A DNA stretch of 62,770 nt from an uncultured cyanobacterium (lineage in GTDB: Bacteria; Cyanobacteriota; Vampirovibrionia; Gastranaerophilales; Gastranaerophilaceae): positions 1 through 62,770 of the forward strand of contig CAMNNA010000001.1 in NCBI GenBank assembly GCA_946545285.1, in the 5' to 3' direction. Below are positions 1 through 62,770 of the stretch, one piece after another. Numbering within the stretch: position 1 is the stretch's first letter; every line of letters begins with the position of its first letter. The notes below the pieces were generated by a model. It worked only from the letters and a program-made list of their open reading frames with translations. It did no database searches and was not told the origin of the DNA. Made by a program: the position numbers and the translations under genes.

Positions 1-1
1 A

Positions 2-520
2 TTTGATTGGCTTGATATTTCTCAATCTCAAAGAGATGATATTATTGCAAAATACAAAAACCTTCTTTTTGACTCAAATTCAAGTGATATTTATTTTACA
101 AAAGATGAATTTAAACAAAAATTTGCTCAGTATAAAAAAGACAAAAATTTCAAACTTCATTACATGCTCACAAATAACGGTGTAACAGAAGATGAAGATG
201 CGAAATATTGTGCATTTTATTTTAAAAACAAAACATTAGTTATGTATGCAATTCAATACAAAAATAATCCGCATAATTCATTTTATTACTCTGCATTTGG
301 CAAACTATATTATACAGATGTCACATCAGATGAATATCCGAATTTTCCTTATACATCAATGCAATATGACAGAAAAGGCCGTTTAAAAAGTGCTATTTAT
401 TTTATATCAAAAGATTTACAGTATATGTACGGGCCTGATAAAGAATTCCAAGGTATTTGGTATAAAGATAAATTGTACGACAGAAATGGTAAGCAAACTC
501 TGACAAGAACTAATTGGTAA
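2..520 (+). CDS. hypothetical protein, 5' end outside window
   Basis: Frame 2 is open from nt 2 to TAA 518-520. The listed ORF 164..520 is only its Met-initiated tail. Y/K/D-rich, no motif recognised. Confidence 0.5.
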   Translation, partial: FDWLDISQSQRDDIIAKYKNLLFDSNSSDIYFTKDEFKQKFAQYKKDKNFKLHYMLTNNGVTEDEDAKYCAFYFKNKTLVMYAIQYKNNPHNSFYYSAFGKLYYTDVTSDEYPNFPYTSMQYDRKGRLKSAIYFISKDLQYMYGPDKEFQGIWYKDKLYDRNGKQTLTRTNW

Positions 521-586
521 TTAACAACTCTTAATAAAATTTGTTTAAAGTATCAAATTTTTATTTTCATAGGCATTATTTAGCCT

Positions 587-3500
587 ATGAAAATTTTCAA
601 TGTAAGTAATATAAATATCTTTCCACAATTTTTAGGCAGAAGAAAAGACCGCAATACTGTCGAACAATTAACTCAAAATAATGATTACAATCTGAATCAT
701 AACAATCAAATTCGTATAAATAAAGCGATAGAAAATTTATCAAAATCATCAGATAAAGAAACAGTTGAGTTTTTACTTGACACTGCAGATAATTTAAAAT
801 ACGGGACAAATATTAATTTACGGGCAAAACAACCGTATAATGATTGGCGTTTAAAACTCAATAAAGCTGCATTGAAAGTTTACAAAAATTGTAATGATAA
901 CGATAAAAAGATAATAGATGAAAAAATGTTTAAGACTTTAGGGATTACCCAAAAGCCTCTAACAGATGATGAAAAAGAAATTTTGGAATTAAAAAAATCA
1001 ATATTATCAAATACTAAATCCAAAGAATTGGAAAACGTAAAAGGTCCGATGAAAAATCTTGTAACTAATTTAGATTATTTCATTATAAGTTCTGAAGTCT
1101 CAACTGCGGAAAAGCTTTATATAATGAAGCAATTAGATTATTTTATGAGTGATGCCTATGAAATTAACCCTCAGTTGAAAAATAAAAAAACGCAGGCATT
1201 AGCCGAAATAGTAAATGACATAACCGTTAATACCCCTGAATCAGAATATCCGAACACCAAGGCGATAAATCAAATGGGGCATGGGATTTGCGCCGCAATA
1301 TCCATATGCAGAAAAGCACTTTCATATGAACAGAAAGCAAAATATGTTGATATGGTTCTATCAGAGCTTGATTCAAATGATTACATGATGGTTTATGATA
1401 TTACAAAACTCGGCTCAGGAACAAAAATTCCTGTAAAAAAAGCTTCGATGGATTTTGAATATGCACTTGAAAAAGGATACCGAATAGTTGACACATCTGC
1501 TATGTATTGGATGAATGTTGCAGATATGGTCGGAGCGACAAATGAACAAATACAAAAATATATTCCGTTTAATAAAGGGGATTTAGATGTTTTACAAGAC
1601 TCACATATAAATGAAAATCTCGATATTGAACTGATTAACAAGCAAAATTTCTACAGAACATTAATAAAAAGCAGAGAACTATTTAAAAAATATCAAGTAA
1701 AAAAAGAAGAAAAACTGCATAAAGAAAGATTGTCAAAAAATTTAACCAAAAATAAATTTGATACAATTTATAAATATGAAACTTTGTTGGAAAATTTACT
1801 TTTTGATATTTCCCCAAAATCTGAAAGATCTGATATTAAAGAAATTAAAAAAAATTTACTTAATTTACAGGTAAATAATTCCGAAAAAAAAGAAAAATTT
1901 CCTAAAGAATTACAAAAATTTTCTTACATAGAAAATGAAGACGAAGAAATCATTCAAAAAAAGATAAAGCATTATTTAAGTGCAAATTACAATTTAGATG
2001 AAGAAAAATTAGAAAAAAATATTGATAAAATCGCAGAATATACAACAGAAATTAATAATCTTACAAAAGGAGATCAAATACATCCGGCTGCGAAATTAGT
2101 TCAAAAAAATAAGCAGTTATATTCTATTGCCGCAAGTTACCGAATTGCGCAGGAATATAAATTAAATATAGATGAAAACAAAGAGCATTTCATGACTTTA
2201 TACAACATTCCTGATACAGGTACATTAATGATTGAAAATCTGGATTATCTTATAAACTTGCTGGAAAAAGATAAGATGGACACTACTCTAAAAACCGGAT
2301 TGAAGAAAAATTTTGAAATTTCTGAAAGTAGTGATGAAGAATTACTAAAAACATTAAAAGATGTTAAAGACACAATTACTTATCTTTATACTGATTTGTT
2401 AGATGTTATGTACAATTCAATCTTATCAAAAGACAGAAAATCAGTACTTCATAATATGATTTTAGATTTAGAAAATGATATAGACGGAAAAATAACTCCT
2501 AATACTATAACAAAAATCGCAAGAGTTTTAAAAACAAAAGAAAATAAAGACGCAATTTTAAATAAATTATATGAACTTAATAATATATTAGAATCAGAAA
2601 ATCTGACTGAGGATAAATTAACTTATGTCTACAATTCAATCGGAGGAAAACTTCCGTTTGCAGATTTTTCGCAACAATTAAAGAAACTTAGCTATATACT
2701 TTTTGTAGACAAAAATACTCAGGTTATTCCGGGGTTTAATTTAATAAACGGGCTGGATAAGGATGCACCGTTATCTGAATCAGCAAAAGTTTTCTTGAAC
2801 ATTAATAACAATATGAATAACATTATCCAAATGATTAATTCATATAAACAAGCTTTAAAAGTCACCGATAAAACAGGAAGAATCCTAAATACCGTTGATG
2901 AAAATGATTATATTTTAAAAAAATTGGAAGAACACGGAAATGTCCCGAAAAGAAAAGATTTGGAACATTTTAGAGAAAAATTCAAAGAAATTGATAAAAG
3001 AAGATACAATAATGATGACAAAATAAAAGATATGCCGCCTGAATTAATAAAATTTAATTCATACGAAACTGAAATACTTAAAAATTACCAAAAACATATT
3101 GATATTTGGGCATCAAATGTTAATAAAGATTATATTTCAATTACAAAAGATTTAAAACCTCAATTAAGTGAACAGCACAGAAAAATAGGAGAATTAACCG
3201 GACAACGTTGGGTTCGCGTTGAAGGGGAAAGCGGGTTATCAAGCAATCAGGAAATAAAGATTTTTGAACATATGACTGATAAACCGTATTATTCTGAATC
3301 TGACAGCCAAAAGGCTATTGAAAAATTAGAAGAATCAAATTATCCTGCGATTTCAGCAACATCAGTTTCACATAAAGAACCTGCAATGCATGCTCAATAT
3401 ATAGCGGGGATATACACAGATGAATCCGGTAAAAAACTCTTTATGCATGACAACAGTTGGGGAAACTCGGAATTCAAAAATAATTGGAAAGATAAAAACG

Positions 3501-6490
3501 GAAGGACAAGAACCGATTATGAAAACGGTTATGGAGGAGAAAAGGGGTATATAGTAAACAATGAATACAAAACCGGCTATGAATTAGATGATATTTTAGA
3601 TGCTACTGTTGTTGTAAAACCTAAAAACACCCCGTCAAAAAAATTAAAAAAATTACACGGCGACTCGGACTATGAATGGTCTATGCCAATGTATAGAAAT
3701 ACAATACTGCAAGGAAAACACCCGAAAAGAAATGATTACGTTGAAATTATAAGGCAATTAATATTGCATAGCCCGGCGGCTTATCTTGATTCACTGTCTA
3801 AGCAGGCGCAAGAAATGACTGTTGATGAAATTAAAATGAAAATCAAAAAAGCCGAAACTATCGGAAAACACACTGCCGGCACTTATAATAATATTTTAAG
3901 CAAAATAAAAGGGGACGGTATCTTGAATTTTGGAATTAAAAATCAAGATGATTTTAACAAGCTGTCTGATAGTGATGATTTAAAGATAATTTTGGAAAAA
4001 GTTGCTATATCAAAATCTTACCCGAGTATAACTAATACTAAAAAATTATACAGTATTTCAAACTTTAAAGACTTACAAAAATTTAAAACCGAATTAAAAT
4101 CCGAAGCTATAGAAAATTTCAAATATTCTTTCGGGAAACATATTGATATTATTAAATACGGAGCCGAAAGTTCAAGAAAAGAAATTAACAGTTTACTAGA
4201 ACAATTTGAAAATTCTAATAATCTCAAAGTTGATTATTCTAAAAATAACCAAATAATAAGTTCTATGAAAAACATTTCCATAAAAGATTTTGACGGGAAT
4301 ATGGCGCATTCTATCGACACAATGACAAATATTTTTAATTCAGAATTTTCAAAATATTTATCGAAATTTAAAATAACAAATGATAAGGCCCAGGATCTAT
4401 CATTAAAAGTAAAAGATATATTAGAAAAAAATATGTATATAAATGAATCAGACTTAAAGTCTGAATTCAATGATGATGAAAACTTTAAACTTATTGAAGA
4501 ATTTATTGACAATAAAGATAATCCAAAAACAAATTCAGAATTTGTTAGTATTTTTAGAAATTATCAAAATATGACAACTGAAGAATTTAATTTGAATACT
4601 GAAAAATACTTAACTGACCGTATTTTAGGAATAAAAACCGTAAAAGGTTTTGATGTTATTAAAAAATTAAATCAAGGAAATGACAGTTACAGCGATTCTT
4701 TATTTAACATAATATTTGAACAAGAATATAGAAAAGAAACAGATTTAAGTAAAACAAAACCGACATACGATTATTATAAATTCTCAAGGATATATAACGG
4801 TCAAATATATCCGCAAGGCAGAACATTTGATGATGTATTTATAGATTATTATTACGATTTGTATATGTTGAGTAATAAAAAACGCATAAATAAAATCAGC
4901 GCTCAAATGTTCGAAAAATACGGTGTTTTCCCCGGATATCCCGACATTGATCCTGAATCTAAAGAAGGGATTAAAAAAACATTTGACAGATTGTTTGAAG
5001 TCATTGATGAAAATTCCGCAGCGATTTCAAGAAATAAAGAAATGATTGAAACTTACAGGTATATTGATGATTTACATGCAATGCTTGAATCTTCAAATGG
5101 TGATAAATTAATAAACGAAAAAGAATATAAAGAAATCAAAAAAAGATTTAAACTCGTAGAAAAATCACTGGAAGAAGATGATTCTACATTAAATATAGCA
5201 ATTGAAATAAAGGATCTGTTAGCGTCAAAAACACTTGATAGAGCAGCATATACGGCAATTTTGGCAGAAATTGAATTAACTATCGGCAGATTTCGTTACA
5301 CTCCTGCAGGCAAAACATTAAATGAACAAATTAAAGAGACAGACGAAGAATTAAACGATTTTGTAAGAAGTTTTGTAAATCATTCAATTCATCCGAAATA
5401 TCGTGACAGAGCATTTGATGCAATAAATGAATTTATAAAACTAAAAGCACGGTATTTTGATTATTCTGAACCGGATAAAAAACTTGAATACAAGCTTGAT
5501 AAAACATATGATAAAATTAAAAAAATATATGATAAACACAGAATATATCAAACATCAGAAGAAATACTAAAAGAATATGTATTAATGCATGCAAAAGATT
5601 ATCAAGTTGCAAAACCTGATACAAAGTCCGAACGTGCTGTAAAAGATTTATCTGAATTTGAAATTAAGAAAAAATCATTTAAAAATCTTTTAAAAGGGCT
5701 GCTTGCATCTGCTGAAATGGCGTCATTATTGAGAATTCTAATGACATGCGCTGATGAAGCGAATTTAAATGTTGTTAAAGAAGCGTTTAAAAATTCAAGT
5801 ATAGAACTTATAAACGGGCTTAGAGTTGCAATGGATTCAAATGAAGGTCTTGAGATCTTACTAAATCAATTATCAACTGAAAAAGATCAAAAAACTGCAC
5901 TGATGTTCATTGAGCAGCTGGGTTTAAGCGAACGTGCAATGGAAGTTTTAACTAAAAAAGCAGATTTTGAAAACAGATATAAATTAATAAACAGGGCACA
6001 TTCACTTTTAAAATCTCTTGATGCCGATATTGGTTTTGTCCACAGACAGCTTAAAGATATGCAGAATTATAAAAATAGAAATGACCTTTTTGTTAAAATT
6101 GATGAATTAAATGAAAAACTATTAAAAAGAAGAAAATGGACAAATTACAGACACGGAATCGACTTATATTCCGAATGTTTAAAAATGACAAAAAATCGAC
6201 TAAAAGATGTTGATCAAAAGGATTTAAAAGAAACATTTAATGAATATATGGATGCAACAGAATCAGTAATAATAAAAGATGCTCGGGATGAAGTCAGTGA
6301 AATTAATAAAGCAATCGAAAGCTATAATATGATTAATAATATGGTAGAAGAATTAAAAATTCCTAAAAATTCTGAGGCTGAAAAGCTAAAAGAAAAATAC
6401 CAAAAAGATTTTGAAGATTTTATTGAATATTGCAAAAATTCGAACAAAAAATACCCTAACATTGCAACAGAAACAGAATCTGATTTGTAA
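587..6490 (+). CDS. giant orphan protein (1967 aa) with putative split papain-like cysteine peptidase motifs
   Basis: One uninterrupted 1967-codon ORF, K/N/E/I-rich, with no signal peptide or TM seen. Q229-x5-C235 (NQMGHGICAAIS, nt 1271-1303). H935 ... D955-N956-S-W-G (AMHAQYIAGIY...LFMHDNSWG, nt 3383-3463), followed by GYGGEKGYIV. Confidence 0.8.
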   Translation: MKIFNVSNINIFPQFLGRRKDRNTVEQLTQNNDYNLNHNNQIRINKAIENLSKSSDKETVEFLLDTADNLKYGTNINLRAKQPYNDWRLKLNKAALKVYKNCNDNDKKIIDEKMFKTLGITQKPLTDDEKEILELKKSILSNTKSKELENVKGPMKNLVTNLDYFIISSEVSTAEKLYIMKQLDYFMSDAYEINPQLKNKKTQALAEIVNDITVNTPESEYPNTKAINQMGHGICAAISICRKALSYEQKAKYVDMVLSELDSNDYMMVYDITKLGSGTKIPVKKASMDFEYALEKGYRIVDTSAMYWMNVADMVGATNEQIQKYIPFNKGDLDVLQDSHINENLDIELINKQNFYRTLIKSRELFKKYQVKKEEKLHKERLSKNLTKNKFDTIYKYETLLENLLFDISPKSERSDIKEIKKNLLNLQVNNSEKKEKFPKELQKFSYIENEDEEIIQKKIKHYLSANYNLDEEKLEKNIDKIAEYTTEINNLTKGDQIHPAAKLVQKNKQLYSIAASYRIAQEYKLNIDENKEHFMTLYNIPDTGTLMIENLDYLINLLEKDKMDTTLKTGLKKNFEISESSDEELLKTLKDVKDTITYLYTDLLDVMYNSILSKDRKSVLHNMILDLENDIDGKITPNTITKIARVLKTKENKDAILNKLYELNNILESENLTEDKLTYVYNSIGGKLPFADFSQQLKKLSYILFVDKNTQVIPGFNLINGLDKDAPLSESAKVFLNINNNMNNIIQMINSYKQALKVTDKTGRILNTVDENDYILKKLEEHGNVPKRKDLEHFREKFKEIDKRRYNNDDKIKDMPPELIKFNSYETEILKNYQKHIDIWASNVNKDYISITKDLKPQLSEQHRKIGELTGQRWVRVEGESGLSSNQEIKIFEHMTDKPYYSESDSQKAIEKLEESNYPAISATSVSHKEPAMHAQYIAGIYTDESGKKLFMHDNSWGNSEFKNNWKDKNGRTRTDYENGYGGEKGYIVNNEYKTGYELDDILDATVVVKPKNTPSKKLKKLHGDSDYEWSMPMYRNTILQGKHPKRNDYVEIIRQLILHSPAAYLDSLSKQAQEMTVDEIKMKIKKAETIGKHTAGTYNNILSKIKGDGILNFGIKNQDDFNKLSDSDDLKIILEKVAISKSYPSITNTKKLYSISNFKDLQKFKTELKSEAIENFKYSFGKHIDIIKYGAESSRKEINSLLEQFENSNNLKVDYSKNNQIISSMKNISIKDFDGNMAHSIDTMTNIFNSEFSKYLSKFKITNDKAQDLSLKVKDILEKNMYINESDLKSEFNDDENFKLIEEFIDNKDNPKTNSEFVSIFRNYQNMTTEEFNLNTEKYLTDRILGIKTVKGFDVIKKLNQGNDSYSDSLFNIIFEQEYRKETDLSKTKPTYDYYKFSRIYNGQIYPQGRTFDDVFIDYYYDLYMLSNKKRINKISAQMFEKYGVFPGYPDIDPESKEGIKKTFDRLFEVIDENSAAISRNKEMIETYRYIDDLHAMLESSNGDKLINEKEYKEIKKRFKLVEKSLEEDDSTLNIAIEIKDLLASKTLDRAAYTAILAEIELTIGRFRYTPAGKTLNEQIKETDEELNDFVRSFVNHSIHPKYRDRAFDAINEFIKLKARYFDYSEPDKKLEYKLDKTYDKIKKIYDKHRIYQTSEEILKEYVLMHAKDYQVAKPDTKSERAVKDLSEFEIKKKSFKNLLKGLLASAEMASLLRILMTCADEANLNVVKEAFKNSSIELINGLRVAMDSNEGLEILLNQLSTEKDQKTALMFIEQLGLSERAMEVLTKKADFENRYKLINRAHSLLKSLDADIGFVHRQLKDMQNYKNRNDLFVKIDELNEKLLKRRKWTNYRHGIDLYSECLKMTKNRLKDVDQKDLKETFNEYMDATESVIIKDARDEVSEINKAIESYNMINNMVEELKIPKNSEAEKLKEKYQKDFEDFIEYCKNSNKKYPNIATETESDL

Positions 6491-6514
6491 AAAAATTTAT
6501 TTATAACAAAATAG

Positions 6515-6523
6515 TGGTATAAT
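6515..6523 (+). promoter_or_regulatory. extended -10 promoter element directly upstream of the histidine kinase ATG
   Basis: TGgTATAAT at 6515-6523. The ATG at 6530 is 7 nt downstream and no SD is present. Confidence 0.45.
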
Positions 6524-6529
6524 CATGAT

Positions 6530-7273
6530 ATGGACGATAGTGAAAAACGCTACGAAGATTTTATATCAACAGTTAGTCATGAATTAAGAACACCGTTAAC
6601 ATCTATTCGCGGTTTTGCGCAAACTATGCTTAATTCTTGGGACAAATTGGATGATGAAACCAAAAAGAAATTTGTAAAAATAATAGAAGAACAATCAAAC
6701 AGACTTATTCATATGACTGAAAATATGTTATCTGTCACAAAAACAGGAACAGATAAAAAGTCTTTGCATTACACAAATTTCAGCATAGGTAATCTTTTAA
6801 ATCAGACTCTGTATGTTTTAAAACAACAATACAAAAATCAAAAATTCGATATAAAAATTTCTCCTGAAAATATTGAGATTTTTGCTGATAAAGATAAATT
6901 CCAGCAAGTTTTAACTAATTTGATAGAAAACAGCGCAAAATATTCAAAAGAAGAATATTTAACTTTTATCAACATAAGAAATTTTGAAAATAACACGATA
7001 ATCGAAATTTCAAATACCGGAATACATATTGAAAGAAAAGATTATCAAAAGATATTTACTAAATTTTCGAGAATAGATAACCCTTTGACAAGGCAAGTTC
7101 AAGGAAGCGGACTTGGTTTGTACATAACAGAATCATTAATTAAAAAAATGGGCGGTGAAATAAGTGTAAAATCGGAAAAAATAAACAATTCCGAATTGGC
7201 AAAAATTACTTTTACCGTTAAGATGCCAATTAAAAATATTGAAGAACAAGCGAGGATACAATGCAATCAGTAA
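6530..7273 (+). CDS. sensor-less histidine kinase (HisKA + HATPase_c only)
   Basis: H-box FISTVSHELRTPLTSIRGF, N-box LTNLIENSAKYS, G2 box GSGLGLYITESL. 247 aa with no TM or input domain. Overlaps the next gene by 13 nt. Confidence 0.85.
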   Translation: MDDSEKRYEDFISTVSHELRTPLTSIRGFAQTMLNSWDKLDDETKKKFVKIIEEQSNRLIHMTENMLSVTKTGTDKKSLHYTNFSIGNLLNQTLYVLKQQYKNQKFDIKISPENIEIFADKDKFQQVLTNLIENSAKYSKEEYLTFINIRNFENNTIIEISNTGIHIERKDYQKIFTKFSRIDNPLTRQVQGSGLGLYITESLIKKMGGEISVKSEKINNSELAKITFTVKMPIKNIEEQARIQCNQ

Positions 7274-8565
7274 CATTAATCATAGATAAAAGACTTGAAC
7301 TATCAACAAAATATAAAAAAATGCTGGAATCTGATACCAATAAAGTTATAATTTCAAAAGATCTGCTTACAGCTATAAAAATAATAAAAGATAACGAACC
7401 GGATTTGATTATAATATCGGATAGTTTTGATAATGATTTATCAGACTTTTGCAAACAAGTAAGGGCATTGACCTATAATATGCGACCTGTAATAGTAGCT
7501 TTATCAAAATCTGCGGATATAAATGACAGAATCAAAGTTTTAAACAGCGGAGCGGATGATTTTTTATCAGAACCGGTTAATATGGATGAATTTAAAGTCA
7601 GAATGAACGCTCATTTAAGACGGGAATTTGAATCTAACTTCGATCCGAAACTTGTACTTGGCAATAAAAATTACACCTTAAGAGCAATAAAAAGAGAACT
7701 TGTAAAAGATTGCGATTGGGGAATGCTATATATCACAATTGAAAATTTTGACAGTTATAAACAAGCATACACTGAACTTGCATCAGATAAACTTTTGCAA
7801 ACCTTCACCGCAATTATAAAATCCGGAATTGAAGAAACAGATTATCTTGGACAATTGGAAGAAAATTCTTTTTTAGTTATTACAAACCGACTAAAATGCG
7901 AAAAAATTGCTAATTATTTAACTTATGCATTTGATTCTGTTTCGTCAAGATTCTACGCAGAACACGATTTGACAAGAGGGTATATGATTTTGCAAGGGGA
8001 TGAATTTGCCGGAAAAAGAGTGAATTTTGTTCACACAACTATTGGTGCAATAACAAATTCTTCCGGTAAATACAAGACAATAAATCAAGTTCTAAATTCA
8101 TTAATACAAATCCATAATCTTGCACAAAAGCCGAACAAATCGGATTATTTAATAGAAAGAGAACAAATCCAAGGTGCAAATAGTGTTTGTGAAAGAAAAT
8201 ATAATAATAAAATTGTAATTTATGAACCTGATAGCGCTTTGAGCACTTTATTAAGCGCTATTTTAGACCTTCAAGGATACGAAGTAATCGTTATGGAAAA
8301 ATATTTAATGCCTAAAAAAATTATAAATCCGGCACTTGTAATAATAGATGCCGGTGATTTAGGAAAGAAAAACGGACTTAATCTTTGTTATAAAATAAAG
8401 AATTCAATTGATTTTAAAAATTCAAAAGTTGTTGTAACATCTGTTGTTCATGATAAAGAACTTGTATTAAATACCGGTGCGGATTTATACTTGCCAAAAC
8501 CATACGAAATTCCTAATATGATCAGGTGGATTGATTCGTTGGTTAAAGAATTTAACGAAGGCTAA
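7261..8565 (+). CDS. response regulator: pseudo-receiver, degenerate GGDEF-like domain, C-terminal receiver
   Basis: The N-terminal REC-like fold has eroded sites (LIIDKR, DDFLSEPV with E in place of the conserved K). The middle domain is GGDEF-like, but the motif reads LGQLEENSF. The C-terminal REC keeps D (VIIDAGD), T (VVVTSV) and K (LPKPYE). Confidence 0.7.
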   Translation: MQSVTLIIDKRLELSTKYKKMLESDTNKVIISKDLLTAIKIIKDNEPDLIIISDSFDNDLSDFCKQVRALTYNMRPVIVALSKSADINDRIKVLNSGADDFLSEPVNMDEFKVRMNAHLRREFESNFDPKLVLGNKNYTLRAIKRELVKDCDWGMLYITIENFDSYKQAYTELASDKLLQTFTAIIKSGIEETDYLGQLEENSFLVITNRLKCEKIANYLTYAFDSVSSRFYAEHDLTRGYMILQGDEFAGKRVNFVHTTIGAITNSSGKYKTINQVLNSLIQIHNLAQKPNKSDYLIEREQIQGANSVCERKYNNKIVIYEPDSALSTLLSAILDLQGYEVIVMEKYLMPKKIINPALVIIDAGDLGKKNGLNLCYKIKNSIDFKNSKVVVTSVVHDKELVLNTGADLYLPKPYEIPNMIRWIDSLVKEFNEG

Positions 8566-8619
8566 TATAGTTAGATCTTTGGAATTTTTATGGTAGTATA
8601 TATTTAATAAGGAGTGGAT

Positions 8620-11455
<2,836 letters not shown>

Positions 11456-11478
11456 AAAAAAGGATAAATAGCGATAGT

Positions 11479-11892
11479 ATGAGAATTATTAAAATTGAAG
11501 GTTTTAGAGGACTGTTCCATGTAGCATTTGTAGGAATTTGTATGTTTGCCGGATTCGTTTTATTTCCGGGGCAGATATTTATGAATCTTTGGAATAAGTA
11601 TTTAGTGACTTTATTTATGTTCCCGCAGATTAATCATTTTCAGGGTATTTTACTTTGGCTGATCGTATTTTTAAGCTACGGAATAATATTTAAAAATCAA
11701 GCAGCTGTTCAATTTAAAAGAACAAAAGATTTGACTCCGTCTGATATTGATTTTATTATGCAAAAAGCAAAATTTAGTTCGCAAATTCAACATTTGACTG
11801 ATATTGTTCAAAGCCATGATATGTTTGAAAAAAATAACAATTTTAAATCTCAAAATAATAATAAGAACGAAGATTTTTCAAGAAAGGAGTAG
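11479..11892 (+). CDS. hypothetical membrane protein
   Basis: Two to three hydrophobic helices (FHVAFVGICMFAGFVLF, GILLWLIVFLSYGIIF). No motif recognised. Confidence 0.5.
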   Translation: MRIIKIEGFRGLFHVAFVGICMFAGFVLFPGQIFMNLWNKYLVTLFMFPQINHFQGILLWLIVFLSYGIIFKNQAAVQFKRTKDLTPSDIDFIMQKAKFSSQIQHLTDIVQSHDMFEKNNNFKSQNNNKNEDFSRKE

Positions 11893-11897
11893 TATTT

Positions 11898-12644
11898 ATG
11901 AAAAAATTATTAATTGTGCTATCTTTAGGGGTAATAATTACAAGTATGCCGTTAACAGCTTTATCTGTTGATACAGCGATAACAAAAGGAACTGTTAATG
12001 CGTCTTATTCTGCTGAAAAAGAAGTTTCTCCTGATACTGTTGAGGTTTCAATTGCTGTGAAAACTTCTGATAAAAAATCTATGCAGATTGCATCATCAAA
12101 AAATAAAGAAATCTCTAACAATATTTATGAATACTTAAAAAATAATATAAATCCCGCAAACGGTGATTATATCAAAACTTCAAATTACAATGCTTCACCG
12201 ATTTACAGATATGATAACGGTAAACAATATTTAGACAGATACGAAGTTTCTAATAATGTTGTGATACATACAAAATCTATTGACAAGATTGCAAATCTAA
12301 TTGATAAATCTTTGGAAATGGGTGCAACAAACGTTAATAGCCTAAATTTCAGCCTTTCTCAAAAAGATAATGAATGTACGGAATTGTTAGCCAAAGCCGC
12401 AACTCAAATGAAAAAAAGAGCTAATGTTGTTGCAACTGCTCTAAATTCTTCTGTAACCGGAGTAAAAGATATACATACATCATGTTCAGTTAATCAACCA
12501 TCACCAAGATACGGATTTACAAGAAATATGTTAATGGCAAAATCTGTCGGAGCAGCTGAAGATGCAGCCATTCCGACTACAAGTATCGAATCGGGAACCA
12601 TAAAAGTTTATGCAACAGTTGACGGAACGTTTTATCTGAAATAA
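11898..12644 (+). CDS. SIMPL/DUF541-like secreted protein
   Basis: Signal peptide MKKLLIVLSLGVIITSMPLTALS. Pattern VSPDTVEVSIAVKT ... YEVSNNVVIHT is typical of the 26-kDa periplasmic immunogenic protein family. SD AGGAG upstream. Confidence 0.65.
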   Translation: MKKLLIVLSLGVIITSMPLTALSVDTAITKGTVNASYSAEKEVSPDTVEVSIAVKTSDKKSMQIASSKNKEISNNIYEYLKNNINPANGDYIKTSNYNASPIYRYDNGKQYLDRYEVSNNVVIHTKSIDKIANLIDKSLEMGATNVNSLNFSLSQKDNECTELLAKAATQMKKRANVVATALNSSVTGVKDIHTSCSVNQPSPRYGFTRNMLMAKSVGAAEDAAIPTTSIESGTIKVYATVDGTFYLK

Positions 12645-12670
12645 TATAATATGAATTTAATAACATAAAA

Positions 12671-12708
12671 CAGAGGCACTTTAGTAAATTTAAGACCTCT
12701 GTTTTTTT
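12671..12708. terminator. hairpin plus T-run between convergent genes
   Basis: CAGAGG (12671-76) pairs with CCTCTG (12696-701), followed by TTTTTTT. The loop is long (19 nt). Confidence 0.5.
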
Positions 12709-12728
12709 AAGTATTTAATAATGAATTA

Positions 12729-13481
12729 TTAATTATTTTTTCTATATTTATCAAGTAAATTTGTACTGCCTGTTTCAGTGTTCACAATATCAATAGAGTG
12801 AATACTATCTTTAAGCCCTGTTTCTTGCATTCCTTGCATAGAAACATCCTGTATTTCGGAATTATCTGCGTTTTTTGTTTCATTTTTTTCTTCTTCTGTT
12901 TTACTGCCCATCCAACCTTCAACTTTTTTAGCCATCGGTGTTGCAATAAACGGAACAATAACACGTTTTCCTAAAATTGTCGCCGCGGCAATGTTTGTAA
13001 TATTTCCGATAGTATCTAAACAGAACTTACGCAATTCTTTGTATTTATCAGAAATTTCAGATTTGCTGGATGGAGTTATACCTGCAGCTTTTTGATGGAT
13101 GCGAACCTTTTCCGTCAAAGGTTTTAATGCCTTTCCTGCCTTGTCAAATGTTTTAGGGAACAGAGAAGTTAACAATTTATTATTTAATTTCTTCATTCCG
13201 AAAAACATTCCTATTTGGCAAAGAATCATTAATAATCCGTTTGTTAAATCCAATGCTGAAACAAATTTTCTTCGTTTTTCAGGAATTTTTTTGTTATTTA
13301 AACTTTGCGTAACATACATTGCGCAGCCAATACCATCTTTTATACATATTGATGCAATAGTTGAAACGGCCAAAGCTTCAGCGTACTTTTCGCCGTCAAA
13401 TTTCTTTAAACCGCTTTGTATCTTAGCCCAATTAGTAATACCACCGAATAATTTTGAAGCAACAGAATCGACTATAGCCAT
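12729..13481 (-). CDS. hypothetical membrane protein, orphan family B
   Basis: Start/stop overlap (1 nt) with the upstream gene. Colinear similarity to 13481..15028 and 52058..53017 (basic loop K-I-P-E-K-R-R-K-F then a hydrophobic helix, plus a C-terminal hydrophobic IVPFIATPM segment). Confidence 0.7.
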   Translation of the reverse strand: MAIVDSVASKLFGGITNWAKIQSGLKKFDGEKYAEALAVSTIASICIKDGIGCAMYVTQSLNNKKIPEKRRKFVSALDLTNGLLMILCQIGMFFGMKKLNNKLLTSLFPKTFDKAGKALKPLTEKVRIHQKAAGITPSSKSEISDKYKELRKFCLDTIGNITNIAAATILGKRVIVPFIATPMAKKVEGWMGSKTEEEKNETKNADNSEIQDVSMQGMQETGLKDSIHSIDIVNTETGSTNLLDKYRKNN

Positions 13482-15028
13482 TATTTGTTACCTCCGTTCG
13501 GGTTATTTTCCTTTTTGACTCCGGCAAGAGCAGGGAAGAATATTTCCATAAACCTTGGATATATCCAATTCAATATCGTGCAACTAGCCGGCATTGTAAT
13601 TACCGCACCAATTATAATTTTAATCCATTGATTAACAGCTTTACATCTTGTATTTACTAACGCTTGATAACCGTCAACTAAATCTTTATATATTTTCTTT
13701 TGTAATTTTTCAGGAACAGAACTAAATACCTTGCTATCGCTTAACAAAGATGATAATTTTGCATTTTTCGGATCAAAACCGCATTTTTCAATTAATGCTG
13801 CTAATGTTCTTTGAACTTGGGAAGGAGAAGCATTTGCAGGATCTTCTATTTTTAATTTTTTCAATCCTTTGATTAATCCGTCAATCTCGTCATTTCGGTC
13901 ACGCATAACCTTAGCGTAAGTGTTCATATCAAAATGATCACCGCATAAATTTTTTATACAGTCTATACGATCTAATGTTCTTTGACACCTGCTCAATCGG
14001 ACTTTATGGTCATCTTTATCTACAATTTCTTGCAGAATTTGGCGAACATCAGATTTATCTGTATCTTTAATTGCTTGTTTTAGATAATCAAGAAGTTCTG
14101 TTTCTCCTTGTGGTAATTTTGACTGATCCAAAATATTTCTTAATTCTGCTTCATTTGTAATTAATTGGTCAGCACGAACCAAATAGAAATCTTTACCTCT
14201 TAATTCACCGTTTGAAAAATCATGAATTTTTAATTTTTCAGTACCGGCTGCATAAGAATCAATCTGTTTATTAATTAAATCAGCAATAGTCTTATTATCA
14301 ACGAATCTATCGCCAATTTTTATTTGACCATGTTCTTCTAAATACTTGGCCATATTTTCCAGTTGTTGGGCATGCTTTGCCTCAACTCTTTTGGCAACTT
14401 CTGATTTTATATAAGCATTTTTTTCTTTTCTGCTGTCAAATGTTATGTTTTTATCTTTAATTTCTTTTTTAACTTCTTTTTTAAATTGATTTTCAAGGTA
14501 TGATTTTGAATTAACTTCGCGTCTGTCTAAAAATAACCAATAATTTTTAGCATAATCGGGATTATTTGTTTGAGCATCTACAAATTTATTGATTAAAGGT
14601 TGAACACCGGCTTGCGTAATAATAGCAATTATTGCAGAAATCGGTTGACGCCATGCGGAATATTCCTTTGTGCGCCTAACTTCTGCTTTTTCTTCTTCTG
14701 TAGCGCCGGGTTTTGCTTTAACAAAAGGGTTAAAAGCAATCGGGAACGGGGCAACAAAACCCGTACCTGCTGCAGTAATCAAGATACCGCCCAATTCACC
14801 GGTCAGATAATCAATCCATTTTGCGCCGGAAATACGTTTCATCCATTTCGGATCTCCGCATAATTGTTTAATATAATCTAAAGTTGATAATGCGGTTCTT
14901 GTTCCATTTCCAAATGACGGATTGGAGCCTGAATAATGCTCTGAAGATAAAGCATGACCGGCTAAATTCTTTATTTTTTTGGAATTTACCCCTGAGTCTA
15001 TACTTTTTCTGACAATATCTACCTGCAT
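13481..15028 (-). CDS. hypothetical membrane-associated protein, orphan family B
   Basis: 515-aa ORF with a long charged coiled-coil-like middle, an N-terminal hydrophobic segment (GGILITAAGTGFVAPFPIAF) and a C-terminal one (IIIGAVITMPASCTILNWIYP). Confidence 0.7.
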   Translation of the reverse strand: MQVDIVRKSIDSGVNSKKIKNLAGHALSSEHYSGSNPSFGNGTRTALSTLDYIKQLCGDPKWMKRISGAKWIDYLTGELGGILITAAGTGFVAPFPIAFNPFVKAKPGATEEEKAEVRRTKEYSAWRQPISAIIAIITQAGVQPLINKFVDAQTNNPDYAKNYWLFLDRREVNSKSYLENQFKKEVKKEIKDKNITFDSRKEKNAYIKSEVAKRVEAKHAQQLENMAKYLEEHGQIKIGDRFVDNKTIADLINKQIDSYAAGTEKLKIHDFSNGELRGKDFYLVRADQLITNEAELRNILDQSKLPQGETELLDYLKQAIKDTDKSDVRQILQEIVDKDDHKVRLSRCQRTLDRIDCIKNLCGDHFDMNTYAKVMRDRNDEIDGLIKGLKKLKIEDPANASPSQVQRTLAALIEKCGFDPKNAKLSSLLSDSKVFSSVPEKLQKKIYKDLVDGYQALVNTRCKAVNQWIKIIIGAVITMPASCTILNWIYPRFMEIFFPALAGVKKENNPNGGNK

Positions 15029-15246
15029 AACTACCTTTTACTACCTTCTATTTATATAGAGTTATAAAAAGAAAAAAAATTGCTAAATTTCCCTCGTTTG
15101 TAAACAAATATTAACAAATATTTTTCTACTTAACCCGATAAACGCCATCCTTCAATAAGTAATCCCCAAGCGCATTTTGCCCCCACAGGACACCCATAAA
15201 TTATAGCAGAAAAAAAGATAAAATAAAAGATATATGTTACGATATA

Positions 15247-15828
15247 TTAACTGTGTTTATCTAATAATTTACTTATTCTTGCGAATCTGTCTAATTCAAT
15301 TCGTAATTTTTTAGTATCTGCGAGTTTCGTATTTGGGATAAACACAATATTGTCATGCCTGTCATCCATAAGAAACAAAGATGGAAATCCTGATAAATCA
15401 GCAGATTCTACAAGATTTTTATATTTTTCATCTTCCACATTAACTTTTACGAAATTATATTGATCTTTGTACATGCCATAAAGCATTTCAAATTTTGGCA
15501 TGAAACCGATACAAAAACGGCACCAATCTGCGTAAAACAAAACTACCATCGGTTTATTTTGTTTTACTGCTTCGTTATAATCCATTCCAACACTGTAATC
15601 TGACGGTTTTTTTGGAGTTGCGGCTTCAGCGCTCTGGTTGTTGCTAAACATAATTGATTCAACTTCTTCATCTTGCATTGCTTTTTCAATCCGTGATTGA
15701 GTTTGCTGATATTGAATATAACCAACCAGCCCGGCTATAACAGCAAGAGCAAAAAACATGCTTCCTACTAAAATCGCAACATGCTTTTTATTAATTTTTC
15801 CATACCATTCTTTTATATCAAACTTCAT
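15247..15828 (-). CDS. membrane-anchored thioredoxin-like protein
   Basis: N-terminal TM (VAILVGSMFFALAVIAGLVGYI). Thioredoxin fold with CxxC motif VVLFYADWCRFCIGF. Confidence 0.7.
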   Translation of the reverse strand: MKFDIKEWYGKINKKHVAILVGSMFFALAVIAGLVGYIQYQQTQSRIEKAMQDEEVESIMFSNNQSAEAATPKKPSDYSVGMDYNEAVKQNKPMVVLFYADWCRFCIGFMPKFEMLYGMYKDQYNFVKVNVEDEKYKNLVESADLSGFPSLFLMDDRHDNIVFIPNTKLADTKKLRIELDRFARISKLLDKHS

Positions 15829-15890
15829 ATCTTATTCTCCTTTTCCAAAATTATAATTGATAAAAGGAAAATAGCAAATTTTGTTAAATA

Positions 15891-17633
15891 TTAATGCTGT
15901 TTATAAACATTTTCACCGCAATAAGTTTCAATATTTGGAGTATCAATTTCAAAAACGTGAATTCTTCCCGGACCTAAATCAACAGATATTTCTCCTTCAG
16001 AAACTTGGAATTTGCTATCTTTTCCGTATTTAGGTAAAAGATTTTCAAGTTTTTGTGTAGCTTTCATTGTCGGAATTTCAATAATACCTGAAACATTTCT
16101 GTTTACGTTTTTATTTGCAATAACAAGAAGTGTTCGTCCATGTCTGTGACGGGCAAAAGCAATAATTTGATCGTTTTTATCTTTTTTCTTATTTAAAACT
16201 ATGTATGATCCTCGTTTTGTGACTTCCTCATATTTTTCTCGGAATTTCAAACATTCGGTCATGAATTTTCCGATTTGAGGTTCTTTTCCTCCCGGTTTTC
16301 TTGCCAAATTAAAAATATCCATTCTCCCATCAGGAAATGGCAGTGTCATTATTGAACTATCCGTTCGTGTATCAGCCCCGACATTTTTATCTTTATACGG
16401 ATAAACGTAATAGTCGCCTGATTGGAATCCGTCAACAAAATACGGATTTATCATCGGTAAAGTCGCCTGAAGTCCGGAAGTCAAATTACAAAAAACTTCT
16501 CCTCCATGAAACATCGGTGAAATATCATCATGAGTTGTAAATGAACCAATAAGTGATTTACCGACATCAACCCGATATGACATATTTAAATTGTCTATAA
16601 TATACTTGTGGAGTTCTGAGGCATTTGGCCACTCATTAAATATATGAAATTGTCCGTAGTAAGAATCGAAACCTGCGCGCAAGGAATCTTCAGGTCTGTC
16701 ATATGGCATATTAGCCTGCGGAGATGCATCTTCATAGGTATAAGTTTCAGCAAGCCATGCAAATTCAGGATCTCTTTTTCTTGAATAAGGAATAATAATA
16801 TCCCAAAATTCAACCGGCTTAGCTCTTGCCACATCAGCCCTTATTCCGTCAACACCCGCATCAATCATCATATCAACAAATTCTTTGTGATACTCTAATA
16901 ATTTTGGATTCAAAATGCGTTTGCCTTCATCTTCCCAAGGTTGAAACATTCTGATATCATTCCAACCTGCAGGAATTTTGGCAACACCATTTTCTTTTGC
17001 CATCAAATCAGGTCGTTTTTTATACAAATCGTAAGATGCACAACTTGGCAAATCAACCATAACTTTTATTCCCCGATTATGGCATGCCGTAACAAACGCC
17101 CTAAATTGTTCTATATCAGATCGAGGATCATTTTTATCAATCAATACCGGATCAATTTTTAGTAAATCTTCAGGAGCATAAACAGATCCTGCTGTGCCTT
17201 GCGCATTTTCTTTACCCGGAGGGTTTATCGGAAGTAAATGAAGGGTATTAAATCCTTCTTCTTTAATTTTATCCAATCTGTCAATTAAATTTAAAAATGT
17301 TCCCGGGGTTTCATTTCCGTCAATGTAGCCGTTACCGTTTTTATCATCTGAATTCGCGATTCTTGGCAGGACACACAATATATTTGCGCTGTTTGTCAGA
17401 AATAATGTTCTCAAATTATTTCTGTAAGGTTTTGGAGCTTCATTTAATGCCGGTTTTTCAATTTTATTGATATTATAAGAATTAATTTTAGACTGATTAT
17501 CAAGATATTTTTCCAGCAAATTTGTGGAAGTAAAACTGACTTCAACAGAATTATTCAATTTTGGATTTGTGTTAAAATAAACAGACTTATTATAAAATTT
17601 ATTGTAAATCAAATTGGTATCAAAATTTATCAT
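15891..17633 (-). CDS. GH13 alpha-amylase family glycoside hydrolase
   Basis: GH13 regions: GFNTLHLLPINP, GIRADVARAKP (region II), AWLAETYTYE (region III Glu), FTTHDD (region IV). Region I reads VMVDLPSCAS, which is atypical. No signal peptide. Starts 3 nt after the upstream stop. Confidence 0.8.
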   Translation of the reverse strand: MINFDTNLIYNKFYNKSVYFNTNPKLNNSVEVSFTSTNLLEKYLDNQSKINSYNINKIEKPALNEAPKPYRNNLRTLFLTNSANILCVLPRIANSDDKNGNGYIDGNETPGTFLNLIDRLDKIKEEGFNTLHLLPINPPGKENAQGTAGSVYAPEDLLKIDPVLIDKNDPRSDIEQFRAFVTACHNRGIKVMVDLPSCASYDLYKKRPDLMAKENGVAKIPAGWNDIRMFQPWEDEGKRILNPKLLEYHKEFVDMMIDAGVDGIRADVARAKPVEFWDIIIPYSRKRDPEFAWLAETYTYEDASPQANMPYDRPEDSLRAGFDSYYGQFHIFNEWPNASELHKYIIDNLNMSYRVDVGKSLIGSFTTHDDISPMFHGGEVFCNLTSGLQATLPMINPYFVDGFQSGDYYVYPYKDKNVGADTRTDSSIMTLPFPDGRMDIFNLARKPGGKEPQIGKFMTECLKFREKYEEVTKRGSYIVLNKKKDKNDQIIAFARHRHGRTLLVIANKNVNRNVSGIIEIPTMKATQKLENLLPKYGKDSKFQVSEGEISVDLGPGRIHVFEIDTPNIETYCGENVYKQH

Positions 17634-17636
17634 AAT

Positions 17637-20141
17637 TTATGAATTCTCCTTTCCCGGTAATTTCCCAAAGAAAAATTGCGATAATACCGTTCCGGCAGTT
17701 AATACAGCGCCAATTGTCCCAAAAGTTTTAAGCCATTTTGTACTGTTAAATTTTTGTTTGCAAAGATTGTTAAACATTTCATCAAGAGAACTTCCCAATA
17801 AATTAAATTTAAAGTCTGATCCTGATTTAACTTCATAGTCAAACACTTTATGGAATCGTTTAGGGAAATATTCATATCCGCCTAAGAATTTGAATATATC
17901 TTCACGATAACGTGCAAAATCTGATCCAAAAACTGTATCTTTAATACCTTCTAATGTTTTTGAATTTAGTTCTTCATTGTATATGATTTCCATAAAAGCT
18001 TTAAAGAAATTTTTATCATTTGCTAATTCGACCAAATCTTTATCGGCAGTGTTTGCAAGATGATCTAAACTTCGTTTTGAATACAATTTTACTGAATAAT
18101 CACTCAAATGACCGTCAATCAAAGTTTTTTTGCATAAATCCAATAATTCTTTTTTAGATACATCATCTAAATATTTAAAAGTTTGGGAATTAAAATTCAT
18201 ACCTTCATGAACTCTTCTGTAAAAATCTAAAGTATTTAAAATTCTGTAAAAAGAGCTTTTAACCCCGCGAATTCTATCAGTTAAAAAGTTTTTCTGAATG
18301 CCTTTTAAAGATGTTCTTCCACTGTCATCATATCCTGAAACCGCAGCAGCAGTAGAGTCTAAACCTAATTCTGATAATTTTTTACCCATTGCATTGAATA
18401 CATCATCAACCATAGATTGATATTTCGCGTTACCAATTTTTAATTGTTCGCTTTCTTGCCCAAAAACATTTTCTGTCGGAAGTTCAGACAATTTCTTTCT
18501 GAGATCTTCTATAGTTTGTTTGTATAACTCATCATCTGAAACTATTTTTTCAAATTTTTCTTTCAAAATGTCACCGGCAAAAGTTCTGTCTAATCGGGAT
18601 TTTTTAATTTCTGAATCAGTAAAATTAAATGTTTTTAAAAGACTTTCAGTTATATTATTCCAATTATCAGCCAGCATTGTTTCAGGAGCTTGCGCAGCCC
18701 TTATGTATGCGTATTTATCTAATACAAACACTCTTGATATAAATCCGTGCATCAAAGTATTTATTGAATGAATTTGAGAAATTATCCCATCTGTTAATTT
18801 TGCACTCTGGTTCGAACGCAAAGCTTTTTCCAGCGGAGAAAAATCTGTTTTATTTTTTGAATGCATTAAATTTTTAATATACATATTTAATATGTTATTA
18901 ACACTGCTGTTTGGATTATTTTGCGCATATGTTTTTACATTTCTTGTGATAAGTGAATTTATTGCCTTTTTATGCTCGGATAAATCTTTTATCCCTTCTG
19001 TTAACAACCCTCTTTCGATAAAAGAAGTTTTTATTTCATCTTTAGACGGCATTATTTGATTAATAATTTCATCATCCAATTTAAATTTTTTAAATTCATC
19101 TTTTAATGCACTATAGACATTACCTAATACTTCATCATCTACATTGTAGTTTTTGTTTCCGAAAAGATTTGTCAAATCTTGTTTTAATTTTGCTCTCGTT
19201 CCAATATCGTACCATTCAGATAAATTAGCGGACAATTTTTCAATAAATTCAGGGGTAATATTTTTACCCTTATATGTTTCTAAAAGTGCTTCTAATTGCT
19301 TATTTTCGTCTTTGAATTTGTATTTTTGAGATTCCTGAGTGACATTTTTTAATAAATCATTTGCTTTTTGAGCAGCCATTTTTTCCTGTAACCTTAAAAT
19401 CGGTTTTTCGGCAGCGTTACATATTAAAGCACTTAAAATCGGAGTAGCTATACCTGATGTAAGCATCCACATGGTGTTGTTTTGAAGGGCAATTTTTCTC
19501 ATTTTTTCCTGAATATAAGCCCTGCGATTTTTCATGTTTTTATCTACACCAAGTCTGTCACCTATTTTGTTTATTTCGTCATCTGAATATAAATCCCACG
19601 GAATAAATTGGTGATCTTGATAGAAGAATTTTTTTCTGCCGTAATTATCAACGTATTGCTGTCTAACATCAACTCCATGAATTAAATATGCAGGAAGCTG
19701 CAGCGCCAGTTTTGGCCAAATATCCATTGCCGCAAAAAATGAAGTTAATCCCACAAATTCCATAACTTTTGTCAGCGGAGTTTGTTTTCTTGTTGCTAAA
19801 TATCCGGCAATAGCAAGCCCGCCAAGTTTCATTCCCACATCATTAATTTTTCCTAATTCATGATCGTTTGCATCTCCTGTTATTGCATGTTTGACTGAAT
19901 TGAGGCTATATTTAAAATCTTTAAACAATTCTGAGGGGATATCAAAAATGTTTGTTTTTACTAAATGACCGTTGCCTGGTAACGGTTTTATAAATGTATG
20001 TGTTGATAATTCTTTATTAATATCAAAATCTTTAGCGGCCTTATCAGATTTATACTTTTGTAATATAGGAGAATTCCCTGTTTGGTATGCTTGTATCAAA
20101 TTAGTTTTCATCTTAGCACACCACCGTTTCTTTTTTATCAT
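17637..20141 (-). CDS. hypothetical membrane protein, orphan family A (834 aa)
   Basis: TM pair (LGGLAIAGYLA, FVGLTSFFAAMDIW) and a C-terminal TM. Colinear similarity to 20113..21156 (GVDVRQQY/GIDTQIPY, FIPWDLY/FTRWDLLY, INKIGDRLGV/FDKIAKKNGLG). Alternative ATG at 20111 lies 1 nt after the upstream stop. Confidence 0.75.
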   Translation of the reverse strand: MIKKKRWCAKMKTNLIQAYQTGNSPILQKYKSDKAAKDFDINKELSTHTFIKPLPGNGHLVKTNIFDIPSELFKDFKYSLNSVKHAITGDANDHELGKINDVGMKLGGLAIAGYLATRKQTPLTKVMEFVGLTSFFAAMDIWPKLALQLPAYLIHGVDVRQQYVDNYGRKKFFYQDHQFIPWDLYSDDEINKIGDRLGVDKNMKNRRAYIQEKMRKIALQNNTMWMLTSGIATPILSALICNAAEKPILRLQEKMAAQKANDLLKNVTQESQKYKFKDENKQLEALLETYKGKNITPEFIEKLSANLSEWYDIGTRAKLKQDLTNLFGNKNYNVDDEVLGNVYSALKDEFKKFKLDDEIINQIMPSKDEIKTSFIERGLLTEGIKDLSEHKKAINSLITRNVKTYAQNNPNSSVNNILNMYIKNLMHSKNKTDFSPLEKALRSNQSAKLTDGIISQIHSINTLMHGFISRVFVLDKYAYIRAAQAPETMLADNWNNITESLLKTFNFTDSEIKKSRLDRTFAGDILKEKFEKIVSDDELYKQTIEDLRKKLSELPTENVFGQESEQLKIGNAKYQSMVDDVFNAMGKKLSELGLDSTAAAVSGYDDSGRTSLKGIQKNFLTDRIRGVKSSFYRILNTLDFYRRVHEGMNFNSQTFKYLDDVSKKELLDLCKKTLIDGHLSDYSVKLYSKRSLDHLANTADKDLVELANDKNFFKAFMEIIYNEELNSKTLEGIKDTVFGSDFARYREDIFKFLGGYEYFPKRFHKVFDYEVKSGSDFKFNLLGSSLDEMFNNLCKQKFNSTKWLKTFGTIGAVLTAGTVLSQFFFGKLPGKENS

Positions 20142-21156
20142 TCATCACAGATTTAATATTTGATTTTGAAGGCTTTTTAGTAATATGCAATGTATTGGCT
20201 AACCCTAAAATTGTGGATGCTAATGCAGTTCCTAAAAGAATTTTACCCGAATGTTTTCCTGCAATGGATTTTGATTTTTCTTTGCCGTTTAAAAACGATT
20301 CGGTCGCTTTCAACGCACTTTTCCCGAATATTTTTATTGAGTGTGCAAAAACTTTAGGCTGCCAAATTTTAAAATTCATTACTTTAAAATAATGTTTCCA
20401 AGAATTTTGGAAAGCTAATCCAACGCCGACTGCCGCCCATAAATATGACGAAATTGTTCTTGCTAAATTTGATTTTATCAAAACTTCTTTATAAATAGGC
20501 TTTACTTCCTGATCTGAATCGTTTAAATTTTCTCCGAGTCCGTTTTTCTTTGCAATTTTATCGAAAATAAGATTATGTTCAGGGGTGCCTGTTTTTTTGT
20601 AAAGTAAATCCCATCTTGTAAAATCAACACTTTCGCCGATTTTATGATACTCAATACTTGTTAAATCCGAATCTTGCGGTGATTGTTGTAATTGATGTAT
20701 TACTCTTGCGTACGGGATTTGAGTATCTATTCCGGTGAACCATTTTACAGGTTTATCAATAAAGTTTTTTGAAAATTCCTTAAATAACCCGTAAAAAAGC
20801 ACCCCTAAAGCCATTTTATTGCCAAGTTGAGATGCTCTTAATTTATCCCTGTGCGCATAACTTTTGTATGCATTAAAAATCGACATCAAGGTGATACTGC
20901 CGATAATATAAGGAACATTTCCCATTGTTAAAAATTCATAGAAATTGGAATTTATACTGCCTGTCATGCCTTTTACCGGATAAACCGTAAAGGCTTTTGT
21001 AATTTTATCAACTCCAATCCTTGCACGAGTGGAAAAATTATTTTCTAAAAGAGTATCCCCATCGTACATTTCATCCGGTTTTTTCCCGGATTCCTCCCCA
21101 TAAAACTTTGGTGTTTTATCGTTAAATTTTATGTTTATCGGTAAAATCATGACCAC
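20113..21156 (-). CDS. hypothetical membrane protein, orphan family A (347 aa)
   Basis: First gene of the cluster, with GGAG 7 nt upstream of the ATG. Multi-TM, paralogous to the N-terminal third of 17637..20141. Confidence 0.7.
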   Translation of the reverse strand: MVMILPINIKFNDKTPKFYGEESGKKPDEMYDGDTLLENNFSTRARIGVDKITKAFTVYPVKGMTGSINSNFYEFLTMGNVPYIIGSITLMSIFNAYKSYAHRDKLRASQLGNKMALGVLFYGLFKEFSKNFIDKPVKWFTGIDTQIPYARVIHQLQQSPQDSDLTSIEYHKIGESVDFTRWDLLYKKTGTPEHNLIFDKIAKKNGLGENLNDSDQEVKPIYKEVLIKSNLARTISSYLWAAVGVGLAFQNSWKHYFKVMNFKIWQPKVFAHSIKIFGKSALKATESFLNGKEKSKSIAGKHSGKILLGTALASTILGLANTLHITKKPSKSNIKSVMNDKKETVVC

Positions 21157-21236
21157 TCCGCGCAGTATATTAATATCCCTAAATAATTTTTTTTGTCAGC
21201 GAAAATTACTGTTTTTACAATTTTTTACATTTTAAT

Positions 21237-21283
21237 AAAAAGCTATGACATTCTTCACTATCCTTGTGATCTAATGTCATAGC
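21237..21283 (-). terminator. intrinsic terminator of gltX
   Basis: 10-bp stem GCTATGACAT/ATGTCATAGC (21242-51 / 21274-83), followed on the minus strand by a U-run (A-run 21237-41 on plus). Confidence 0.6.
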
Positions 21284-21297
21284 ATTTATTATTTATT

Positions 21298-22764
21298 TTA
21301 TTTAATAGCTTTATTTGCTCTGTATAAACTCTTTTCTTTCCCAAGAATTTCTAATATTCCTACCATATCAGCACCGCAAGTTCTGCCTGTAATGGCAGCA
21401 CGAATTGCCCACATGGTAACTTTTGGTTTTATGCCTACAGATTCTTTCCAAAATGCTCTAAAATCTGCCAATTTTTCATGAAGATTTTCTTCATTCCAAT
21501 CCCAATCTTTTGCTTTTGAAACAAAATCTTTCAAAACATCTTGAGCAACATCTGTATCTAATGTCTTTTCTTGTGCTTCAGGATCAATTTGAACATCTTT
21601 TCCAAAGAAATAAGGAACAGCATCTGTAATATCCGATAAAAGAGTAAGCGGTTCCCTTGTTATTTCAACCATTTTTGTATATTGTTCATCAGTTAATTCC
21701 GTAAGATCATATTTTGTCAAATACGGTTTTAGCATTTGTTTTAGCTGTTCAATCGGGATTTGTTTTATATAATGACCGTTCATCCATTTTAATTTGTCGT
21801 ATTCAAAAATTGAATTTGAAGATGAAATTTCTCCGATTCTAAAATCTTGCGCAATTTGGTCAACGGTTTTAATTTCTTCCCCATCAGAAGGCGACCATCC
21901 TAATAATGCAACAAAATTAATCAACGCGTCTGTCAGGTACCCCTGTTTTACAAAATCTGAAACTGCAGTTGCACCGTGACGTTTTGATAATTTACTGCGA
22001 TCAGGCGCTAAAATCATCCCTAAGTGCCCGAATTTCGGGACTTCAAATCCGAGTGCTTCAAATATTAATATTTGCTTATATGTATTTGAAATATGATCTT
22101 CCCCTCTAATAACGTGAGAAATTTTCATCAACGCATCATCAATTACAACCGCAAAGTTATAAGTAGGAGCTCCGTTAGATTTTTGAATAACAAAATCTCC
22201 TAAAAGATTTGTATCCATATGAAGTTTTCCTTTTACGATATCATCAAATTCCAGAATTGATGAATCGTGAAAAGCTTTTTGAGCTTTTGCAATATTAAAT
22301 CTGATAGCAGGTTTTCTTCCTTCCGATCTTAATTTCGCTTTTTGTTCTTCTGTTAAATTTTCACATTTTTTTGAATAAACATAAGCTCTTTTAGCCTCAG
22401 TTGCTTCTTGTTTTTCTTGTTCAAGTTCTTCCGGAGTGCAAAAACATTCATATGCAAATCCTGAATCTAAAAGTTTTTGAACATATTTCGGATAAATATC
22501 AAAACGTTCAGATTGCGTATAAGGGCCGTATGGTCCGCCTACATCCGGGCCTTCATCCCAGTTTAAACCCAAAGCTTTCAAACTGTCAAAAATATTATCT
22601 ATATATTCTTGAGAAGTTCTGTCTGCATCAGTATCTTCTATTCTTAAGATAAATTTTCCATTGTTTTTTTTAGCAAACAAATAGTTAAATAAAGCAGTTC
22701 TTGCTGTTCCGATATGCAAATTCCCGCTTGGAGAAGGTGCAATTCTGACTCTTACTTCTGACAT
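21298..22764 (-). CDS. gltX: glutamate--tRNA ligase
   Basis: HIGH motif SPSGNLHIGTAR and KMSKS-type KLSKRHG. ATG at 22764 is preceded by AAGGAT. The 18 extra N-terminal codons in the track start at a TTG. Confidence 0.95.
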   Translation of the reverse strand: MSEVRVRIAPSPSGNLHIGTARTALFNYLFAKKNNGKFILRIEDTDADRTSQEYIDNIFDSLKALGLNWDEGPDVGGPYGPYTQSERFDIYPKYVQKLLDSGFAYECFCTPEELEQEKQEATEAKRAYVYSKKCENLTEEQKAKLRSEGRKPAIRFNIAKAQKAFHDSSILEFDDIVKGKLHMDTNLLGDFVIQKSNGAPTYNFAVVIDDALMKISHVIRGEDHISNTYKQILIFEALGFEVPKFGHLGMILAPDRSKLSKRHGATAVSDFVKQGYLTDALINFVALLGWSPSDGEEIKTVDQIAQDFRIGEISSSNSIFEYDKLKWMNGHYIKQIPIEQLKQMLKPYLTKYDLTELTDEQYTKMVEITREPLTLLSDITDAVPYFFGKDVQIDPEAQEKTLDTDVAQDVLKDFVSKAKDWDWNEENLHEKLADFRAFWKESVGIKPKVTMWAIRAAITGRTCGADMVGILEILGKEKSLYRANKAIK

Positions 22765-22858
22765 ATTTATATCCTTCTTTCTTTTAATATCAAGTGCATA
22801 ACAAAAGTAACACAGCAAAAAAAGATTTTCAAGGTTTAAACTAATTTTAAAATACCCC

Positions 22859-22887
22859 TTTACAAAAAGTTAGGTTTGCCTTACAAT
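22859..22887 (+). promoter_or_regulatory. sigma70-type promoter of the DtxR-family gene, overlapped by a DtxR-like half-operator
   Basis: TTTACA (22859-64), 17-nt spacer, TACAAT (22882-87). TTAGGTTTGCCTTACAATG (22870-88) matches the left half of the DtxR/IdeR consensus TTAGGTTAGCCTAACCTAA. ATG at 22898. Confidence 0.55.
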
Positions 22888-22897
22888 GTAAATCAAG

Positions 22898-23284
22898 ATG
22901 AACATGCAAAATAAAAAAATAACAGCAAGCCTTGAAGATTACCTTGAAGCAATTTATGAAATTATTGAAGAAAAAAAAGGTGTCAGAGTTGTTGATATTG
23001 CAAATAAATTAAATGTCAGAAAATCTTCTGTTACGGAGGCATTAAAAACACTAAAAAATAAAGGTTTAGTTAATTACGGCAGATATGATGTAATTTCTTT
23101 AACAATTGAAGGTGAAAATACCGCAAAAAATATTTCTAATAAGCATAAGTTTTTATATAAATTTCTTAAAAATAATCTGGGCGTCAGTGAAGATGAAGCA
23201 TCTGAAACGGCGTGCAAAATGGAACATGTGATTTCGGACAACGTATTGAAAAAATTAGAAAATTTTATTTTAACAAAGTGCTAA
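22898..23284 (+). CDS. DtxR/MntR-family metal-dependent transcriptional regulator (short form)
   Basis: LEDYLEAIYEIIEEKKGVRVVDIANKLNVRKSSVTEALKTLKNKGLV is a winged-HTH typical of iron/manganese-dependent repressors. 128 aa, with no SH3-like C-terminal domain. Confidence 0.8.
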   Translation: MNMQNKKITASLEDYLEAIYEIIEEKKGVRVVDIANKLNVRKSSVTEALKTLKNKGLVNYGRYDVISLTIEGENTAKNISNKHKFLYKFLKNNLGVSEDEASETACKMEHVISDNVLKKLENFILTKC

Positions 23285-23337
23285 AAAGATATACCCTCCT
23301 TATAATACAGGGATCTATAAATCCCAAATATTAAAAA

Positions 23338-23366
23338 CTCCGATAGAATTTATCGGAGTTTTTTTT
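23338..23366. terminator. bidirectional intrinsic terminator
   Basis: CTCCGATA (23338-45), loop GAATT, TATCGGAG (23351-58), then T8. A-run on the other side. Lies between convergent genes. Confidence 0.8.
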
Positions 23367-23377
23367 ATAATTAATTT

Positions 23378-23737
23378 TTATTCATAGTAAGTAACACCGT
23401 TTTCCGTATAAGAACTTTCCATTTTAGGTTTATAATTTCTGTCAAAACGTGAAACAGGTTTTACATTATCTGTAACATATGATGTTTGAGGCATAATCCG
23501 GTTTCGTCCGTAATATAGTCTTCTTCTCGGGCAATACGGTCTTGCAACTTGTGGATAAACTGAAGAATTTCTTATCCTTTCCAATTCAAGATTCATCGCT
23601 TGACGGTAAGGCAAAATCAGTCCGCTGCCTGTTTGAACTCTAACCGGAACTCCTGTATTTGAATAGTAAATACTATAACAATGTCCGGAATTTCCCAAAA
23701 TTAAAAACAAAATTGTAAGTAAAAAAATCTTATACAT
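23378..23737 (-). CDS. small secreted hypothetical protein
   Basis: Signal peptide MYKIFLLTILFLILGNSGHC. R/Y/P-rich mature part, no motif recognised. Confidence 0.55.
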   Translation of the reverse strand: MYKIFLLTILFLILGNSGHCYSIYYSNTGVPVRVQTGSGLILPYRQAMNLELERIRNSSVYPQVARPYCPRRRLYYGRNRIMPQTSYVTDNVKPVSRFDRNYKPKMESSYTENGVTYYE

Positions 23738-23832
23738 ATTCCACCTGCTTTTGTACTTTTAATAAAATAACTTATAAATAAAATTTTGCTACTTTTATAG
23801 TAATAAGTTTTACAAATCGTTATAATATAAGA

Positions 23833-24615
23833 TTATTTAACTTCTTTTTGATATGCCCAAGCAGAGTGATTATGAATACTTTCAAAAGCTTCACAGTCAA
23901 CTTCAAATTCAGTTATTATACTGTTATTTCTGAATTTTACTACAATTTCTCTCAAAACATCTTCTACAAAACGCGGGTTTTCGTATGCATGCTCTGTAAC
24001 GTATTTTTCATCTTGCCGTTTAAGTATTGAATAAAGAGGACATGACGCGCAGCTTTCAACCGTTTCAATTAAATCTTCTATCCATATATGCTTATCTTCA
24101 GGATATACAATTTGAACGCTTATTAATGCTCTTTGATTATGTGCGCCGTATTGAGAGATTTCTTTTGAGCACGGACACAAAGTTGTTACCGGAACTTTTA
24201 CCCCTAAAATAAACTTGTATTCTCCTTCTTTATTGATTATTCCTTTAAAAGAACAATCATAACTCATGGGTGCTGATAACTTTGTAACCGGAGCTTTTTT
24301 GTTTATAAAATATTTGAAAGTAAATTTAATTTCACCTGATTGTGCGTGTAATTTTTTTATTACTTTTTCTAAACACCCTTTAATGTCAACACCTAAAAGA
24401 TTTTTAGTTCTCCACTCATTCAAAACTTCAACAAATCTGCTCATGTGAGTACCTTTATAATTTTTAGGTAAAGATACCGCTACTTGCGCCTGCCCCCAAA
24501 CGGTTTGATCGGTGTTATTCTTACGCTGAATAATAAGGGGAAGATCTATATTTTTAATTCCAACCTTTTGGATATCTACATTTCTCGTATCAACAGAATT
24601 TTGTATATCTATCAT
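23833..24615 (-). CDS. folE2: GTP cyclohydrolase FolE2 (type IB)
   Basis: N-terminal DIQ...D.R...IQKVGI...LP pattern and TTLCPCSKEISQYGAHNQR motif characteristic of FolE2/MptA. Confidence 0.85.
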   Translation of the reverse strand: MIDIQNSVDTRNVDIQKVGIKNIDLPLIIQRKNNTDQTVWGQAQVAVSLPKNYKGTHMSRFVEVLNEWRTKNLLGVDIKGCLEKVIKKLHAQSGEIKFTFKYFINKKAPVTKLSAPMSYDCSFKGIINKEGEYKFILGVKVPVTTLCPCSKEISQYGAHNQRALISVQIVYPEDKHIWIEDLIETVESCASCPLYSILKRQDEKYVTEHAYENPRFVEDVLREIVVKFRNNSIITEFEVDCEAFESIHNHSAWAYQKEVK

Positions 24616-24721
24616 ACTTTAAATCATATAAAAAACAAGATTTTCGGGCAAGATAATTTTCAATTGTTTAAAAATACTTTACTAATTTGCCAAATTTGTT
24701 TGGTAATTTAAAATATATGGT

Positions 24722-26440
24722 ATGGGATATATTTTATTAGTTAGTGAAAATAGTGATATTCAAAGTCGCATAAAAAGTTTAATTGATAAGAAAAATAACA
24801 ACTTCAGTTGCTTTTCAAATCAAACGTCAATATATGATATGGTTGAATCAGAGCAAATTGATGTGTGTTTAATTGATGAAAATTTGGAAGATATTAATCC
24901 GATATTAGTATCAAAAAAAATAAAATCCCGTCAGGAAAATTGTCAAATTATTTTATTAACTAATGATGAAAATATAAATGATGATTTTTTTAAAATTGTT
25001 AACGGCTTTATCAGTTTAAAAGAATCGGATAAACTTATATCATCAACAATAAACTGTTTTAAAGAAACTAAAAACAATATTGATAAAATATCGCAAAAAA
25101 ATCGAGATTTAACTGATAGCCTTTATAAGTTGAATGTTTTATATTCAACAAGTTCACAGTTTGCGGGAACATTAGATATAAAACAACTTTTAGATTACAT
25201 GTCAGAAGGTTTGGACAAATCGCTTAGTTTTGATTTGAATTATATTTTATCTTTTGGCTTTGAGCAAACTCCGGTTTTGATTGTGAATTCTTTATATAAT
25301 GTGTCTGAGGAATTTTTAAATGCTTTAAAAACACGTGCTATATTTAATTATAAATCACTATTTGACGGGAAAGAAATTCCATTCGAAATTGATGAATCTG
25401 ATGTAAAAATAATTAAAAATATAAAAAATCCTAATGAAAAATTTAATTTTTCATTATTTCAATATGACAACATGTTTGCACCAATTGATTTGGGGGATAA
25501 GTTTTTTGGATGCATAGAAATTTTTAAACAAAAAACTTTTACAACGGATGATTCTGCGTATTTTCAAACAATTGTCAGACAGGTTTCCCTGCCGCTAAAA
25601 AGTGCCGGTTTATATAAAGAAATAATAGAAAAGAACCACGAATTAGAAAAACTTGAAAGAGTAAAATCTGAATTCATCTCTATAGTTTCGCATGAATTGA
25701 GAACCCCTCTTACACCGATTAAAAATGCGCTTTCAATCTTACTTAGCGGGAAATGCGGAGGGTTAACCGAAAACGCATCAAAATTTATTAATATGGCAAA
25801 AAGAAATGCTGATAATTTGACCAATATAATAAATGACATACTGGATATAAATAAAATTGAAGCAGGAAAAATGGAATTTAACTATAGAATTATGAATATA
25901 TATTCAGTAGTTGAAAATGTAAAATCTGCGTTTGATATAGTCGCAAAAGAACATGATATTAGTTTGATTGTCGATAATCAAGAGGATTTACCTGATATTT
26001 ATGCAGATTCTCAAAGATTGGGGCAAGTTTTAACAAATTTAGTTTCAAATGCAATAAAATTCACACCGGATGGTAAAAATATTACAATTCGTTCAGAATT
26101 AAAAAATGCAGATGATATTGCAATGAATCCTTATTTCGAGAAGGATTTAAAGTGTTTATCAGGAGACTATATCATGGTAAGCGTTACAGATGAAGGAATA
26201 GGGATTAAATCCGATGATATTTTAAAAGCATTTGATAAATTTTCACAAATAGAAAATTCCCTAACCCGTAAAAGCGGCGGAACAGGTTTAGGTTTGCCGA
26301 TTGCAAGACAGTTAATAAAAGCTCATAAGGGTGCAATATGGTGTGATAGCGAAGAAGGTAAAGGTTCAAGTTTTCATTTTGTAATTCCTGTTTCAAGTGA
26401 AATTACTCCATGTAAAACCGTCGAAAAAGAACTTTTGTAA
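24722..26440 (+). CDS. histidine kinase with N-terminal receiver-like and GAF-like domains
   Basis: REC-like N-terminus (DVCLIDENL, IILLTND). H-box FISIVSHELRTPLTPIKNA, N-box LTNLVSNAIKFT, G2 GTGLGLPIARQL. Confidence 0.85.
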   Translation: MGYILLVSENSDIQSRIKSLIDKKNNNFSCFSNQTSIYDMVESEQIDVCLIDENLEDINPILVSKKIKSRQENCQIILLTNDENINDDFFKIVNGFISLKESDKLISSTINCFKETKNNIDKISQKNRDLTDSLYKLNVLYSTSSQFAGTLDIKQLLDYMSEGLDKSLSFDLNYILSFGFEQTPVLIVNSLYNVSEEFLNALKTRAIFNYKSLFDGKEIPFEIDESDVKIIKNIKNPNEKFNFSLFQYDNMFAPIDLGDKFFGCIEIFKQKTFTTDDSAYFQTIVRQVSLPLKSAGLYKEIIEKNHELEKLERVKSEFISIVSHELRTPLTPIKNALSILLSGKCGGLTENASKFINMAKRNADNLTNIINDILDINKIEAGKMEFNYRIMNIYSVVENVKSAFDIVAKEHDISLIVDNQEDLPDIYADSQRLGQVLTNLVSNAIKFTPDGKNITIRSELKNADDIAMNPYFEKDLKCLSGDYIMVSVTDEGIGIKSDDILKAFDKFSQIENSLTRKSGGTGLGLPIARQLIKAHKGAIWCDSEEGKGSSFHFVIPVSSEITPCKTVEKELL

Positions 26441-26452
26441 TATAATAAATAT

Positions 26453-27616
26453 ATGAAACGCAAAATTAGTATACTGGGTTCAACCGGCTCAATAGGCCGT
26501 CAAGCACTGGAAGTTATAGAAAAATTAGAGGATAAGTTTGAAATAATCGCTTTATCCGGCGGCAGTAATGTTGAATTACTAAAACAGCAAGCATTGAAAT
26601 TTCGACCGAAATACGTTTGCATAGGCAATAAAAATGCTCAAAAAACAGAAATTCCCGAAACAGAAATAATATATGGTGAAGAAGGATTGGAACAGATTTG
26701 TTCAGATAAAGAAAATGATATTATTCTTGTTGCAGTATCAGGAAAAATCGGATTAAAACCGACCTTAAAAGCCATCGAATCAGGGATTGATATTGCTCTT
26801 GCAAATAAAGAAACGCTTGTTATGGCAGGAGAAATCGTAATGCAAAAAGCAAAAAATGCAGGGGTAAAAATTATTCCTGTTGATAGCGAACATTGCGCAA
26901 TTCATCAATGCATTAAAAATATATCACAAGTTGAAAAACTTATAATCACAGCAAGCGGAGGACCTTTTTTAAAAAAAACAATAGATGATATGAAATCTGC
27001 AACTGTAGAACAAGCTCTTGCTCATCCGAAATGGAATATGGGCAAAAAGATTACAATAGATAGTGCAACGTTGATGAATAAAGGTTTAGAAATAATAGAA
27101 GCCCATCATTTGTTTAATATTGATTATGATAAAATAGATGTAGTTGTTCATCCGCAAAGTGTTGTTCATTCTGCTATTGAATATAAAGACGGAAGTGTAA
27201 TCGCGCAATTGGGATTACCAAGTATGCATATTCCTATACAGTATGCAATTTGTTATCCGGAAAGATTTGAAGGAATAAAATCCAAAAGCTTCAGTTTTTC
27301 AGAAATCGCAAGACTGGATTTTGAAAAACCTGATTATGAAAAATTTCCGGCACTAAATATGGCATATAATGCCGGTAAACAAGGTACGGGAGCAACAACA
27401 ATTTTAAATGCGGCAAATGAAGAAAGTGTTTTTGAGTTTTTGGATGGGAAAATAAAACTCTATGACATTTATAAAATAGTAGAAAATATGTTAAATGTAT
27501 TTTCCGGAGAAAAACCGCTATCAATAGATGAAATATTTGATCTGGATAAAAATGTAAGAATAAAAACGCAAGAATATATTTTACATGGACTTGAAAAAAA
27601 AGTTTTTTTGCCATAG
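26453..27616 (+). CDS. dxr: 1-deoxy-D-xylulose 5-phosphate reductoisomerase
   Basis: ISILGSTGSIGRQALEV NADPH-binding motif, LANKETLV, DSEH, and length 387 aa. Confidence 0.95.
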   Translation: MKRKISILGSTGSIGRQALEVIEKLEDKFEIIALSGGSNVELLKQQALKFRPKYVCIGNKNAQKTEIPETEIIYGEEGLEQICSDKENDIILVAVSGKIGLKPTLKAIESGIDIALANKETLVMAGEIVMQKAKNAGVKIIPVDSEHCAIHQCIKNISQVEKLIITASGGPFLKKTIDDMKSATVEQALAHPKWNMGKKITIDSATLMNKGLEIIEAHHLFNIDYDKIDVVVHPQSVVHSAIEYKDGSVIAQLGLPSMHIPIQYAICYPERFEGIKSKSFSFSEIARLDFEKPDYEKFPALNMAYNAGKQGTGATTILNAANEESVFEFLDGKIKLYDIYKIVENMLNVFSGEKPLSIDEIFDLDKNVRIKTQEYILHGLEKKVFLP

Positions 27617-27659
27617 GCTACGAGTAGGTGATTAGAGATACCGAATTTTGATAAATGAT

Positions 27660-28112
<453 letters not shown>

Positions 28113-28148
28113 CTTGACGGGACATAACTTATGTTATGTCCCGTCAAG
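28113..28148 (+). terminator. perfect 16-bp hairpin immediately 3' of tRNA-Arg (no U-tract)
   Basis: CTTGACGGGACATAAC (28113-28), loop TTAT, GTTATGTCCCGTCAAG (28133-48). The terminator or processing role is inferred. Confidence 0.45.
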
Positions 28149-28196
28149 TCTGTTTAAAGGCAGTTCGAAGAACTCCACAAAGCGACCGCTTTGTCA

Positions 28197-28356
28197 GGAG
28201 TTCGAGCGAGTTGCGAGCAGAGGCTGGAGCAGATTTTGCTTGTGGCTGAAAGCCACTAAAAGCAAAATGCGGAATGCCGTTTATTGCGAGCAACTCAAGA
28301 CAATCTCTTCGGGCGTAAATTAAAAGGATAGGGTTTATCACTATCCTTTTAATTTA
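28197..28356 (+). ncRNA. candidate structured RNA unit A: tRNA-Arg 3' 24 nt split in the T-loop by a 97-nt insert, plus terminal hairpin
   Basis: GGAGTTCGA (28197-205), insert 28206-302, ATCTCTTCGGGCGTA (28303-17), 16-bp hairpin 28316-56. Insert stem GAGTTGC/GCAACTC, tandem GA/GA, GCA/UGC. Inner 9-bp + 5-bp hairpin 28233-68. Confidence 0.5.
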
Positions 28357-28384
28357 CGTTTGAATATTGATGAGAATTCTTATT

Positions 28385-28543
28385 GGAGTTCGAGCGACCT
28401 GTGAGCAGAGTGCGAAGGCTTGATTGCGAAATAATTATAAAATTATGTAGCAATCAACCGTAGACACGTTTAATGCGAACAGGTCAAGACAATCTCTTCG
28501 GGCGTAATAAAAAAGATAGGGTTTATCCCTATCTTTTTTATTA
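28385..28543 (+). ncRNA. candidate structured RNA unit B: second copy of the T-loop-split tRNA-Arg 3' fragment
   Basis: GGAGTTCGA (28385-93), insert 28394-491, ATCTCTTCGGGCGTA (28492-506), 17-bp hairpin 28505-43 with A6/T6 flanks. Stem GACCTGT/ACAGGTC covaries with unit A. Conserved GAGCAGAG and CGTTTAWTGCGA. Confidence 0.5.
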
Positions 28544-28843
28544 CGTTAGGAAGTATAAGAAGCTCTGGATTAGGAGTTCGGCGCAAGCGAGCCAAGTGGC
28601 GGTTTTATGCCCGTTTTGGTCGAAAGCAAACAAGGGTAAACTGAAGTTTCTACCAATACACCATTATATCAAAGCAGTCAGAAGTTGTTTAAGACTATAA
28701 GTTTCAAAACGAACTAAAGTCAACGATTCTTACATTTTTTACTTAGTTTTGCCAATGGCATCAACCGTTGCTCGTTTGTTCAATATCCATTTTCTTGCAT
28801 AATTGAAGGTCCGGTACTTCGTACCTGCCTCTGCTCAGCGTGC

Positions 28844-28873
28844 AAAAAAAAGTTGCCATTGAATAACGGCAAC
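28844..28873 (-). terminator. minus-strand intrinsic terminator
   Basis: GTTGCC/GGCAAC stem (28852-73), followed on the minus strand by U8 (A-run 28844-51 on plus). Lies about 285 nt beyond the stop of 29157..30524. Confidence 0.6.
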
Positions 28874-29156
28874 ATTAAATAAACACGAGGATATTAAGAG
28901 AGAGAGAGTATAAAAAAACTTTTTTTGCTTAAATCCTGACTTTCATTTATATTTTATGATTTAACTCTTATTTTCCTTTTTTACTTTTTTAAATTTCCCT
29001 TACACTTATATAAACAATTTTTACTCACAAAAATTGCCTAATTTATTAAAATGTTGTTAACATTACTTAAAAACAAGGGGAAAATAAATATTATACATGC
29101 ATTTTGTATATACTTTTTATTTCAAAAACCAGAATAAGCTTAACAATTTATTAACT

Positions 29157-30524
29157 TTAATTAGCATGGTTGTTATGCTTTTTTATTCCTTCACGAATTT
29201 CAACAACATCAGTGCCTAACTGTTCAAGAGCCTGCATTGCGGTAGAATCGGGCAAAGTTGTTATTGCCCAAAGTAAATCGGAAGATTCAATTTTTGTTTT
29301 ATTAGTTTTTTTAGCGTACTCCCATGCCAGTTCCAAAACTTTTTTAGCACGAGGCGTAAACACGATTTCACTATCAAAATAATCATTACCGACACCAATA
29401 ATTTTTTCTACAATAATTCTTGCATCACGAATGGTTATTTCCAATTCACTTAAAACCTTAGCGCCGATACCTGTTGCTTCACCGATTATACCAAGCAAAA
29501 ACATTTCTGTTCCGACAATATTTTTCCCCAATCTGCGCGCCTCTTGTTTTGCTAAACGCAAAATTGTAAGAGTTTCAGGCATTTGTTTTTCTATTGGTTT
29601 GATAATAGTATGAGCTAAATCGTCATCATTTATATTTATTTCTTTAAAAATATTGTATGCAACACCTTTTTTAGCCTTCAACAAACCTAAAATCATGTGT
29701 TCGGGCAAAACTTCAGATGAACCCAATTCTTTTGCGGTTTGAAGAGCTAAACTCATTACTCTAAATGCGTTTGGAGTAAATACAATTTGTCTTCCTTCAT
29801 ATTCGGCTTGTCTGGATTTTACCTTTGACAATTTATCTTCAAATACAACTTCATTAATACCAAAACTTTCCAAAATTTTTGTCAAATCAGATGTTTTGTC
29901 TTCTAAAATTGAGGATACAATTTGTTCTGTTCCTAAAATTTCGTAATTGGAAGTTGATAACTTTGACACGGCGCGCTCAAAAACTTTGGACGATTCTTCA
30001 TTATCAAACAATGAATCTGTTTCTTCTGTTAAATCTATTTCTTTTTCATTTTCTTTCGATTCAATTTCAGGGTGAAGATCATTTTTAACTTTTCTTTGAA
30101 CAAGTTTTTCTATCAAAGGACGGGATTTATCAATATCAAAACCAAGATTTGTAAGATACTGAGAAATTTTTGAATGTTGATCGTTAATGACCGCAAGCAT
30201 AAGATGTTCATAGTGAACTGTAGAATTTTCCGATTCTTGAGCCAAATCCATTGTTCTTGTTAAAATTCTTTTAAAGTCATCACTAAACGGTAATGCAGAT
30301 GTTAATTCTGATTCTTCGATGTTTAGAGACATGTAAATTTCCTTGGCAAGACGTTCGTAGGTAATATCATAAGAGCTGAAAATTCTTGCGCAAAACCCTT
30401 TTGTTTCTTTTACCAACGCCAAAAGCAAATGTTCCGACAAGACTTTTGCGCTATGGTCATAAATTGCAATATTTTGAGCTTCAACTATTACATTAAGTGC
30501 TTTTTCGGTAAATTTTTCAAACAA
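29157..30524 (-). CDS. Clp N-terminal (Clp R) repeat protein without AAA+ module
   Basis: Six Clp_N half-repeats (SEHLLLALVKE, YEHLMLAVIND, TEQIVSSILED, PEHMILGLLKA, TEMFLLGIIGE, SSDLLWAITT) make three R domains. No Walker motifs. Confidence 0.75.
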   Translation of the reverse strand: MFEKFTEKALNVIVEAQNIAIYDHSAKVLSEHLLLALVKETKGFCARIFSSYDITYERLAKEIYMSLNIEESELTSALPFSDDFKRILTRTMDLAQESENSTVHYEHLMLAVINDQHSKISQYLTNLGFDIDKSRPLIEKLVQRKVKNDLHPEIESKENEKEIDLTEETDSLFDNEESSKVFERAVSKLSTSNYEILGTEQIVSSILEDKTSDLTKILESFGINEVVFEDKLSKVKSRQAEYEGRQIVFTPNAFRVMSLALQTAKELGSSEVLPEHMILGLLKAKKGVAYNIFKEININDDDLAHTIIKPIEKQMPETLTILRLAKQEARRLGKNIVGTEMFLLGIIGEATGIGAKVLSELEITIRDARIIVEKIIGVGNDYFDSEIVFTPRAKKVLELAWEYAKKTNKTKIESSDLLWAITTLPDSTAMQALEQLGTDVVEIREGIKKHNNHAN

Positions 30525-30535
30525 ATCAATCTTCC

Positions 30536-30802
30536 TTATTCTTCAATTTCGTCTTCAAGGTTTTCCACATAATCGCTGACACGTTCAAATTCATCATCAT
30601 CTTCAATGGTTTCAAAATAGCTTTCGCCGTCTTCTTCAACGTATTTCATAATAACAAGTTCAGGATCATCATCTTTATTGTCACTTTCTAACAAAAGTGC
30701 ATATTGACTACCTTCAAACTCAACGATATCAAATAATTCGCATTTTAGAGTTTTACCTTCTTCATCAATAATCTCGATTGTGTTGTTTTCAATTTCTGAC
30801 AT
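30536..30802 (-). CDS. DUF1292/UPF0473-family small acidic protein
   Basis: IEIIDEEGKTLKCELFDIVEFEGSQYALLL...ELVIMKYVEEDG...FETIEDDDEF pattern. Typical position downstream of ruvX. Confidence 0.7.
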   Translation of the reverse strand: MSEIENNTIEIIDEEGKTLKCELFDIVEFEGSQYALLLESDNKDDDPELVIMKYVEEDGESYFETIEDDDEFERVSDYVENLEDEIEE

Positions 30803-30820
30803 TTTAGTTTCTCCTATAAT

Positions 30821-31222
30821 TTATTTTCTTGCAAGGTACTGTTCCAGTATAATACAAGCACTCTCAATATCAACAAGTCCTTTATTTTTCTTAAAATCTA
30901 TTTTTTTTTCTTTTAAATTTTCTTGTGCCTGCTCTGATGTTAATCGTTCATCTTCAAAAATAATTTCATAACCTTTTATTTTAGATGCGAATATTTCACA
31001 ATCTTTTGCTTGAAAACCTTTTGTATCATCCATATTTAAAGGAAGCCCGACAACAATTTTTCCGACATGATTTTCTTTTGCTATTTTTTGGATTTGCGCC
31101 AAAGATTCTTTTTCTGGATTTCTTTGTAAGCAGCAATAACCCGATGCAACCATCAAAAGATAATCACTCAATGCCACACCAATCCTTTTTGTACCTACAT
31201 CCAAAGCCATTACTTTATACAT
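30821..31222 (-). CDS. ruvX: Holliday junction resolvase-like RuvX/YqgF
   Basis: VMALDVGTKRIGVALSD N-terminal motif and LPLNMDDT, ERLTS. ATG 31222 chosen (G-rich stretch upstream). The track ORF starts at a TTG at 31234. Confidence 0.85.
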   Translation of the reverse strand: MYKVMALDVGTKRIGVALSDYLLMVASGYCCLQRNPEKESLAQIQKIAKENHVGKIVVGLPLNMDDTKGFQAKDCEIFASKIKGYEIIFEDERLTSEQAQENLKEKKIDFKKNKGLVDIESACIILEQYLARK

Positions 31223-32822
31223 CAAAATCCCCAATCCAATTTAATTCAATATATTCAAGTTTTTCATCAATAATATCTTGTTCAAAATCAAACACATTCA
31301 TTGTTTTGTCATATTTTATCAATGTCAAATATTCATAAATACTGCGTCTTAAAATATTTTCAAGGAATTTGTCTAAAATATTCTCATTATTCATAAGAGA
31401 ATAAATTTTCAAAGCTTCATCTTCTTTGCCTATAGAATATTTTATGTAGGCACTATACAAAAGTTTTTTCTTCCAAGATATTTTTTCATACTCATCAAAG
31501 ACTTGATTTTTATAATCAGATACCAAAGAATCTAAATTCGACTCAGTTTTTAAATCTTTTAACAAACTGTTAAATTCGTCGCTATAATTAGAATCTAAAA
31601 ACCACCTGACAGAAATTTTCATTTTATCAATTTCTTGAAAAACACTTTCATCAACAGATTCACGATGAAGTTTTTCTTTTAGAATTTGCTCGATATAATT
31701 TTCATCATAATCAATATCAACTAAAAGATTTTTCCAACAAACATATTCGTAAGGTAAAACCCAATTTTGCGAATTATTTTTTGTTGTAAATTCAGCATTA
31801 GCTAAAATAGTTTTAAAAACAGAAGGACTGACGGATGCTGTTCTTTCATCTTTCAAAAATCTTTCTAATATTTTATCGCATTCAAACTGTGAAATTTCAA
31901 AAAAGCCAAAACAATCCCGAATCCCTTTATCCAAATTTATTACAATAGAAACAAAACGAATTCTTCCTTCAGGAGTCTTTCTTGTAAAAATCATTGCAAC
32001 ATCAGAATGAGCATCAGGATATGTAACATAAAACTGATCCGCTACTGTATCAGATAATATTTTTTTATAAAATTCCTTTGTATTATCAACTCTCATCCCT
32101 GACATCTTTAATATCGCTAAAGATCTTCTGATTTCTTGAGAAAGCTCGCCTTTTGCAAATTTTGACATTTCTTCTAATGTATGCAACGCCAATTGAGATT
32201 TAGTTCCGGATAATAATTTTAGCGCCTCTTTACCCTGAGGGCTGTTTGGTTCTGATTCAAAAACCGGGACCAAAATATTTGCCAAAATATCTTCACTAAA
32301 ATCGTTTGCTAAGGAATTTAATAAAGTTATCTTATCTTGAACACTAATTGTTGCCATAAAATCCATAAAATCAATTTGAACTTCAGGATTAATAACTGCA
32401 GAATTTAAAAGTTGCTTAGTATTTTCATCCAAGATTTCAGGATTTTCTTTTATTATATCTTCGTTATTTTCAAAGGACCAATCAGAATCAAGTTCGCGAA
32501 GAATGTTTAAAATCATGATTTTTACTTCACTTTGCAGATTCGTATTTTTTAACAAATCCCAAAATTTTGCGATTAATTCGTCTTTTTCAACGTAACGCTC
32601 TAACAAAAAACAAATAACAGGAATTTTATCTTGATTTTTTAAAGATGAAAGCTCTTTAAATAACAATTTTGTTAAAACGCTTTTATCTTCCAAAGAATCA
32701 AACATCTCAAAATCCTCAAGACAATTTTGAATGTCTTGAGGAGAATTAATTTTCTTCAACAAGATGTTAATAGTTGATTTTATTTCAAACGGACTTAGTT
32801 GTTTTGTATTTTGAAAGCTCAA
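31215..32822 (-). CDS. hypothetical protein (535 aa, helical-repeat-like)
   Basis: Long ORF translationally coupled to both neighbours. No motif recognised. Confidence 0.65.
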   Translation of the reverse strand: MSFQNTKQLSPFEIKSTINILLKKINSPQDIQNCLEDFEMFDSLEDKSVLTKLLFKELSSLKNQDKIPVICFLLERYVEKDELIAKFWDLLKNTNLQSEVKIMILNILRELDSDWSFENNEDIIKENPEILDENTKQLLNSAVINPEVQIDFMDFMATISVQDKITLLNSLANDFSEDILANILVPVFESEPNSPQGKEALKLLSGTKSQLALHTLEEMSKFAKGELSQEIRRSLAILKMSGMRVDNTKEFYKKILSDTVADQFYVTYPDAHSDVAMIFTRKTPEGRIRFVSIVINLDKGIRDCFGFFEISQFECDKILERFLKDERTASVSPSVFKTILANAEFTTKNNSQNWVLPYEYVCWKNLLVDIDYDENYIEQILKEKLHRESVDESVFQEIDKMKISVRWFLDSNYSDEFNSLLKDLKTESNLDSLVSDYKNQVFDEYEKISWKKKLLYSAYIKYSIGKEDEALKIYSLMNNENILDKFLENILRRSIYEYLTLIKYDKTMNVFDFEQDIIDEKLEYIELNWIGDFDV

Positions 32823-32824
32823 TT

Positions 32825-33100
32825 TTACCTTGCCTCACCCCAAAACGCATCCAAAATGTGCTGCGCTTGCGCACTTGGCATGCGATCTTCCAAAATCAAG
32901 TATTGAACGGCAATCATAGCACATTCAGAACAAATATTTACCCCGGGACCCTGAACCATTTTTATAACCTGAGTATTTGGACGGCCGCAAAAACTGCAAT
33001 ATACAGGTTCTTGCGAAATTGTTTCTTCTTTTATTTTCTGAGACTCACCTTTAGAATGTCTTTTTTTAGCGCCCAGACTAACCACTTTTTCGTCTGACAT
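32825..33100 (-). CDS. stand-alone ClpX-type C4 zinc-finger protein
   Basis: CSFCGRPNTQVIKMVQGPGVNICSECAMIAVQYL matches the ClpX N-terminal zinc-binding domain. The protein ends about 30 aa later, with no AAA+ domain. Confidence 0.75.
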   Translation of the reverse strand: MSDEKVVSLGAKKRHSKGESQKIKEETISQEPVYCSFCGRPNTQVIKMVQGPGVNICSECAMIAVQYLILEDRMPSAQAQHILDAFWGEAR

Positions 33101-33211
33101 GTATTTCTCCTTTAAATTTTTCTTTATTGTAACTTAAATTAAATAAATTTGCCATATACTTAATATTAAATTATAATACAAATGTCAAATATAAAATAAG
33201 AGGGTAGATTT

Positions 33212-33784
33212 TTGAAAAATTTGTGTTTTATATTAAGCATCTTAACAGTCGCAATAATTTCTACTGCATGTATAAATAACCTAGCAGTACAAGATTTAAA
33301 CAATAAAGCTAAAGAATATATGAATAAAGGAGATTATACTCAAGCTATTGAACGACTCAAGTCCAGCCTTGATCTGGACCCTGCAATATTTGAAACGCAT
33401 TATAATTTGGCAGTTGCATACACAGAATCAGGCGACTACATTAATGCTGTTGAACAATACGAAAAAGCCTTAGAAATCAAAAAAGATCCTGATATTTATT
33501 ATTCTTTGGCAACGGCGCAAAATAATCTTGCTGTTGATTTAGAACAAATGGTTGTCAGATTAGACAGTGATAAAAATCTTGTTGCGGCAAAAGATTATGA
33601 ATTTGAGCAGGAAGATTTGACAGATGATGAAAAAGATCAAATAAAAGATCTTTACGAAGATGCTGTCAAAAATTATGAAAAATACCTTCAATTAAATCCG
33701 CAGGCCGCTGATAAAGCAGAAGTTCAATCTCAAATCGAAAGAATAAAAACAAATTATTTAAAAGACGAAAATTATGAGGAATAA
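33212..33784 (+). CDS. TPR-repeat probable lipoprotein
   Basis: Signal peptide ending IISTAC. TPR-like repeats (YTQAIERLKSSLDLDP, HYNLAVAYTESGDYINAVEQYEKALEI). Confidence 0.6.
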   Translation: MKNLCFILSILTVAIISTACINNLAVQDLNNKAKEYMNKGDYTQAIERLKSSLDLDPAIFETHYNLAVAYTESGDYINAVEQYEKALEIKKDPDIYYSLATAQNNLAVDLEQMVVRLDSDKNLVAAKDYEFEQEDLTDDEKDQIKDLYEDAVKNYEKYLQLNPQAADKAEVQSQIERIKTNYLKDENYEE

Positions 33785-33794
33785 GAATTTATAA

Positions 33795-34604
33795 ATGATT
33801 TTGACCCCTCCAAGTGACATTGCTTTCAAAATTTTCAATTTCCCTGTCTATTGGTACGGGATAATTATGGCAATATCAATCTTTATTGGATTTTTATGTG
33901 CAAATCATCTTTACAACAAGCTAAATCCTGACGAAAAAGATTTTATTATTGAAAATGCACCTGTTATAATTGTTTTTGGAATGCTATCGGCAAGATTTTA
34001 TTTTTGTTGTTTAAATTTTAAACATTATATAGCAAATCCTATAGAAATACTTAATTTTAGACAAGGCGGTCTATCTATACATGGGGCATTAATTGGCGCA
34101 ATACTCACAATCACAGTAATTTGCTTAAAAAATAAAATTAAGATATTAAAAATTCTGGATTGTTGTTCTATTGCAACGATTTTGGGGCAAAGCATCGGAA
34201 GATTCGGAAATTTTTTCAATTCTGAAGCTTACGGATTTCCTGTTTTAAATCAATCCTGGGGACTTTATATTGAACCTGCTAAAAGAATTTTTGAATTCCA
34301 AAATTACAGTTTATTTCACCCTGCATTTCTATATGAAAGTTTCTTTGATCTTTTAGGATTTTTCATTTTATTATTTATTTTTTACAGAAATAAACATAAA
34401 ATAGACGGAGTAATATTTTTTCTATATCTGATTATTTATGCAATTATAAGATTTTTCATAGAAAGAATAAGAATAGACAGCGCACTTAATATAGGGAACA
34501 TACATATTGCTCAAATTGCATCCGTTTTAATATTTTTAATCGGAATTTTCGGGTTATGTTTTTTAAGATACAAATATTGCGAAAATAAAAAAAACGAGTT
34601 ATAA
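33795..34604 (+). CDS. lgt: prolipoprotein diacylglyceryl transferase
   Basis: YWYGIIMAISI, GGLSIHGALIG and GRFGNFFNSEAYG motifs. Multi-TM. Confidence 0.9.
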   Translation: MILTPPSDIAFKIFNFPVYWYGIIMAISIFIGFLCANHLYNKLNPDEKDFIIENAPVIIVFGMLSARFYFCCLNFKHYIANPIEILNFRQGGLSIHGALIGAILTITVICLKNKIKILKILDCCSIATILGQSIGRFGNFFNSEAYGFPVLNQSWGLYIEPAKRIFEFQNYSLFHPAFLYESFFDLLGFFILLFIFYRNKHKIDGVIFFLYLIIYAIIRFFIERIRIDSALNIGNIHIAQIASVLIFLIGIFGLCFLRYKYCENKKNEL

Positions 34605-34637
34605 TGATGTATATATAAATTATAAAGTAGCACCGAT

Positions 34638-35360
34638 ATGATTAATATTTTCCACAAAAGAATAAATAATAAACGAGGTTTTACATTAACAGAAGTTCTT
34701 CTTGCTATCACCTTGGTTGGGGTTATTGCAGCCTTAACAGTTCCTCCTGCAATAACAAGGTTTTACAATAGAATTTTTGATACAGCATATAATAACGAAG
34801 TTAAAAATTTGGAAAATATGCTTAATAATTTTATTGCAAGCGAAACACCGGGAATTCCGTCATATAAAATAATGTCAGATTATGTAAAAAGTATACGAAT
34901 TTGCGGAACAACCGGAGAATATTGCTTTGCACAAAAATATTATGAATATGTTGACAAAGTAAAAACAGATTATACCCCGCATTTTGTCGGAGAATGTGCC
35001 ATTTTACAAAACGGAATGAGCTTATGCCTTAATAACGATGGGGCGCAAGACGATTTAGAAAAAACAGGAAAAATTTATAAAGAAAAAATATATAAACTTT
35101 CCGGAATAATTGATTTAAACGGAATAAAAAGACCAAATGTTTACGGAATGGATTTGAGAGATTTTGAAATTACGGCAAAAGGAACAAATACCTATACACA
35201 AAGAACGGTTGGTGAAATTATCACCTGGGAAAGTAATACGTGTGAAACAGCAGATAAAGAATGTTGTACAACAGATTCCGAATTTTTTGAAAACCACAGA
35301 TCAGAATGTTGCGCACCCGAAACTATGTATGCCGGCGAAGTAAAATGCAATGGTGATTAA
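34638..35360 (+). CDS. prepilin-type N-terminal methylation-domain protein (pilin/pseudopilin-like)
   Basis: Leader MINIFHKRINNKRG, then FTLTEVLLAITLVGVIAALTVP. Cys-rich C-terminal tail (CETADKECCTTD...SECCAPE...KCNGD). Confidence 0.8.
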   Translation: MINIFHKRINNKRGFTLTEVLLAITLVGVIAALTVPPAITRFYNRIFDTAYNNEVKNLENMLNNFIASETPGIPSYKIMSDYVKSIRICGTTGEYCFAQKYYEYVDKVKTDYTPHFVGECAILQNGMSLCLNNDGAQDDLEKTGKIYKEKIYKLSGIIDLNGIKRPNVYGMDLRDFEITAKGTNTYTQRTVGEIITWESNTCETADKECCTTDSEFFENHRSECCAPETMYAGEVKCNGD

Positions 35361-35373
35361 TATTAATTAAAGC

Positions 35374-36498
35374 CTATTTCAATATATCTTTTCTGTAAGA
35401 ATAATTTTTATAGGTTTCAAGTTCTAGAATCAGGTTATTTTTTGCTCTGTTTAGAGTTTTTGCACTTTCGCATAAAACAATATTTTTGTTATTGTTTTTA
35501 TTCTTTAACAAAACAGAAATATAATATAAATCATTCGTTTTTATAATTTCATAATCATCTGCAAAATATCCGCTAATACAGGCATTTATTAGATCAATTA
35601 AATCAACTTCCGTTGAATTCAAAACAGATTCAGCACAATGATTTCTTATAAACGGAAAAATTTCTTCAGCAGAAAGAATTTCATCTTTATCAAGATTAAA
35701 TTCTATCCCGAAAAAACCCATATAAACACTATTTTTTTTAGATAAAGAGTTTATAATATTTTTGGCAATTTCAACAGTTTTTGCTAAAATTTCTTCAGAA
35801 ATTTTATAATCAGGGCAATATCCGCCCATACCGTCAGTCAACATTGCGCAATCAGAATCTTTTTCAAATTTATATTCTTTAAATGTTGTAATCGGTAAAA
35901 CTCCGTAACCGTCTGTTATAAAATACACACTGAATTTATGCCCAAAAGTGTATTCTTCAATAAGTATTTCAGATACATTTTGTATTTCAAGCATATTATA
36001 AATTATTTCAGATGCGAATTTTTTTGTCGGGCACAATACCTTGTCTGCGCAAACATCAGACGTTTTTACAATAACAGGAAATTTACAATCATCTAAAAAG
36101 TCGTTAGCTAAATTAATTTTATCAAACACCCCGAACTTAGATGTGCCCGAGTTTATCCTATATAAAAGCTTTTTACCATGAACTCCGTTTAAAAACGGAA
36201 TAGATGAACTTTTATCCGGAGAAAATACCTTTTGTTCATTAGAATTAAAAAAGTCTCCGACCCCGGCATTTAACGATTTTGCACAAAATGGTATTGTAAG
36301 AGAAATACCATTGTCCAAAACAAATTTCAATAATTCTTCACAATTATTTTCCCTAATATCTACTGTTTTAAAATCACTTTCAATATCCCCGTTTCCTGCG
36401 ATGAAAATTTCAGAACAAAACTCACTTTCTTTTAATTTTTTAGCAAGTGCATTTGAAGAAATATTATTTCCGACAATCAAAATTTTTTCTTTTTTCAT
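35374..36498 (-). CDS. PurD-like ATP-grasp protein with eroded catalytic motifs
   Basis: Colinear with phosphoribosylamine--glycine ligase (KILIVGNN...ALAKKL, FIAGNG, PVIVKTSD, LTDGMGGYCP), but GGREHA, GPE and KADGLAAGKGV are not conserved. Confidence 0.5.
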   Translation of the reverse strand: MKKEKILIVGNNISSNALAKKLKESEFCSEIFIAGNGDIESDFKTVDIRENNCEELLKFVLDNGISLTIPFCAKSLNAGVGDFFNSNEQKVFSPDKSSSIPFLNGVHGKKLLYRINSGTSKFGVFDKINLANDFLDDCKFPVIVKTSDVCADKVLCPTKKFASEIIYNMLEIQNVSEILIEEYTFGHKFSVYFITDGYGVLPITTFKEYKFEKDSDCAMLTDGMGGYCPDYKISEEILAKTVEIAKNIINSLSKKNSVYMGFFGIEFNLDKDEILSAEEIFPFIRNHCAESVLNSTEVDLIDLINACISGYFADDYEIIKTNDLYYISVLLKNKNNNKNIVLCESAKTLNRAKNNLILELETYKNYSYRKDILK

Positions 36499-36632
36499 AA
36501 GAAAAATTATACTACATAAATCGGATGATTTTTATTAAGTTATATTAAATATTTTAAAAATAATATGGTAAAATTATGACGTAAATAATATTATCATTAA
36601 AAACAACTACAGGTAAGTAGAAAGGTTAAATT

Positions 36633-36869
36633 ATGGCAGGATTAGTAAATTTATTAACGAATGTATTACAAGCACCGAGGGTAAACACAACCGCTCCGAT
36701 TTCGCAGCCTGTCAGCCCATATGGAAATAATCCGTTTGTAAACTATAACGGCACTAATTTTTCAAATAGATTCTATGCTCAAAACAGACCGGTAAAAGGC
36801 GGCTATTTTGCAGGATATTACAACGGCAAACAAAATATCGTCGGTCGCCGATTATTTGTTGAAGTTTAA
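36633..36869 (+). CDS. small hypothetical protein
   Basis: 78-aa ORF, N/Y/G/P-rich, preceded by GAAAGG. No motif. Confidence 0.35.
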   Translation: MAGLVNLLTNVLQAPRVNTTAPISQPVSPYGNNPFVNYNGTNFSNRFYAQNRPVKGGYFAGYYNGKQNIVGRRLFVEV

Positions 36870-36883
36870 ATTCCTAAAACAGA

Positions 36884-37549
36884 TCAGTATCTCGGAATTA
36901 TCCAGTTATTTGCTTCAACGGCATTATAACAGATATTAGGGCCTCCGCCTTTACAACCGCTTAAACTTTTATCGTTAATACCTCCGACAATATGCCCGTC
37001 GCGTCTTATATAGAATGAAAACAGATCTTTTCCTATCACATTAGGAGCTTTTGACATTGTATTCAAATCAACAATAAACCTGCCGATTAAATCATCCTTA
37101 GTACCTGTATTCCATGGTTGACCTGGGTAAACACCATCAGAATTATATACTTTGGAATAGAATAATTGAACCCCGTTACTTAAAATTACTGATTTTACAG
37201 AATAGGAAGACCAACCATCAAAGCCTTTTCCGCCATTTAGAGTTTTATACTTATTATCCATAAACCGAAATGACTCATCCGTTACTTTTATATTAAGCAC
37301 GTTTTTGATACTTTCATAATCTTTAAAATCTGTATTTGCTAAATTTCTTGTTTTATGTAAAAGCAGTTGATCTTGTGCCGATTGTTCAATAGCTGCAACA
37401 GTATTTTGTAACAAAGTTCCGTTGACTTTGTTATTAATATCAGTCATAACAGTCGGGATAGTAAGTGCCGCAATAACACCGATTATCCCTGTTGTAATCA
37501 ATACTTCCGCTAACGTAAATGCTTTTTTTAATTTTCTTTTATTAAACAT
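36884..37549 (-). CDS. prepilin-type N-terminal methylation-domain protein
   Basis: MFNKRKLKKA, then FTLAEVLITTGIIGVIAALTIPTV. Confidence 0.8.
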   Translation of the reverse strand: MFNKRKLKKAFTLAEVLITTGIIGVIAALTIPTVMTDINNKVNGTLLQNTVAAIEQSAQDQLLLHKTRNLANTDFKDYESIKNVLNIKVTDESFRFMDNKYKTLNGGKGFDGWSSYSVKSVILSNGVQLFYSKVYNSDGVYPGQPWNTGTKDDLIGRFIVDLNTMSKAPNVIGKDLFSFYIRRDGHIVGGINDKSLSGCKGGGPNICYNAVEANNWIIPRY

Positions 37550-37577
37550 ATAAAATCCTTTCTATTTATTATAATTA

Positions 37578-38291
37578 CTAACTGCCGCTACCACCGCTAC
37601 CTGAACCATCCGCATACGATTCACCTGCTGAAGATGCCGCAGCAGCCTCTGCTTCAGCTACTTTTTTCTTTGCAATTTCAATATAATCAGGATCATAACT
37701 CATCATTTCAAGTAAAGCTGCACAAGCTGCCGAAAATCCTGAACTTTTGCAATCACCTAAGTTAGATCTTACATAGTCAATCTTGTACTCCGTACTGCCA
37801 AACACGGAAGTTGTCACAGTACCTGTACTCTGTAAGTTATATTCCCATAAGTCAATTCCGGCAATATTCGGTTCTTTAGGGCCATTTAAATCAATATATA
37901 AATATGTAAGTACACTAAACTTTTGTATAGAAATACTCACTCCGTTTTTTAATCTTACCTTTTCTATTTCCTCCCCTGAGAAACTAGGACAACTTCCACC
38001 GCTTAAACTTGTATAATTGGATGCAAAAGCATCATCATCTTCTACAGCGTTAAGTTTGTCCTGCAAAAAAGAACCAGAAAAAATAGAGTCCGGCAAACTT
38101 TTCTTTATCCCAACTTCGGATTGAAAAACATTATTTAATGTTGAAAGCGTATTTTTCAGCAATTCAATTCTTGCTTTATCAGCAGCGTCTCTCATCAAAT
38201 TCGGAATAATCATTGCAGCTAAAATACCGATAACTGTAAGAGTTATCATCACTTCTGCCAGAGTGAATGCCTTAAATTTTTTTCCCATCAT
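37578..38291 (-). CDS. prepilin-type N-terminal methylation-domain protein
   Basis: MMGKKFKA, then FTLAEVMITLTVIGILAAMIIPNL. A/S/G-rich C-terminal tail (AEAEAAAASSAGE...GSGSGGSGS). Confidence 0.8.
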   Translation of the reverse strand: MMGKKFKAFTLAEVMITLTVIGILAAMIIPNLMRDAADKARIELLKNTLSTLNNVFQSEVGIKKSLPDSIFSGSFLQDKLNAVEDDDAFASNYTSLSGGSCPSFSGEEIEKVRLKNGVSISIQKFSVLTYLYIDLNGPKEPNIAGIDLWEYNLQSTGTVTTSVFGSTEYKIDYVRSNLGDCKSSGFSAACAALLEMMSYDPDYIEIAKKKVAEAEAAAASSAGESYADGSGSGGSGS

Positions 38292-38368
38292 GATTTTAAA
38301 ATATCCTTTCGTATTTATATAAATATTTTAACATTATTTTTATCAAATTTCAATATAAAACCACAATC

Positions 38369-38396
38369 TTGACGAAATATTTTGAGCAAGTAGAAT
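38369..38396 (+). promoter_or_regulatory. sigma70-type promoter upstream of the NifU-like/GGGtGRT pair
   Basis: TTGACG (38369-74), 16-nt spacer, TAGAAT (38391-96), about 30 nt upstream of ATG 38428. Confidence 0.5.
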
Positions 38397-38427
38397 CAAA
38401 GAGTATATAAGGTGAAGGGAGTAAAAA

Positions 38428-39129
38428 ATGACTAATATACAAGTTACTCAAGAAATTCAAGAAAAATGCCCTGTAAGACGCGGGGTAAAAGGAAGTCCGG
38501 CTCCGATTCCTCAAGAAGGAGAATGGACTAAATGTAAAGAAATCAAAGACATTTCAGGTCTAACACATGGTTGCGGCTGCTGTGCACCTCAACAAGGGAC
38601 TTGCAAATTGACTTTGAATGTTAAAAACGGAATTATTCAAGAAGCATTGGTTGAAACAATCGGATGTTCAGGAATGACTCATTCTGCTGCTATGGCAGGT
38701 GAAATTCTTCCGGGTAAAACAATTCTTGAAGCATTAAATACCGACTTAGTTTGTGATGCTATCAACGTTGCAATGAGAGAATTATTCTTGCAGATAGTTT
38801 ATGGCAGAACTCAATCAGCATTTTCTGAAAACGGTTTGCCGGTTGGTGCAGGATTAGAAGACTTAGGAAAAGGCTTATGCTCAATGTGCGGTACAATTCA
38901 TTCTACCGCTCAAAAGGGTGTAAGATATCTTCAATTGACAGAAGGTTATATTCTAAAACTCGGTTTAGACAAAAATAACGAAGTTATCGGCTATCAGTTC
39001 GTAAATCTTGGTAAAGTAATGGATGCAATTAAAAAAGGTGTTGAACCCGGTGAAGCATTCAAGAAAAATATCGGAACTTACGGAAGATTTGCTGATGCGG
39101 TTAAGTATATTGACCCGAGAGAAGAATAA
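38428..39129 (+). CDS. NifU/IscU-like Fe-S scaffold-domain protein
   Basis: Cys clusters HGCGCCAPQQGTC, ETIGCSGMTHSAAMAGE and CSMCG in an IscU-like arrangement. SD GGGAG. Confidence 0.55.
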   Translation: MTNIQVTQEIQEKCPVRRGVKGSPAPIPQEGEWTKCKEIKDISGLTHGCGCCAPQQGTCKLTLNVKNGIIQEALVETIGCSGMTHSAAMAGEILPGKTILEALNTDLVCDAINVAMRELFLQIVYGRTQSAFSENGLPVGAGLEDLGKGLCSMCGTIHSTAQKGVRYLQLTEGYILKLGLDKNNEVIGYQFVNLGKVMDAIKKGVEPGEAFKKNIGTYGRFADAVKYIDPREE

Positions 39130-39142
39130 GGGTAAATATATT

Positions 39143-39206
39143 GTCACCCTGAACTTGATTCAGGGTCTGTCAATGATGAGATTCTGAAACAAGTTCAGAA
39201 TGACAG
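39143..39206. repeat. double-hairpin palindromic intergenic element (REP/MITE-like)
   Basis: ACCCTGAA-CTTGA-TTCAGGGT (39146-66) and ATTCTGAA-ACAAG-TTCAGAAT (39181-201), flanked by CTGTCA/TGACAG. It generates the spurious minus ORF ending ...HSELVSESHH. Confidence 0.7.
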
Positions 39207-39236
39207 TACAAGTTTAATAATAGAAGGAAATAAATT

Positions 39237-40241
39237 ATGACAGTAAAATTTGAAGGACAAGACAGACGCGAAGCTACTTTAAAAAAAGTTTTGCCTGAAT
39301 ATGGTTTCAAATCATTAGAAGATGCTCGCGAATTATGTCTATCTAAAGGCATTGATGTTGATGCAATTGTTAAAGGAATTCAGCCTATTGCGTTTGATAA
39401 CGCATCATGGGCTTACACATTAGGCGTTGCAATTGCAATTAAAAAAGGTATTACAAACGCAGCCGACGCAGCTGAAGCAATCGGATTAGGGTTGCAAGCA
39501 TTTGCAGTTCCGGGGTCAGTTGGTGACAGAAGACAAGTTGGTATCGGTCACGGCAACTTGGGCGCTATGCTTTTAAGAGAAGAAACAAAATGTTTCTGTT
39601 TCTTGGCAGGTCACGAATCATTTGCTGCAGCGGAAGGTGCTATAGGTATTGCAAGAAACGCTGATAAAGTAAGAAAAGAACCTCTAAGAGTTATCTTAAA
39701 CGGCTTAGGTAAAGACGCTGCTTATGTAATTTCAAGAATCAACGGTTTTACTTATGTTGAAACTGAATACAATTACAAAACAGGCGAACTTAAAGTTGTC
39801 AAAGAAACTCCGTTTTCTGATGGCGAAAGAGCAAAAGTAAAATGCTACGGTGCTGATGATGTATCAGAAGGTGTTGCTATTATGATAAAAGAAGGAGTTG
39901 ACGTTTCTATTACAGGTAACTCAACTAACCCGACAAGATTCCAGCACCCTGTTGCAGGAACTTACAAAAAATGGGCTATCGAAAACGGCAGAAAATACTT
40001 CTCAGTAGCTTCAGGCGGCGGTACAGGAAGAACTTTACACCCTGATAACGTAGCTGCAGGTCCTGCATCTTACGGTATGACAGATACTATGGGAAGAATG
40101 CACGGTGATGCTCAGTTTGCAGGTTCATCATCTGTTCCTGCTCACGTTGAAATGATGGGCGTAATCGGTATGGGTAACAACCCGATGGTAGGTGCAACTG
40201 TTGCATGTGCCGTTGCTGTTGCTCAGGCGATGAATAAGTAA
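39237..40241 (+). CDS. GGGtGRT-family protein (function unknown)
   Basis: The literal family signature SGGGTGRTLHP is present. 334 aa, G/A-rich, following a NifU-like gene. Confidence 0.85.
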   Translation: MTVKFEGQDRREATLKKVLPEYGFKSLEDARELCLSKGIDVDAIVKGIQPIAFDNASWAYTLGVAIAIKKGITNAADAAEAIGLGLQAFAVPGSVGDRRQVGIGHGNLGAMLLREETKCFCFLAGHESFAAAEGAIGIARNADKVRKEPLRVILNGLGKDAAYVISRINGFTYVETEYNYKTGELKVVKETPFSDGERAKVKCYGADDVSEGVAIMIKEGVDVSITGNSTNPTRFQHPVAGTYKKWAIENGRKYFSVASGGGTGRTLHPDNVAAGPASYGMTDTMGRMHGDAQFAGSSSVPAHVEMMGVIGMGNNPMVGATVACAVAVAQAMNK

Positions 40242-40256
40242 TTAAATTATTCAGAT

Positions 40257-40300
40257 AAAATAAAACCCTCTATATTACTAATATAGAGGGTTTTATTTTT
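40257..40300. terminator. bidirectional intrinsic terminator
   Basis: 14-bp stem AAAACCCTCTATAT/ATATAGAGGGTTTT (40262-75 / 40281-94), with A-rich and T-rich flanks. Lies between convergent genes. Confidence 0.85.
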
Positions 40301-40301
40301 A

Positions 40302-41159
40302 TTACCAGGGATAATCGGCTTTTATCTCCCAACCATCAATCATAATTAATGCTGCACACCAATTACCGGTTTTTTTGGCTTTACAATATGGTGTACCATT
40401 AACAGTATCAATATTATCCATATTTTTCCCGATTAAAGAATCTCTATCCATATTTGGGACAACTTTAAATTTATTTGAGTCGTCGGAATAAATACCTTGA
40501 GGCCAAAAACCAAGGTCATGATTAAGTTGAAACATAAACCAATCACGGCCCATTTTATTTGGACCTGTTTTATATCCATTGATATCAATATGCACCTCTC
40601 TAGAGGCATTTGGTGAAGAAGAATAAACAGTTGCATGAGGAGGAATAGTATTCATAAAAATTTGAGTACCGTTTATTGTTGTATATATTTTTACAGGAGC
40701 ACGCCCAATCCACCAACTTGATGTAGCAGTATAAGCTCGACCACCATTTAACCACTTGTATATAATTCCTTCGTCAAAAAGCTTATCATAACTTTCAACT
40801 TGAACAATTTTCATATACGGTTGAATATAATAATCAAATAAGTCCGCTCTGGAAAAATCCCAGCCGGTTATATCATCATTTTCAACTTCTGATAATTTTA
40901 TAGCTTCTTTTATTTGACTATAAACTATTTTTAATCTGTTTGCAGTTTCGCGTTTTTGGTATTTCACAATCAAATTCGGGATAGTCAACGCTGCAACTAC
41001 TCCAATTACACCTAAGACAATCAGGAATTCGGCGAGTGTGAATGCAACTTTTGATTCACTTCCTAACCCCGCAAACGCCTGTATAGAGCGGGAAAGAGTT
41101 GCCCCCTCCCCCCGAAATACAGTCGCGGTAAGGGTTTCAGCCTTTTTGACATCTTCCAT
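40302..41159 (-). CDS. prepilin-type N-terminal methylation-domain protein with unusually long leader
   Basis: FTLAEFLIVLGVIGVVAALTIPNL is preceded by a 40-aa leader (MEDVKKAETLTATVFRGEGATLSRSIQAFAGLGSESKVA). AAGGAG about 9 nt upstream of ATG 41159. Confidence 0.75.
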   Translation of the reverse strand: MEDVKKAETLTATVFRGEGATLSRSIQAFAGLGSESKVAFTLAEFLIVLGVIGVVAALTIPNLIVKYQKRETANRLKIVYSQIKEAIKLSEVENDDITGWDFSRADLFDYYIQPYMKIVQVESYDKLFDEGIIYKWLNGGRAYTATSSWWIGRAPVKIYTTINGTQIFMNTIPPHATVYSSSPNASREVHIDINGYKTGPNKMGRDWFMFQLNHDLGFWPQGIYSDDSNKFKVVPNMDRDSLIGKNMDNIDTVNGTPYCKAKKTGNWCAALIMIDGWEIKADYPW

Positions 41160-41233
41160 CTTTTATATACTCCTTTTGCATTACTTTTTTACATTATAAA
41201 CTATTTTTCTAATATTATCAAGAGTTGAAAAAT

Positions 41234-41998
41234 TTACTTTTCGCCGTCATGAAGATCTTTAATAAGGGCATTTGTCAAGGTATAGTTATCTTCATGATTT
41301 TCAGATTCATCATGAATTTGTTCATAAGATAGTTGTGCAAAAAAGTTCGCAAAAATGGATATATTTATAACAAACATAATCGAACAATATAAAATAAACG
41401 ACCAATGCGTATATTCCATATGCAAAATATGAATTAAATATGCCCCCGGTCCGATCAATACTAAATCAGCAAGAAGTAATTGAGGTAATGCAAATAACAA
41501 TGCAACCAATACATCAATACAAGAATTAAATATTACTCCATAATTGTAAGCTTGTGAAATTTTTAAATCTTTTGCAAATGAAAGATAAGATGTTAACACA
41601 ATTGAAAATAATAATGCCCAAACTACTATTTCAAAAATCAATTGTAAATGCGGAATTTCTGATGGAATCGGTACAAATTTTATTACCAATTTTCCAATTA
41701 ATCCAAATATCAACACTTGCGGAATAACAGCTATTGCAGTTGTAATTAAAGAATGAAAAAGTTCAATAGGATTTATAGTCATTATAACTCTTTTATTCCT
41801 GCGGGTATTATAAATACCTTGCGTAATTACACCTAAAAGAATAAGTCCAAGCACTCCACCCCATAAATAAAACATGGACATCTGACCTGATACAAATAAA
41901 TTTGCAACAAAAAACACCGGAACAGAATATATAAATATTTTTAAGCCTGCCGCATCTTCGCTAAACGCATCATTTAAAGAACTTATTATTGAAGCCAC
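41234..41998 (-). CDS. hypothetical polytopic membrane protein
   Basis: Six or more hydrophobic helices. Sits between pilT and a pilin-like gene on the same strand. Confidence 0.65.
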   Translation of the reverse strand: MASIISSLNDAFSEDAAGLKIFIYSVPVFFVANLFVSGQMSMFYLWGGVLGLILLGVITQGIYNTRRNKRVIMTINPIELFHSLITTAIAVIPQVLIFGLIGKLVIKFVPIPSEIPHLQLIFEIVVWALLFSIVLTSYLSFAKDLKISQAYNYGVIFNSCIDVLVALLFALPQLLLADLVLIGPGAYLIHILHMEYTHWSFILYCSIMFVINISIFANFFAQLSYEQIHDESENHEDNYTLTNALIKDLHDGEK

Positions 41999-42023
41999 AA
42001 GTTATTCCTCCTTGTTAAATTAT

Positions 42024-43094
42024 TTAACCTTGAATTAATCTTTGCAATTCACTAGGTTTCCCTGTTTTAGCCATCGCATCTTCTAATGTTACCAATCTGC
42101 GTTTATACAAATCAGCCAAAGCGGATTCTAAAGTTTGCATACCAACACCGGAACTTGTTTGAATTGTAGAATAAATCTGCGGAGCTTTAGCTTCACGAAT
42201 AAGGTTTGCGACCGCAGGTGTAACCACAAGGATTTCTTGTGCCATAATACGACCTTTTTGAGTACCGTCAGGCTGGCGTTTTGGTAAAAGTGTTTGCGCA
42301 AATACAGCAATTAATGAGTTCGCAAGCTGAACTCGAATCTGCTGCTGCTGACCTTCAGGGAAAACGTCAATAATACGGTCGATTGTTTGTGATGCAGAAG
42401 ATGTGTGCAATGTTCCAAAGACCAAGTGACCTGTTTCAGCCGCTGTAAGCGCTAAAGCGATAGTCTCATGGTCACGCATTTCGCCGACCAATATAATATC
42501 AGGATCTTCACGCAAGGCAGATTTAAGTGCGTTTGCAAAAGATCTTGTATCCATTCCCAATTCTCTTTGGTGAATAACACTTAACTTTGAAGTGTGAACA
42601 AATTCGACAGGGTCTTCAATTGTCAAAATATGCTCTGCTCTTGTTCTGTTTATATAATCTATCATTGCAGCCAATGTTGTAGATTTCCCTGAACCTGTAG
42701 GACCTGTTACAAGAACCAAACCTTTTGGTCGTTCCGCAATTTTTGTTACAACAGGCGGCATTCCCAAATCTTCCAATTTCGGAGCCGTTGAAGAAATTGT
42801 ACGAAACGCTGCAGCGTATGATCCTTTGTCTTTATAAAAGTTAACACGGAAACGGCCCAACCCTTCTATACCATAAGAAAAGTCCAGTTCCCATTCTTGT
42901 TCCAATCTTCGTCTTTGATCATTTGATAACATAGGAAATAACAAAGCTTCAACCCCTTCGTGAGTTAAAGGTTCATAATCCCCTCTAATCAATGCCCCGT
43001 CTACACGAAACACAGGAGGCAAAGCATTTGACACGTGCAAATCTGAACCGCCACGTTCCACTAATTCTTTTAATAAATCTTCAATATAAATCAT
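42024..43094 (-). CDS. pilT: type IV pilus retraction ATPase PilT
   Basis: Walker A GPTGSGKSTT, Walker B ILVGEMRD, His box GTLHT, PilT-type motif AVANLIREAK. 356 aa. Confidence 0.9.
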   Translation of the reverse strand: MIYIEDLLKELVERGGSDLHVSNALPPVFRVDGALIRGDYEPLTHEGVEALLFPMLSNDQRRRLEQEWELDFSYGIEGLGRFRVNFYKDKGSYAAAFRTISSTAPKLEDLGMPPVVTKIAERPKGLVLVTGPTGSGKSTTLAAMIDYINRTRAEHILTIEDPVEFVHTSKLSVIHQRELGMDTRSFANALKSALREDPDIILVGEMRDHETIALALTAAETGHLVFGTLHTSSASQTIDRIIDVFPEGQQQQIRVQLANSLIAVFAQTLLPKRQPDGTQKGRIMAQEILVVTPAVANLIREAKAPQIYSTIQTSSGVGMQTLESALADLYKRRLVTLEDAMAKTGKPSELQRLIQG

Positions 43095-43116
43095 TTTATT
43101 CCCCTATATAAATTTA

Positions 43117-43368
43117 TTATTCTTCAAAATTTATCAAAGCATCATTTTCCCTTGATGCCAATTCTATCATTACATAAGTCATATAAGCACCCAATGCAAC
43201 TGCTTTTGGATCCAAATCAGTTTTACTTGCAGCTTCGATAATTGCTGTATTTATTTCCGGATTTTCATCTTTTATATAATGAATCATACGTTTGCGCCAA
43301 GCGGGCATATCGTCAAATATTTCACTAAATACTGTCGCTGCAGTTTCTTCTGATATCACAGGTAACAT
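43117..43368 (-). CDS. small hypothetical protein upstream of pilT
   Basis: 83-aa ORF, same strand, 22 nt upstream of pilT. No motif. Confidence 0.5.
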   Translation of the reverse strand: MLPVISEETAATVFSEIFDDMPAWRKRMIHYIKDENPEINTAIIEAASKTDLDPKAVALGAYMTYVMIELASRENDALINFEE

Positions 43369-43470
43369 ATAAAACTTCCTCTTATTATTCTACCTGTTTA
43401 GTATACAATAAATTTCAACACTTGTCTACATTTAGCCAAAAATCATATGTTTGGAGTATAATTTATTCAT

Positions 43471-44577
43471 ATGAAAATTCCGGAGTTAAAACTTACAAAT
43501 TTTCGAAATTTTGATGAATCGAGTTTTGTTTTTGATAAATCAAAAACTTTAATTATAGGTAAAAACGCTCAAGGAAAAACCAATATATTAGAAAGCATTT
43601 ACTTTTTATCAACCCTGAAAAGCCCCAGAACATCAAACCAGTCAGATCTGATAAAATTTAATGAAGAATTTTTTAATCTGAATTGCAAAATACTTAAGTC
43701 TGACGTAAATATTGATTTATCATACAGCTTTAACCAAGACAAAAAAAGAGAAATAAAAATCAACGGAGTCAAATCAACAATAAAAGATTTTAAATCCGTA
43801 TTAAAAACCGTACTTTTTGCAACACCCGATTTATTGCTCCTTAGAGGAAATCCTCAAGACAGAAGAACTTGGCTTGATCGTGCAATTTCTCAAATTTATC
43901 CGGCATATGACCAAAGATTAACCAAATATGACAAAATCAGAATTCAAAAAAACAATTTTTTAAAAGATTGTGCAAAACTCGGAACAATTAACTATGAATT
44001 ATTAGATGTTTTTAATGAACAATTATCTACAACAGGAAGCAATATCATATTTATAAGAAACAAATATTTAAAAGAAATTGAAAAAATCGCAATTTTAAAA
44101 CACAAAACAATAAGCGAAACCGAAGAACTTTCCATAAAATATGATTGCTCTTTTGAATGTAATTTTTCTGAAATTGAAGAAATTAAAACTGCATTTTTAA
44201 ATGAACTTGAAACCCGCAAAACAGAAGAAATACGCAGAGTTCAAAGCTGTGTAGGCCCTCACAGGGATGATGTTAGTTTCAGTATAAACGGGCTGGATTC
44301 TTCAAAATTTGCCTCCCAAGGACAGCAAAGAACAATAGTTTTGGCATTAAAACTTTCCGAACTTGAGTTAATAACACAAAAAACAGGTACTGAACCTATT
44401 CTTTTATTAGATGATGTATTGGCAGAACTTGACGATATAAGACAAAATTATTTATTAAAATCAATTAATTCTAATACTCAAACAATAATCACTTCTGTTG
44501 ATACGATTCTTTTTGAGCCGGAATTTTTAAAAGATGTTAAGATTTACAAAATAGAAAACGGCAAAGTTATTCAATAA
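43471..44577 (+). CDS. recF: DNA replication and repair protein RecF
   Basis: LKLTNFRNF, Walker A GKNAQGKTNILES, signature SQGQQRT, Walker B ILLLDDV. Confidence 0.92.
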   Translation: MKIPELKLTNFRNFDESSFVFDKSKTLIIGKNAQGKTNILESIYFLSTLKSPRTSNQSDLIKFNEEFFNLNCKILKSDVNIDLSYSFNQDKKREIKINGVKSTIKDFKSVLKTVLFATPDLLLLRGNPQDRRTWLDRAISQIYPAYDQRLTKYDKIRIQKNNFLKDCAKLGTINYELLDVFNEQLSTTGSNIIFIRNKYLKEIEKIAILKHKTISETEELSIKYDCSFECNFSEIEEIKTAFLNELETRKTEEIRRVQSCVGPHRDDVSFSINGLDSSKFASQGQQRTIVLALKLSELELITQKTGTEPILLLDDVLAELDDIRQNYLLKSINSNTQTIITSVDTILFEPEFLKDVKIYKIENGKVIQ

Positions 44578-44590
44578 TAAATTTAAATAT

Positions 44591-44632
44591 AAAAAAGACC
44601 TCCATCACAAAGACAGAGGTCTTAAAGTTTTT
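44591..44632. terminator. hairpin terminator between recF and gap (stronger on minus strand)
   Basis: AAGACCTC/GAGGTCTT (44595-602 / 44616-23). U6 follows on the minus strand. On the plus strand AAAGTTTTT follows. Confidence 0.65.
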
Positions 44633-44645
44633 AAATCGACAAAGA

Positions 44646-45650
44646 TTATAATTTAGAAGCAACCATATAAGTTGTTTCAGCTAATCTTGTAGAATAACCC
44701 ATTTCATTGTCGTACCAAGAAATAATTTTAACTTGGTTTCCGCCCATTACACGAGTTAATAAAGCATCAACAGTTGAAGATTGAGAAGTTCCGACATAAT
44801 CAGAAGATACTAACGGTTCTTCGGTATAGCAAAGAACATGTCCGTCAGCACCTGCTTTTAAAGCAGCGTTAACTTCTTCAACAGTAACGTCTTTTGAAAG
44901 TTCGAATACAACGTCAACCAATGATACATCAGGAGTAGGAACTCTCATAGCAAAACCGTCCAATTTACCTTTTAATTGAGGTAAAACTAAAGCAACAGCT
45001 TTAGCAGCACCTGTTTTAGTAGGAACGATATTTAAAGCACCTGCTCTTGCACGACGAGGATCTTTGTGACCTGCGTCTAAGATTCTTTGGTCACCTGTAT
45101 ATGAGTGAACTGTTGTCATCAAACCTTTAACGATGCCGAATTTTTCGTCAATAACCTTAGCGACAGGAGCTAAGCAGTTAGTTGTACAAGAAGCCATTGA
45201 AATAACGTTGTGTTTTGCAGGATCATATTCGTGATCGTTAACACCCAAAACAATAGTTTTGTCTTCGTTAGTTGCAGGAGCTGAGATAATAACTTTTTTA
45301 GCACCTGCATCAATGTGAGCATGAGCTTTAGTTGCATCTGTGAAGAAACCGGTTGATTCAACAACAACTTCTACACCCAAATCTTTCCAAGGAAGATTTG
45401 CAGGATCTTTTTCTGCGAAGAATTTAATTTTTTTACCGTTAACGATAATACCTTCTTCGTAAGCTTCAACAGTACCGCAGAATTTACCCATAACTGAGTC
45501 ATACTTGAAAATTCTTGCAGCATCTTCAGGTTTCAAACCCGGGTCGTTGATTGCTACATAATTAATCTTGTCAAAAATACCTTCTCTGATAGCGGCTCTT
45601 AAAGTGTTACGGCCGATTCTACCAAATCCGTTAATTGCTACATTTACCAT
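44646..45650 (-). CDS. gap: type I glyceraldehyde-3-phosphate dehydrogenase
   Basis: INGFGRIGRN, active site SCTTNCLAP, WYDNEMGYS. Confidence 0.95.
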   Translation of the reverse strand: MVNVAINGFGRIGRNTLRAAIREGIFDKINYVAINDPGLKPEDAARIFKYDSVMGKFCGTVEAYEEGIIVNGKKIKFFAEKDPANLPWKDLGVEVVVESTGFFTDATKAHAHIDAGAKKVIISAPATNEDKTIVLGVNDHEYDPAKHNVISMASCTTNCLAPVAKVIDEKFGIVKGLMTTVHSYTGDQRILDAGHKDPRRARAGALNIVPTKTGAAKAVALVLPQLKGKLDGFAMRVPTPDVSLVDVVFELSKDVTVEEVNAALKAGADGHVLCYTEEPLVSSDYVGTSQSSTVDALLTRVMGGNQVKIISWYDNEMGYSTRLAETTYMVASKL

Positions 45651-45797
45651 AAATTTTTCTCCTTCTTAATTGGTAACTACTATAACATGCCGATGCTACC
45701 ACCAAAAAAAATCCTAATCAAGGGGTGGGAAGAAATTCAAATTTTTAATTGACTAAATTTATTGTTTAATGATAATATTTTTGTATAAGAGGGTATA

Positions 45798-46511
45798 GTG
45801 AACAGGGATTTTTTAGAAAAATTTTTAGACAAACTTTCTGAGTTTCCTCAGTGGATAAAGAAAATAATTTACGTAAAATTATCATCCGAAATTGACACAA
45901 CACAAAATTTGGATTACGTATTTATGACTTTTGCACCCGTTTTGACAGACAAGGGGAAATGCGAACTTGATAACAAAAATCTTTGTTTGGATAACAATAT
46001 TTACAATATTCTTGATTCATGCGACAAAAAACTTACTATTTCAGATATTATATTAAACACATTTTTATCTTTAGAAGAAACGGCAGCGTATTTTTTGTTT
46101 TGTGTTGACGAGGGATTTATTCAAATTCCTGATAATTCACAAGTATTAAATATTGCGGGATTTTTGGCAGGAAAATTCAAAACAGGAGAATACTTTTTAC
46201 AAAACGGTGAAATATCTCAGCAACAATTGGATGATGCCGTTTTAAACTATGAACACAGAGCAAAGCCTAACAAAAAATTCGGTCAATCTCTAATTGAACT
46301 TGGTTTAATTAATGAAAAACAGTTAGAAACTATTCTAAAAATTAAACAGGAAGCGCAAAAAAGATTTATTCTTGATCACAACGAAGTTCCTAAAATCAAA
46401 GAAAAAAAATCTGAAGAATACGAAAAACAAATTGAAATACTAAAAAAAGAAAATGAACGACTTAAACAACAACTAAGACAACTGCTTTTGGCGGAGGAAC
46501 ATAATGTTTAA
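45798..46511 (+). CDS. hypothetical protein with possible T2SSE_N/MshEN-like segment and coiled-coil tail
   Basis: GEYFLQNGEISQQQLDDAV...FGQSLIELGLINEKQLETIL resembles GspE-N type repeats. GTG start after AGAGGG. Overlaps the next gene by 8 nt. Confidence 0.45.
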   Translation: MNRDFLEKFLDKLSEFPQWIKKIIYVKLSSEIDTTQNLDYVFMTFAPVLTDKGKCELDNKNLCLDNNIYNILDSCDKKLTISDIILNTFLSLEETAAYFLFCVDEGFIQIPDNSQVLNIAGFLAGKFKTGEYFLQNGEISQQQLDDAVLNYEHRAKPNKKFGQSLIELGLINEKQLETILKIKQEAQKRFILDHNEVPKIKEKKSEEYEKQIEILKKENERLKQQLRQLLLAEEHNV

Positions 46512-47454
46512 TCCTGTTCCCACGATTTTGGTTAAATACATACGCGACGGGTTAACAGAACAAGAACATTTCGGTTATGTTGTAAGATGTTCTAAATCAA
46601 AAATTATTGAAAAAATAGGTGAAGATAAAAATTATCCGTTTTATTTAAGGTCTTGTGCTAAACCGCTGCAAGCATCGGTTTTAATAGATTACGAACTTGA
46701 CAAAGAATTTGACTTGACCCAAAAAGAAATCGCATTATGCTGTGCATCACACGCAGGAGAAAAATGTCACACTGATATAATTTTGGGTCTATTAAAAAAA
46801 TTCGGGCTTGAAGAATCAGACCTCAAATGCGGACTCCACGCACCACTATCAAGGTCCAGACAGGAAGAAATTTTATTAAACAACGAACCCAAAGAAAAAC
46901 TTATTTATAACAACTGTTCAGGAAAACACGCAATGATGTTAGGACTTTGCGTCTTAAACGGCTGGGACATTGATACGTATTATATGCCAAATCATCCCCT
47001 GCAAATAGAAATTAAAAATAAAATAAACGAACTATGCGATATTTCTGACGATTACCCTCAAACAAAAGACGGATGCGGAGTTCCTATATTTTCAATGCCT
47101 TTGGCAAATATTGTTAAAGGATATCTTAATTTGTTTTGTGACGAAAAATATAAAAAAATTCGCGAGGCATTTATAAATAATCCTTACTTGATAGGCGGAG
47201 AAAACAGAACCGATACAAAAATTATTCAACAAACAGGACTAATTGCAAAAGTCGGAGCAGGCGGACTTTGTGTTGTAATAAATCCTGAAATAGAAGAAGG
47301 TTTTATCGTAAAAATTGATGATTCGAATATGGATGCAAGAGAAATCGTAACTGCCGATTTAATAAAAAATCTCCAATGGGGAAACATGCAGGTTTCGCAC
47401 GAAATTAAAACTTTACATTCTGATGTAGTCGGCACTATAGAAACAATATTTTAA
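46504..47454 (+). CDS. asparaginase II family (PF06089-like) protein
   Basis: LRSCAKPLQA, CCASHAGEKCH and NCSGKHAMML motifs typical of the Rhizobium-type asparaginase family. Confidence 0.7.
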   Translation: MFNPVPTILVKYIRDGLTEQEHFGYVVRCSKSKIIEKIGEDKNYPFYLRSCAKPLQASVLIDYELDKEFDLTQKEIALCCASHAGEKCHTDIILGLLKKFGLEESDLKCGLHAPLSRSRQEEILLNNEPKEKLIYNNCSGKHAMMLGLCVLNGWDIDTYYMPNHPLQIEIKNKINELCDISDDYPQTKDGCGVPIFSMPLANIVKGYLNLFCDEKYKKIREAFINNPYLIGGENRTDTKIIQQTGLIAKVGAGGLCVVINPEIEEGFIVKIDDSNMDAREIVTADLIKNLQWGNMQVSHEIKTLHSDVVGTIETIF

Positions 47455-47566
47455 CGGTCAGTCGACAATTTGCTATTGCGTATCGTATCGACAAACAAAA
47501 TTTTTCGATAAATTAAAAGATAGGCTTGCTCACAGCTTTGCCTATCTTCTAATTTGATATAAGAAA

Positions 47567-48184
47567 TTAATCATTATTATCATCTGATTCGTGTGCAATC
47601 GGAATGGTTATTATATAATAACTTCCGTTGGTTTCTTTTGTTAAATCAGCTAATTTTACGTCATCTTCAAACATAAAGCTTTGTTGAAATTCTGTTATTT
47701 GCTCTTTATCTTTTGATTTTCTTATAGTTCGACCGCTGATTGTCAATATATTTCCATTTGCGCTGACTTGGAGATTGTTTTCGTTGTTATCGAATGCTTT
47801 TAGATTAATCAAAATTTTGTAATAATCTTTTGTTTGTTCCATTCGGATGACACTTGGACCGTTAATAGGCATACGTTGGGATTGACGGGGAAAATCGCCC
47901 ATTTTTTTAAATTCATCCTGTGCCATACGCTCAAATTTTTCAGGATCGGCAAACATACCAAAATGTCTGTTAAACATAGATTTCATATGCCAATCTATAA
48001 GAAAATATGTTGCGCAAAACGCACCTAAAAAGATTAATAATGCAATAAATATTGCCCTTACCACCGGATGATTTATACATGCCGGATTGCAATAGTTAGA
48101 ATTGTTTTCAACCTTTTTGGTTTCAGTTGTAGTTGTAATTTTTTCTTCGTTATTGTTTTCGTCCATTTCTAAAACTCCTTTCAA
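47567..48184 (-). CDS. membrane-anchored Hsp20/alpha-crystallin-like protein
   Basis: TM AIFIALLIFLGAFCATYFLI, followed by an ACD-like segment (YYKILINLKAFDNNENNLQVSANGNILTISG ... FQQSFMFEDDV). Confidence 0.5.
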   Translation of the reverse strand: MKGVLEMDENNNEEKITTTTETKKVENNSNYCNPACINHPVVRAIFIALLIFLGAFCATYFLIDWHMKSMFNRHFGMFADPEKFERMAQDEFKKMGDFPRQSQRMPINGPSVIRMEQTKDYYKILINLKAFDNNENNLQVSANGNILTISGRTIRKSKDKEQITEFQQSFMFEDDVKLADLTKETNGSYYIITIPIAHESDDNND

Positions 48185-48308
48185 TGTAATATTATTATTT
48201 TAAATTGAATTTGCAATCAGTTAATTCGGCTAGATTAAAAGTTTAAATTCAATATTGATTAAATAAAAAACATGTGATAATATTTTAGAAAAGAGAGAGG
48301 TTTTAAGC

Positions 48309-48497
48309 ATGGCTAAAGTTTTGGTTACAATGCCTGATGAGTTTTTAAGCAAAGTCGACGGATTGGCCGGCATGGAAAATTGTTCAAGAAGCCAATTGAT
48401 TCGTGAAGCATTAAGAAATTATATGCGAAGATTGACTAAAAATCAGCTGGAAAAAGCAGGTCGTAATGCCGAAATTTTAGAAAACATTTTAAGTTAA
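48309..48497 (+). CDS. ribbon-helix-helix (CopG/antitoxin-like) protein
   Basis: KVLVTMPDEFLSKVDGLAGMENCSRSQLIREALRNYM is a classic RHH beta-strand plus two helices. SD AGAGAGG. Confidence 0.7.
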   Translation: MAKVLVTMPDEFLSKVDGLAGMENCSRSQLIREALRNYMRRLTKNQLEKAGRNAEILENILS

Positions 48498-48560
48498 AAG
48501 ACTTTGAAATAATTTTTCATACTTTGGGCACGATATCAAATATCGCGCCCCCTTTCTTTT

Positions 48561-51161
48561 TTATTGTTTTTTAAAAACTAATTTATCGGCATCCAAATCA
48601 ATTTTTATATTATCGCCTTTGTCAAATTCTTTTGCCAAAATAAGTTTTGATAAAGGATTTTCAACCAATTGACGAATAACTCTTTTTAGCGGTCTTGCCC
48701 CATATACAGGATTAAACCCTTGAGTTGCAAGGAATTCTTTTGCATCATCAGTTATCTCAAATGTTAATTCTTGATCTTTCAACAATTCTTTTAAATAATC
48801 CATTTGAATATCAACAATTCTGCTTAATTGTTCCAAATTTAATGCTTTGAAAAATATTGTTTCATCAATTCTGTTCAAAAATTCAGGTTTGAATCTTGTT
48901 CTTAAAACACTCATTACCTGTTCTTTTGTATCATTGTATTGTTCAGGCGAAAGCATTGAATTCAGTGTGTTTTCCAATATAACATCACTGCCGATATTAC
49001 TTGTCATAATAATAAGAGTATTTTTAAAATCAATTGTTCTTCCTTTTGAATCAGTTAATCTTCCGTCATCAAATATCTGAAGCATAATATTAAATACATC
49101 AGGATGAGCCTTTTCGATTTCATCAAAAAGAATAACCGAATAAGGTTTACGGCGAACAGCCTCTGTTAATTGTCCGCCTTCTTCATATCCGACATAACCC
49201 GGAGGCGCTCCGACTAAACGCGCAACATTATGTTTTTCCATATATTCAGACATATCAATTCTTATTAAAGAATCTTCATCATTAAATAAAAATTGCGCTA
49301 AAGCCTTTGCTAATTCAGTTTTACCAACACCTGTCGGACCTAAAAATAAAAATGTTCCAATCGGACGTTTCGGATCTTTTAGACCTGATCTTGCACGACG
49401 AATTGCATCGGAAACCGTATCTACGGCTTCATCTTGTCCAACAAGACGTTTGTGCAAAACATCTTCCATATGTAATAATTTTTCCATTTCGGACTCAACG
49501 AGTTTTGTAACAGGAATTCCGGTCCACTTTGAAACAACTTCATCAATATCAGAAGCATCAACTTCTTCTTTTAATAATTTATTATCTGATACTTCTTTAT
49601 TTTCACAAGCTTTTAGTTGTTTTTGAAGCTCAAGCAGTTTGCCGTACTTTAATTCTGCAGCTTTTTGCAAATCGGTATTTCTTTCAGCTTCTTCTATTTG
49701 ATTTTGAACTTTATTTATTTCATCTTTAATTTCAGCTTCTGAAGTTATTGATAATTTTTCTTGTTCCCATTTTTGTTTTAGGACACTAATTTTTTCATCA
49801 AGTTCTTTTACTTTTTGGTTTATATCATTCACTTTTTGACGTGATTCATCATTATCTTCATTTTTTATAGCTTCACGTTCAATTTCTAACTGCATTTTTT
49901 GCCTTGTCATTGAATCCAGTTCTTCAGGCATAGAATCAATCTGAATTCTTAATGAACTGGCGGCTTCATCAATTAAATCAATTGCTTTGTCCGGCAAAAA
50001 TCTGTCTGTAATATAACGATCAGATAATTTTGCAGCTTCTACTATTGCAGAATCAAGAATTCTTACGCCATGATGAACTTCATATTTTTCTTTTAACCCT
50101 CTTAAAATACTTATAGTATCATCAACAGACGGTTCATCAACCAAAACGGGCTGAAATCTTCTTTCTAATGCAGGGTCTTTTTCAATATATTTTCTGTATT
50201 CATTTATTGTTGTTGCACCGATTGTTCTCAAAACACCTCTGGCAAGCATTGGTTTTAATAAATTTCCGGCATCCATAGATCCTTCGGTTGCACCGGCACC
50301 GACAACAGTATGAAGTTCATCAATAAACATGACAATTTCACCGTTTGAATCTTCAACCTCTTTTAAAACAGCTTTTAAACGTTCTTCAAATTCTCCTCTG
50401 AATTTTGCACCCGCAACCAAAGCACCCAAATCAAGAGATATAAGTTTGACATCTTTTAGACTTTCCGGAACATCTCCTCTTACTATTCTTTGAGCAAGTC
50501 CTTCTATAATTGCTGTTTTACCGACCCCAGGTTCACCGATTAATACCGGATTATTTTTTGTTCTTCTGTTTAAAACTTGAATAATTCTTCTGACTTCTTC
50601 ATCTCTGCCTATAACAGGATCAAGTTTTCCTTTTCTTGCAAGAGCGGTTAAATCAGTTGAAAATTTTTCCAAAGCTTTCATATTATCTTCTGCATTTTTA
50701 TTATCCACTTTTTTATTCCCCCTTATTTTTTTCATTACACTGAGGATTTTTGAAGTATTCACTCCAAAATTTTCCAAAATGTTTTTTATTGAAGAATTTT
50801 CTAACTTTGACATAGCAAGAAGAATATCTTCCACACTCACGAATTCATCTTTTAATTTTTGACTTTCATCAATCGCGAGTTCCAATAATTGAGCGCTGAC
50901 TGAAGAAAGATAAAGCCCTTGAGGATTTACAGGAGAAGATACTTTTGGAAATTCATTAATTTTTGCCATAATTTTATTGATAAAATTTTGGTTTAATAAA
51001 TTTAATTCCGTCAAATAATCTTTTATAATCCCGTCATCTTTAATCATAGCAAGCATAATATGCTCAGGCTCTAATTGAGAATTCTGATACGATCTCATAT
51101 AATTCCCCGCGCTTGATAAAAGTTCTTGAGAATAATTTGTAAACTTGTCAAAATCTAACAT
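48561..51161 (-). CDS. clpB: chaperone ClpB
   Basis: Two AAA+ modules ([24 protein letters not shown]) separated by a long coiled-coil M-domain. No ClpP-binding loop seen. ATG 51161 lies 9 nt after GGAG. Confidence 0.92.
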
Positions 51162-51289
51162 ATAAATCAACTCCGTTCATAAAAATTTTTCAGCCGGAAG
51201 TTTAAACCTTCCAACCTTCATTATTATTTTAACGTTGATTTTCCAAAAGTCAGATAAAATTAATTATTATTTAATTATTTAATTATTTA

Positions 51290-51976
51290 TTAATCACTTA
51301 ATTCTTTTTTCCACCGGTTCATAAAGTATATTCCAAGAAAGAAATATGTTGTCCACATCAAGATTGTTGCAAGGCAGTTTGAACCGTTAATATACGCACC
51401 AATCCACATTAAAACAGATACTCCGTTCACTAAAAACCAAATATACCATTGTTCAATACATCTTTTTACGGTTAAAAGTATTCCCAAGATTGACATAATA
51501 GTCGAAACTGAATCCAATAAAGGATTTGTGCCGTTAAAATTTTTCAATATAAAATAAAGAATTATTATTGCTAATACCGCTCCCGCAAAATATATAATTC
51601 TTTCTCTATTCCTGAGCTGAATTTTATAAATTTCATTGGAATCTTTTTTTAGGTGAGAACTCCATTTTATTATGCCGACGACCTGCATTGGCATGCAGTA
51701 AAAAATATAAAGGGCTAAATTTCCCCAAAAACCGTTTTTATAAGATATATACGAATAACAAAATGTTCCCAAAAGTCCGAATACATAACAAGAAATTTTC
51801 CCTTTTCCCGCCAAAATCGTATAACTTATACCACAAATTGCCGATCCGAGTGCTACTTTGTTATCCCCTGTTATAAAAGATAAAATTATTATAAATAACA
51901 AAATTGAAGGGAAAATTATTCTTTCATACTTTCCCCATCCGGATAATTCTTTTTTTATAAATTCCGCCAATTTCAT
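51290..51976 (-). CDS. pnuC: nicotinamide riboside transporter PnuC family
   Basis: 7-TM protein with ILAGKGKISCYVFGLLG ... GFWGNLALYIFYCMPMQVVGIIKW pattern. Confidence 0.7.
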   Translation of the reverse strand: MKLAEFIKKELSGWGKYERIIFPSILLFIIILSFITGDNKVALGSAICGISYTILAGKGKISCYVFGLLGTFCYSYISYKNGFWGNLALYIFYCMPMQVVGIIKWSSHLKKDSNEIYKIQLRNRERIIYFAGAVLAIIILYFILKNFNGTNPLLDSVSTIMSILGILLTVKRCIEQWYIWFLVNGVSVLMWIGAYINGSNCLATILMWTTYFFLGIYFMNRWKKELSD

Positions 51977-52057
51977 ATATTTTTATTTTACATTAAAGTA
52001 AATTATTTTACAAAACATTTTACTTTTTATCATTTATGTTGTCTATTATAAACAGGG

Positions 52058-53017
52058 ATGAATGTATCAAAGATTTCTCAATACATAATCAAAAATAAAT
52101 ATTTACTAAAAACATTAGAAAAAGTATCGGAGCACGGTACAAGTTTTAGCGCCGGCGCATCACTTGTTATGGGAGGAATCGTTCGGCCTGCATCAATTCT
52201 TGCAACGCCTGACACTGAGAAAGAAAATAAATACTATTCAATGGCAAAATCGTTTTGTTCTTCCGTGACAAAATTTTTACTTGTTGAATCAATTGCTCTG
52301 CCCATAGAACTCGGGATCAAAAACATTGATAAAAATCCGAAAAAATTTTTGGATTCCCAAACAATAAAAAAACTAAATATCCCTGATTCGAGAGCATACA
52401 AACTTTTAACCCAAACTATAAAATTAAGCACAGGCCTATTAACCGCTATACCAAAATCTATCCTTACAATGGCACTTATTCCGATTATTATGGATAATTT
52501 ATTAATTAATAAAAAAGAAAATGAAAATAAAAAAACAAATAATCATCCGAGTTTTACGGGAAATAATTTTATTTCAAAAGGCTTAGGGAAACTTATTAAT
52601 AATGAAAAATTCCAGAATTGGGCAATAAAAAACGAAAAAAATGACAAAGATATTCCAAAACACATATCTGCACTTACCGACATTTTGCTGACTACAAGTT
52701 TTAGTATTGCCGCACTAAAATCAGACAAAATGGACGAACATCCTAAAAAAGCACTTATTTATAATAATATAATTTCAACAATTCTGACTATCGGATTAGG
52801 CTATGGTTTAGATAAACTTTTAAAACCAAGTACGGATAAATTTATTAAAGAATTCAAAAAAATTCACATTAAAGACGAAAAATTACCGAAATACATTGAA
52901 GGAATAAATATTTTAAGACCTGCAATAATTTTTGCAGGAATATATTATTTTGTTCTCCCGATATTTTCAACATTTATGGGAGAAAAAACAGATAAATTCT
53001 TATCTAAAAACAAATAA
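52058..53017 (+). CDS. hypothetical membrane protein, orphan family B paralog
   Basis: GGIVRPASILATPDTEKENKYYSMAKSF...VESIALPIE and the C-terminal IIFAGIYYFVLPIFSTFMGEK are colinear with 13481..15028 and 12729..13481. Confidence 0.65.
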   Translation: MNVSKISQYIIKNKYLLKTLEKVSEHGTSFSAGASLVMGGIVRPASILATPDTEKENKYYSMAKSFCSSVTKFLLVESIALPIELGIKNIDKNPKKFLDSQTIKKLNIPDSRAYKLLTQTIKLSTGLLTAIPKSILTMALIPIIMDNLLINKKENENKKTNNHPSFTGNNFISKGLGKLINNEKFQNWAIKNEKNDKDIPKHISALTDILLTTSFSIAALKSDKMDEHPKKALIYNNIISTILTIGLGYGLDKLLKPSTDKFIKEFKKIHIKDEKLPKYIEGINILRPAIIFAGIYYFVLPIFSTFMGEKTDKFLSKNK

Positions 53018-53052
53018 CTTTATTATAATATTTTAATCAGCGGAGGTTGAAA

Positions 53053-54747
53053 ATGGGATTTTTAAAAAATAAAACTTATATAAAATTATTTATAGCAATT
53101 ATTATCTTAATTATCGGGATTACACTAAGGATAATGTATATGGATACATCCCTTTGGTATGACGAAGCCTGTTCTTGGTTTAGTGCAAAACAAAATTTCC
53201 CCTCAGGCATTATTCATAATCTTTTAACACTGGATTTGCAGCATACCCCGATTTACTTTTTTATTCTTCATTTTTGGATAAAACTATTTGGAACAAGCGA
53301 ATTCGCGCTAAGATCTCTATCCGTAATTTTTGGGATTTTATCAATTCCTTTAACATATATCATTACAAAAAAAATAACATCATCAACTGTTCAATCTTTC
53401 TTTACATCCGCAATTACTGCCGTAAGCCCTTTATTAGTACTGTTTTCTGTAGAAATAAGAATGTATCCGATTGCAGTATTTTTGGTTTTGTTATCAGTAA
53501 ATTTTTTAATTGATTTTGAAAAAACAAATTCAATAAAATCATTAATTTCCCTTATTGTTACAAATATTTTGATCCCGTACACACTTACCGGAGGAATTTT
53601 ATATAATTTATCACTTTTGATATGGTATTCAATTTATCTTAATAAGAAAAATAAAAATTCTTACCATTTGTACATTAAAGGTGCTATTGCCGAATGGATT
53701 TGTTTAATTCCTTATATTGCGTTAATTCTATACTACGCGAAATTAAGAAAGATTTTTGTTATAGCACACGAATCAAATTTAACATTTATCCAGATTGTTG
53801 ATAATATCAGGAACTTTTTCGGTACAAATTTAATTCAAAACATATATTGGCCGGCAAGTGAATCGTATAATATTACTCTATTATTTACACTGCTTGTTAT
53901 TGTTCCTTGCGTGTATTTTATAAACGGACTTATTAAAAGTTTAAAAACAGATGATAATTTTATAAAAACATTAACAAGAATCTTTGTTTTTAACTTTTTT
54001 CTTGCGGTGTTATTTTCTTACCTGCAGGTAAATGTCTTTACAGTAAGGTATATTTTATATTTACTAATACCATTTTATATTTTATCGGTATCCGGTTTAT
54101 TTAAATATTACGGCAAAAAACACAGCATAATATTCTTATCATTATTTATATTATTTTCAGGATTATACACCTATAAAGATTTTCCGCGTTTCAAAAAAGT
54201 AAAATCACTTGCCCTAAAAACAGTAAGACTGGAATCAGATAAATTAGGACTTGGGGTGGACGACATAATTATAATGCCGTTTGGATCTGATGCTCCTTAT
54301 TATTTTAGAGATTTGAATTCGCCGCGAGTATTTAATTTTGATTTTCACAAAGAAGCAAGAAACCCTTATAATAAAAGATTTTATGATGATAATCAACAAA
54401 ATAGGATGAAAAATGTAAATAAATATACAGTTATCTACAATTCAATCCAAAACAATTCAGTATTATCTAAAGCTTATACAAATACTTTTTATAATGAAGT
54501 AACATCAACCGTGCCAAAAGGCAGATATGCTGTTATTGCACTTTATGACAGTGATGCGAATTCGGTTGTTGATATTGAAACTTTGAGAAAAAATCTTGGA
54601 GGAGTCTGGGATTTGAGAAAAGATTTTACAATATATTTTCTTCAAAAATACATGTGCGACACAATCGCATTACTAAACCGGAATTTTGTATTTGTTAATT
54701 CGTATAAAAAAGATAATTATACATTTTTAATTTTCCAAAAACAGTAA
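53053..54747 (+). CDS. GT39/ArnT-like (PMT_2) membrane glycosyltransferase
   Basis: Polytopic N-terminal half with LWYDEACSW in the first loop, and a soluble C-terminal domain. ATG 53053 lies 6 nt after GGAGG. Confidence 0.6.
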   Translation: MGFLKNKTYIKLFIAIIILIIGITLRIMYMDTSLWYDEACSWFSAKQNFPSGIIHNLLTLDLQHTPIYFFILHFWIKLFGTSEFALRSLSVIFGILSIPLTYIITKKITSSTVQSFFTSAITAVSPLLVLFSVEIRMYPIAVFLVLLSVNFLIDFEKTNSIKSLISLIVTNILIPYTLTGGILYNLSLLIWYSIYLNKKNKNSYHLYIKGAIAEWICLIPYIALILYYAKLRKIFVIAHESNLTFIQIVDNIRNFFGTNLIQNIYWPASESYNITLLFTLLVIVPCVYFINGLIKSLKTDDNFIKTLTRIFVFNFFLAVLFSYLQVNVFTVRYILYLLIPFYILSVSGLFKYYGKKHSIIFLSLFILFSGLYTYKDFPRFKKVKSLALKTVRLESDKLGLGVDDIIIMPFGSDAPYYFRDLNSPRVFNFDFHKEARNPYNKRFYDDNQQNRMKNVNKYTVIYNSIQNNSVLSKAYTNTFYNEVTSTVPKGRYAVIALYDSDANSVVDIETLRKNLGGVWDLRKDFTIYFLQKYMCDTIALLNRNFVFVNSYKKDNYTFLIFQKQ

Positions 54748-54808
54748 TTATTTATATTCAATTATTTAAATGATAGTTTTTTAATAAAGTATTATTATAA
54801 TAATTTAT

Positions 54809-55192
54809 ATGAAAAGATTTTTTTTAGTAATGGGTTTATCAATTTTATTTTCTGCATCCGCATTAAGCGACACAGTTTGGACAAAAATTGATGAAACAAG
54901 CTACACAGATTTTGATAATATTGTAGGGCTTGAAGATATTTACGGATATTCATTTTTATTAAAAACATATAATAAAGGTCAATTTGAACCCATAAACGGC
55001 AGGAATATTTTATATGCAATATCTCAATATGAAATTGATTGCAGAAAAAATTCCTACAAAATAGGTACAATAGATTCTTATGATGAGGATGATGCGTTTG
55101 TATACGGAGATTATAACAGATTTTCAGAATTTCAACCAATTGTTGAAGGAAGTTCTGTTAGTATAATTTCCAAAAAATTATGCAGATCTTAA
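54809..55192 (+). CDS. small secreted protein (Adhesin_E-like pattern, tentative)
   Basis: Signal peptide MKRFFLVMGLSILFSASALS. W..I.....Y.D......EIDC pattern. Preferred over the overlapping antisense ORF. Confidence 0.5.
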   Translation: MKRFFLVMGLSILFSASALSDTVWTKIDETSYTDFDNIVGLEDIYGYSFLLKTYNKGQFEPINGRNILYAISQYEIDCRKNSYKIGTIDSYDEDDAFVYGDYNRFSEFQPIVEGSSVSIISKKLCRS

Positions 55193-56236
55193 TCAGGCAG
55201 AAAAATAATTCATAAGCCCGTCATGCAATTTTTGATTTTTACACAGCTTTTTCAATTTCGAAATTGCGCGGGTTTCTATCTGTCTTATTCTTTCTCTTGA
55301 AACACCGTATTGAGTTCCGATTTCATCTAAGGTCTTTTTTACTCCGTTGCTATCCAGACCGTAACGAAGAATCAATACGTCACGTTCTTTTTGGCTTAAT
55401 TGATTAAGAATTTTTCTTATATCATCCAGCATATTATCGAAAGAAACCATTCCGTCAGGACTGACCGTTGAATCATCCACAATAAAATCCGCAATTTTTG
55501 AAGAATCTTCATCTGAAGTTGCAGGCGTATCCATACTAATCGTAGATTGCGCGGATTTTATAATAGAATTAAGCTTTTGAGTGCTTATACCAAGTCTGTA
55601 TGATATTTCTTCTTTAGTCGGAGTTCTTCCAAGTTCGGATGATAATTCTAAAGTTGCATGCCTGATTTTACTAATCGAATCTATCATGTGAATCGGCAAC
55701 CGTATGATCCTTGCTTTATCGGCAATTGCCCTTGTTATGGATTGCTGAATCCACCAGGTTGCATAAGTCGAAAATTTATAACCTTTTTTATAATCAAATC
55801 GTTCTGCCGCTTTAATTAATCCGACATTCCCTTCCTGAATTAAATCCAAAAAAGAAAGCCCTCTGCCGATATATTTTTTTGCAATACTGACTACCAGTCT
55901 TAAATTTGCGTTAACCAAAACATCTTTTGCAAAATCATCGTTATCTTCCTGAATTTTTTTTGCAAGTTTTAATTCTTCTTCTGTAGATAAAAGAGGAATT
56001 TTACCGATTTGTCTTAGATAAATTTTTACACTATCATCAGAACTAACAGACGATATACTTTCTTGAACTTTAGGATCTTCTACTGTTTTTAAAATATCTT
56101 CACCATCTTGAGCCTCTTGTTGAGATTCTAATTTATTAAAATCAACATTTGCATCTGAAATTTCTTCTGATAAAATACCTAAACTTTTGTCCTCGTTACT
56201 CAATTTAATTCTCCAATCTACGAAAAAATCATACAA
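55193..56236 (-). CDS. RpoD-like (group 1/2) sigma-70 factor
   Basis: Region 2 [41 protein letters not shown]. Region 4.2 [20 protein letters not shown]. Start uncertain: TTG 56203 has GGAG 7 nt upstream. Confidence 0.9.
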
Positions 56237-56293
56237 TTAAGATTTTTGTTTGTGACCCTCCGGTTGGATTATTTTTTTATATAACAAGTTTAA

Positions 56294-58387
56294 TTATTCC
56301 GCGTACGCATCACCTATAGTATCAATAGCCTCAACTTTAATATCAGTTATTAACTCAGAATAAGAAATTACAACAATAGTCGGAATATGACGTTCTAATA
56401 ATTGATACAAAGGTAGTCGGATTCTTGGGGAACAAAGAACTACAGGCTGTCTTCCGCAAGTTTGATGCGCTCTCATTAAGGTTGTTGCAGTAGTTTCAAT
56501 TAATTCCTGAACTTGAACAGGATTTAATAAAAACATTGTACCTAACTCAGTTCTTTGACAACTGTCATCAAGTATTTTTTCCCAATCAGGGGAAAGAGTT
56601 AATGCATATAAAACTTTATCTTCTTCTACATTAGATAAACAAATTTGTCGGCCCAAAGCCGCCCTCAAACGTTCGGATAAAATATCCGGTTCTTTTGAAA
56701 ATCTTGCATAATCACAAAGTCTTTCGAATACAAATATTATATCTTTTATAGAAACTTTCTCTCTTATTAAATTTACAAAAATCTTTCTTAAGTCACTGGT
56801 AGAAATAATTGTCGGAACCAAATCATTAACCAACGTCGGATCCTGACTTCTTACAAGTTCCATAAGCTTAAGAACATCAGTTTTAGTCATAACTTCATCA
56901 ACGTGTTTTCTTACACATTCTTGAAGGTGAGTTACAACAACATCTGTTGCATCAACTGCAGTAACAAGACGAGAGGCTTTTGCATCATCTTGATTTATCC
57001 AGTAAGCTTGCGTTTGATAAGTAGGATCAATCCCGATTATAGCATCTTCCGGAACTTCTTTTTTCATAGAATCCCACTGATCAGCTATAACCATGTATTT
57101 CCCGGGATAAACATAGCCGGTCGCAACATTATTTCCACGAATCAAAATCATATATTCATTTGCATCCAACGCAGATGAATCCATTATACGAATATTTGGT
57201 AAAATATAACCTAATTCATCAGTAACTCTTTGTCTTAATGCCGCAATTTTAGCAAGTAATTGCCCTTCTTGATCCGGATCAGCTATGACAAGAAGATTAG
57301 AACCGACCTGCAAACTCAAAATATCTACCCCTAAACGTTCATACATTCTATTCGGGTTAACTAAATCCTGCATATTTTGTCTTACATTTTCCAATTGCCC
57401 TAATTGAGATTGAACATCGGCGTTAATAAGAACTTGAAATCCCGCAATAAAGATTACAACCGCAAGTAATAAAAACGGTAAAAACGGTAATCCGGTCCAA
57501 TGACTTGTAATTGCAATAAATAACAAAAATATTGAAGCAAAAAATAATGCCCAAGGTTTGCTTGTAATTTGAACCGTAACATCAGACCCCAAAGACGGAC
57601 TTGCAGATGAAGCTCGAGTCATAAAAATACCGGCAGAAATTGACATTAACAATGACGGAACTTGAGACGCCAATCCATCACCAATTGTTAAAACCGTATA
57701 TTGTTGAACAGCATCCCCAATAGGCATTTGATTCATCAAACACCCAACACACAAGCCACCGATAATATTTATTAAGACAATAATAATTCCGGCTATTGTA
57801 TCACCTTTTACGAACTTCATAGCACCGTCCATAGAACCCATTAAATTTGATTCTCTGGATAAATCTTCCCTTTGCTTTGTTGCTTCCTCAGGAGAAATTA
57901 AACCGGATTGAAAATTCGCATCAATGGTCATTTGCTTACCCGGCATAGCGTCTAACGCAAAACGAGCCGAAACTTCAGCAATACGTTCCGCACCTTTTGT
58001 GATAACCATAAACTGCACAACCGTAATAATTAAAAATATTACCCCCCCGACAATCATATTACCACCTGTTACAAATGTTCCAAAAGCATGAATAACTTCA
58101 CCCGCTTCACCTTTTGCCAAAATCAAACGAGTTGATGCAATTGATAATACTAATCGAAACATCGTACCAATAAGGATAATTGACGGAAATGACGATAATT
58201 CCAAAGTTTTTTGAATGTATAAAGAAAACATCAATAAAACAACACCCAAAGTAATATTTAAACAAATGCAGAAATTTATAACACCTGTCGGCAATTCAAC
58301 AAGCAAAATAAGTATTAAGGCAAGAACAAACAGTGCCATAAAAATTTCACTTATTGGATTGCTTTGATTTCCTTCCGGTGCTGCCAT
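56294..58387 (-). CDS. flhA: flagellar export apparatus protein FlhA
   Basis: FVKGDTIAGIIIVLINIIGG motif. About 8 TM in the N-terminal half plus a large cytoplasmic domain. 697 aa. Confidence 0.92.
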   Translation of the reverse strand: MAAPEGNQSNPISEIFMALFVLALILILLVELPTGVINFCICLNITLGVVLLMFSLYIQKTLELSSFPSIILIGTMFRLVLSIASTRLILAKGEAGEVIHAFGTFVTGGNMIVGGVIFLIITVVQFMVITKGAERIAEVSARFALDAMPGKQMTIDANFQSGLISPEEATKQREDLSRESNLMGSMDGAMKFVKGDTIAGIIIVLINIIGGLCVGCLMNQMPIGDAVQQYTVLTIGDGLASQVPSLLMSISAGIFMTRASSASPSLGSDVTVQITSKPWALFFASIFLLFIAITSHWTGLPFLPFLLLAVVIFIAGFQVLINADVQSQLGQLENVRQNMQDLVNPNRMYERLGVDILSLQVGSNLLVIADPDQEGQLLAKIAALRQRVTDELGYILPNIRIMDSSALDANEYMILIRGNNVATGYVYPGKYMVIADQWDSMKKEVPEDAIIGIDPTYQTQAYWINQDDAKASRLVTAVDATDVVVTHLQECVRKHVDEVMTKTDVLKLMELVRSQDPTLVNDLVPTIISTSDLRKIFVNLIREKVSIKDIIFVFERLCDYARFSKEPDILSERLRAALGRQICLSNVEEDKVLYALTLSPDWEKILDDSCQRTELGTMFLLNPVQVQELIETTATTLMRAHQTCGRQPVVLCSPRIRLPLYQLLERHIPTIVVISYSELITDIKVEAIDTIGDAYAE

Positions 58388-58388
58388 T

Positions 58389-59093
58389 TTACTTTACTAC
58401 CTTTAGTGCTTCCGTTATAATTTCTAACTGAGTTTCTATTGTGGCATCTATTACGCCGTTGGTTGTTGTAACAAGACACCCGCCTTCCATTGTATTTTCA
58501 TCAGGGACAATGATAACCTTCGCTTCTAATCCGGCAGATTCAACCTGCTCAGGAACTGCAGCTTTCAAAATTGCAGCTTGGGACGGATTAACTTTTAGCA
58601 TGATTTTTGTTTCTTCTTTTGATAAATTCTTCAAAATTTCTCTTATATTATCCAAAAGTATTTGAGAATCTTCACTCATTTCCTTTTTAATAATTTTTTT
58701 TGCAATTTCAATACTGATTTCTAAAATATCAGGGGCAATTGAATCAAATACTTCTTGTTTTGCTCCAAAAAAAGAATCCATTGAAAATTTTAATTGTTCA
58801 ATATCTTCTTTTGCCTGATCAATTCCTTTTTGGTAACCTTCTTTATATGCAGCCTCTTTAATAGAATCGGCTTCTTGCCTTGCACGGGAAATTAAATTTC
58901 TATCATCAATTCTTCGAAAACCTCTGCGTCTGTCGCCTTTACGACGTTCATTCCTTTGTTTAAAATCAATATTATCAAGATTAAACAAATCAATATCTTC
59001 CGGATTTTTTTCAACCGATTCAATCGGTTTTACTTCCGGAGTTTCATTAATTTCTTTAATTTCAGGCTTATTATGTTTTTTCTTGATGATCAT
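58389..59093 (-). CDS. fliH: flagellar assembly protein FliH
   Basis: EAAYKEGYQKGIDQAKEDIE coiled region and C-terminal LKVNPSQAAILK...GGCLVTTTNGVIDATIETQLE pattern. Confidence 0.8.
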   Translation of the reverse strand: MIIKKKHNKPEIKEINETPEVKPIESVEKNPEDIDLFNLDNIDFKQRNERRKGDRRRGFRRIDDRNLISRARQEADSIKEAAYKEGYQKGIDQAKEDIEQLKFSMDSFFGAKQEVFDSIAPDILEISIEIAKKIIKKEMSEDSQILLDNIREILKNLSKEETKIMLKVNPSQAAILKAAVPEQVESAGLEAKVIIVPDENTMEGGCLVTTTNGVIDATIETQLEIITEALKVVK

Positions 59094-59105
59094 CTTTTGA
59101 CAGTA

Positions 59106-60119
59106 TTATACACTATCTTTTAAATGCAGGGCAATAATACTTGCAACTTTTTGAGGAATTTTATTATAATATTCTCCCTCAACGGCACTAAATACAAGGC
59201 GTTTGACCTCTAATCTTTCGCCTGACAACATTGTTTCTAATTGTTTATGATTCTTATTTTGTGTAAACTTTCTTATTATATTAACAATTTTTGACGGAGT
59301 AAAATCCGTATTTTTAGGTAAATTAGTTTTAATTTCTTTTAAGCACCTTAATGCATTATAAGGTCCGATTTTTTTAGTTAAATCAGGGATTTGCATGTAT
59401 TTAATTACAGCTTGAGCGTCCTCATCATTGAAAGTATTCAAAATTGTTTGCACTTTATCCTGATTCATTCTTTTAAATAACATTGCAACCGTGGCAAGTT
59501 TTAAAACTTTAGAATCAACTTTTGGAAAATCATTTGCCGAATTTTGCACATTTAAATCAGTATCAGAAGAAATTTGAGTATCTGAATTTTCAGAAGGCTG
59601 AGAGTTTTGCTGAGCTTGCTGCTGCATTTCTTGTGCCATTTTATCCATATTTGATTGAGATTGAGCAAATTCCATCAATCCTTCATCTATAATTCCACGC
59701 TGGTTCAATTCCTGTAATGCTTGAGCATATGCGTTTTTTACATGATGTTCAACTAATTCCAAACATTGATCAGATGGCAAATTTTGCCCAAAAGCCTGTT
59801 TTGCTATTTCAAATATAGTATACGCAATTTTTTGCATAACACTATCCCAATATTGTCTTGGGATACCGGATCTTATAACATCAACAGATTTATGAAACGA
59901 CCATTCGGCAATAATTTGAGTAATTGTCTTTGAAGTATCAGCATCAAAAGTTAAATTCGGGTCTTGCGCTAACGCTTGCCCTGCCATCATGGAAAAATTT
60001 CCAAGAGTATTTACTACATACTGCTTTTGCTCATCATTAAATTCTTCGGGGACAAGACCTTGTGCCTGAGCTGCAAGGTCTTGTGCAAAACTTTGAAAAT
60101 CAAAATCAGGTGCAGACAT
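59106..60119 (-). CDS. FliG-position protein with only FliG N-domain-like similarity
   Basis: Located between fliF and fliH. Residues ~205-337 (KLATVAMLFKRMNQDKVQTILNTFNDEDAQAVIKYM ... IPQKVASIIALHL) resemble FliG_N and the start of FliG_M. No torque-helix C-domain. The Q-rich N-terminal ~200 aa are unrecognised. Confidence 0.45.
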   Translation of the reverse strand: MSAPDFDFQSFAQDLAAQAQGLVPEEFNDEQKQYVVNTLGNFSMMAGQALAQDPNLTFDADTSKTITQIIAEWSFHKSVDVIRSGIPRQYWDSVMQKIAYTIFEIAKQAFGQNLPSDQCLELVEHHVKNAYAQALQELNQRGIIDEGLMEFAQSQSNMDKMAQEMQQQAQQNSQPSENSDTQISSDTDLNVQNSANDFPKVDSKVLKLATVAMLFKRMNQDKVQTILNTFNDEDAQAVIKYMQIPDLTKKIGPYNALRCLKEIKTNLPKNTDFTPSKIVNIIRKFTQNKNHKQLETMLSGERLEVKRLVFSAVEGEYYNKIPQKVASIIALHLKDSV

Positions 60120-60122
60120 AAA

Positions 60123-61811
60123 CTATACATTACCTCCTGACGGATTTGATGCTTCTTCAATCCAGCTTCTTATATTATCTGCATCGTCTTCGGTTATTTC
60201 GTTTGAAATATTATCCAAAGACTCACTCAAAATATTTTCATCAAATTGAGGGAGCTGTCCCCTTACACTTTGCTGATTAATTAAATCCTGTGCAAGTTCT
60301 GATTGTCTTTGAGTTAATTGACTTGCTCTTGAATTTATATCTTTTAATTGCTTTTCTTGTTCCTGAGCTCTTTTCCTTAATTCATCAACTTCATATTGAT
60401 TTTCTTCTTTAATTTTATTGACTTTGCCGGAAATCACCTTAAAGATTAATAAAATACCTACTGCTGTGAGTGCAATAGCAAGCCACCACGGATTGCCTGA
60501 TTCATCAACAGCAGGCAAATTTGATTCTTTATCAGGCGTTAAATAAGGATCGGCAGAATTTGTAAACGCAATTGATACATTTGCGGCCGAAACCTTTGGA
60601 CTTGCAGCTCTTGCAATTAAAGTTCTTAATTCATCAGTTGACAAATCAGCAGGCATATTATTTCGATCAATAGTTACAGCTATTGAAATATCTTCCACAA
60701 CCCCCGGTTTCATATATTCATTAGTTTGGGTTTTTGTTACACCGTATTGAGTTTCGTTTGCACGGCGGGCATAATTTCTGTTTTGACTTGAATCCGTACT
60801 GCCATTCGGTAATCCGTTAGGTAAATAAACGCTGACTGCCCCGATTCCGGAACTTTGATCTTTTGTGTTATCTCCTAACCCTTCAGAAAAAGTCTGTTCT
60901 GATACGGCTGTTTTTTTAGACGGATCATATTCTATAGAAAATTTTTCAATAGGAGTTTGCCTTAAAAATGTGCTGACAGTTGCAACATAATTTCCGGGAC
61001 CTACCAAACGATCCAATTGTTTTGAAATTTTTTGCTGCATATATTTATCATTTTCTTCAAGCCTTTGGAGCATTTCATCTTCCGCATTTATAACGCTGTG
61101 ATAAACATTTCCGTTTGTATCGGTAATTGCAACATTTTCTGCGGTTAAACCGGTTACACTGCCTAAAAGAAGATTTGTTATCGCCTTAACTTTTGTTTGA
61201 TCCAGCTTTTCTCCTACCGGCATAACGAGTTGTACGGTTGCTGTTTTTGGTTTTTTATCTTCAAACATTGAACCTGTTTCAGGAATTGAGATAAAAACAG
61301 TTGCACTTTGTATCGGAGGAATTTGCTTAATTAATCTTGCCAACTCTCCATTCATAGCACGAGCCAAACGAATTCTTTTATCTTCTTTTGTTGAAGTAAA
61401 ATCACCTTTATCAAAAATTTCCAATCCTACATTTTGATCCATCAAACCACTTTGAACAATTGCAATGATTGCGTTATCTCTATCAGTAACAGTACATTTT
61501 TTAGTCAATGTTGAACAGTTTTTAGCATCCAAATAAAGACTTGATTTGGTACCGGCAAGAGTTCTTTTTACGGTAATCCCTTGTTTTGCTAATAATGCTT
61601 GGATTTCCAATGCTTTACCCAAATTATCGGTTGTCAACAAATCCACATTAGCCTTTAGCGGTTCACCGCCGTTTTCACCCGAATTTCCGCCGCTTTTTCC
61701 TCCGCCAATAACAAGCGCCAAAATAATTACAATCACAATAAGAAAGATTGCTGCGCCACCAATAAGTCCGTATAATAAGCCTTTATTTTCCGTTAATTTA
61801 CTAAAATCCAT
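60123..61811 (-). CDS. fliF: flagellar MS-ring protein FliF
   Basis: TM1 near residue 15-40 and TM2 PWWLAIALTAVGILLIFKV near residue 445. YscJ/FliF-type periplasmic ring domains. Cytoplasmic C-tail. Confidence 0.85.
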   Translation of the reverse strand: MDFSKLTENKGLLYGLIGGAAIFLIVIVIILALVIGGGKSGGNSGENGGEPLKANVDLLTTDNLGKALEIQALLAKQGITVKRTLAGTKSSLYLDAKNCSTLTKKCTVTDRDNAIIAIVQSGLMDQNVGLEIFDKGDFTSTKEDKRIRLARAMNGELARLIKQIPPIQSATVFISIPETGSMFEDKKPKTATVQLVMPVGEKLDQTKVKAITNLLLGSVTGLTAENVAITDTNGNVYHSVINAEDEMLQRLEENDKYMQQKISKQLDRLVGPGNYVATVSTFLRQTPIEKFSIEYDPSKKTAVSEQTFSEGLGDNTKDQSSGIGAVSVYLPNGLPNGSTDSSQNRNYARRANETQYGVTKTQTNEYMKPGVVEDISIAVTIDRNNMPADLSTDELRTLIARAASPKVSAANVSIAFTNSADPYLTPDKESNLPAVDESGNPWWLAIALTAVGILLIFKVISGKVNKIKEENQYEVDELRKRAQEQEKQLKDINSRASQLTQRQSELAQDLINQQSVRGQLPQFDENILSESLDNISNEITEDDADNIRSWIEEASNPSGGNV

Positions 61812-61845
61812 CTCCGCCCCGCTAATTTATTAAATTTTTAATAAA

Positions 61846-62190
61846 CTATATATTTAACTGCATAATTCTATCGTAAGCATTTATTACTTTCCCTGTCAAT
61901 TGAGTTGCAATATTAACGCTGATTTCAGACTTTGCCATAGCAACCATAACATCATGAATATCAACGTTTTTATTTCCTTGCATAGCGTCTTTCAACAGAT
62001 TGTCAGGCGCATTAATTTCTTCATTAAGATTATCCGCAATATTGCCTAAAACCTGTTTGAAACTTACAGCCTCAGAATTATTTACACCATCCATTCTAAC
62101 TGACGGCATAGAATAGCTGATTCCTGTATCAAACTTCGCTCCCGCTATCCTTGAAGATAAATCATAATTCGGAAAATAATTACCGTTCAT
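61846..62190 (-). CDS. fliE: flagellar hook-basal body protein FliE
   Basis: C-terminal DIHDVMVAMAKSEISVNIATQLTGKVINAYDRIMQL matches the FliE signature. SD AGGAGG. Confidence 0.85.
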   Translation of the reverse strand: MNGNYFPNYDLSSRIAGAKFDTGISYSMPSVRMDGVNNSEAVSFKQVLGNIADNLNEEINAPDNLLKDAMQGNKNVDIHDVMVAMAKSEISVNIATQLTGKVINAYDRIMQLNI

Positions 62191-62323
62191 AAATACTACC
62201 TCCTATTTATAATACTTTATACCAACCACTTAATTCAACTTTTATTAAAAAAATCAATCAAATGTAGTATAAATTTTGTACCTTAAATATTATTTAATGA
62301 TTTATTTGAAAAAATCAATTTTT

Positions 62324-62364
62324 AAGGCGGAATTTGAATTCTCAAATTCCGCCTTTTCTATTTT
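62324..62364. terminator. strong hairpin plus T-rich tract with no obvious upstream plus-strand gene
   Basis: 14-bp stem AAGGCGGAATTTGA/TCAAATTCCGCCTT (62324-37 / 62342-55), followed by TTCTATTTT. Confidence 0.55.
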
Positions 62365-62597
62365 AAATTATTATTCTGCTACTGCTGCTTTTTTCTTGCA
62401 AAAATCATTATGTTACAATTTGAATATAATTGAATTATTATTAAGTTAGTTGACATGTTTAACACTAATTATAATAATTATAAATGCACTTTGAAAAAAC
62501 TAAGCACAGGGTAAAGGATGCTCTATTTCAAAAGGAATCCAACCGCCACACATAATTCTGACTTCGGGCTGATTCCCGACTAGAAAGGAGTCATAAT

Positions 62598-62678
62598 ATG
62601 GATAAATTCAATTTAACATTATTTTTAATTCTATTGATTTTAATCACATTAAAAAATGGCTCTTATCTCAAAAGATAA
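62598..62678 (+). CDS. 26-aa hydrophobic peptide, candidate type I toxin
   Basis: [33 protein letters not shown] lies 7 nt upstream of the ATG. One TM-length hydrophobic core with a basic C-terminus. Below the ORF-track length cutoff. Confidence 0.5.
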   Translation: MDKFNLTLFLILLILITLKNGSYLKR

Positions 62679-62732
62679 AAGCCATTCTGACTTCTACAGA
62701 GTATCCGGCAGCTTAGGAAACTGCCACCCTGT
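62650..62732 (-). ncRNA. candidate antisense sRNA (antitoxin) overlapping the 3' end of the small ORF
   Basis: Driven by the minus-strand promoter at 62739-62767. Ends at a 10-bp hairpin (62658-83) that is fully paired only in the minus-strand RNA (U.G wobble versus C/A mismatch on plus), followed by U6 (62651-56). Confidence 0.5.
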
Positions 62733-62738
62733 GTTTTT

Positions 62739-62767
62739 ATTATAACTTATTTCTTATAAAATTTCAA
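62739..62767 (-). promoter_or_regulatory. near-consensus sigma70 promoter on minus strand
   Basis: Minus strand reads TTGAAA (62767-62), 17-nt spacer, TATAAT (62744-39). Confidence 0.65.
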
Positions 62768-62770
62768 GTC

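What the first reader, a model, noticed from the sequence alone, without database searches (positions are those of the whole stretch)
587..6490. 1967-aa orphan protein with papain-like catalytic motifs separated by ~700 residues
The ORF carries Q229-x5-C235 (NQMGHGICAAIS), the same Gln-to-Cys spacing as papain Q19/C25. About 700 residues later it has H935 (AMHAQYIAGIY), then D-N956-S-W-G and GYGGEKGYIV. This resembles the C1-family His strand and the NSWG..GY motif. The intervening ~700 residues and the C-terminal ~1000 residues are K/E/N-rich and helical-looking, with no motif I recognise. No signal peptide or TM is visible. A papain fold interrupted by such a large insertion inside a giant low-complexity protein would be unusual. 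It could mark a large effector, toxin or surface-processing enzyme.
Basis: partly seen in the sequence, partly recalled or inferred. Interest (0 to 1): 0.7.

Follow-up and report, generated by a model that had tools for sequence, protein, structure and literature searches.

The report
Split papain-like domain in giant protein
The 1967-residue protein is not an orphan: it belongs to an unannotated family of about 2000-residue proteins found across gut Melainabacteria, and it most likely carries a very divergent papain-type cysteine hydrolase domain split by a helical insertion of about 520 residues.

Summary
"Orphan" is wrong. There are at least 315 homologue clusters, 146 species genomes carry a relative, and nearly all named ones are Gastranaerophilales/Melainabacteria gut MAGs.

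In 184 aligned homologues C235, H935, N956 and W958 are invariant, and Q229 is present in 183. C235 is the only invariant Cys of 6 and H935 the only invariant His of 30. The two motif-bearing blocks are the most conserved parts of the protein.

AlphaFold2 (residues 1-1150, pLDDT 85.6) puts C235 at the N-terminus of a helix. H935 starts a strand and N956 follows the next strand, which is the papain arrangement. The His/Asn half modelled alone retrieves almost only papain-fold enzymes by Foldseek. None is individually significant (best E 0.048).

Pfam, NCBIfam, PDB sequence profiles and hhalign against C1A find no family match. An exhaustive HMMER scan finds only 133 relatives, all giants or fragments. 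In the 15 most divergent members the Cys-to-His gap is 461-721 residues.

I could not measure whether the two halves pack, because model coordinates are not exposed.

Verdict: a new, very divergent papain-fold family with an extreme insertion. Its substrate is unknown, and a secreted toxin or effector role is unlikely.

The parts
587..6490 (+). Whole gene: 1967-aa protein of 229.6 kDa, pI about 6.4. It belongs to an unannotated family of roughly 1850-2480-aa proteins.
   Evidence: ORF list and translation; mass and pI; homologues
587..1033 (+). N-terminal conserved helical region (aa 1-149). It contains a family-wide motif F15-x-G17-x-R19-x-D21-R22-N23 just after a disordered tip (aa 1-15).
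   Evidence: Invariant columns; model secondary structure and pLDDT; the motif can also be read in the divergent members
1034..1633 (+). Cys-bearing half of the putative papain-like domain (aa 150-349). This is the most conserved block of the protein.
   Evidence: Conservation profile peaks at residues 161-320; model secondary structure
1268..1303 (+). NQMGHGICAAIS motif. Q229 (nt 1271-1273) is the putative oxyanion-hole residue. C235 (nt 1289-1291) is the putative nucleophile and lies at the N-terminus of helix 235-248.
   Evidence: Positions; C235 in 184/184 and Q229 in 183/184 sequences; helix assignment
1634..3199 (+). All-helical insertion (aa 350-871). It opens with a 59-residue helix (350-408) and closes with a 47-residue helix (825-871). 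It is the least conserved part of the N-terminal 1150 residues.
   Evidence: AF2 secondary structure, pLDDT mostly 85-96; conservation 0.39-0.59; the Cys-to-His gap varies from 461 to 721 aa in the divergent members
3200..3727 (+). His/Asn-bearing half (aa 872-1047). It is a mixed alpha/beta sub-domain whose structural neighbours are papain-fold enzymes.
   Evidence: AF2 of residues 876-1047 alone gives pLDDT 86.7; the Foldseek top 50 are almost all clan-CA enzymes, best E 0.048 and probability 0.85
3383..3415 (+). AMHAQYIAGIY motif. H935 (nt 3389-3391) is the putative general base, at the start of strand 934-944.
   Evidence: H935 in 184/184 sequences and the only invariant His of 30; strand assignment
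3446..3463 (+). H-D-N-S-W-G motif. N956 (nt 3452-3454) is the putative third triad residue, directly after strand 950-954. W958 is invariant.
   Evidence: N956 and W958 in 184/184 sequences. D955 is replaced by I in P0256 and by N in P0262 while N956 is kept, which favours N956 over D955
3527..3556 (+). GYGGEKGYIV motif. It corresponds in position to papain's G-x-x-GY-I strand. G983 and G987 are invariant.
   Evidence: invariant columns; co-linear placement in the forced hhalign alignment
3728..6487 (+). C-terminal ~920 residues (aa 1048-1967). They are conserved along the full length with several invariant patches (F1178, Y1180, G1237, P1313). No domain was recognised and this region was not modelled.
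   Evidence: Alignment; no Pfam or NCBIfam hit

Best explanation
The gene encodes a member of a previously unannotated protein family of about 2000 residues. The named genomes that carry it are Melainabacteria, mainly gut Gastranaerophilales.

The protein contains a highly divergent papain-fold (clan-CA-type) cysteine hydrolase domain built from two distant segments.
- Residues ~150-349 supply the core helix. C235 sits at its N-terminus, and Q229 lies six residues upstream as the oxyanion-hole residue.
- Residues ~872-1047 supply the beta-sheet. H935 and N956 lie on or at the ends of consecutive strands, and W958 would shield the His-Asn pair as W177 does in papain.
- Between the two segments lies an all-helical module of ~520 residues. 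It leaves and re-enters through two long helices (350-408 and 825-871).

What is shown: the residues, their invariance, their secondary-structure context, and the papain-like neighbours of the His/Asn half.

What is inferred:
- The two halves pack to form one Cys-His-Asn site.
- The enzyme is active as a thiol hydrolase, most simply a peptidase or isopeptidase.
- It works inside the cell.
- The inserted helical module and the ~920-residue C-terminal region recruit or gate substrates.
For: 1. Motifs and positions are verified. The chance of the combined pattern in shuffled sequence is 0.11%.
2. C235, H935, N956 and W958 are present in 184/184 homologues and Q229 in 183/184. C235 is the only invariant Cys of 6 and H935 the only invariant His of 30.
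3. The two motif-bearing blocks are the conservation maxima of the whole protein.
4. The same residues are kept in the 15 most divergent relatives found by exhaustive HMMER. The Cys-to-His gap in these ranges from 461 to 721 residues.
5. The AF2 model of residues 1-1150 has pLDDT 85.6 and pTM 0.79. C235 opens helix 235-248, H935 opens strand 934-944, and N956 follows strand 950-954. The insertion starts and ends with long helices. These positions match the superfamily definition in PMC10318531.
6. The isolated His/Asn half (pLDDT 86.7) returns ananain, bromelain, EP-B2, cathepsins S and L, Amb a 11, staphopains A, B and C, a Josephin-type DUB and a CdiA-CT toxin as essentially all of its top 50 Foldseek hits. 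About 77 core columns superpose at 2.6-4 A with 16-24% identity.
7. A forced hhalign alignment of the insertion-deleted profile to five C1A sequences is co-linear for Q, C, H, NSW and GY.
8. Extensive insertions between the Cys helix and the sheet are documented for this superfamily (PMC10318531).
Against: - No Foldseek match is individually significant: best E is 0.048 and none reaches E<=1e-3.
- The whole 1150-residue model gives only helical-repeat noise.
- There is no hit to Peptidase_C1 or any peptidase family in Pfam or NCBIfam. This holds for insertion-deleted chimeras and for 24+4 family members.
- Profile searches against PDB sequences find nothing.
- hhalign against C1A gives E 0.086 and probability 0.7%, driven only by the 12-residue Cys motif.
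- The Cys-bearing half was never modelled or fold-searched on its own.
- Spatial proximity of C235 and H935 was not measured.
- Co-evolution analysis was uninformative.
- There is no experimental or expression evidence.
Confidence: 0.68

Rival explanations
1. The fold is papain-like and the triad is real, but the chemistry is not peptide-bond hydrolysis of proteins. The domain could instead act as a transglutaminase, deamidase, acyl- or acetyltransferase, amidase, or ubiquitin-like deconjugase. All of these share the Cys-His-(Asn/Asp) core.
For: - The papain-like superfamily includes all of these activities on the same core (PMC10318531).
- The Foldseek neighbours include a Josephin-type DUB (9fpa) and a CdiA-CT toxin domain (8ssk) as well as peptidases.
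- No peptidase family HMM matches.
Against: - The best and most numerous neighbours are true endopeptidases of the papain and staphopain groups.
- The Q-x5-C and N-S-W-G motifs are those of papain-type peptidases (established knowledge of family C1).
- No Pfam, NCBIfam or PDB-sequence match to any family was obtained.
Confidence: 0.17
2. The protein is a secreted or injected effector, toxin or surface-processing enzyme. The helical regions would serve delivery or host-target binding.
For: - The protein is very large with an enzymatic cysteine-hydrolase-like domain, as in some large toxins.
- A papain-like CdiA-CT toxin is among the structural neighbours.
- The window encodes a flagellar type III export component, FlhA, so a non-Sec export route exists in principle.
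- The highly conserved N-terminal motif could be an export or processing signal.
Against: - There is no signal peptide or TM segment.
- There is one copy in the window and no paralogue.
- The protein is conserved full-length in 146 species genomes, nearly all named ones from one bacterial group, rather than patchy or polymorphic.
- Neighbours are housekeeping genes: LigA, GltX, Dxr and ClpB here; DnaE, FtsZ and purine or heme genes elsewhere.
- No mobile-element, immunity-gene or secretion-system linkage was seen.
- There is no match to phage or defence-type signatures in Pfam.
Confidence: 0.08
3. Only the His/Asn half is a papain-like remnant. C235 and Q229 are conserved for another reason, such as structure, metal binding or redox. 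The protein would then be a non-catalytic scaffold (pseudo-enzyme).
For: - Packing of the two halves was not measured.
- The Cys half was not independently fold-matched.
- All sequence-family tests are negative.
Against: - An isolated papain R-half has no known function, yet H935, N956 and W958 are invariant.
- The only invariant Cys lies at a helix N-terminus with Gln at -6, exactly as the nucleophile does in the superfamily.
- Both blocks are the conservation maxima.
- The insertion enters and leaves through two long helices, as expected for a domain inserted into a loop.
Confidence: 0.06
4. The motifs are a chance resemblance in a long, compositionally biased ORF.
For: The protein is long, and short motifs are individually common. 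Q-x5-C occurs in 17% of shuffles.
Against: - The combined ordered pattern occurs in 0.11% of shuffles.
- All four residues are invariant across 184 sequences at ~30-45% identity, and in more divergent members.
- The structural neighbours are papain-like.
Confidence: 0.01

Closest known systems
Papain family C1A (papain, ananain, bromelain, cathepsins L and S; Pfam PF00112)
   Same: - The Gln-x5-Cys spacing matches.
- Cys lies at a helix N-terminus.
- His lies on a strand followed by a hairpin and an Asn-Ser-Trp-Gly motif, then a G..GY-[IV] strand.
- These enzymes are the majority of the structural neighbours of the His/Asn half.
   Different: - There is no HMM or profile-profile match.
- The residue after Cys is Ala rather than Trp.
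- There is no signal peptide, I29 propeptide or disulfide cysteines.
- Cys and His are 700 residues apart, against 134 in papain.
- The domain is embedded in a 230-kDa, probably cytoplasmic protein.
Staphopains (family C47)
   Same: These give the highest TM-scores to the His/Asn half: 8oig, 1pxv and 1cv8 with TMq 0.34-0.40. They are bacterial and have a minimal papain-like core with a Gln/Cys/His/Asn site.
   Different: - Staphopains are small secreted enzymes of about 175 residues with pro-regions and dedicated inhibitors.
- The matches are not significant (E 0.08-0.18, rmsd about 8 A over the long alignments).
- No sequence similarity was detected.
Bleomycin hydrolase / PepC (family C1B, PF03051)
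   Same: These are intracellular papain-fold enzymes without a signal peptide. They have a long Cys-to-His spacing of about 300 residues (from my own knowledge, not tested here) and an ENSWG-type motif.
   Different: There is no Pfam PF03051 hit. The spacing here is more than twice as long and is made of a separate helical module. Size and architecture differ.
USP-type deubiquitinases (C19) and other papain-like enzymes with large intra-domain insertions
   Same: The principle is the same. The Cys-bearing helix and the His-bearing sheet are separated by an extensive insertion that shapes specificity (PMC10318531).
   Different: The USP Cys-box and His-box motifs are absent. The insertion here is all-helical and about 520 residues long, not a beta 'fingers' sub-domain. 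No DUB family HMM matches.

Membership tests
Papain-like cysteine peptidase superfamily (clan CA fold, as defined in PMC10318531) | [quoted passage not shown] | tested here: met
   DSSP on the AF2 model gives helix 235-248 with C235 as its first residue; local pLDDT is about 86-88. C235 is present in 184/184 homologues.
Papain-like cysteine peptidase superfamily (clan CA fold, as defined in PMC10318531) | The helix is followed by an antiparallel beta-sheet, with His on one strand and the third polar residue on or after the next strand. | tested here: met
   H935 opens strand 934-944. Strand 950-954 follows after a turn, then N956. The same elements appear in both the in-context and the isolated model. 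H935 and N956 are invariant.
Papain-like cysteine peptidase superfamily (clan CA fold, as defined in PMC10318531) | A statistically significant structural match to solved members. | tested here: inconclusive
   Nearly all of the top 50 Foldseek hits of the His/Asn half are papain-fold enzymes (probability up to 0.85). The best E is 0.048 and none reaches E<=1e-3. The whole 1150-residue model gives no usable match.
Papain-like cysteine peptidase superfamily (clan CA fold, as defined in PMC10318531) | The Cys helix packs on the sheet so that the Cys thiol and the His imidazole are adjacent. | not testable with these tools
   Model coordinates, contacts and PAE are not returned. Co-evolution analysis was uninformative.
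Papain-like cysteine peptidase superfamily (clan CA fold, as defined in PMC10318531) | Thiol-dependent hydrolase or transferase activity. | not testable with these tools
   This requires biochemistry.
Peptidase family C1 (Pfam PF00112 / PF03051) | A match to the family HMM at or near the gathering threshold. | tested here: not met
   There is no C1 hit at E<=1 for the full protein, at E<=10 for five insertion-deleted chimeras, or at E<=1 in 24 family members.
Peptidase family C1 (Pfam PF00112 / PF03051) | Profile-profile similarity to C1A sequences. | tested here: not met
A forced alignment is co-linear but not significant.
Peptidase family C1 (Pfam PF00112 / PF03051) | The active-site motifs Q-x5-C, H, and N-S-W-G. 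| tested here: met
   The motifs are kept in the divergent members, with Q-x4-C in one of them, P0234.
Orphan (taxonomically unique) gene | No homologues in other genomes. | tested here: not met
   There are 315 clusters at E<=1e-3, 146 species genomes, and 133 representatives at 50% clustering among 1.84 billion proteins.
Secreted toxin / effector | An export signal, secretion-system or immunity-gene linkage, or a patchy or mobile distribution. | tested here: not met
   There is no signal peptide or TM segment. Neighbours are housekeeping genes. The distribution is lineage-wide. Non-classical export cannot be excluded.

The most novel reading that the evidence does not exclude
The family is a regulated giant intracellular protease specific to Melainabacteria. 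The ~460-720-residue helical module inserted inside the catalytic domain, together with the conserved N-terminal F-x-G-x-R-x-D-x-N segment, would act as a built-in gate or auto-inhibitor. It would assemble or open the Cys-His site only on a signal. This would be a bacterial counterpart, in logic only, of switchable eukaryotic cysteine proteases such as calpain or separase, possibly controlling a core cellular process.
Probability: 0.12. Interest if true: 0.7.

Novelty: new variant of a known kind. Interest (0 to 1): 0.5.

Why it matters
- If the split papain-like site is real and active, this would be a new family of cysteine hydrolases. It is invisible to Pfam, NCBIfam and PDB-sequence searches.
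- It is conserved in a whole gut-associated, uncultured bacterial group, the non-photosynthetic relatives of cyanobacteria.
- It would extend the known tolerance of the papain fold to intra-domain insertions from hundreds to roughly 460-720 residues.
- It would give a catalytic handle (C235, H935) for studying a 230-kDa protein conserved across Gastranaerophilales that has no functional annotation.
- It is also a useful test case for remote-homology pipelines. Only motif reading plus half-domain modelling revealed the relationship.

Tried and rejected
1. **Foldseek of the whole 1-1150 model against PDB and BFVD.** Results were swamped by helical-repeat and coiled-coil hits such as importins, catenin, Rad50/SMC and tape-measure proteins. 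Nothing was significant.
2. **Insertion-deleted chimeras (aa 150-349 + GSGS + 872-1047) for AF2.** The same chimeras gave no peptidase hit in Pfam or against PDB sequences.
3. **Co-evolution between the two halves.** APC-corrected mutual information on 184 sequences (Neff80 of 122) was dominated by subfamily-specific positions and gave no usable contact signal.
4. **Full-length profile against PDB sequences.** Only coiled-coil noise appeared.
5. **Single-sequence genome scan.** It found nothing; the alignment-based scan was needed.
6. **Gene-neighbourhood inference.**
   - The window's neighbours (HK, RR-GGDEF, arginase-family, LigA) are not conserved next to homologues.
   - A TSCPD-giant-FtsZ arrangement occurs in 30-40 of 79 loci. 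It is confined to the subclade of proteins most similar to the window's and is convergent or divergent in orientation. I treat it as inherited gene order, not functional linkage.
7. **Promoter and terminator scan.** Results were at background level in this AT-rich DNA.
8. **Literature.** No paper links Gastranaerophilales or Melainabacteria to such a protein.
9. **D955 as the third triad residue.** I considered and rejected it, because it is replaced by Ile in P0256 and by Asn in P0262 while N956 is kept.
Full report
**1. Observation**

The ORF at 587..6490 on the + strand is real, starts with ATG and encodes 1967 residues. Every motif is at the stated position.
- NQMGHGICAAIS begins at residue 228, giving Q229 and C235.
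- AMHAQYIAGIY begins at 933, giving H935.
- DNSWG begins at 955, giving N956.
- GYGGEKGYIV begins at 981.

The protein has only 6 Cys, 30 His and 8 Trp. In 200,000 shuffles of its own sequence, the ordered combination "Q-x5-C, then H-x10-30-NSW" appeared in 0.11%.

There is no TM-like segment: the best 19-residue Kyte-Doolittle mean is 1.39. The N-terminus has no signal-peptide-like hydrophobic core. The gene has no tandem repeats. Its K/L/E/I/N-rich composition fits a locus of 27-30% GC, so "low complexity" is not an apt description.

**2. Not an orphan**

A search of about 5.8 billion clustered proteins returned 315 clusters at E<=1e-3. The best 120 are nearly all 1930-2190 residues long, and most align over ~100% of the query at 31-41% identity. 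None has a Pfam domain or a meaningful name.

An alignment-based scan of one genome per GTDB species found 146 genomes encoding a relative. Of the 78 loci kept, the informative titles nearly all read Gastranaerophilales, Melainabacteria or "Cyanobacteria bacterium" MAGs. The sources are human, ruminant and other animal guts.

The window itself looks like ordinary chromosome of such an organism. It carries LigA, GltX, Dxr, ClpB, an arginase-family enzyme, two-component proteins and flagellar FlhA. There is no second copy in the window.

**3. Conservation test of the proposed catalytic residues**

In a 184-sequence alignment, C235, H935, N956, W958 and D955 are present in 184/184 sequences. Q229 is present in 183/184, the exception being a gap. 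C235 is the only invariant Cys, the next best being 65% conserved. H935 is the only invariant His.

Column conservation along the protein peaks at residues 161-320 and 881-1000. These are the two motif-bearing blocks. The intervening region is the least conserved part of the N-terminal half.

I also ran an exhaustive HMMER scan of 1.84 billion representatives with a profile of residues 876-1047. It found only 133 proteins at E<=1e-3. All are proteins of about 1850-2480 residues or fragments of such proteins. No C1 or other peptidase family appeared, and no relative has an uninterrupted domain.

In the 15 most divergent full-length hits:
- The Q-x5-C motif is retained (x4 in P0234), as are H and N-[ST]-W.
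- The Cys-to-His distance varies from 461 to 721 residues.
- D955 is replaced by Ile in P0256 and by Asn in P0262, whereas N956 never changes. N956 is therefore the better candidate for the third triad residue.

**4. Structure**

AlphaFold2 on residues 1-1150 with 39 homologues gave mean pLDDT 85.6 and pTM 0.79.
- C235 is the first residue of helix 235-248.
- H935 opens strand 934-944.
- After a turn comes strand 950-954, then N956-S-W958.
- The segment 350-871 is entirely helical. It begins with a 59-residue helix (350-408) and ends with a 47-residue helix (825-871), as expected for a module inserted into a loop of a host domain.

These are the positions that define the papain-like core. That core is a helix with Cys at its very N-terminus, followed by an antiparallel sheet carrying His and the third polar residue (PMC10318531).

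Foldseek with the whole model was uninformative, because helical-repeat matches dominate and a local aligner cannot bridge a 520-residue gap.

I therefore modelled the His/Asn half alone (residues 876-1047; pLDDT 86.7, with nearly the same secondary structure). Its top 50 PDB neighbours are almost exclusively papain-fold enzymes:
- ananain (E 0.048, probability 0.85);
- the Ricinus KDEL endopeptidase, barley EP-B2, bromelain, silkworm fibroinase and Amb a 11;
- many cathepsin S and L entries (about 77 columns, rmsd 2.6-4 A, 16-24% identity);
- staphopains A, B and C (TMq up to 0.40);
- a Josephin-type DUB, a Parabacteroides dipeptidyl peptidase and a CdiA-CT toxin.

No single match reaches E<=1e-3. 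The evidence lies in the uniformity of the list, not in any one score.

**5. What could not be shown**

The tools return no coordinates, contacts or PAE, so I could not measure whether C235 and H935 are adjacent.
- Mutual-information analysis was dominated by phylogeny.

One weak hint comes from residues 966-968. They are assigned as a strand or bridge in the in-context model but not in the isolated half. This would be consistent with a partner outside that half, but I do not rely on it.

**6. Family membership**

Sequence methods uniformly fail to place the protein in any curated family.
- Pfam and NCBIfam give no hit on the full protein.
- Pfam gives no peptidase hit on five insertion-deleted chimeras at E<=10.
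- Pfam gives nothing consistent on 24 members or on four divergent members.
- Profiles of the full family and of the chimeras find nothing in PDB sequences.
Only the 12-residue Cys motif aligns.
- When the alignment is forced to extend, it is co-linear for Q, C, H, NSW and GY, but this is not statistically significant.

I therefore do not file it as a member of family C1. I file it as a probable new, very divergent family of the papain-like superfamily. Its nearest structural neighbours are in the papain/staphopain group.

The review by Ozhelvaci and Steczkiewicz notes two relevant points. [quoted passage not shown] The architecture is therefore an extreme case of a known theme, not a new principle.

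**7. Likely mechanism and biological role**

The most likely mechanism is a Cys235 thiolate / His935 imidazolium pair oriented by Asn956, with Trp958 as a shield. Gln229 would contribute to the oxyanion hole, giving thiol-dependent hydrolysis. The neighbours and motifs favour a peptidase or isopeptidase. Other chemistries that use the same core, such as transglutaminase, deamidase or acyltransferase, cannot be excluded.

A cytoplasmic enzyme is more likely than a secreted toxin or effector, for four reasons:
- There is no export signal.
- The gene is present in 146 species genomes of one bacterial group, with one copy in this window.
- The neighbours are housekeeping genes.
- There is no mobile-element, immunity-gene or secretion-system linkage.

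The helical insertion and the ~920-residue C-terminal region plausibly provide substrate recruitment or gating. This is inference only. Gene neighbourhood gives no functional clue.

**8. Verdict**

It is unproven at the level of an assembled active site, and it is not supported as membership of family C1.

The finding is a new variant of a known kind. Interest is moderate: an unannotated, lineage-wide 230-kDa putative cysteine hydrolase with an unusually large intra-domain insertion.

Noticed in passing
window 587-700 (aa 1-38); also the N-termini of P0234-P0266: An N-terminal motif [FL]-x-F-x-G-x-R-x-D-[RHK]-N-x-[VI]..L is conserved even in the most divergent family members. It sits right after a disordered tip (pLDDT<50 for aa 1-15). 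It could be a processing site, a degron, an auto-inhibitory peptide or an export signal.
   Followed up: partly
L001-L076, flanks of the homologous gene: In roughly 30-40 of 79 loci the giant gene is flanked by two genes. Upstream is a divergently transcribed ~90-113-aa TSCPD-domain gene, about 80-230 bp away. Downstream is a convergent ftsZ, about 45-115 bp away, often followed by a SprA-related gene. This arrangement is confined to the subclade closest to the window protein and is absent from the window itself.
   Followed up: yes
window 6530-8565: 39 bp downstream of the giant gene lies a sensor-less histidine kinase (HisKA+HATPase, 247 aa). It is followed by an overlapping response-regulator-GGDEF gene on the same strand, with no terminator-like site between them, so co-transcription is possible in this genome. 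This pairing is not conserved in other genomes (2 of 79 loci or fewer).
   Followed up: partly
window 29157-30524 (-): A 454-aa ORF has four Clp_N (PF02861) repeats and no AAA+ domain. This is an unusual stand-alone arrangement of ClpA/B N-domain repeats.
   Followed up: no
window 13481-15028 (-), 17637-20141 (-), 20113-21156 (-), 31215-32822 (-): Four further sizeable ORFs (515, 834, 347 and 535 aa) have no Pfam match at the thresholds used (E<=1e-3 for the first, E<=1e-5 for the other three). The 834-aa and 347-aa ORFs overlap by 29 nt and lie just upstream of a glycoside-hydrolase-like gene (15891-17633).
   Followed up: no
window ~12.6 kb and ~24 kb: Gene orientation and GC skew flip together. 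Genes are on + with positive skew from 1 to 12.6 kb, and on - with negative skew from 12.7 to ~24 kb. The cumulative skew has a local maximum near 12 kb. This may simply reflect the coding strand, or it may mark a replication-related switch.
   Followed up: no
window 56294-61811 (-): A flagellar type III export gene, FlhA (FHIPEP, E 3e-213), is followed by further ORFs on the same strand. The source organism therefore appears to be flagellated, as reported for some Gastranaerophilales.
   Followed up: no
P0234, P0237, P0243, P0250, P0260, P0266 (representatives search): The divergent family members of 2200-2480 aa carry an extra C-terminal extension of a few hundred residues that is absent from the window protein. 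From my reading of the sequences it has repeated '..D(I/L)LGR..' helical-repeat-like elements. Their context differs (L080: Pan_kinase and SpoIIM neighbours) and their taxonomic origin was not established.
   Followed up: no

Follow-up and report, generated by a model that had tools for sequence, protein, structure and literature searches.

A structured, proposedly portable RNA domain in tRNA-linked trailer units of Gastranaerophilales and in their phages

Downstream of the tRNA-Arg(ACG) gene in a 62.8-kb stretch of DNA (62,770 nt, referred to in the following as the window) from an uncultured member of the Gastranaerophilales, two truncated copies of the tRNA 3' end are interrupted within the T-loop by a structured module, here called M. 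More than 250 copies of M were recovered, nearly all from Gastranaerophilales (Melainabacteria) MAGs and from gut or rumen metagenomes, together with four phage contigs. M is best read as a self-contained, portable RNA domain, in which helices P1–P4 are joined by tandem G·A and loop-E-like internal loops, and selection on M acts at the RNA fold. Neither the M family nor the tRNA-trailer arrangement is known to have been described before. We report here the family and its fold, its strand polarity, its linkage to tRNA genes, and its behavior in insertion, deletion and recombination.

Organization of the tRNA-Arg(ACG) locus

The intact tRNA-Arg(ACG) gene was found by ARAGORN at 28039..28113, with an Rfam tRNA score of 65.9 bits; like all features of the locus described below, it lies on the forward strand. 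It has a promoter-like site at 28008–28036, located by promoter scan, and a 17-bp hairpin of its own at 28112–28149 (inverted repeat I3). The original prediction for this locus was that two tRNA 3' fragments carry an insert between T-loop nucleotides, and this was borne out in both position and sequence, the insertion point being 58/59. Unit A consists of GGAGTTCGA at 28197–28205, a 97-nt insert and ATCTCTTCGGGCGTA, and unit B is built alike around a 98-nt insert; when joined, the flanks match the last 24 nt of tRNA-Arg(ACG) at 24/24 positions. The rest of the tRNA body is missing, as had been noted, and the units carry only about tRNA nt 50–58 and 59–73. ARAGORN and Rfam reported the gene at 28039–28113 alone and no complete cloverleaf in the units; lacking both the D and the anticodon arm, the units cannot give rise to a tRNA at all.

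Two points of the original prediction had to be corrected. The terminal hairpins, given as 16–17 bp, are in fact 18 bp (A) and 19 bp (B), and the units, which had been drawn as starting at GGAGTTCGA, are larger: an upstream segment antisense to the T-arm belongs to them too, so that A starts at ~28165 and B at ~28367, and this additional strand allows a three-way junction.

The 5' part of unit A (28165..28205), delimited by the MFE and centroid folds and by family-wide pairing of the Z and H helices, begins with the Z5' strand UCGAAGA (28165–28171), which pairs with the tail segment UCUUCGG (28306–28312). It continues with H5' (ACUCC, 28172–28176), an inserted hairpin (28177–28194) and GGAGUUCGA (28197–28205), which is both H3' and the T-stem 5' strand with the start of the T-loop. 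The 97-nt M copy A (28206..28302), assigned by its fold, the family covariation and a covariance model, reads GC-P1(GAGUUGC/GCAACUC)-GA-P2(GCA/UGC)-GA-P3(GGC/GCC)-loop-P4 hairpin in its 5' half and, after the P4 hairpin, loop-GUUUAU-P2'-GA-P1'-AAGACA. The tail of the unit (28303..28358) contains the copy of tRNA nt 59–73, ATCTCTTCGGGCGTA (28303–28317), and then a perfect 18-bp hairpin with an internal T-run (28314–28358), of a type common to units in other genomes.

In unit B, the 5' part (28367..28393), recognized from the sequence and the family consensus, starts with UUGAU-GA, followed by H5' (GAAUUCU, 28374–28380), the loop UAUU, and H3' (GGAGUUC, 28385–28391) with GA behind it, GGAGTTCGA thus occupying 28385–28393. 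The Z helix of this unit is weak (GAU/AUC only). M copy B (98 nt, 28394..28491) has P1 GACCUGU/ACAGGUC and P3 GUG/CAC, and its tail (28492..28545) consists of ATCTCTTCGGGCGTA at 28492–28506 and the 19-bp hairpin at 28503–28545. A covariance model built from other genomes (R1) scored B at 95.8 bits (E = 2e-23) and A at 89.5 bits (E = 1e-21), while the next best match in the window reached 10.5 bits. The conserved half-motifs of M were likewise found in the 62.8-kb window only at A and B, where 0.04 and 0.00 occurrences were expected.

A third, degenerate unit start was recognized from the sequence at 28555..28640. It contains an H-like hairpin ending in AGGAGTTCG, followed by a different, truncated module (GCGCAAGCGAGCCAAGTGGCGG...TTTTATGCCCGTTTTGGTCGAAAG), has no tRNA tail and gave no match to R1. 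Within it, GAGCCAAG looks like a phage M variant, and the motif TTTTATGCCC..TTTGGTCGAAAG was found again 3' of the unit in locus L158.

Upstream of the tRNA gene, the original prediction had missed two further tRNA-derived units that carry tRNA nt 1–18 (27645–27966). The first (27645..27805) is a 161-nt direct repeat (family D1) with a promoter-like site at 27686–27714 and a copy of tRNA nt 1–18, GCGCCCGTAGCTCAGCTG (27717–27734), which ends in the D-loop and is followed by a GC/GA-rich structured segment. The second (27806..27966) is 96% identical to the first and is missing from two other assemblies of the locus, where alignment (L001 and L003) showed a clean 161-nt indel. A homologous 5' unit lies ahead of tRNA-Asp in locus L233. 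The idea that such 5' units generally accompany the 3' units was rejected, as only 4 of ~105 tRNAs have a 5' duplicate. The promoter scan placed promoter-like sites only ahead of tRNA 5' copies and none ahead of units A and B. In an orthologous-locus search, synteny 3' of the neighboring gene dxr was not kept in relatives at ~80% identity.

The M family and its fold

A search for homologs, together with a covariance model, recovered hundreds of covarying relatives of the two inserts. The covariance-model search gave 117 M matches at 100 loci, at least 134 M instances (128 distinct) were present among the matches listed from a genome-collection scan, and a metagenome scan added 124 further M cores. 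No described family corresponds to the insert, as the original prediction had supposed: M is absent from Rfam 15 and from the literature searched, and no mention of it was found in a microbiome structured-RNA survey. Rfam 15 scans of the region and of related loci returned only tRNA, tmRNA, 5S rRNA, SRP RNA and RT-18 RNA, all of them elsewhere, and a phage query of GenBank gave no M match. A scan of viral sequences with the 14-base 5' half-motif produced ~110 matches that were mostly due to chance and was uninformative; several matches from the other searches were coincidences in coding sequences.

The architecture proposed as common to the two inserts was confirmed, since A and B have the same fold, with z-scores of −3.65 and −6.98, respectively. 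Across the family, P1–P4 cells were paired in 88.8% of cases, compared with 69.4% after shuffling (0/500) and 30–43% when the partners were slid along the sequence. Double changes were seen at 14 of the 19 M pairs. The covariation of P1 first noticed between A and B (GAGTTGC/GCAACTC versus GACCTGT/ACAGGTC) is kept throughout the family, with at least 15 compensated P1 variants, and P3 alternates between GUG/CAC, GGG/CCC, GGC/GCC and GAG/CUC. Conservation extends to the internal loops and to the purines at the junctions (GA, GAGC, AAGACA). The tandem G·A pairs, and mismatches in which G·U outnumbers A·C, favor the tRNA strand. Together with the covariation, these features uphold the initial suggestion that the insert is under selection at the RNA level.

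For the complete unit, the family consensus of the 5' part is Z5'-GA-GAAC...GUUC-GA. The anchored Z helix had a mean length of 3.85 bp with cognate tails and 2.20 bp with non-cognate tails. Of two pairs that are explained only by the nested fold, one was formed in 41/42 units, with 6 double changes, and the other in 39/42, with 15; the T-stem alternative is also supported, by one pair present in 42/42 units with 16 double changes. For unit A (28164–28313), the MFE and centroid predictions gave a three-way junction at −58.6 kcal/mol (z = −4.24). According to this modeling, the unit can fold either as a three-way junction of Z, H and M or as a T-arm with M protruding at 58/59. T-loop motifs are known to tolerate insertions at this point, ranging from bulges to whole helices.

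Three other assignments were tried and rejected. A hammerhead at GAUGAG...GUUCGA does not hold, as this stretch is the Z5' strand and changes with the tRNA, and the CUGA and GAAA cores are missing. A hairpin ribozyme at the ACA|GUC 3' border does not hold either, as positions +1 to +3 vary (ATC, GTC, GCC, AGT) and are paired in helix Z. Finally, an acceptor 5' strand in cis, as in a minihelix or split tRNA, was not detected, the best pairing run being 4.72 compared with 4.65 in shuffled sequences.

Linkage to tRNA and tmRNA genes

In gut and rumen Melainabacteria, units follow tRNA and tmRNA genes of nearly every identity. For about 60% of M copies, a complete tRNA or tmRNA gene in the same orientation lies about 50–110 nt upstream. 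Among 239 M cores, 147 had such a same-strand gene within 420 nt upstream, none had a tRNA only downstream, and a single one had a tRNA only on the opposite strand. The flanks of M rebuild the last 24 nt of the neighboring tRNA at 21–24 of 24 positions, and this holds for at least 25 isoacceptors and for tmRNA, a breadth that had escaped the original prediction, as had the M copies in phages and elsewhere outside a tRNA context. An uninterrupted second copy of a tRNA 3' end was not found in any locus. Many tRNA genes in the unit-bearing loci have no unit (11 without). ORF clusters around 120 loci revealed no associated protein gene and consisted only of housekeeping families, including histidine kinases, prepilin-like proteins, ABC transporters and TypA.

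The relationships between M copies point in two directions. The nearest relative of a copy is found at a different tRNA in 46/75 cases and at the same tRNA in another genome in 26/75, compared with ~3–4 by chance according to a rough estimate; similarity between M copies is also higher at the same tRNA across genomes (0.806 versus 0.754).

Turnover of units and M copies outside tRNA loci

One clean pair of an empty and a filled site was found, in locus L020, where the same hairpin is present without M at position 4143 and with M at position 4212. The empty site, cagattccgaaacgaGTTCGGAAT, and the filled site, cagattccgaaacga|M|GTTCGAAAT, differ by M alone, and there is no target-site duplication. 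The original prediction had allowed that the inserts might turn out to be the terminal inverted repeats of a MITE with target-site duplications. Indel and mobility behavior is real; a classical MITE of this kind is not supported, however, because the arm sequences change in a compensated way between copies instead of staying fixed, the empty/filled pair has no duplication, and the tRNA flanks join to the exact 24-mer. The number of units varies between and within species, including the 161-nt copy-number polymorphism, and M–M tandems, truncated M copies and tandem units were all seen, degenerate and chimeric copies being common. In the relative at locus L217, an H(A)+M(B)-like recombinant is present. 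No transposase, recombinase or reverse transcriptase recurred near the units in ~240 loci, and the turnover of units could be due to ordinary recombination among repeats rather than to transposition. Integron attC sites were excluded by reading of the sequence, which contains no R''/R' GTTRRRY boxes.

When the search pattern was freed of constraints on the flanks, 44% of M cores were found outside T-loops. In genuine phages, M occurs in intergenic regions near terminase, portal, tail-sheath and major-head genes, and on the phage contigs it sits in the loops of intergenic hairpins. Stand-alone M copies behind promoters also exist.

Discussion

Our best reading, which we offer tentatively as falling a little short of even probability, is that M is a portable module under RNA-level selection, residing in tRNA-linked trailer units subject to gain, loss and recombination. 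Units A and B would form a tandem pair of a composite non-coding RNA unit that is linked to tRNA genes, is characteristic of Gastranaerophilales and lies in the tRNA 3' trailer on the tRNA strand. In such a unit, a strand antisense to the T-arm of the cognate tRNA (Z5'-GA-GAAC-yyy') comes first, then a loop or GNRA-type hairpin; the unit continues with the sense T-stem 5' strand and the start of the T-loop (yyy-GUUCGA) and the ~95-nt M, and ends with tRNA nt 59 to the 3' end, sometimes including CCA, and a terminator-like hairpin. At the DNA level, M and whole units are inserted, deleted, tandemly duplicated and recombined between loci. The intact tRNA gene is always kept, as everything 3' of the insertion point exists in two copies. 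Judging from the sequence, the units are probably transcribed and processed, with read-through from the tRNA as the presumed route of co-transcription. M may be a non-autonomous mobile or portable element that is mobilized in trans, and it may have a cellular role, for example as a platform for an RNA-binding protein or as an element for processing or stability. The conserved loop nucleotides, the presence of M in compact phage genomes and the promoter-driven copies argue for a real cellular or viral function and against a purely selfish element.

This reading would still require a mechanism by which each new unit gains an antisense strand and a tail that match its own tRNA. Old, vertically inherited scaffolds in which M is swapped by gene conversion would account for the data no less well, and the finding that in 26 of 75 cases M has its nearest relative at the same tRNA in another genome supports this view. 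Two more far-reaching proposals together strike us as somewhat unlikely: that M is a new mobile RNA module, inserted at the RNA level into the loops of folded RNAs and fixed in DNA by reverse transcription and recombination, or that the units are isoacceptor-specific RNAs for tRNA regulation or quality control. Under the former, related modules would use the D-loop after G18; under the latter, each isoacceptor would have one RNA, combining an antisense/sense T-arm switch with a common effector domain.

The strongest rival, which we consider unlikely, makes each unit a host gene for a tRNA-cognate small RNA, long associated with its tRNA and passed on vertically. The T-arm antisense strand, or a single-stranded tail formed by the acceptor 3' strand, would act on the cognate tRNA or pre-tRNA, its gene, or a tRNA-binding enzyme, in a role such as processing, quality control, regulation or decoy; M would be a protein-binding or scaffold domain, and its apparent mobility would reflect gene conversion and unequal crossing-over among paralogous units. 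The covariation of Z, H and tail with the neighboring tRNA, the strict sense polarity, the conserved junction purines and internal loops, and the closer relationship between M copies at the same tRNA all agree with this, and the lack of a cis partner leaves the acceptor strand of the tail free for pairing in trans. It does not agree with the tRNA genes that lack a unit within the same loci, with unit numbers that differ between and within species, with the frequency of degenerate, chimeric and truncated copies, or with the large share of M cores outside any tRNA context, and antisense binding to a folded T-arm is energetically implausible.

It is improbable that M behaves like an intron or a self-cleaving RNA and spreads as RNA, with the exposed loops of abundant RNAs as its targets. 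On this proposal, M would enter the tRNA T-loop at 58/59, the tmRNA T-loop and the loops of phage and host hairpins by reverse splicing or ligation, and a reverse transcriptase would copy the product back to DNA, the partial tRNA copies being cDNAs begun at the tRNA 3' end. The insertion points are indeed RNA loops, with M at T-loop 58/59 and in hairpin loops and the 5' units at the D-loop after G18; the absence of target-site duplications, the selection on the RNA fold and the invariable sense orientation of M relative to the host transcript at tRNA loci are also as expected. The tail starts exactly after A58, and m1A58 is a classical stop for reverse transcription in tRNA. One unit-bearing, phage-like contig encodes a reverse transcriptase and contains an RT-associated RNA motif, but no reverse transcriptase gene recurs near the units. 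Moreover, no known ribozyme or intron model matches at E ≤ 10, a length of 95 nt is far below that of any known self-splicing intron, and the nucleotide following M varies (A or G), unlike the fixed cleavage sites of ribozymes. In locus L014, M is antisense to the flanking phage genes, and the upstream antisense T-arm strand and the adjacency to the parent gene are not simply explained.

Movement at the DNA level is, in our estimation, quite improbable. M would then be a non-autonomous element of the IS200/IS605-PATE or REP/REPIN type that forms hairpins in single-stranded DNA; a Y1 transposase or RAYT whose gene lies in another part of the genome would insert it 3' of CGA where hairpin loops expose this short motif. 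Insertion without target-site duplication is consistent with this, as is its position, mostly right after (Y)GA: TTCGA accounts for 76/134 among the matches listed, and AACGA, AGCGA and GCCGA occur as well. The terminal inverted arms of M remain complementary through compensatory change, and the same has been reported for the arms of REPINs. Hundreds of intergenic copies, phages included, would also be typical, and a strict strand bias would suit targeting of single-stranded DNA. However, TTCGAA is palindromic, so DNA-level targeting should give antisense insertions too, and none were seen. Asymmetric, highly conserved internal loops with tandem G·A pairs and loop-E-like motifs are features of RNA and not of DNA hairpins, no gene for a Y1 transposase, RAYT or TnpB lies beside any of the ~240 copies in the loci analyzed, and the proposal does not account for the second tRNA tail and the antisense strand, both of which are invariably present with M at tRNA loci.

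Very improbable, and already largely refuted, is the proposal that the units are att-site scars left by deleted phages or islands that tyrosine integrases had placed at tRNA and tmRNA 3' ends, with M at the end of the element next to attR. Integrative elements classically target these 3' ends, their direct repetition looks like an attL/attR pair, and M is present in phages of these hosts; at several loci, the intact tRNA lacks CCA and has a unit-type terminator, while the displaced tail has CCA and a different terminator. Against this, the interval between the repeats contained no gene of an integrase or island in >100 loci, and the non-coding spacer between tRNA and M is uniform (52–109 nt), where random deletions would vary. 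In addition, the repeat is always interrupted by the module at 58/59, one module family is common to at least 25 tRNA targets, and on the phage contigs M lies between structural genes, in hairpin loops, without att-type tRNA-like flanks.

It is hardly credible that the unit works as a guide RNA in the manner of an omegaRNA, crRNA or bridge RNA, in which M would be the scaffold, the tRNA-identical tail would lead a nuclease, transposase or recombinase to tRNA genes, and TTCGA would serve as a TAM-like motif. Although a scaffold followed by a 15–18-nt target-identical 3' segment and a terminator resembles the omegaRNA of TnpB, and the unit holds both sense and antisense copies of the target, no TnpB, IscB, Cas12 or IS110 gene is near any copy, a unit beside its own target would be self-targeting, 44% of M copies have no tRNA-like tail, and the antisense and sense segments pair with each other instead of lying in open loops.

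If the portable-module reading is true, an unrecognized, highly structured RNA domain is present in hundreds of copies across a whole bacterial order and its phages, and its main home is a truncated, T-loop-interrupted copy of the tRNA 3' end with a T-arm antisense strand, directly behind the tRNA gene. As a portable RNA element, M may follow a new logic of insertion, directed towards the loops of structured RNAs; alternatively, the units may form a family of tRNA-cognate RNAs. Both touch on the evolution of tRNA genes, bacterial RNA biology and exchange between phage and host. In practical terms, the element accounts for the long GC-rich "non-coding" stretches and tRNA fragments at the tRNA flanks of Melainabacteria MAGs, and the covariance model of M can be used to annotate these flanks.

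Comparison with known systems

Non-canonical introns of archaeal tRNAs, which are spliced at a bulge-helix-bulge (BHB) motif and occur among other places at T-loop positions such as 58/59 and 59/60, together with split and permuted tRNAs, are similar to M in that a structured insert lies inside the T-loop and the joined flanks restore the tRNA exactly; here, the related 5' unit breaks in the D-loop. In contrast to those introns, the units are bacterial, lack the D and anticodon arms and adjoin an intact tRNA gene, and M also occurs outside tRNA contexts and in phages. By eye, no BHB motif (3-nt bulge/4-bp helix/3-nt bulge) was seen at the M borders in the predicted folds. An intron in a complete tRNA gene was not encountered, the sequence upstream of GGAGTTCGA being the antisense T-arm strand and a hairpin. 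Group I introns in tRNA have a P1–P9 core of at least ~200 nt and usually interrupt the anticodon loop; the insert is 97 or 98 nt long, lies in the T-loop and matched no Rfam intron family at E ≤ 10. Nor was there any Rfam match at E ≤ 10 to hammerhead, hairpin, twister, twister-sister, pistol, hatchet or HDV-like ribozymes in 27500–29250 and the related loci.

Integrative elements that target tRNA and tmRNA genes also leave the tRNA 3' segment present twice as a direct repeat with the gene intact, and at some loci the displaced copy resembles the original 3' end in that it has CCA and a terminator of another kind. The "element" in a unit is only ~170–190 nt, however, has no integrase or cargo, and its 3' repeat is always broken at 58/59. 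REP/REPIN elements and PATEs share with M a size of ~100 nt, hundreds of intergenic copies, compensated arms, insertion at a short motif and the lack of target-site duplications. M differs in its conserved asymmetric internal loops and strict sense polarity, which indicate RNA, in the absence of a RAYT or TnpA gene from its loci, and in the tRNA tail and antisense strand that accompany it at tRNA loci.

In the T-loop motifs of RNase P RNA, rRNA and T-box stem I, insertions likewise exit between 58 and 59, and in the units the T-stem covaries. Unlike in these large functional RNAs, the T-loop of the unit is part of a truncated tRNA copy and would be dissolved by the nested fold. Finally, whereas the known small RNAs from tRNA 3'ETS regions are short sponges for small RNAs, without tRNA-derived sequence, a modular domain or a family-wide architecture across isoacceptors, they resemble the unit in being structured RNAs within a tRNA trailer, and the unit, like them, is probably released from the same transcript as its tRNA.

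The tRNA-Arg locus and its two units

The only tRNA gene in the window, tRNA-Arg(ACG) at 28039–28113, lies in a 1.54 kb intergenic region (27617–29156) between dxr (26453–27616, plus strand) and a Clp_N-domain gene (29157–30524, minus strand), in a neighborhood of housekeeping genes with a GC content of about 31%. By reading the sequence, the tRNA gene encodes no CCA, its G1 pairs with U72, and its T-stem (GGGAG/CTCTT, 28087–28103) has two G·U pairs at the base. Two tandem units follow. In unit A, GGAGTTCGA (28197–28205) is followed by a 97-nt insert, here called M (28206–28302), a tail, ATCTCTTCGGGCGTA (28303–28317), and a perfect 18-bp hairpin (28314–28358). In unit B, GGAGTTCGA (28385–28393) precedes a 98-nt M (28394–28491), the same tail (28492–28506) and a 19-bp hairpin (28503–28545). 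The original observation of two interrupted units was correct, except that the terminal hairpins are longer than the 16–17 bp given there. As it also noted, the flanks when joined are identical to the final 24 nt of tRNA-Arg, and folding gave both inserts a common architecture (z-scores of −3.65 and −6.98). Elsewhere in the window, a motif scan found no occurrence of the conserved half-motifs of M.

M is a family of covarying RNA modules

Scans with patterns from the positions common to A and B gave the first homologues, on four IMG/VR contigs. Scanning a single genome for each species yielded at least 134 instances of M among the matches listed, 128 of them distinct. Gastranaerophilales/Melainabacteria, the group to which dxr homologues also point, supplied nearly all records listed, as metagenome-assembled genomes from the rumen and from human and other animal guts. 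M has the layout GC–P1 (7 bp)–GA–P2 (GCA/UGC)–GA–P3 (3 bp)–CGRAG–P4 (a variable hairpin)–CGUAGA–P3′–GUUUAW–P2′–GA–P1′–AAGACA. P1 occurs in at least 15 compensated variants, often with an internal tandem G·A/A·G; P3 is GUG/CAC in 79, GGG/CCC in 23, GGC/GCC in 19 and GAG/CUC in 2 of the copies listed.

When 49 sequences were aligned, 88.8% of stem cells were paired, compared with 69.4% in shuffles (0 of 500 as high) and 30–43% with slid partners, and 14 of the 19 pairs had changed on both sides. R1, a covariance model of M from other genomes, scored the window copies at 95.8 and 89.5 bits and everything else in the window at 10.5 or less; it detected 117 copies across 100 genome loci. Homologues with covarying stems therefore exist, and the RNA-level selection first proposed from P1 of A and B now applies to a family. 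Rfam 15, suggested as a check at the outset, has no family matching M even at E ≤ 10. There was no match among GenBank phages, and no description of M or the units in the literature searched, a microbiome structured-RNA survey among it. Together these data establish M as a new structured-RNA family whose fold and strand are defined.

Linkage to tRNA and tmRNA 3′ ends

Among the matches listed, about 100 of the 134 M copies lay 65–110 nt 3′ of a complete same-strand tRNA gene identified by ARAGORN; in tandem units the distance was 250–310 nt. The 9 nt before and 15 nt after M recreated the last 24 nt of the neighboring tRNA at 21–24 of the 24 positions. M was preceded by TTCGA in 76 of the 134 listed copies, and by GTTCA, GTTCG or TTTGA in most others, which puts the insertion point near T-loop position 58/59. 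The host tRNAs were those for Leu, Arg, Gly, Ser, Ala, Asp, His, Tyr, Gln, Thr, Lys, Val, Ile, Glu, Asn and Met, with at least 25 isoacceptors, and tmRNA was also a host. A same-strand tRNA or tmRNA was present within 420 nt upstream of 147 of the 239 cores listed; none of the 239 had a tRNA only downstream, and for one the sole tRNA was on the opposite strand. The polarity of M relative to the tRNA is absolute. In none of the loci examined was a tRNA 3′ end present a second time without interruption, showing that the duplication and M always occur together. M forms part of a composite unit, in tight and directional linkage with tRNA/tmRNA 3′ ends.

In several loci, the intact tRNA lacked CCA and had the unit-type terminator (AATTAAAGAGGATAGG...), and the tail after M had CCA and a different terminator; the opposite arrangement was found too. 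This conserved terminator-like hairpin (AATTAAAGAGGATAGG-loop-CCTATCCTCTTTAATT), with compensatory changes, accompanies units across genomes (for example L135, L136 and L167, and 28318–28354 and 28506–28542 in the window), after the intact tRNA in some loci and after the tail in others.

A promoter scan found promoter-like sites only before tRNA 5′ copies, and the unit hairpins are weak terminators; we infer that the units are transcribed together with the tRNA. On the minus strand at 28663–28755, two good matches to a sigma-70-like promoter (10 of 12 positions) are directed leftwards to units B and A, so that antisense transcription across both is possible. A minus-strand terminator at 28873–28852 probably ends the Clp_N gene transcript.

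An upstream strand antisense to the T-arm

The extent originally given for the unit was too small, as it missed a pairing strand upstream. In helix H, a conserved GA-GAAC-yyy′, 5′ of yyyGTTCGA, pairs with yyy-GUUC, often bearing an additional hairpin with a GNRA-type loop. In helix Z, the 4–9 nt immediately before the GA of the H strand pair with the start of the tail, as in GGAU/AUCC, GGAC/GUCC, GAGGU/GCCUC, GAGAC/GUCUC, GCGAC/GUCGC and, in locus L185, GAGAUGGAU/AUCCAUCUC. Anchored Z averaged 3.85 bp, compared with 2.20 bp when the tail came from another tRNA type, and reached at least 4 bp in 67% of units versus 30% of controls. Together, H and Z make the upstream strand antisense to the entire cognate T-arm, with GA opposite G57–A58. 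The acceptor-3′-strand part of the tail had no cis partner (4.72 versus 4.65 shuffled).

Across 42 units in a concatenated alignment free of gaps, a nested fold of Z and H was 79.5% paired, versus 69.1% shuffled; two pairs explained only by this fold formed in 41 and 39 of the 42, with 6 and 15 double changes, respectively. An alternative fold, with a small hairpin and then the T-arm with M in its loop, gave 71.7% versus 56.7%, and one T-stem pair formed in all 42 units with 16 double changes. Both folds fit the data, and the unit may switch between them. Unit A was predicted to form the three-way junction of the nested fold (−58.6 kcal/mol, z −4.24); helix Z is weak in unit B.

Turnover and variant units

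In locus L020, one hairpin occurs both empty (position 4143) and filled with M (position 4212), with no target-site duplication at the filled site, which speaks against the DNA transposon or MITE with such duplications that had been named as the refuting case. Tandem units are frequent, and L164 and L188 contain M–M tandems and truncated copies. L217, the tRNA-Arg locus of a relative, has a recombinant unit resembling H of A joined to M of B, and one 161-nt 5′ unit is missing from two other assemblies of the window's tRNA-Arg locus. Sequence comparison shows DNA-level gain, loss, duplication and recombination of M and its units.

Two 161-nt 5′ units lie in tandem upstream of tRNA-Arg (27645–27966; see also 27967–28127). 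Each has a promoter-like TTATCA-17-TAAAAT and then a copy of tRNA nt 1–18 ending in the D-loop (AGCTG|G); the last part is GC/GA-rich, retaining both a D-stem-like GAGC and the order GGAGUCGA, hairpin, GA. In L233, tRNA-Asp has homologous 5′ units in front of it, and 5′ units of other types are found before tRNA-Lys (L208) and tRNA-Val (L218); overall they are rare (4 of about 105 tRNAs).

A third, degenerate unit start at 28555–28640 has an H-like hairpin ending AGGAGTTCG, then GCGCAAGCGAGCCAAGTGGCGG...TTTTATGCCCGTTTTGGTCGAAAG; the TTTTATGCCCGTTTTGGTCGAAAG motif reappears in L158, 3′ of the tRNA-Asn unit. In L217, GCGGATTTGCGG takes the place of M behind a similar H. At 28810–28845, GGTCCGGTACTTCGTACCTGCCTCTGCTCAGCGTGC includes the M motif GAGCAGAGGC in reverse complement; a similar sequence in L145, CCTGCCTCTGCTCGGGCTC, immediately precedes a tRNA-Gln-like tail, which suggests yet another module type.

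M outside the tRNA context

When metagenomes were scanned for the core alone, leaving the flanks unconstrained, 70 of the 124 cores listed were in T-loop context (62 with an upstream tRNA or tmRNA) and 54 elsewhere. Phage contigs with terminase, portal, tail-sheath and major-head proteins carried M inside intergenic hairpin loops. Stand-alone, promoter-driven copies were found in L252/L271 and L315/L330/L352, and in L302 the core is in frame within a reading frame leading into a prepilin-type N-terminal domain (FTLAEVLITLG...). In the subfamily of L302, L315, L330 and L352 (contig VOFC01002229.1 and relatives), the core lies immediately 3′ of TATAAT-type promoters and about 55 nt 5′ of a short repeated ORF start (MSKRSH...). 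Prepilin-like genes are the second commonest unit neighbors in genome loci.

L210 (also L196 and L228) contains, at about 1–3100, GA-rich repeated modules (GAAGTGAGCG, GCGGATTTTGCG, AATCCAAGAC...) in a block of ~700 nt, with M at the tip of a ACTCTGCCGA...GAGAGG hairpin. The block, antisense to 5S, is flanked by a complete 5S rRNA gene and a duplicated 5S 3′ fragment; the logic of a gene plus duplicated 3′ fragment recurs here on another stable RNA. L018 (IMGVR_UViG_3300032167_000393) has a reverse transcriptase gene (PHROG 1423) at 6092–7355; the gene follows an RT-18 RNA motif (Rfam RF03021, 46.7 bits) and is ~4.5 kb from a unit with a tRNA-Val-like tail and CCA. A second tail, tRNA-Ala-like and without M, is immediately upstream of that unit. 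An abundant short hairpin repeat (GTCATTCNGA...TCNGAATC / CCTGAAATAAATTCAGGGTGAC) in L133, L158, L198, L021/L022 and other genomes and phages, often beside M copies, may be an independent REP-like family.

Interpretation and comparison with known systems

Our preferred but tentative reading, put just short of an even chance, is that M is a portable RNA module under RNA-level selection, residing in tRNA-linked trailer units that are gained, lost and recombined. M would be a portable domain selected as RNA, probably a protein-binding or processing platform, and the units would spread or persist without an enzyme of their own; genes for transposase, integrase, reverse transcriptase or RNA-guided effectors were not recurrent near units in the examined loci. 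Appreciably less probable is that the units are host tRNA-cognate small RNAs, with turnover by recombination only. M similarity was somewhat higher for the same tRNA in different genomes (0.806 versus 0.754), yet in 46 of 75 cases M had its nearest relative at a different tRNA; in 26 cases the tRNA was the same.

M is unlikely to be an RNA-level mobile element resembling an intron or ribozyme. As in archaeal T-loop introns and split tRNAs, a tRNA sequence is interrupted in the T-loop, but the tRNA body of the units is incomplete, as originally observed, and the host is bacterial. We give still less weight to a single-strand DNA element of the REPIN/PATE type: these share the short repeat, compensated arms and absence of target-site duplication, whereas M has RNA-type loops and strict sense polarity, and its loci contain no RAYT gene. 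The duplicated tRNA 3′ end recalls tRNA-targeting integrative elements, but the units have no integrase and their core is interrupted in every case; att-site scars are very improbable. A guide RNA, lacking a recurrent effector gene nearby, is the least probable.

Natural T-loop motifs tolerate insertion at 58/59, and the units likewise accept it there; with 3′ETS small RNAs they share the location in the tRNA trailer. M and its units miss at least one defining feature of every known family tested. To our knowledge, no described system combines these traits, and on this analysis we would rate the element, function and mobility mechanism aside, as a new category of system.

Follow-up and report, generated by a model that had tools for sequence, protein, structure and literature searches.

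In type I toxin-antitoxin systems, the toxins are hydrophobic peptides of about 20-60 aa encoded by short mRNAs of 150-400 nt (PMC8594479). According to T1TAdb, the antisense RNA lies on the 3' side in Fst/RNAII, TxpA/RatA, YonT, SprA1, SprG and BsrE/G/H, and it overlaps the ORF in all these families except Fst/RNAII and SprA1, in which the two RNAs interact outside the overlap (PMC8594479). In bsrG/SR4, the sequestration of the Shine-Dalgarno sequence (SD) changes as well when the 3' end is bound, so that the antitoxin is one of dual action (PMC3834814, PMC8594479).

Here we describe a locus at one end of the stretch of DNA analysed (62,770 nt, hereafter the window) that looks like an uncatalogued toxin-antitoxin pair of uncultured gut and rumen bacteria and phages. 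In line with the general features of type I systems, a 26-aa hydrophobic peptide is encoded on a predicted mRNA of ~250 nt, and an antisense RNA with a promoter and a terminator of its own can be predicted. Judging from a comparison of 11 distinct sequence variants, which were recovered in metagenomes of rumen and gut and in phage contigs of IMG/VR, the two-RNA module is real, conserved and mobile; its layout is kept whole in all of them and is strongly supported. We consider it likely that the region represents one copy of an autonomous type I toxin-antitoxin-like module, in which the mRNA would be locked in cis and the small antisense RNA (sRNA) would contact both the 3' end of the mRNA and a repeat in its 5' UTR.

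Layout of the locus

The features of the locus are as follows (positions are those of the window).

62387-62449: left end of a duplicated unit of ~440 nt, in which a short piece (about 62388-62410) is what remains of a 152-aa-family gene's 3' end
62450-62478, plus strand: promoter of the peptide mRNA (TTGACA, 17 nt, AATAAT; 11/12 consensus positions)
62485-62738, plus strand: predicted peptide (toxin) mRNA, ~250 nt, both ends being predictions (fold of -73.1 kcal/mol, z = -6.4)
62505-62512, plus strand: 5' strand of helix P1, CACAGGGT, pairing with ACCCTGTG at 62726-62733
62516-62524, plus strand: 5' strand of helix P2, GGATGCTCT, pairing with 62698-62706
62534-62576, plus strand: 5' UTR hairpin H2 (GGAATC...GATTCC), with R1 in its loop
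62555-62565, plus strand: R1, copy of the repeat ATTCTGACTTC in the 5' UTR, which the sRNA linker is proposed to target in trans
62584-62590, plus strand: AAAGGAG, followed by 7 nt and the ATG at 62598; SD core GGAG at 62587-62590
62598-62678, plus strand: ORF of the 26-aa hydrophobic peptide
62684-62694, plus strand: R2, the post-stop copy of ATTCTGACTTC, predicted anti-SD, with its complement in the sRNA linker
62698-62706, plus strand: 3' strand of P2, the first element of the mRNA 3' end
62707-62725, plus strand: hairpin GGCAG...CTGCC
62726-62733, plus strand: 3' strand of P1, ACCCTGTG, followed by T5 at 62734-62738
62767-62739, minus strand: promoter of the sRNA (TTGAAA, 17 nt, TATAAT; 11/12 consensus positions)
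62649-62733, minus strand: predicted antisense sRNA, ~85 nt
62732-62696, minus strand: 5' hairpin SL1 of the sRNA
around 62695-62687, minus strand: single-stranded linker GAAGUCAG
62688-62653, minus strand: terminator SL2, with the U-run at 62656-62651
62658-62683: terminator hairpin GGCTCTTATC/GATAAAAGCC, then A6 at 62651-62656 (U6 on the minus strand)

Much of this arrangement had been noticed in a preliminary description of the DNA, and its observations can be reproduced from the letters: the AAAGGAG placed 7 nt before the ATG at 62598, the minus-strand promoter at 62767-62739, and the 11-nt direct repeat, which occurs as ATTCTGACTTC upstream of the SD and again after the stop codon and has no other exact copy in the 62.8-kb window. 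The hairpin described as fully paired only in the minus-strand transcript is indeed so, the plus strand having a C.A mismatch where the minus strand pairs U.G, and U6 comes after it. R1 lies ~20 nt upstream of the SD. The peptide has a predicted single helix with a hydrophobic core of only about 15 residues and a basic tail. The RNAs of both strands fold far better than expected, as none of 200 shuffled sequences was as good as the plus RNA (-73.1 kcal/mol, z = -6.4) and likewise none of 200 as good as the minus RNA (-37.3 kcal/mol, z = -5.6). Both RNAs are presumably made. The position of the mRNA 3' end is uncertain, because the U-tract that follows its 3' helix is weak (UUAUAUUAUUU) in variants other than that of the window.

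The sRNA, running from 62733 to 62649, spans codons 20-26 and the 3' UTR, an organization of the BsrG/SR4 and TxpA/RatA type. Its terminator (62653-62688) covers the last ~7 codons and the stop codon, and its 5' end coincides with the 3' end of the mRNA; the sRNA is fully complementary to the last ~85 nt of the mRNA. The 5' end of the sRNA (CACAGGGU...GGAUACUCU) is at the same time identical in sequence to the 5' end of the mRNA.

Relatives of the module

A scan of metagenomes with a 22-mer of the 3' hairpin yielded six true homologues, 75-79% identical across the whole RNA, and seven viral contigs came from scanning IMG/VR with two patterns, one for the 5' UTR and a degenerate one for the peptide-coding sequence. 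Every relative was found via patterns derived from the module itself; the segments used as patterns are thus invariant by ascertainment, and the sample does not measure the range of the family. Searching 185,579 GTDB species-representative genomes with a 20-mer of the 5' block gave no real match, the two hits (L007 and L008) being chance matches, as were three hits to a 5'-block pattern in IMG/VR (L020-L022). A 27-mer and a 22-mer of the sRNA hairpin found no match in IMG/VR, a pattern based on the sRNA promoter region found no new family member, and blastn in distant mode found no match among GenBank phages. Two short partial matches among GenBank plasmids (Vibrio plasmids, same mode, 20% of the query, E = 4e-4) were taken as chance.

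The peptide has no match in Pfam or NCBIfam (at E up to 10), PADLOC or PHROGs, and a full-text literature search for its motifs retrieved no paper. No Rfam antitoxin family was matched by positions 62100-62770 (searched up to E = 10) or by three homologous loci (searched up to E = 1), and nothing in Rfam reached a curated threshold.

Conservation of the peptide and of both RNAs

The ORF comprises 26 codons in all 11 variants and carries no indel; indels do occur in the UTRs, including an insertion of 102 nt in the variant L012. In the nine variants analysed by codon position, variable sites number 19, 8 and 18 at first, second and third positions, respectively, making second positions the most conserved; pN is 0.21 as against a pS of 0.51, and the peptide frame is the only one open in all. 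At the level of these sequences the ORF shows purifying selection, and this bears out the small hydrophobic ORF proposed in the preliminary description. An ORF that drifts while the RNA structure is kept, against which that description had cautioned, is not what the 11 variants display: the ORF is conserved alongside the structure. The peptide consensus is MDxFNLxLxLIFLILxILKNGSxLNR, with M1, N5, L8, I14, L15, K19 and G21 invariant among the 11 variants, and an SD precedes the ATG by 5-8 nt in every one of them. The two convergent sigma-70-type promoters have spacers of exactly 17 nt, divergent in sequence, in 11/11 variants; the plus promoter follows the pattern T[TAC]GACA-17-TAATAT-like, and the sRNA promoter has TTGACA or TTGAAA, 17 nt, and AATAAT or TATAAT.

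Conservation extends to the fold of the mRNA. In a nine-variant alignment, 94.7% of the cells of the consensus structure are paired, compared to 38-46% in controls with partners slid by 1-3 columns, and 11 pairs are changed on both sides, compared to 5.5 +/- 1.6 in shuffles. The fold-back of the 5' end onto the 3' end, suggested earlier from the complementarity of CACAGGGT and ACCCTGTG, is upheld by compensatory changes in P1 as well as in P2, the two closing helices; none of the 11 variants lacks P2, which is built from six different sequences. In the nine-variant alignment, 97% of the SD:R2 helix is paired. The SD core has a predicted unpaired probability of 0-0.20 across variants in the full-length mRNA (0.00 in the window), and R2 is its main predicted partner in 10 of the 11. 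The previously proposed sequestration of the SD thus stands as regards the complementarity of GACTTC to GGAGTC, but the main partner in the full-length mRNA is the downstream copy, R2, rather than the upstream copy that had been named. Helix closure between the 5' and 3' ends together with an anti-SD gives the predicted structure the control features of the hok/Sok and AapA/IsoA type, a likeness in the way of working, not a membership by sequence. In the 5' UTR, H2 is part of the minimum-energy fold of 8/11 variants and occurs in a fully compensated version in L013. RNAalifold picked a CGGG/CCCG hairpin upstream of the SD (nine variants), which we did not retain as the conserved 5' UTR structure, as H2 fits L013, L019, L023 and L024 better; the two are treated as alternative predicted folds.

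The sRNA folds individually in nine of nine variants into a two-tier 5' hairpin, a single-stranded linker, a terminator of 12-16 bp and a U-run, and a covariance model of it matches at full length in 11/11 variants (102.7 bits for the window), recovering known copies only. With the alignment fitted to the sRNA model, and hence biased towards that structure, 97.3% of the cells are paired on the minus strand (48 of them G.U) vs 81.2% on the plus strand. Folding yields -33 to -42 kcal/mol on the minus strand vs -20 to -24 kcal/mol for this stretch on the plus strand. The greater pairing on the minus strand, in this model-fitted alignment, points to selection acting on a minus-strand transcript, and the convergent antisense RNA across the 3' end of the ORF, a prediction of the preliminary description, is in this way sustained by strand-specific structure across the variants. 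In sum, what comparing the sequences shows is the ORF, the two promoters, the structures of both RNAs and, as detailed below, that R1, R2 and linker match one another.

Genomic setting

The host is a flagellated bacterium of low GC content (about 31%) from rumen or gut metagenomes, and the module resides in its genome beside a gene for the flagellar protein FliE. Ten proteins of the window that were compared with Pfam proved to be products of housekeeping genes only. The window stops inside a tandem duplication of a ~440-nt unit: its source scaffold (L001, 125 kb, metagenome) carries 62387-62770 again 443 nt further on, with 99% identity. A search for further copies had been recommended at the outset, and this second copy is its outcome; inside the window itself, blastn, tblastn and the covariance model found no other copy of the module, a weak covariance-model match at 44588-44648 (16.5 bits, E about 0.1) being taken as an ordinary hairpin. 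A second strain (L002) has two copies of a variant B, 85% identical, each adjoining a 152/153-aa gene, and a third strain (L004) has a single copy. The spacer between the copies on L001 is the 3' remnant of a 153-aa paralogue that is intact in L002, and a shorter 152-aa-family remnant lies before copy 1 in the window; the 152-aa neighbour protein has no matches in Pfam, NCBIfam, PHROGs or PADLOC. These paralogue remnants and differences in copy number indicate that the locus changes between strains by duplication and deletion.

The window genome and L009 carry the module in the chromosome, beside XRE-type regulators. The next gene is convergent in both, and the module is therefore not a leader for a downstream gene. 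In the seven viral contigs from IMG/VR, it has tail-fibre or tail-fibre-assembly genes on one side and the endolysin region on the other, and L010, L012 and L014 provide the same kind of prophage setting (L014 with an integrase as well). Tandem duplication, strain-variable copy number and a phage position between tail-fibre-assembly and lysis genes make up a context typical of type I toxin-antitoxin loci.

This setting bears on the nature of the peptide. The layout may be real and the peptide nonetheless not a toxin but a small membrane protein with a role for phage or host, for instance in superinfection exclusion, in modulating the timing of lysis or as a membrane regulator, with a cis-antisense RNA tuning its expression. 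Accessory phage genes (morons) are often placed just upstream of the lysis cassette, which is where the module stands, co-oriented with the late genes, in the seven viral contigs and in L010, L012 and L014; the peptide, moreover, matches no toxin family. We nevertheless hold this reading to be rather unlikely. The module is autonomous and has no downstream gene to regulate in the window genome or L009, and its several layers of cis-repression (5'-3' closure and SD sequestration), its tandem duplication and its variable copy number between strains are traits that mark type I toxins, not small proteins of the ordinary sort.

The repeat and its partner

The repeat differs between variants and falls into nine types (TTCTGACTTC, TTGAACCTC, TAGACCTC, TCTGACTTTC, ACTTCGATTTC, TAAGTCTC, TGACCTC, TTAAGRCTTC and CAGAACTC are examples), yet R1 matches R2 of its own variant in 11/11 cases and does not do so in cross-pairings. 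The complement of R2 sits in the single-stranded linker of the sRNA, and an in-register duplex of 7-13 contiguous bp can form between R1 and the sRNA encoded by the same variant. The significance of this matching was assessed by cross-variant permutation, which replaced mononucleotide shuffles of the short 3' UTR as the null model after the latter had returned implausibly long matches. Cognate R1-sRNA pairing totals 92 bp, whereas permuted sets average 40 and reach 82 at most, with none of 50,000 permutations as high; the cognate duplexes have -14 to -17 kcal/mol, as against a non-cognate mean of -8.3 kcal/mol. In the three variants in which R1 and R2 differ internally (L018, L023 and L024), all differences are transitions and wobble-compatible with the sRNA. 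As R1 always matches R2 and another partner within the mRNA that co-varies with the repeat was not found (p = 0.22), the linker of the sRNA most likely pairs in trans with R1. The idea of a second antisense target in the 5' UTR, reached through the repeat, had been put forward from the window sequence, and the co-variation of R1 and R2 speaks for it.

The two copies could instead be equal merely because both pair with the same SD. The repeats would then serve purely in cis as anti-SD elements, with R1 a transient co-transcriptional trap and R2 the final lock, and the sRNA would act through the 3' overlap only. Each copy has CCUC, CUUC or UUUC at its end and is able to pair with the SD (at -4.6 to -8.1 kcal/mol), R2 is the predicted SD partner in 10/11 variants, and successive anti-SD elements are documented for the AapA3 mRNA (PMC6733600). 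What makes the purely cis role quite improbable is that the pairing between SD and repeat has no variant specificity, 532 and 904 of 5040 permutations scoring equally well, and that four variants share an identical SD region, GAAAGGGGGCTGATATG, yet have three different repeats. The identity of R1 and R2 also runs 3-7 nt past the anti-SD core, the repeat has no co-varying partner within the mRNA, and the internal differences between R1 and R2 are compatible with wobble pairing to the sRNA.

With the trans contact between linker and R1 as the preferred reading, one may tentatively go a step further, to a suggestion that we regard as possible but doubtful, namely that the repeat is a fast-evolving 'address' that makes each module orthogonal, so that related prophages, or paralogous copies within one cell, keep pairs that do not neutralize each other. 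Two strains of the same species are 99-100% identical in the flanks vs 68% from R1 to R2, a mosaic that fits a cassette-like exchange of the address together with the toxin. An address of this kind, if true, could serve prophage addiction or the exclusion of a competing phage with a different address.

A possible mode of action

We envisage that the plus strand would give rise to the ~250-nt mRNA of a membrane peptide, presumably toxic, whose 26 residues make up a single helix and a basic tail, and that this mRNA would be locked off in cis, with P1 and P2 tying its ends together and the SD paired to the pyrimidine-rich R2. The minus strand would yield the ~85-nt sRNA from its own promoter, and this sRNA is presumed to be the repressor. 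Upon formation of the ~85-bp duplex between the two RNAs, the mRNA 5' end would be displaced from P1 and P2; since the 5' end of the sRNA has the sequence of the mRNA 5' end, the duplex must unzip these helices. By analogy with other 3'-overlapping systems, the duplex may become a substrate of a double-strand-specific RNase, leading to decay of the mRNA (PMC3834814, PMC4147584). The contact between linker and R1, near the translation start, could be a second, trans-type contact adding control of translation, and the sequence of the repeat would decide which sRNA fits which mRNA.

The sign of the regulation deserves a comment. The linker is SD-like (GAAG or GAGG) and resembles the SD region, GAAGTCAGAAT vs GGAGTCATAAT in the window variant, and the sRNA might accordingly be imagined as an activator that sequesters R1 and R2, frees the SD and turns peptide synthesis on. 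Blocking the 3' overlap in silico does raise the accessibility of the SD slightly in some variants, its unpaired probability going from 0.00 to 0.30 in the window variant and, in other cases, from 0.04 to 0.24 and from 0.03 to 0.16. The SD nevertheless stays mostly paired in every simulated state (0.01-0.31 with the overlap blocked), a perfect duplex of 85 bp, which also opens the protective 5'-3' helix, can be expected to destabilize the mRNA, and the antisense RNA represses in all characterized 3'-overlapping systems (PMC3834814, PMC4147584), which together render activation very improbable. Nor does the blocked-overlap folding, taken alone, predict that translation is repressed; such modelling neither proves nor excludes it. 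Scarcely credible is, finally, a plus transcript that is a structured non-coding RNA with a 26-codon ORF by chance: the strong folding (z = -6.4) and the constraint that the antisense terminator puts on part of the ORF sequence would suit it, but it is opposed by the invariant ORF length in 11 variants, the SD 5-8 nt before the ATG in every one, and, in the nine variants so analysed, the single frame open in all, the conserved second positions and pN < pS.

If the peptide is toxic, the module adds to the type I toxin-antitoxin families one that belongs to uncultured bacteria of gut and rumen and to their phages; to our knowledge, RNA-regulated toxins have hardly been described from such organisms. 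The natural variants amount to a ready compensatory-mutation experiment, in which a second target site is tied to an antisense RNA by a short, exchangeable element of specificity, and they could yield ready-made orthogonal RNA regulator pairs, a use recently explored with other type I systems (PMC12721322). They also make testable how a 3'-overlapping antitoxin may control the 5' end of its target and how cross-talk between paralogous systems may be avoided.

Comparison with known systems

The toxins of the Bacillus subtilis prophage systems are 29-59 aa long. The systems concerned, bsrG/SR4, txpA/RatA, yonT/SR6 and bsrE/SR5, have their antisense RNA on the 3' side, over the 3' end of the ORF, and are located in prophages, as is the case in the module family. 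No sequence relationship between them and the module was found, and they do not have a dispersed second target created by a direct repeat, which the module possesses in R1. The best of the weak Rfam matches is to BsrG (RF01412), partial and confined to 62565-62659 (E = 0.74); with 13.9 bits it is far under the gathering score of 55 bits, and the module is for this reason not a member of the BsrG/SR4 family.

With hok/Sok of plasmid R1 and aapA1/IsoA1 of Helicobacter pylori, the module shares the predicted long-distance 5'-3' helix and the anti-SD, which keep the full-length mRNA inert in those systems (PMC5416894, PMC6733600, PMC8594479). Their antisense RNA, however, is contained in the mRNA's 5' portion and activation requires 3' trimming, whereas here the antisense RNA covers the 3' end; similarity in sequence to the module was not found. 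In sprA1/SprA1AS of Staphylococcus aureus, a cis-encoded antisense RNA acts 'in trans' at the translation initiation region via its non-overlapping part (PMC8309996, PMC8594479), which resembles what is proposed for the linker and R1; the SprA1 toxin, unlike the peptide of the module, belongs to the Fst/Ldr group (PxxxGC motif), and the overlap excludes its ORF (PMC8594479).

The preliminary description had likened the locus to par/Fst, and the likeness to par from pAD1, a plasmid of Enterococcus faecalis (Fst mRNA RNA I, antitoxin RNA II) holds as a functional one only. The two RNAs are convergent in both cases; in par, direct repeats let the antisense RNA pair outside the overlap with the toxin mRNA's 5' region, and the SD is held in an intramolecular stem (PMC4147584, PMC8309996), both as predicted here. 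The specific par features do not carry over. One bidirectional terminator is common to both par RNAs, and the overlap stops short of the coding region (PMC4147584), whereas the module has separate terminators and an overlap that enters the ORF. Two par repeats, DRa and DRb, flank the start codon; the module has one repeat pair, of which one copy is within the overlap. Fst peptides carry an APxxxG (PxxxG) motif in their helix (PMC8309996), in contrast to the module peptide, as Pro-x3-Gly is absent from all 11 variants, and the module is without a Pfam or Rfam match. As far as its sequence allows us to predict, the module thus combines both patterns, an overlap reaching into the ORF as in BsrG and TxpA and a dispersed repeat target in the 5' UTR as in par.

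Variation and duplication of the module

The comparison of the same locus in two strains, represented by variant A on the 125-kb metagenome scaffold of the source strain (L001) and by variant B, present in two copies in a second strain (L002), reveals a mosaic. The flanks on both sides, comprising the promoters, the long-range helices P1 and P2 (which pair the 5′ end of the mRNA with its 3′ end) and the 5′ hairpin of the sRNA, are 99-100% identical, whereas the stretch from R1, the repeat copy in the 5′ UTR hairpin, to R2, the copy after the peptide stop codon, is only 68% identical. This pattern of sequence conservation suggests a cassette-like replacement, in which the putative toxin and the specificity region may have been exchanged jointly. 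The module is, moreover, tandemly duplicated in the source strain (L001 8978-9804); the window, which probably corresponds to an entire deposited contig, has its end (62770) within the duplicated stretch, and the break in that assembly was probably caused by the module repeat.

Two further contigs with module variants, L012 and L014, differ by an insertion that separates the R1 hairpin from the Shine-Dalgarno sequence precisely at their junction, the remainder of the module being intact.

L012 about 366-467, + strand: 102-nt insertion in the 5′ UTR; identical sequence in L014

Its ends are complementary (GAATTTCC...GGAAATTC) and its fold reaches -37.5 kcal/mol; it may represent a small mobile or structured insert.

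Genomic neighbourhood

Directly past the window end lies a gene that has been co-duplicated with the module and is preceded by an XRE-type HTH gene.

L001 8509-8967; L002 8792-9253: 152/153-aa protein family, no match in Pfam, NCBIfam, PHROG or PADLOC

This gene's stop codon directly adjoins the sRNA promoter at its -35 box, an arrangement by which read-through could be an additional source of antisense RNA. A (CATAT)n microsatellite (L002 about 8660-8700) is situated between the upstream region of the 153-aa paralogue and the second module copy.

On the other side, the module neighbours flagellar genes in the order fliE-fliF-(fliG?)-fliH-flhA-sigma factor.

62324-62355: perfect 14-bp hairpin, arms AAGGCGGAATTTGA/TCAAATTCCGCCTT
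59106-60119, - strand: 337-aa gene flanked by fliF and fliH, at the position of fliG
587-6490, + strand: 1967-aa protein

The hairpin, flanked by T-rich and A-rich runs and located between the upstream region of fliE and the module, looks like a bidirectional intrinsic terminator insulating the module from the flagellar operon. Neither the 337-aa gene nor the 1967-aa protein has a match in Pfam, which suggests that the source lineage is very divergent.

In L013, another contig with a module variant, a different neighbour follows the module downstream, after about 290 nt.

L013 1983-2059, + strand: Rfam RT-18 RNA (RF03021), 62.7 bits (gathering score 41.3)

RT-18 is a motif tied to reverse transcriptases. 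Given this match and the ORF that starts after it, at position 2071, the L013 module may adjoin a retron-like element.
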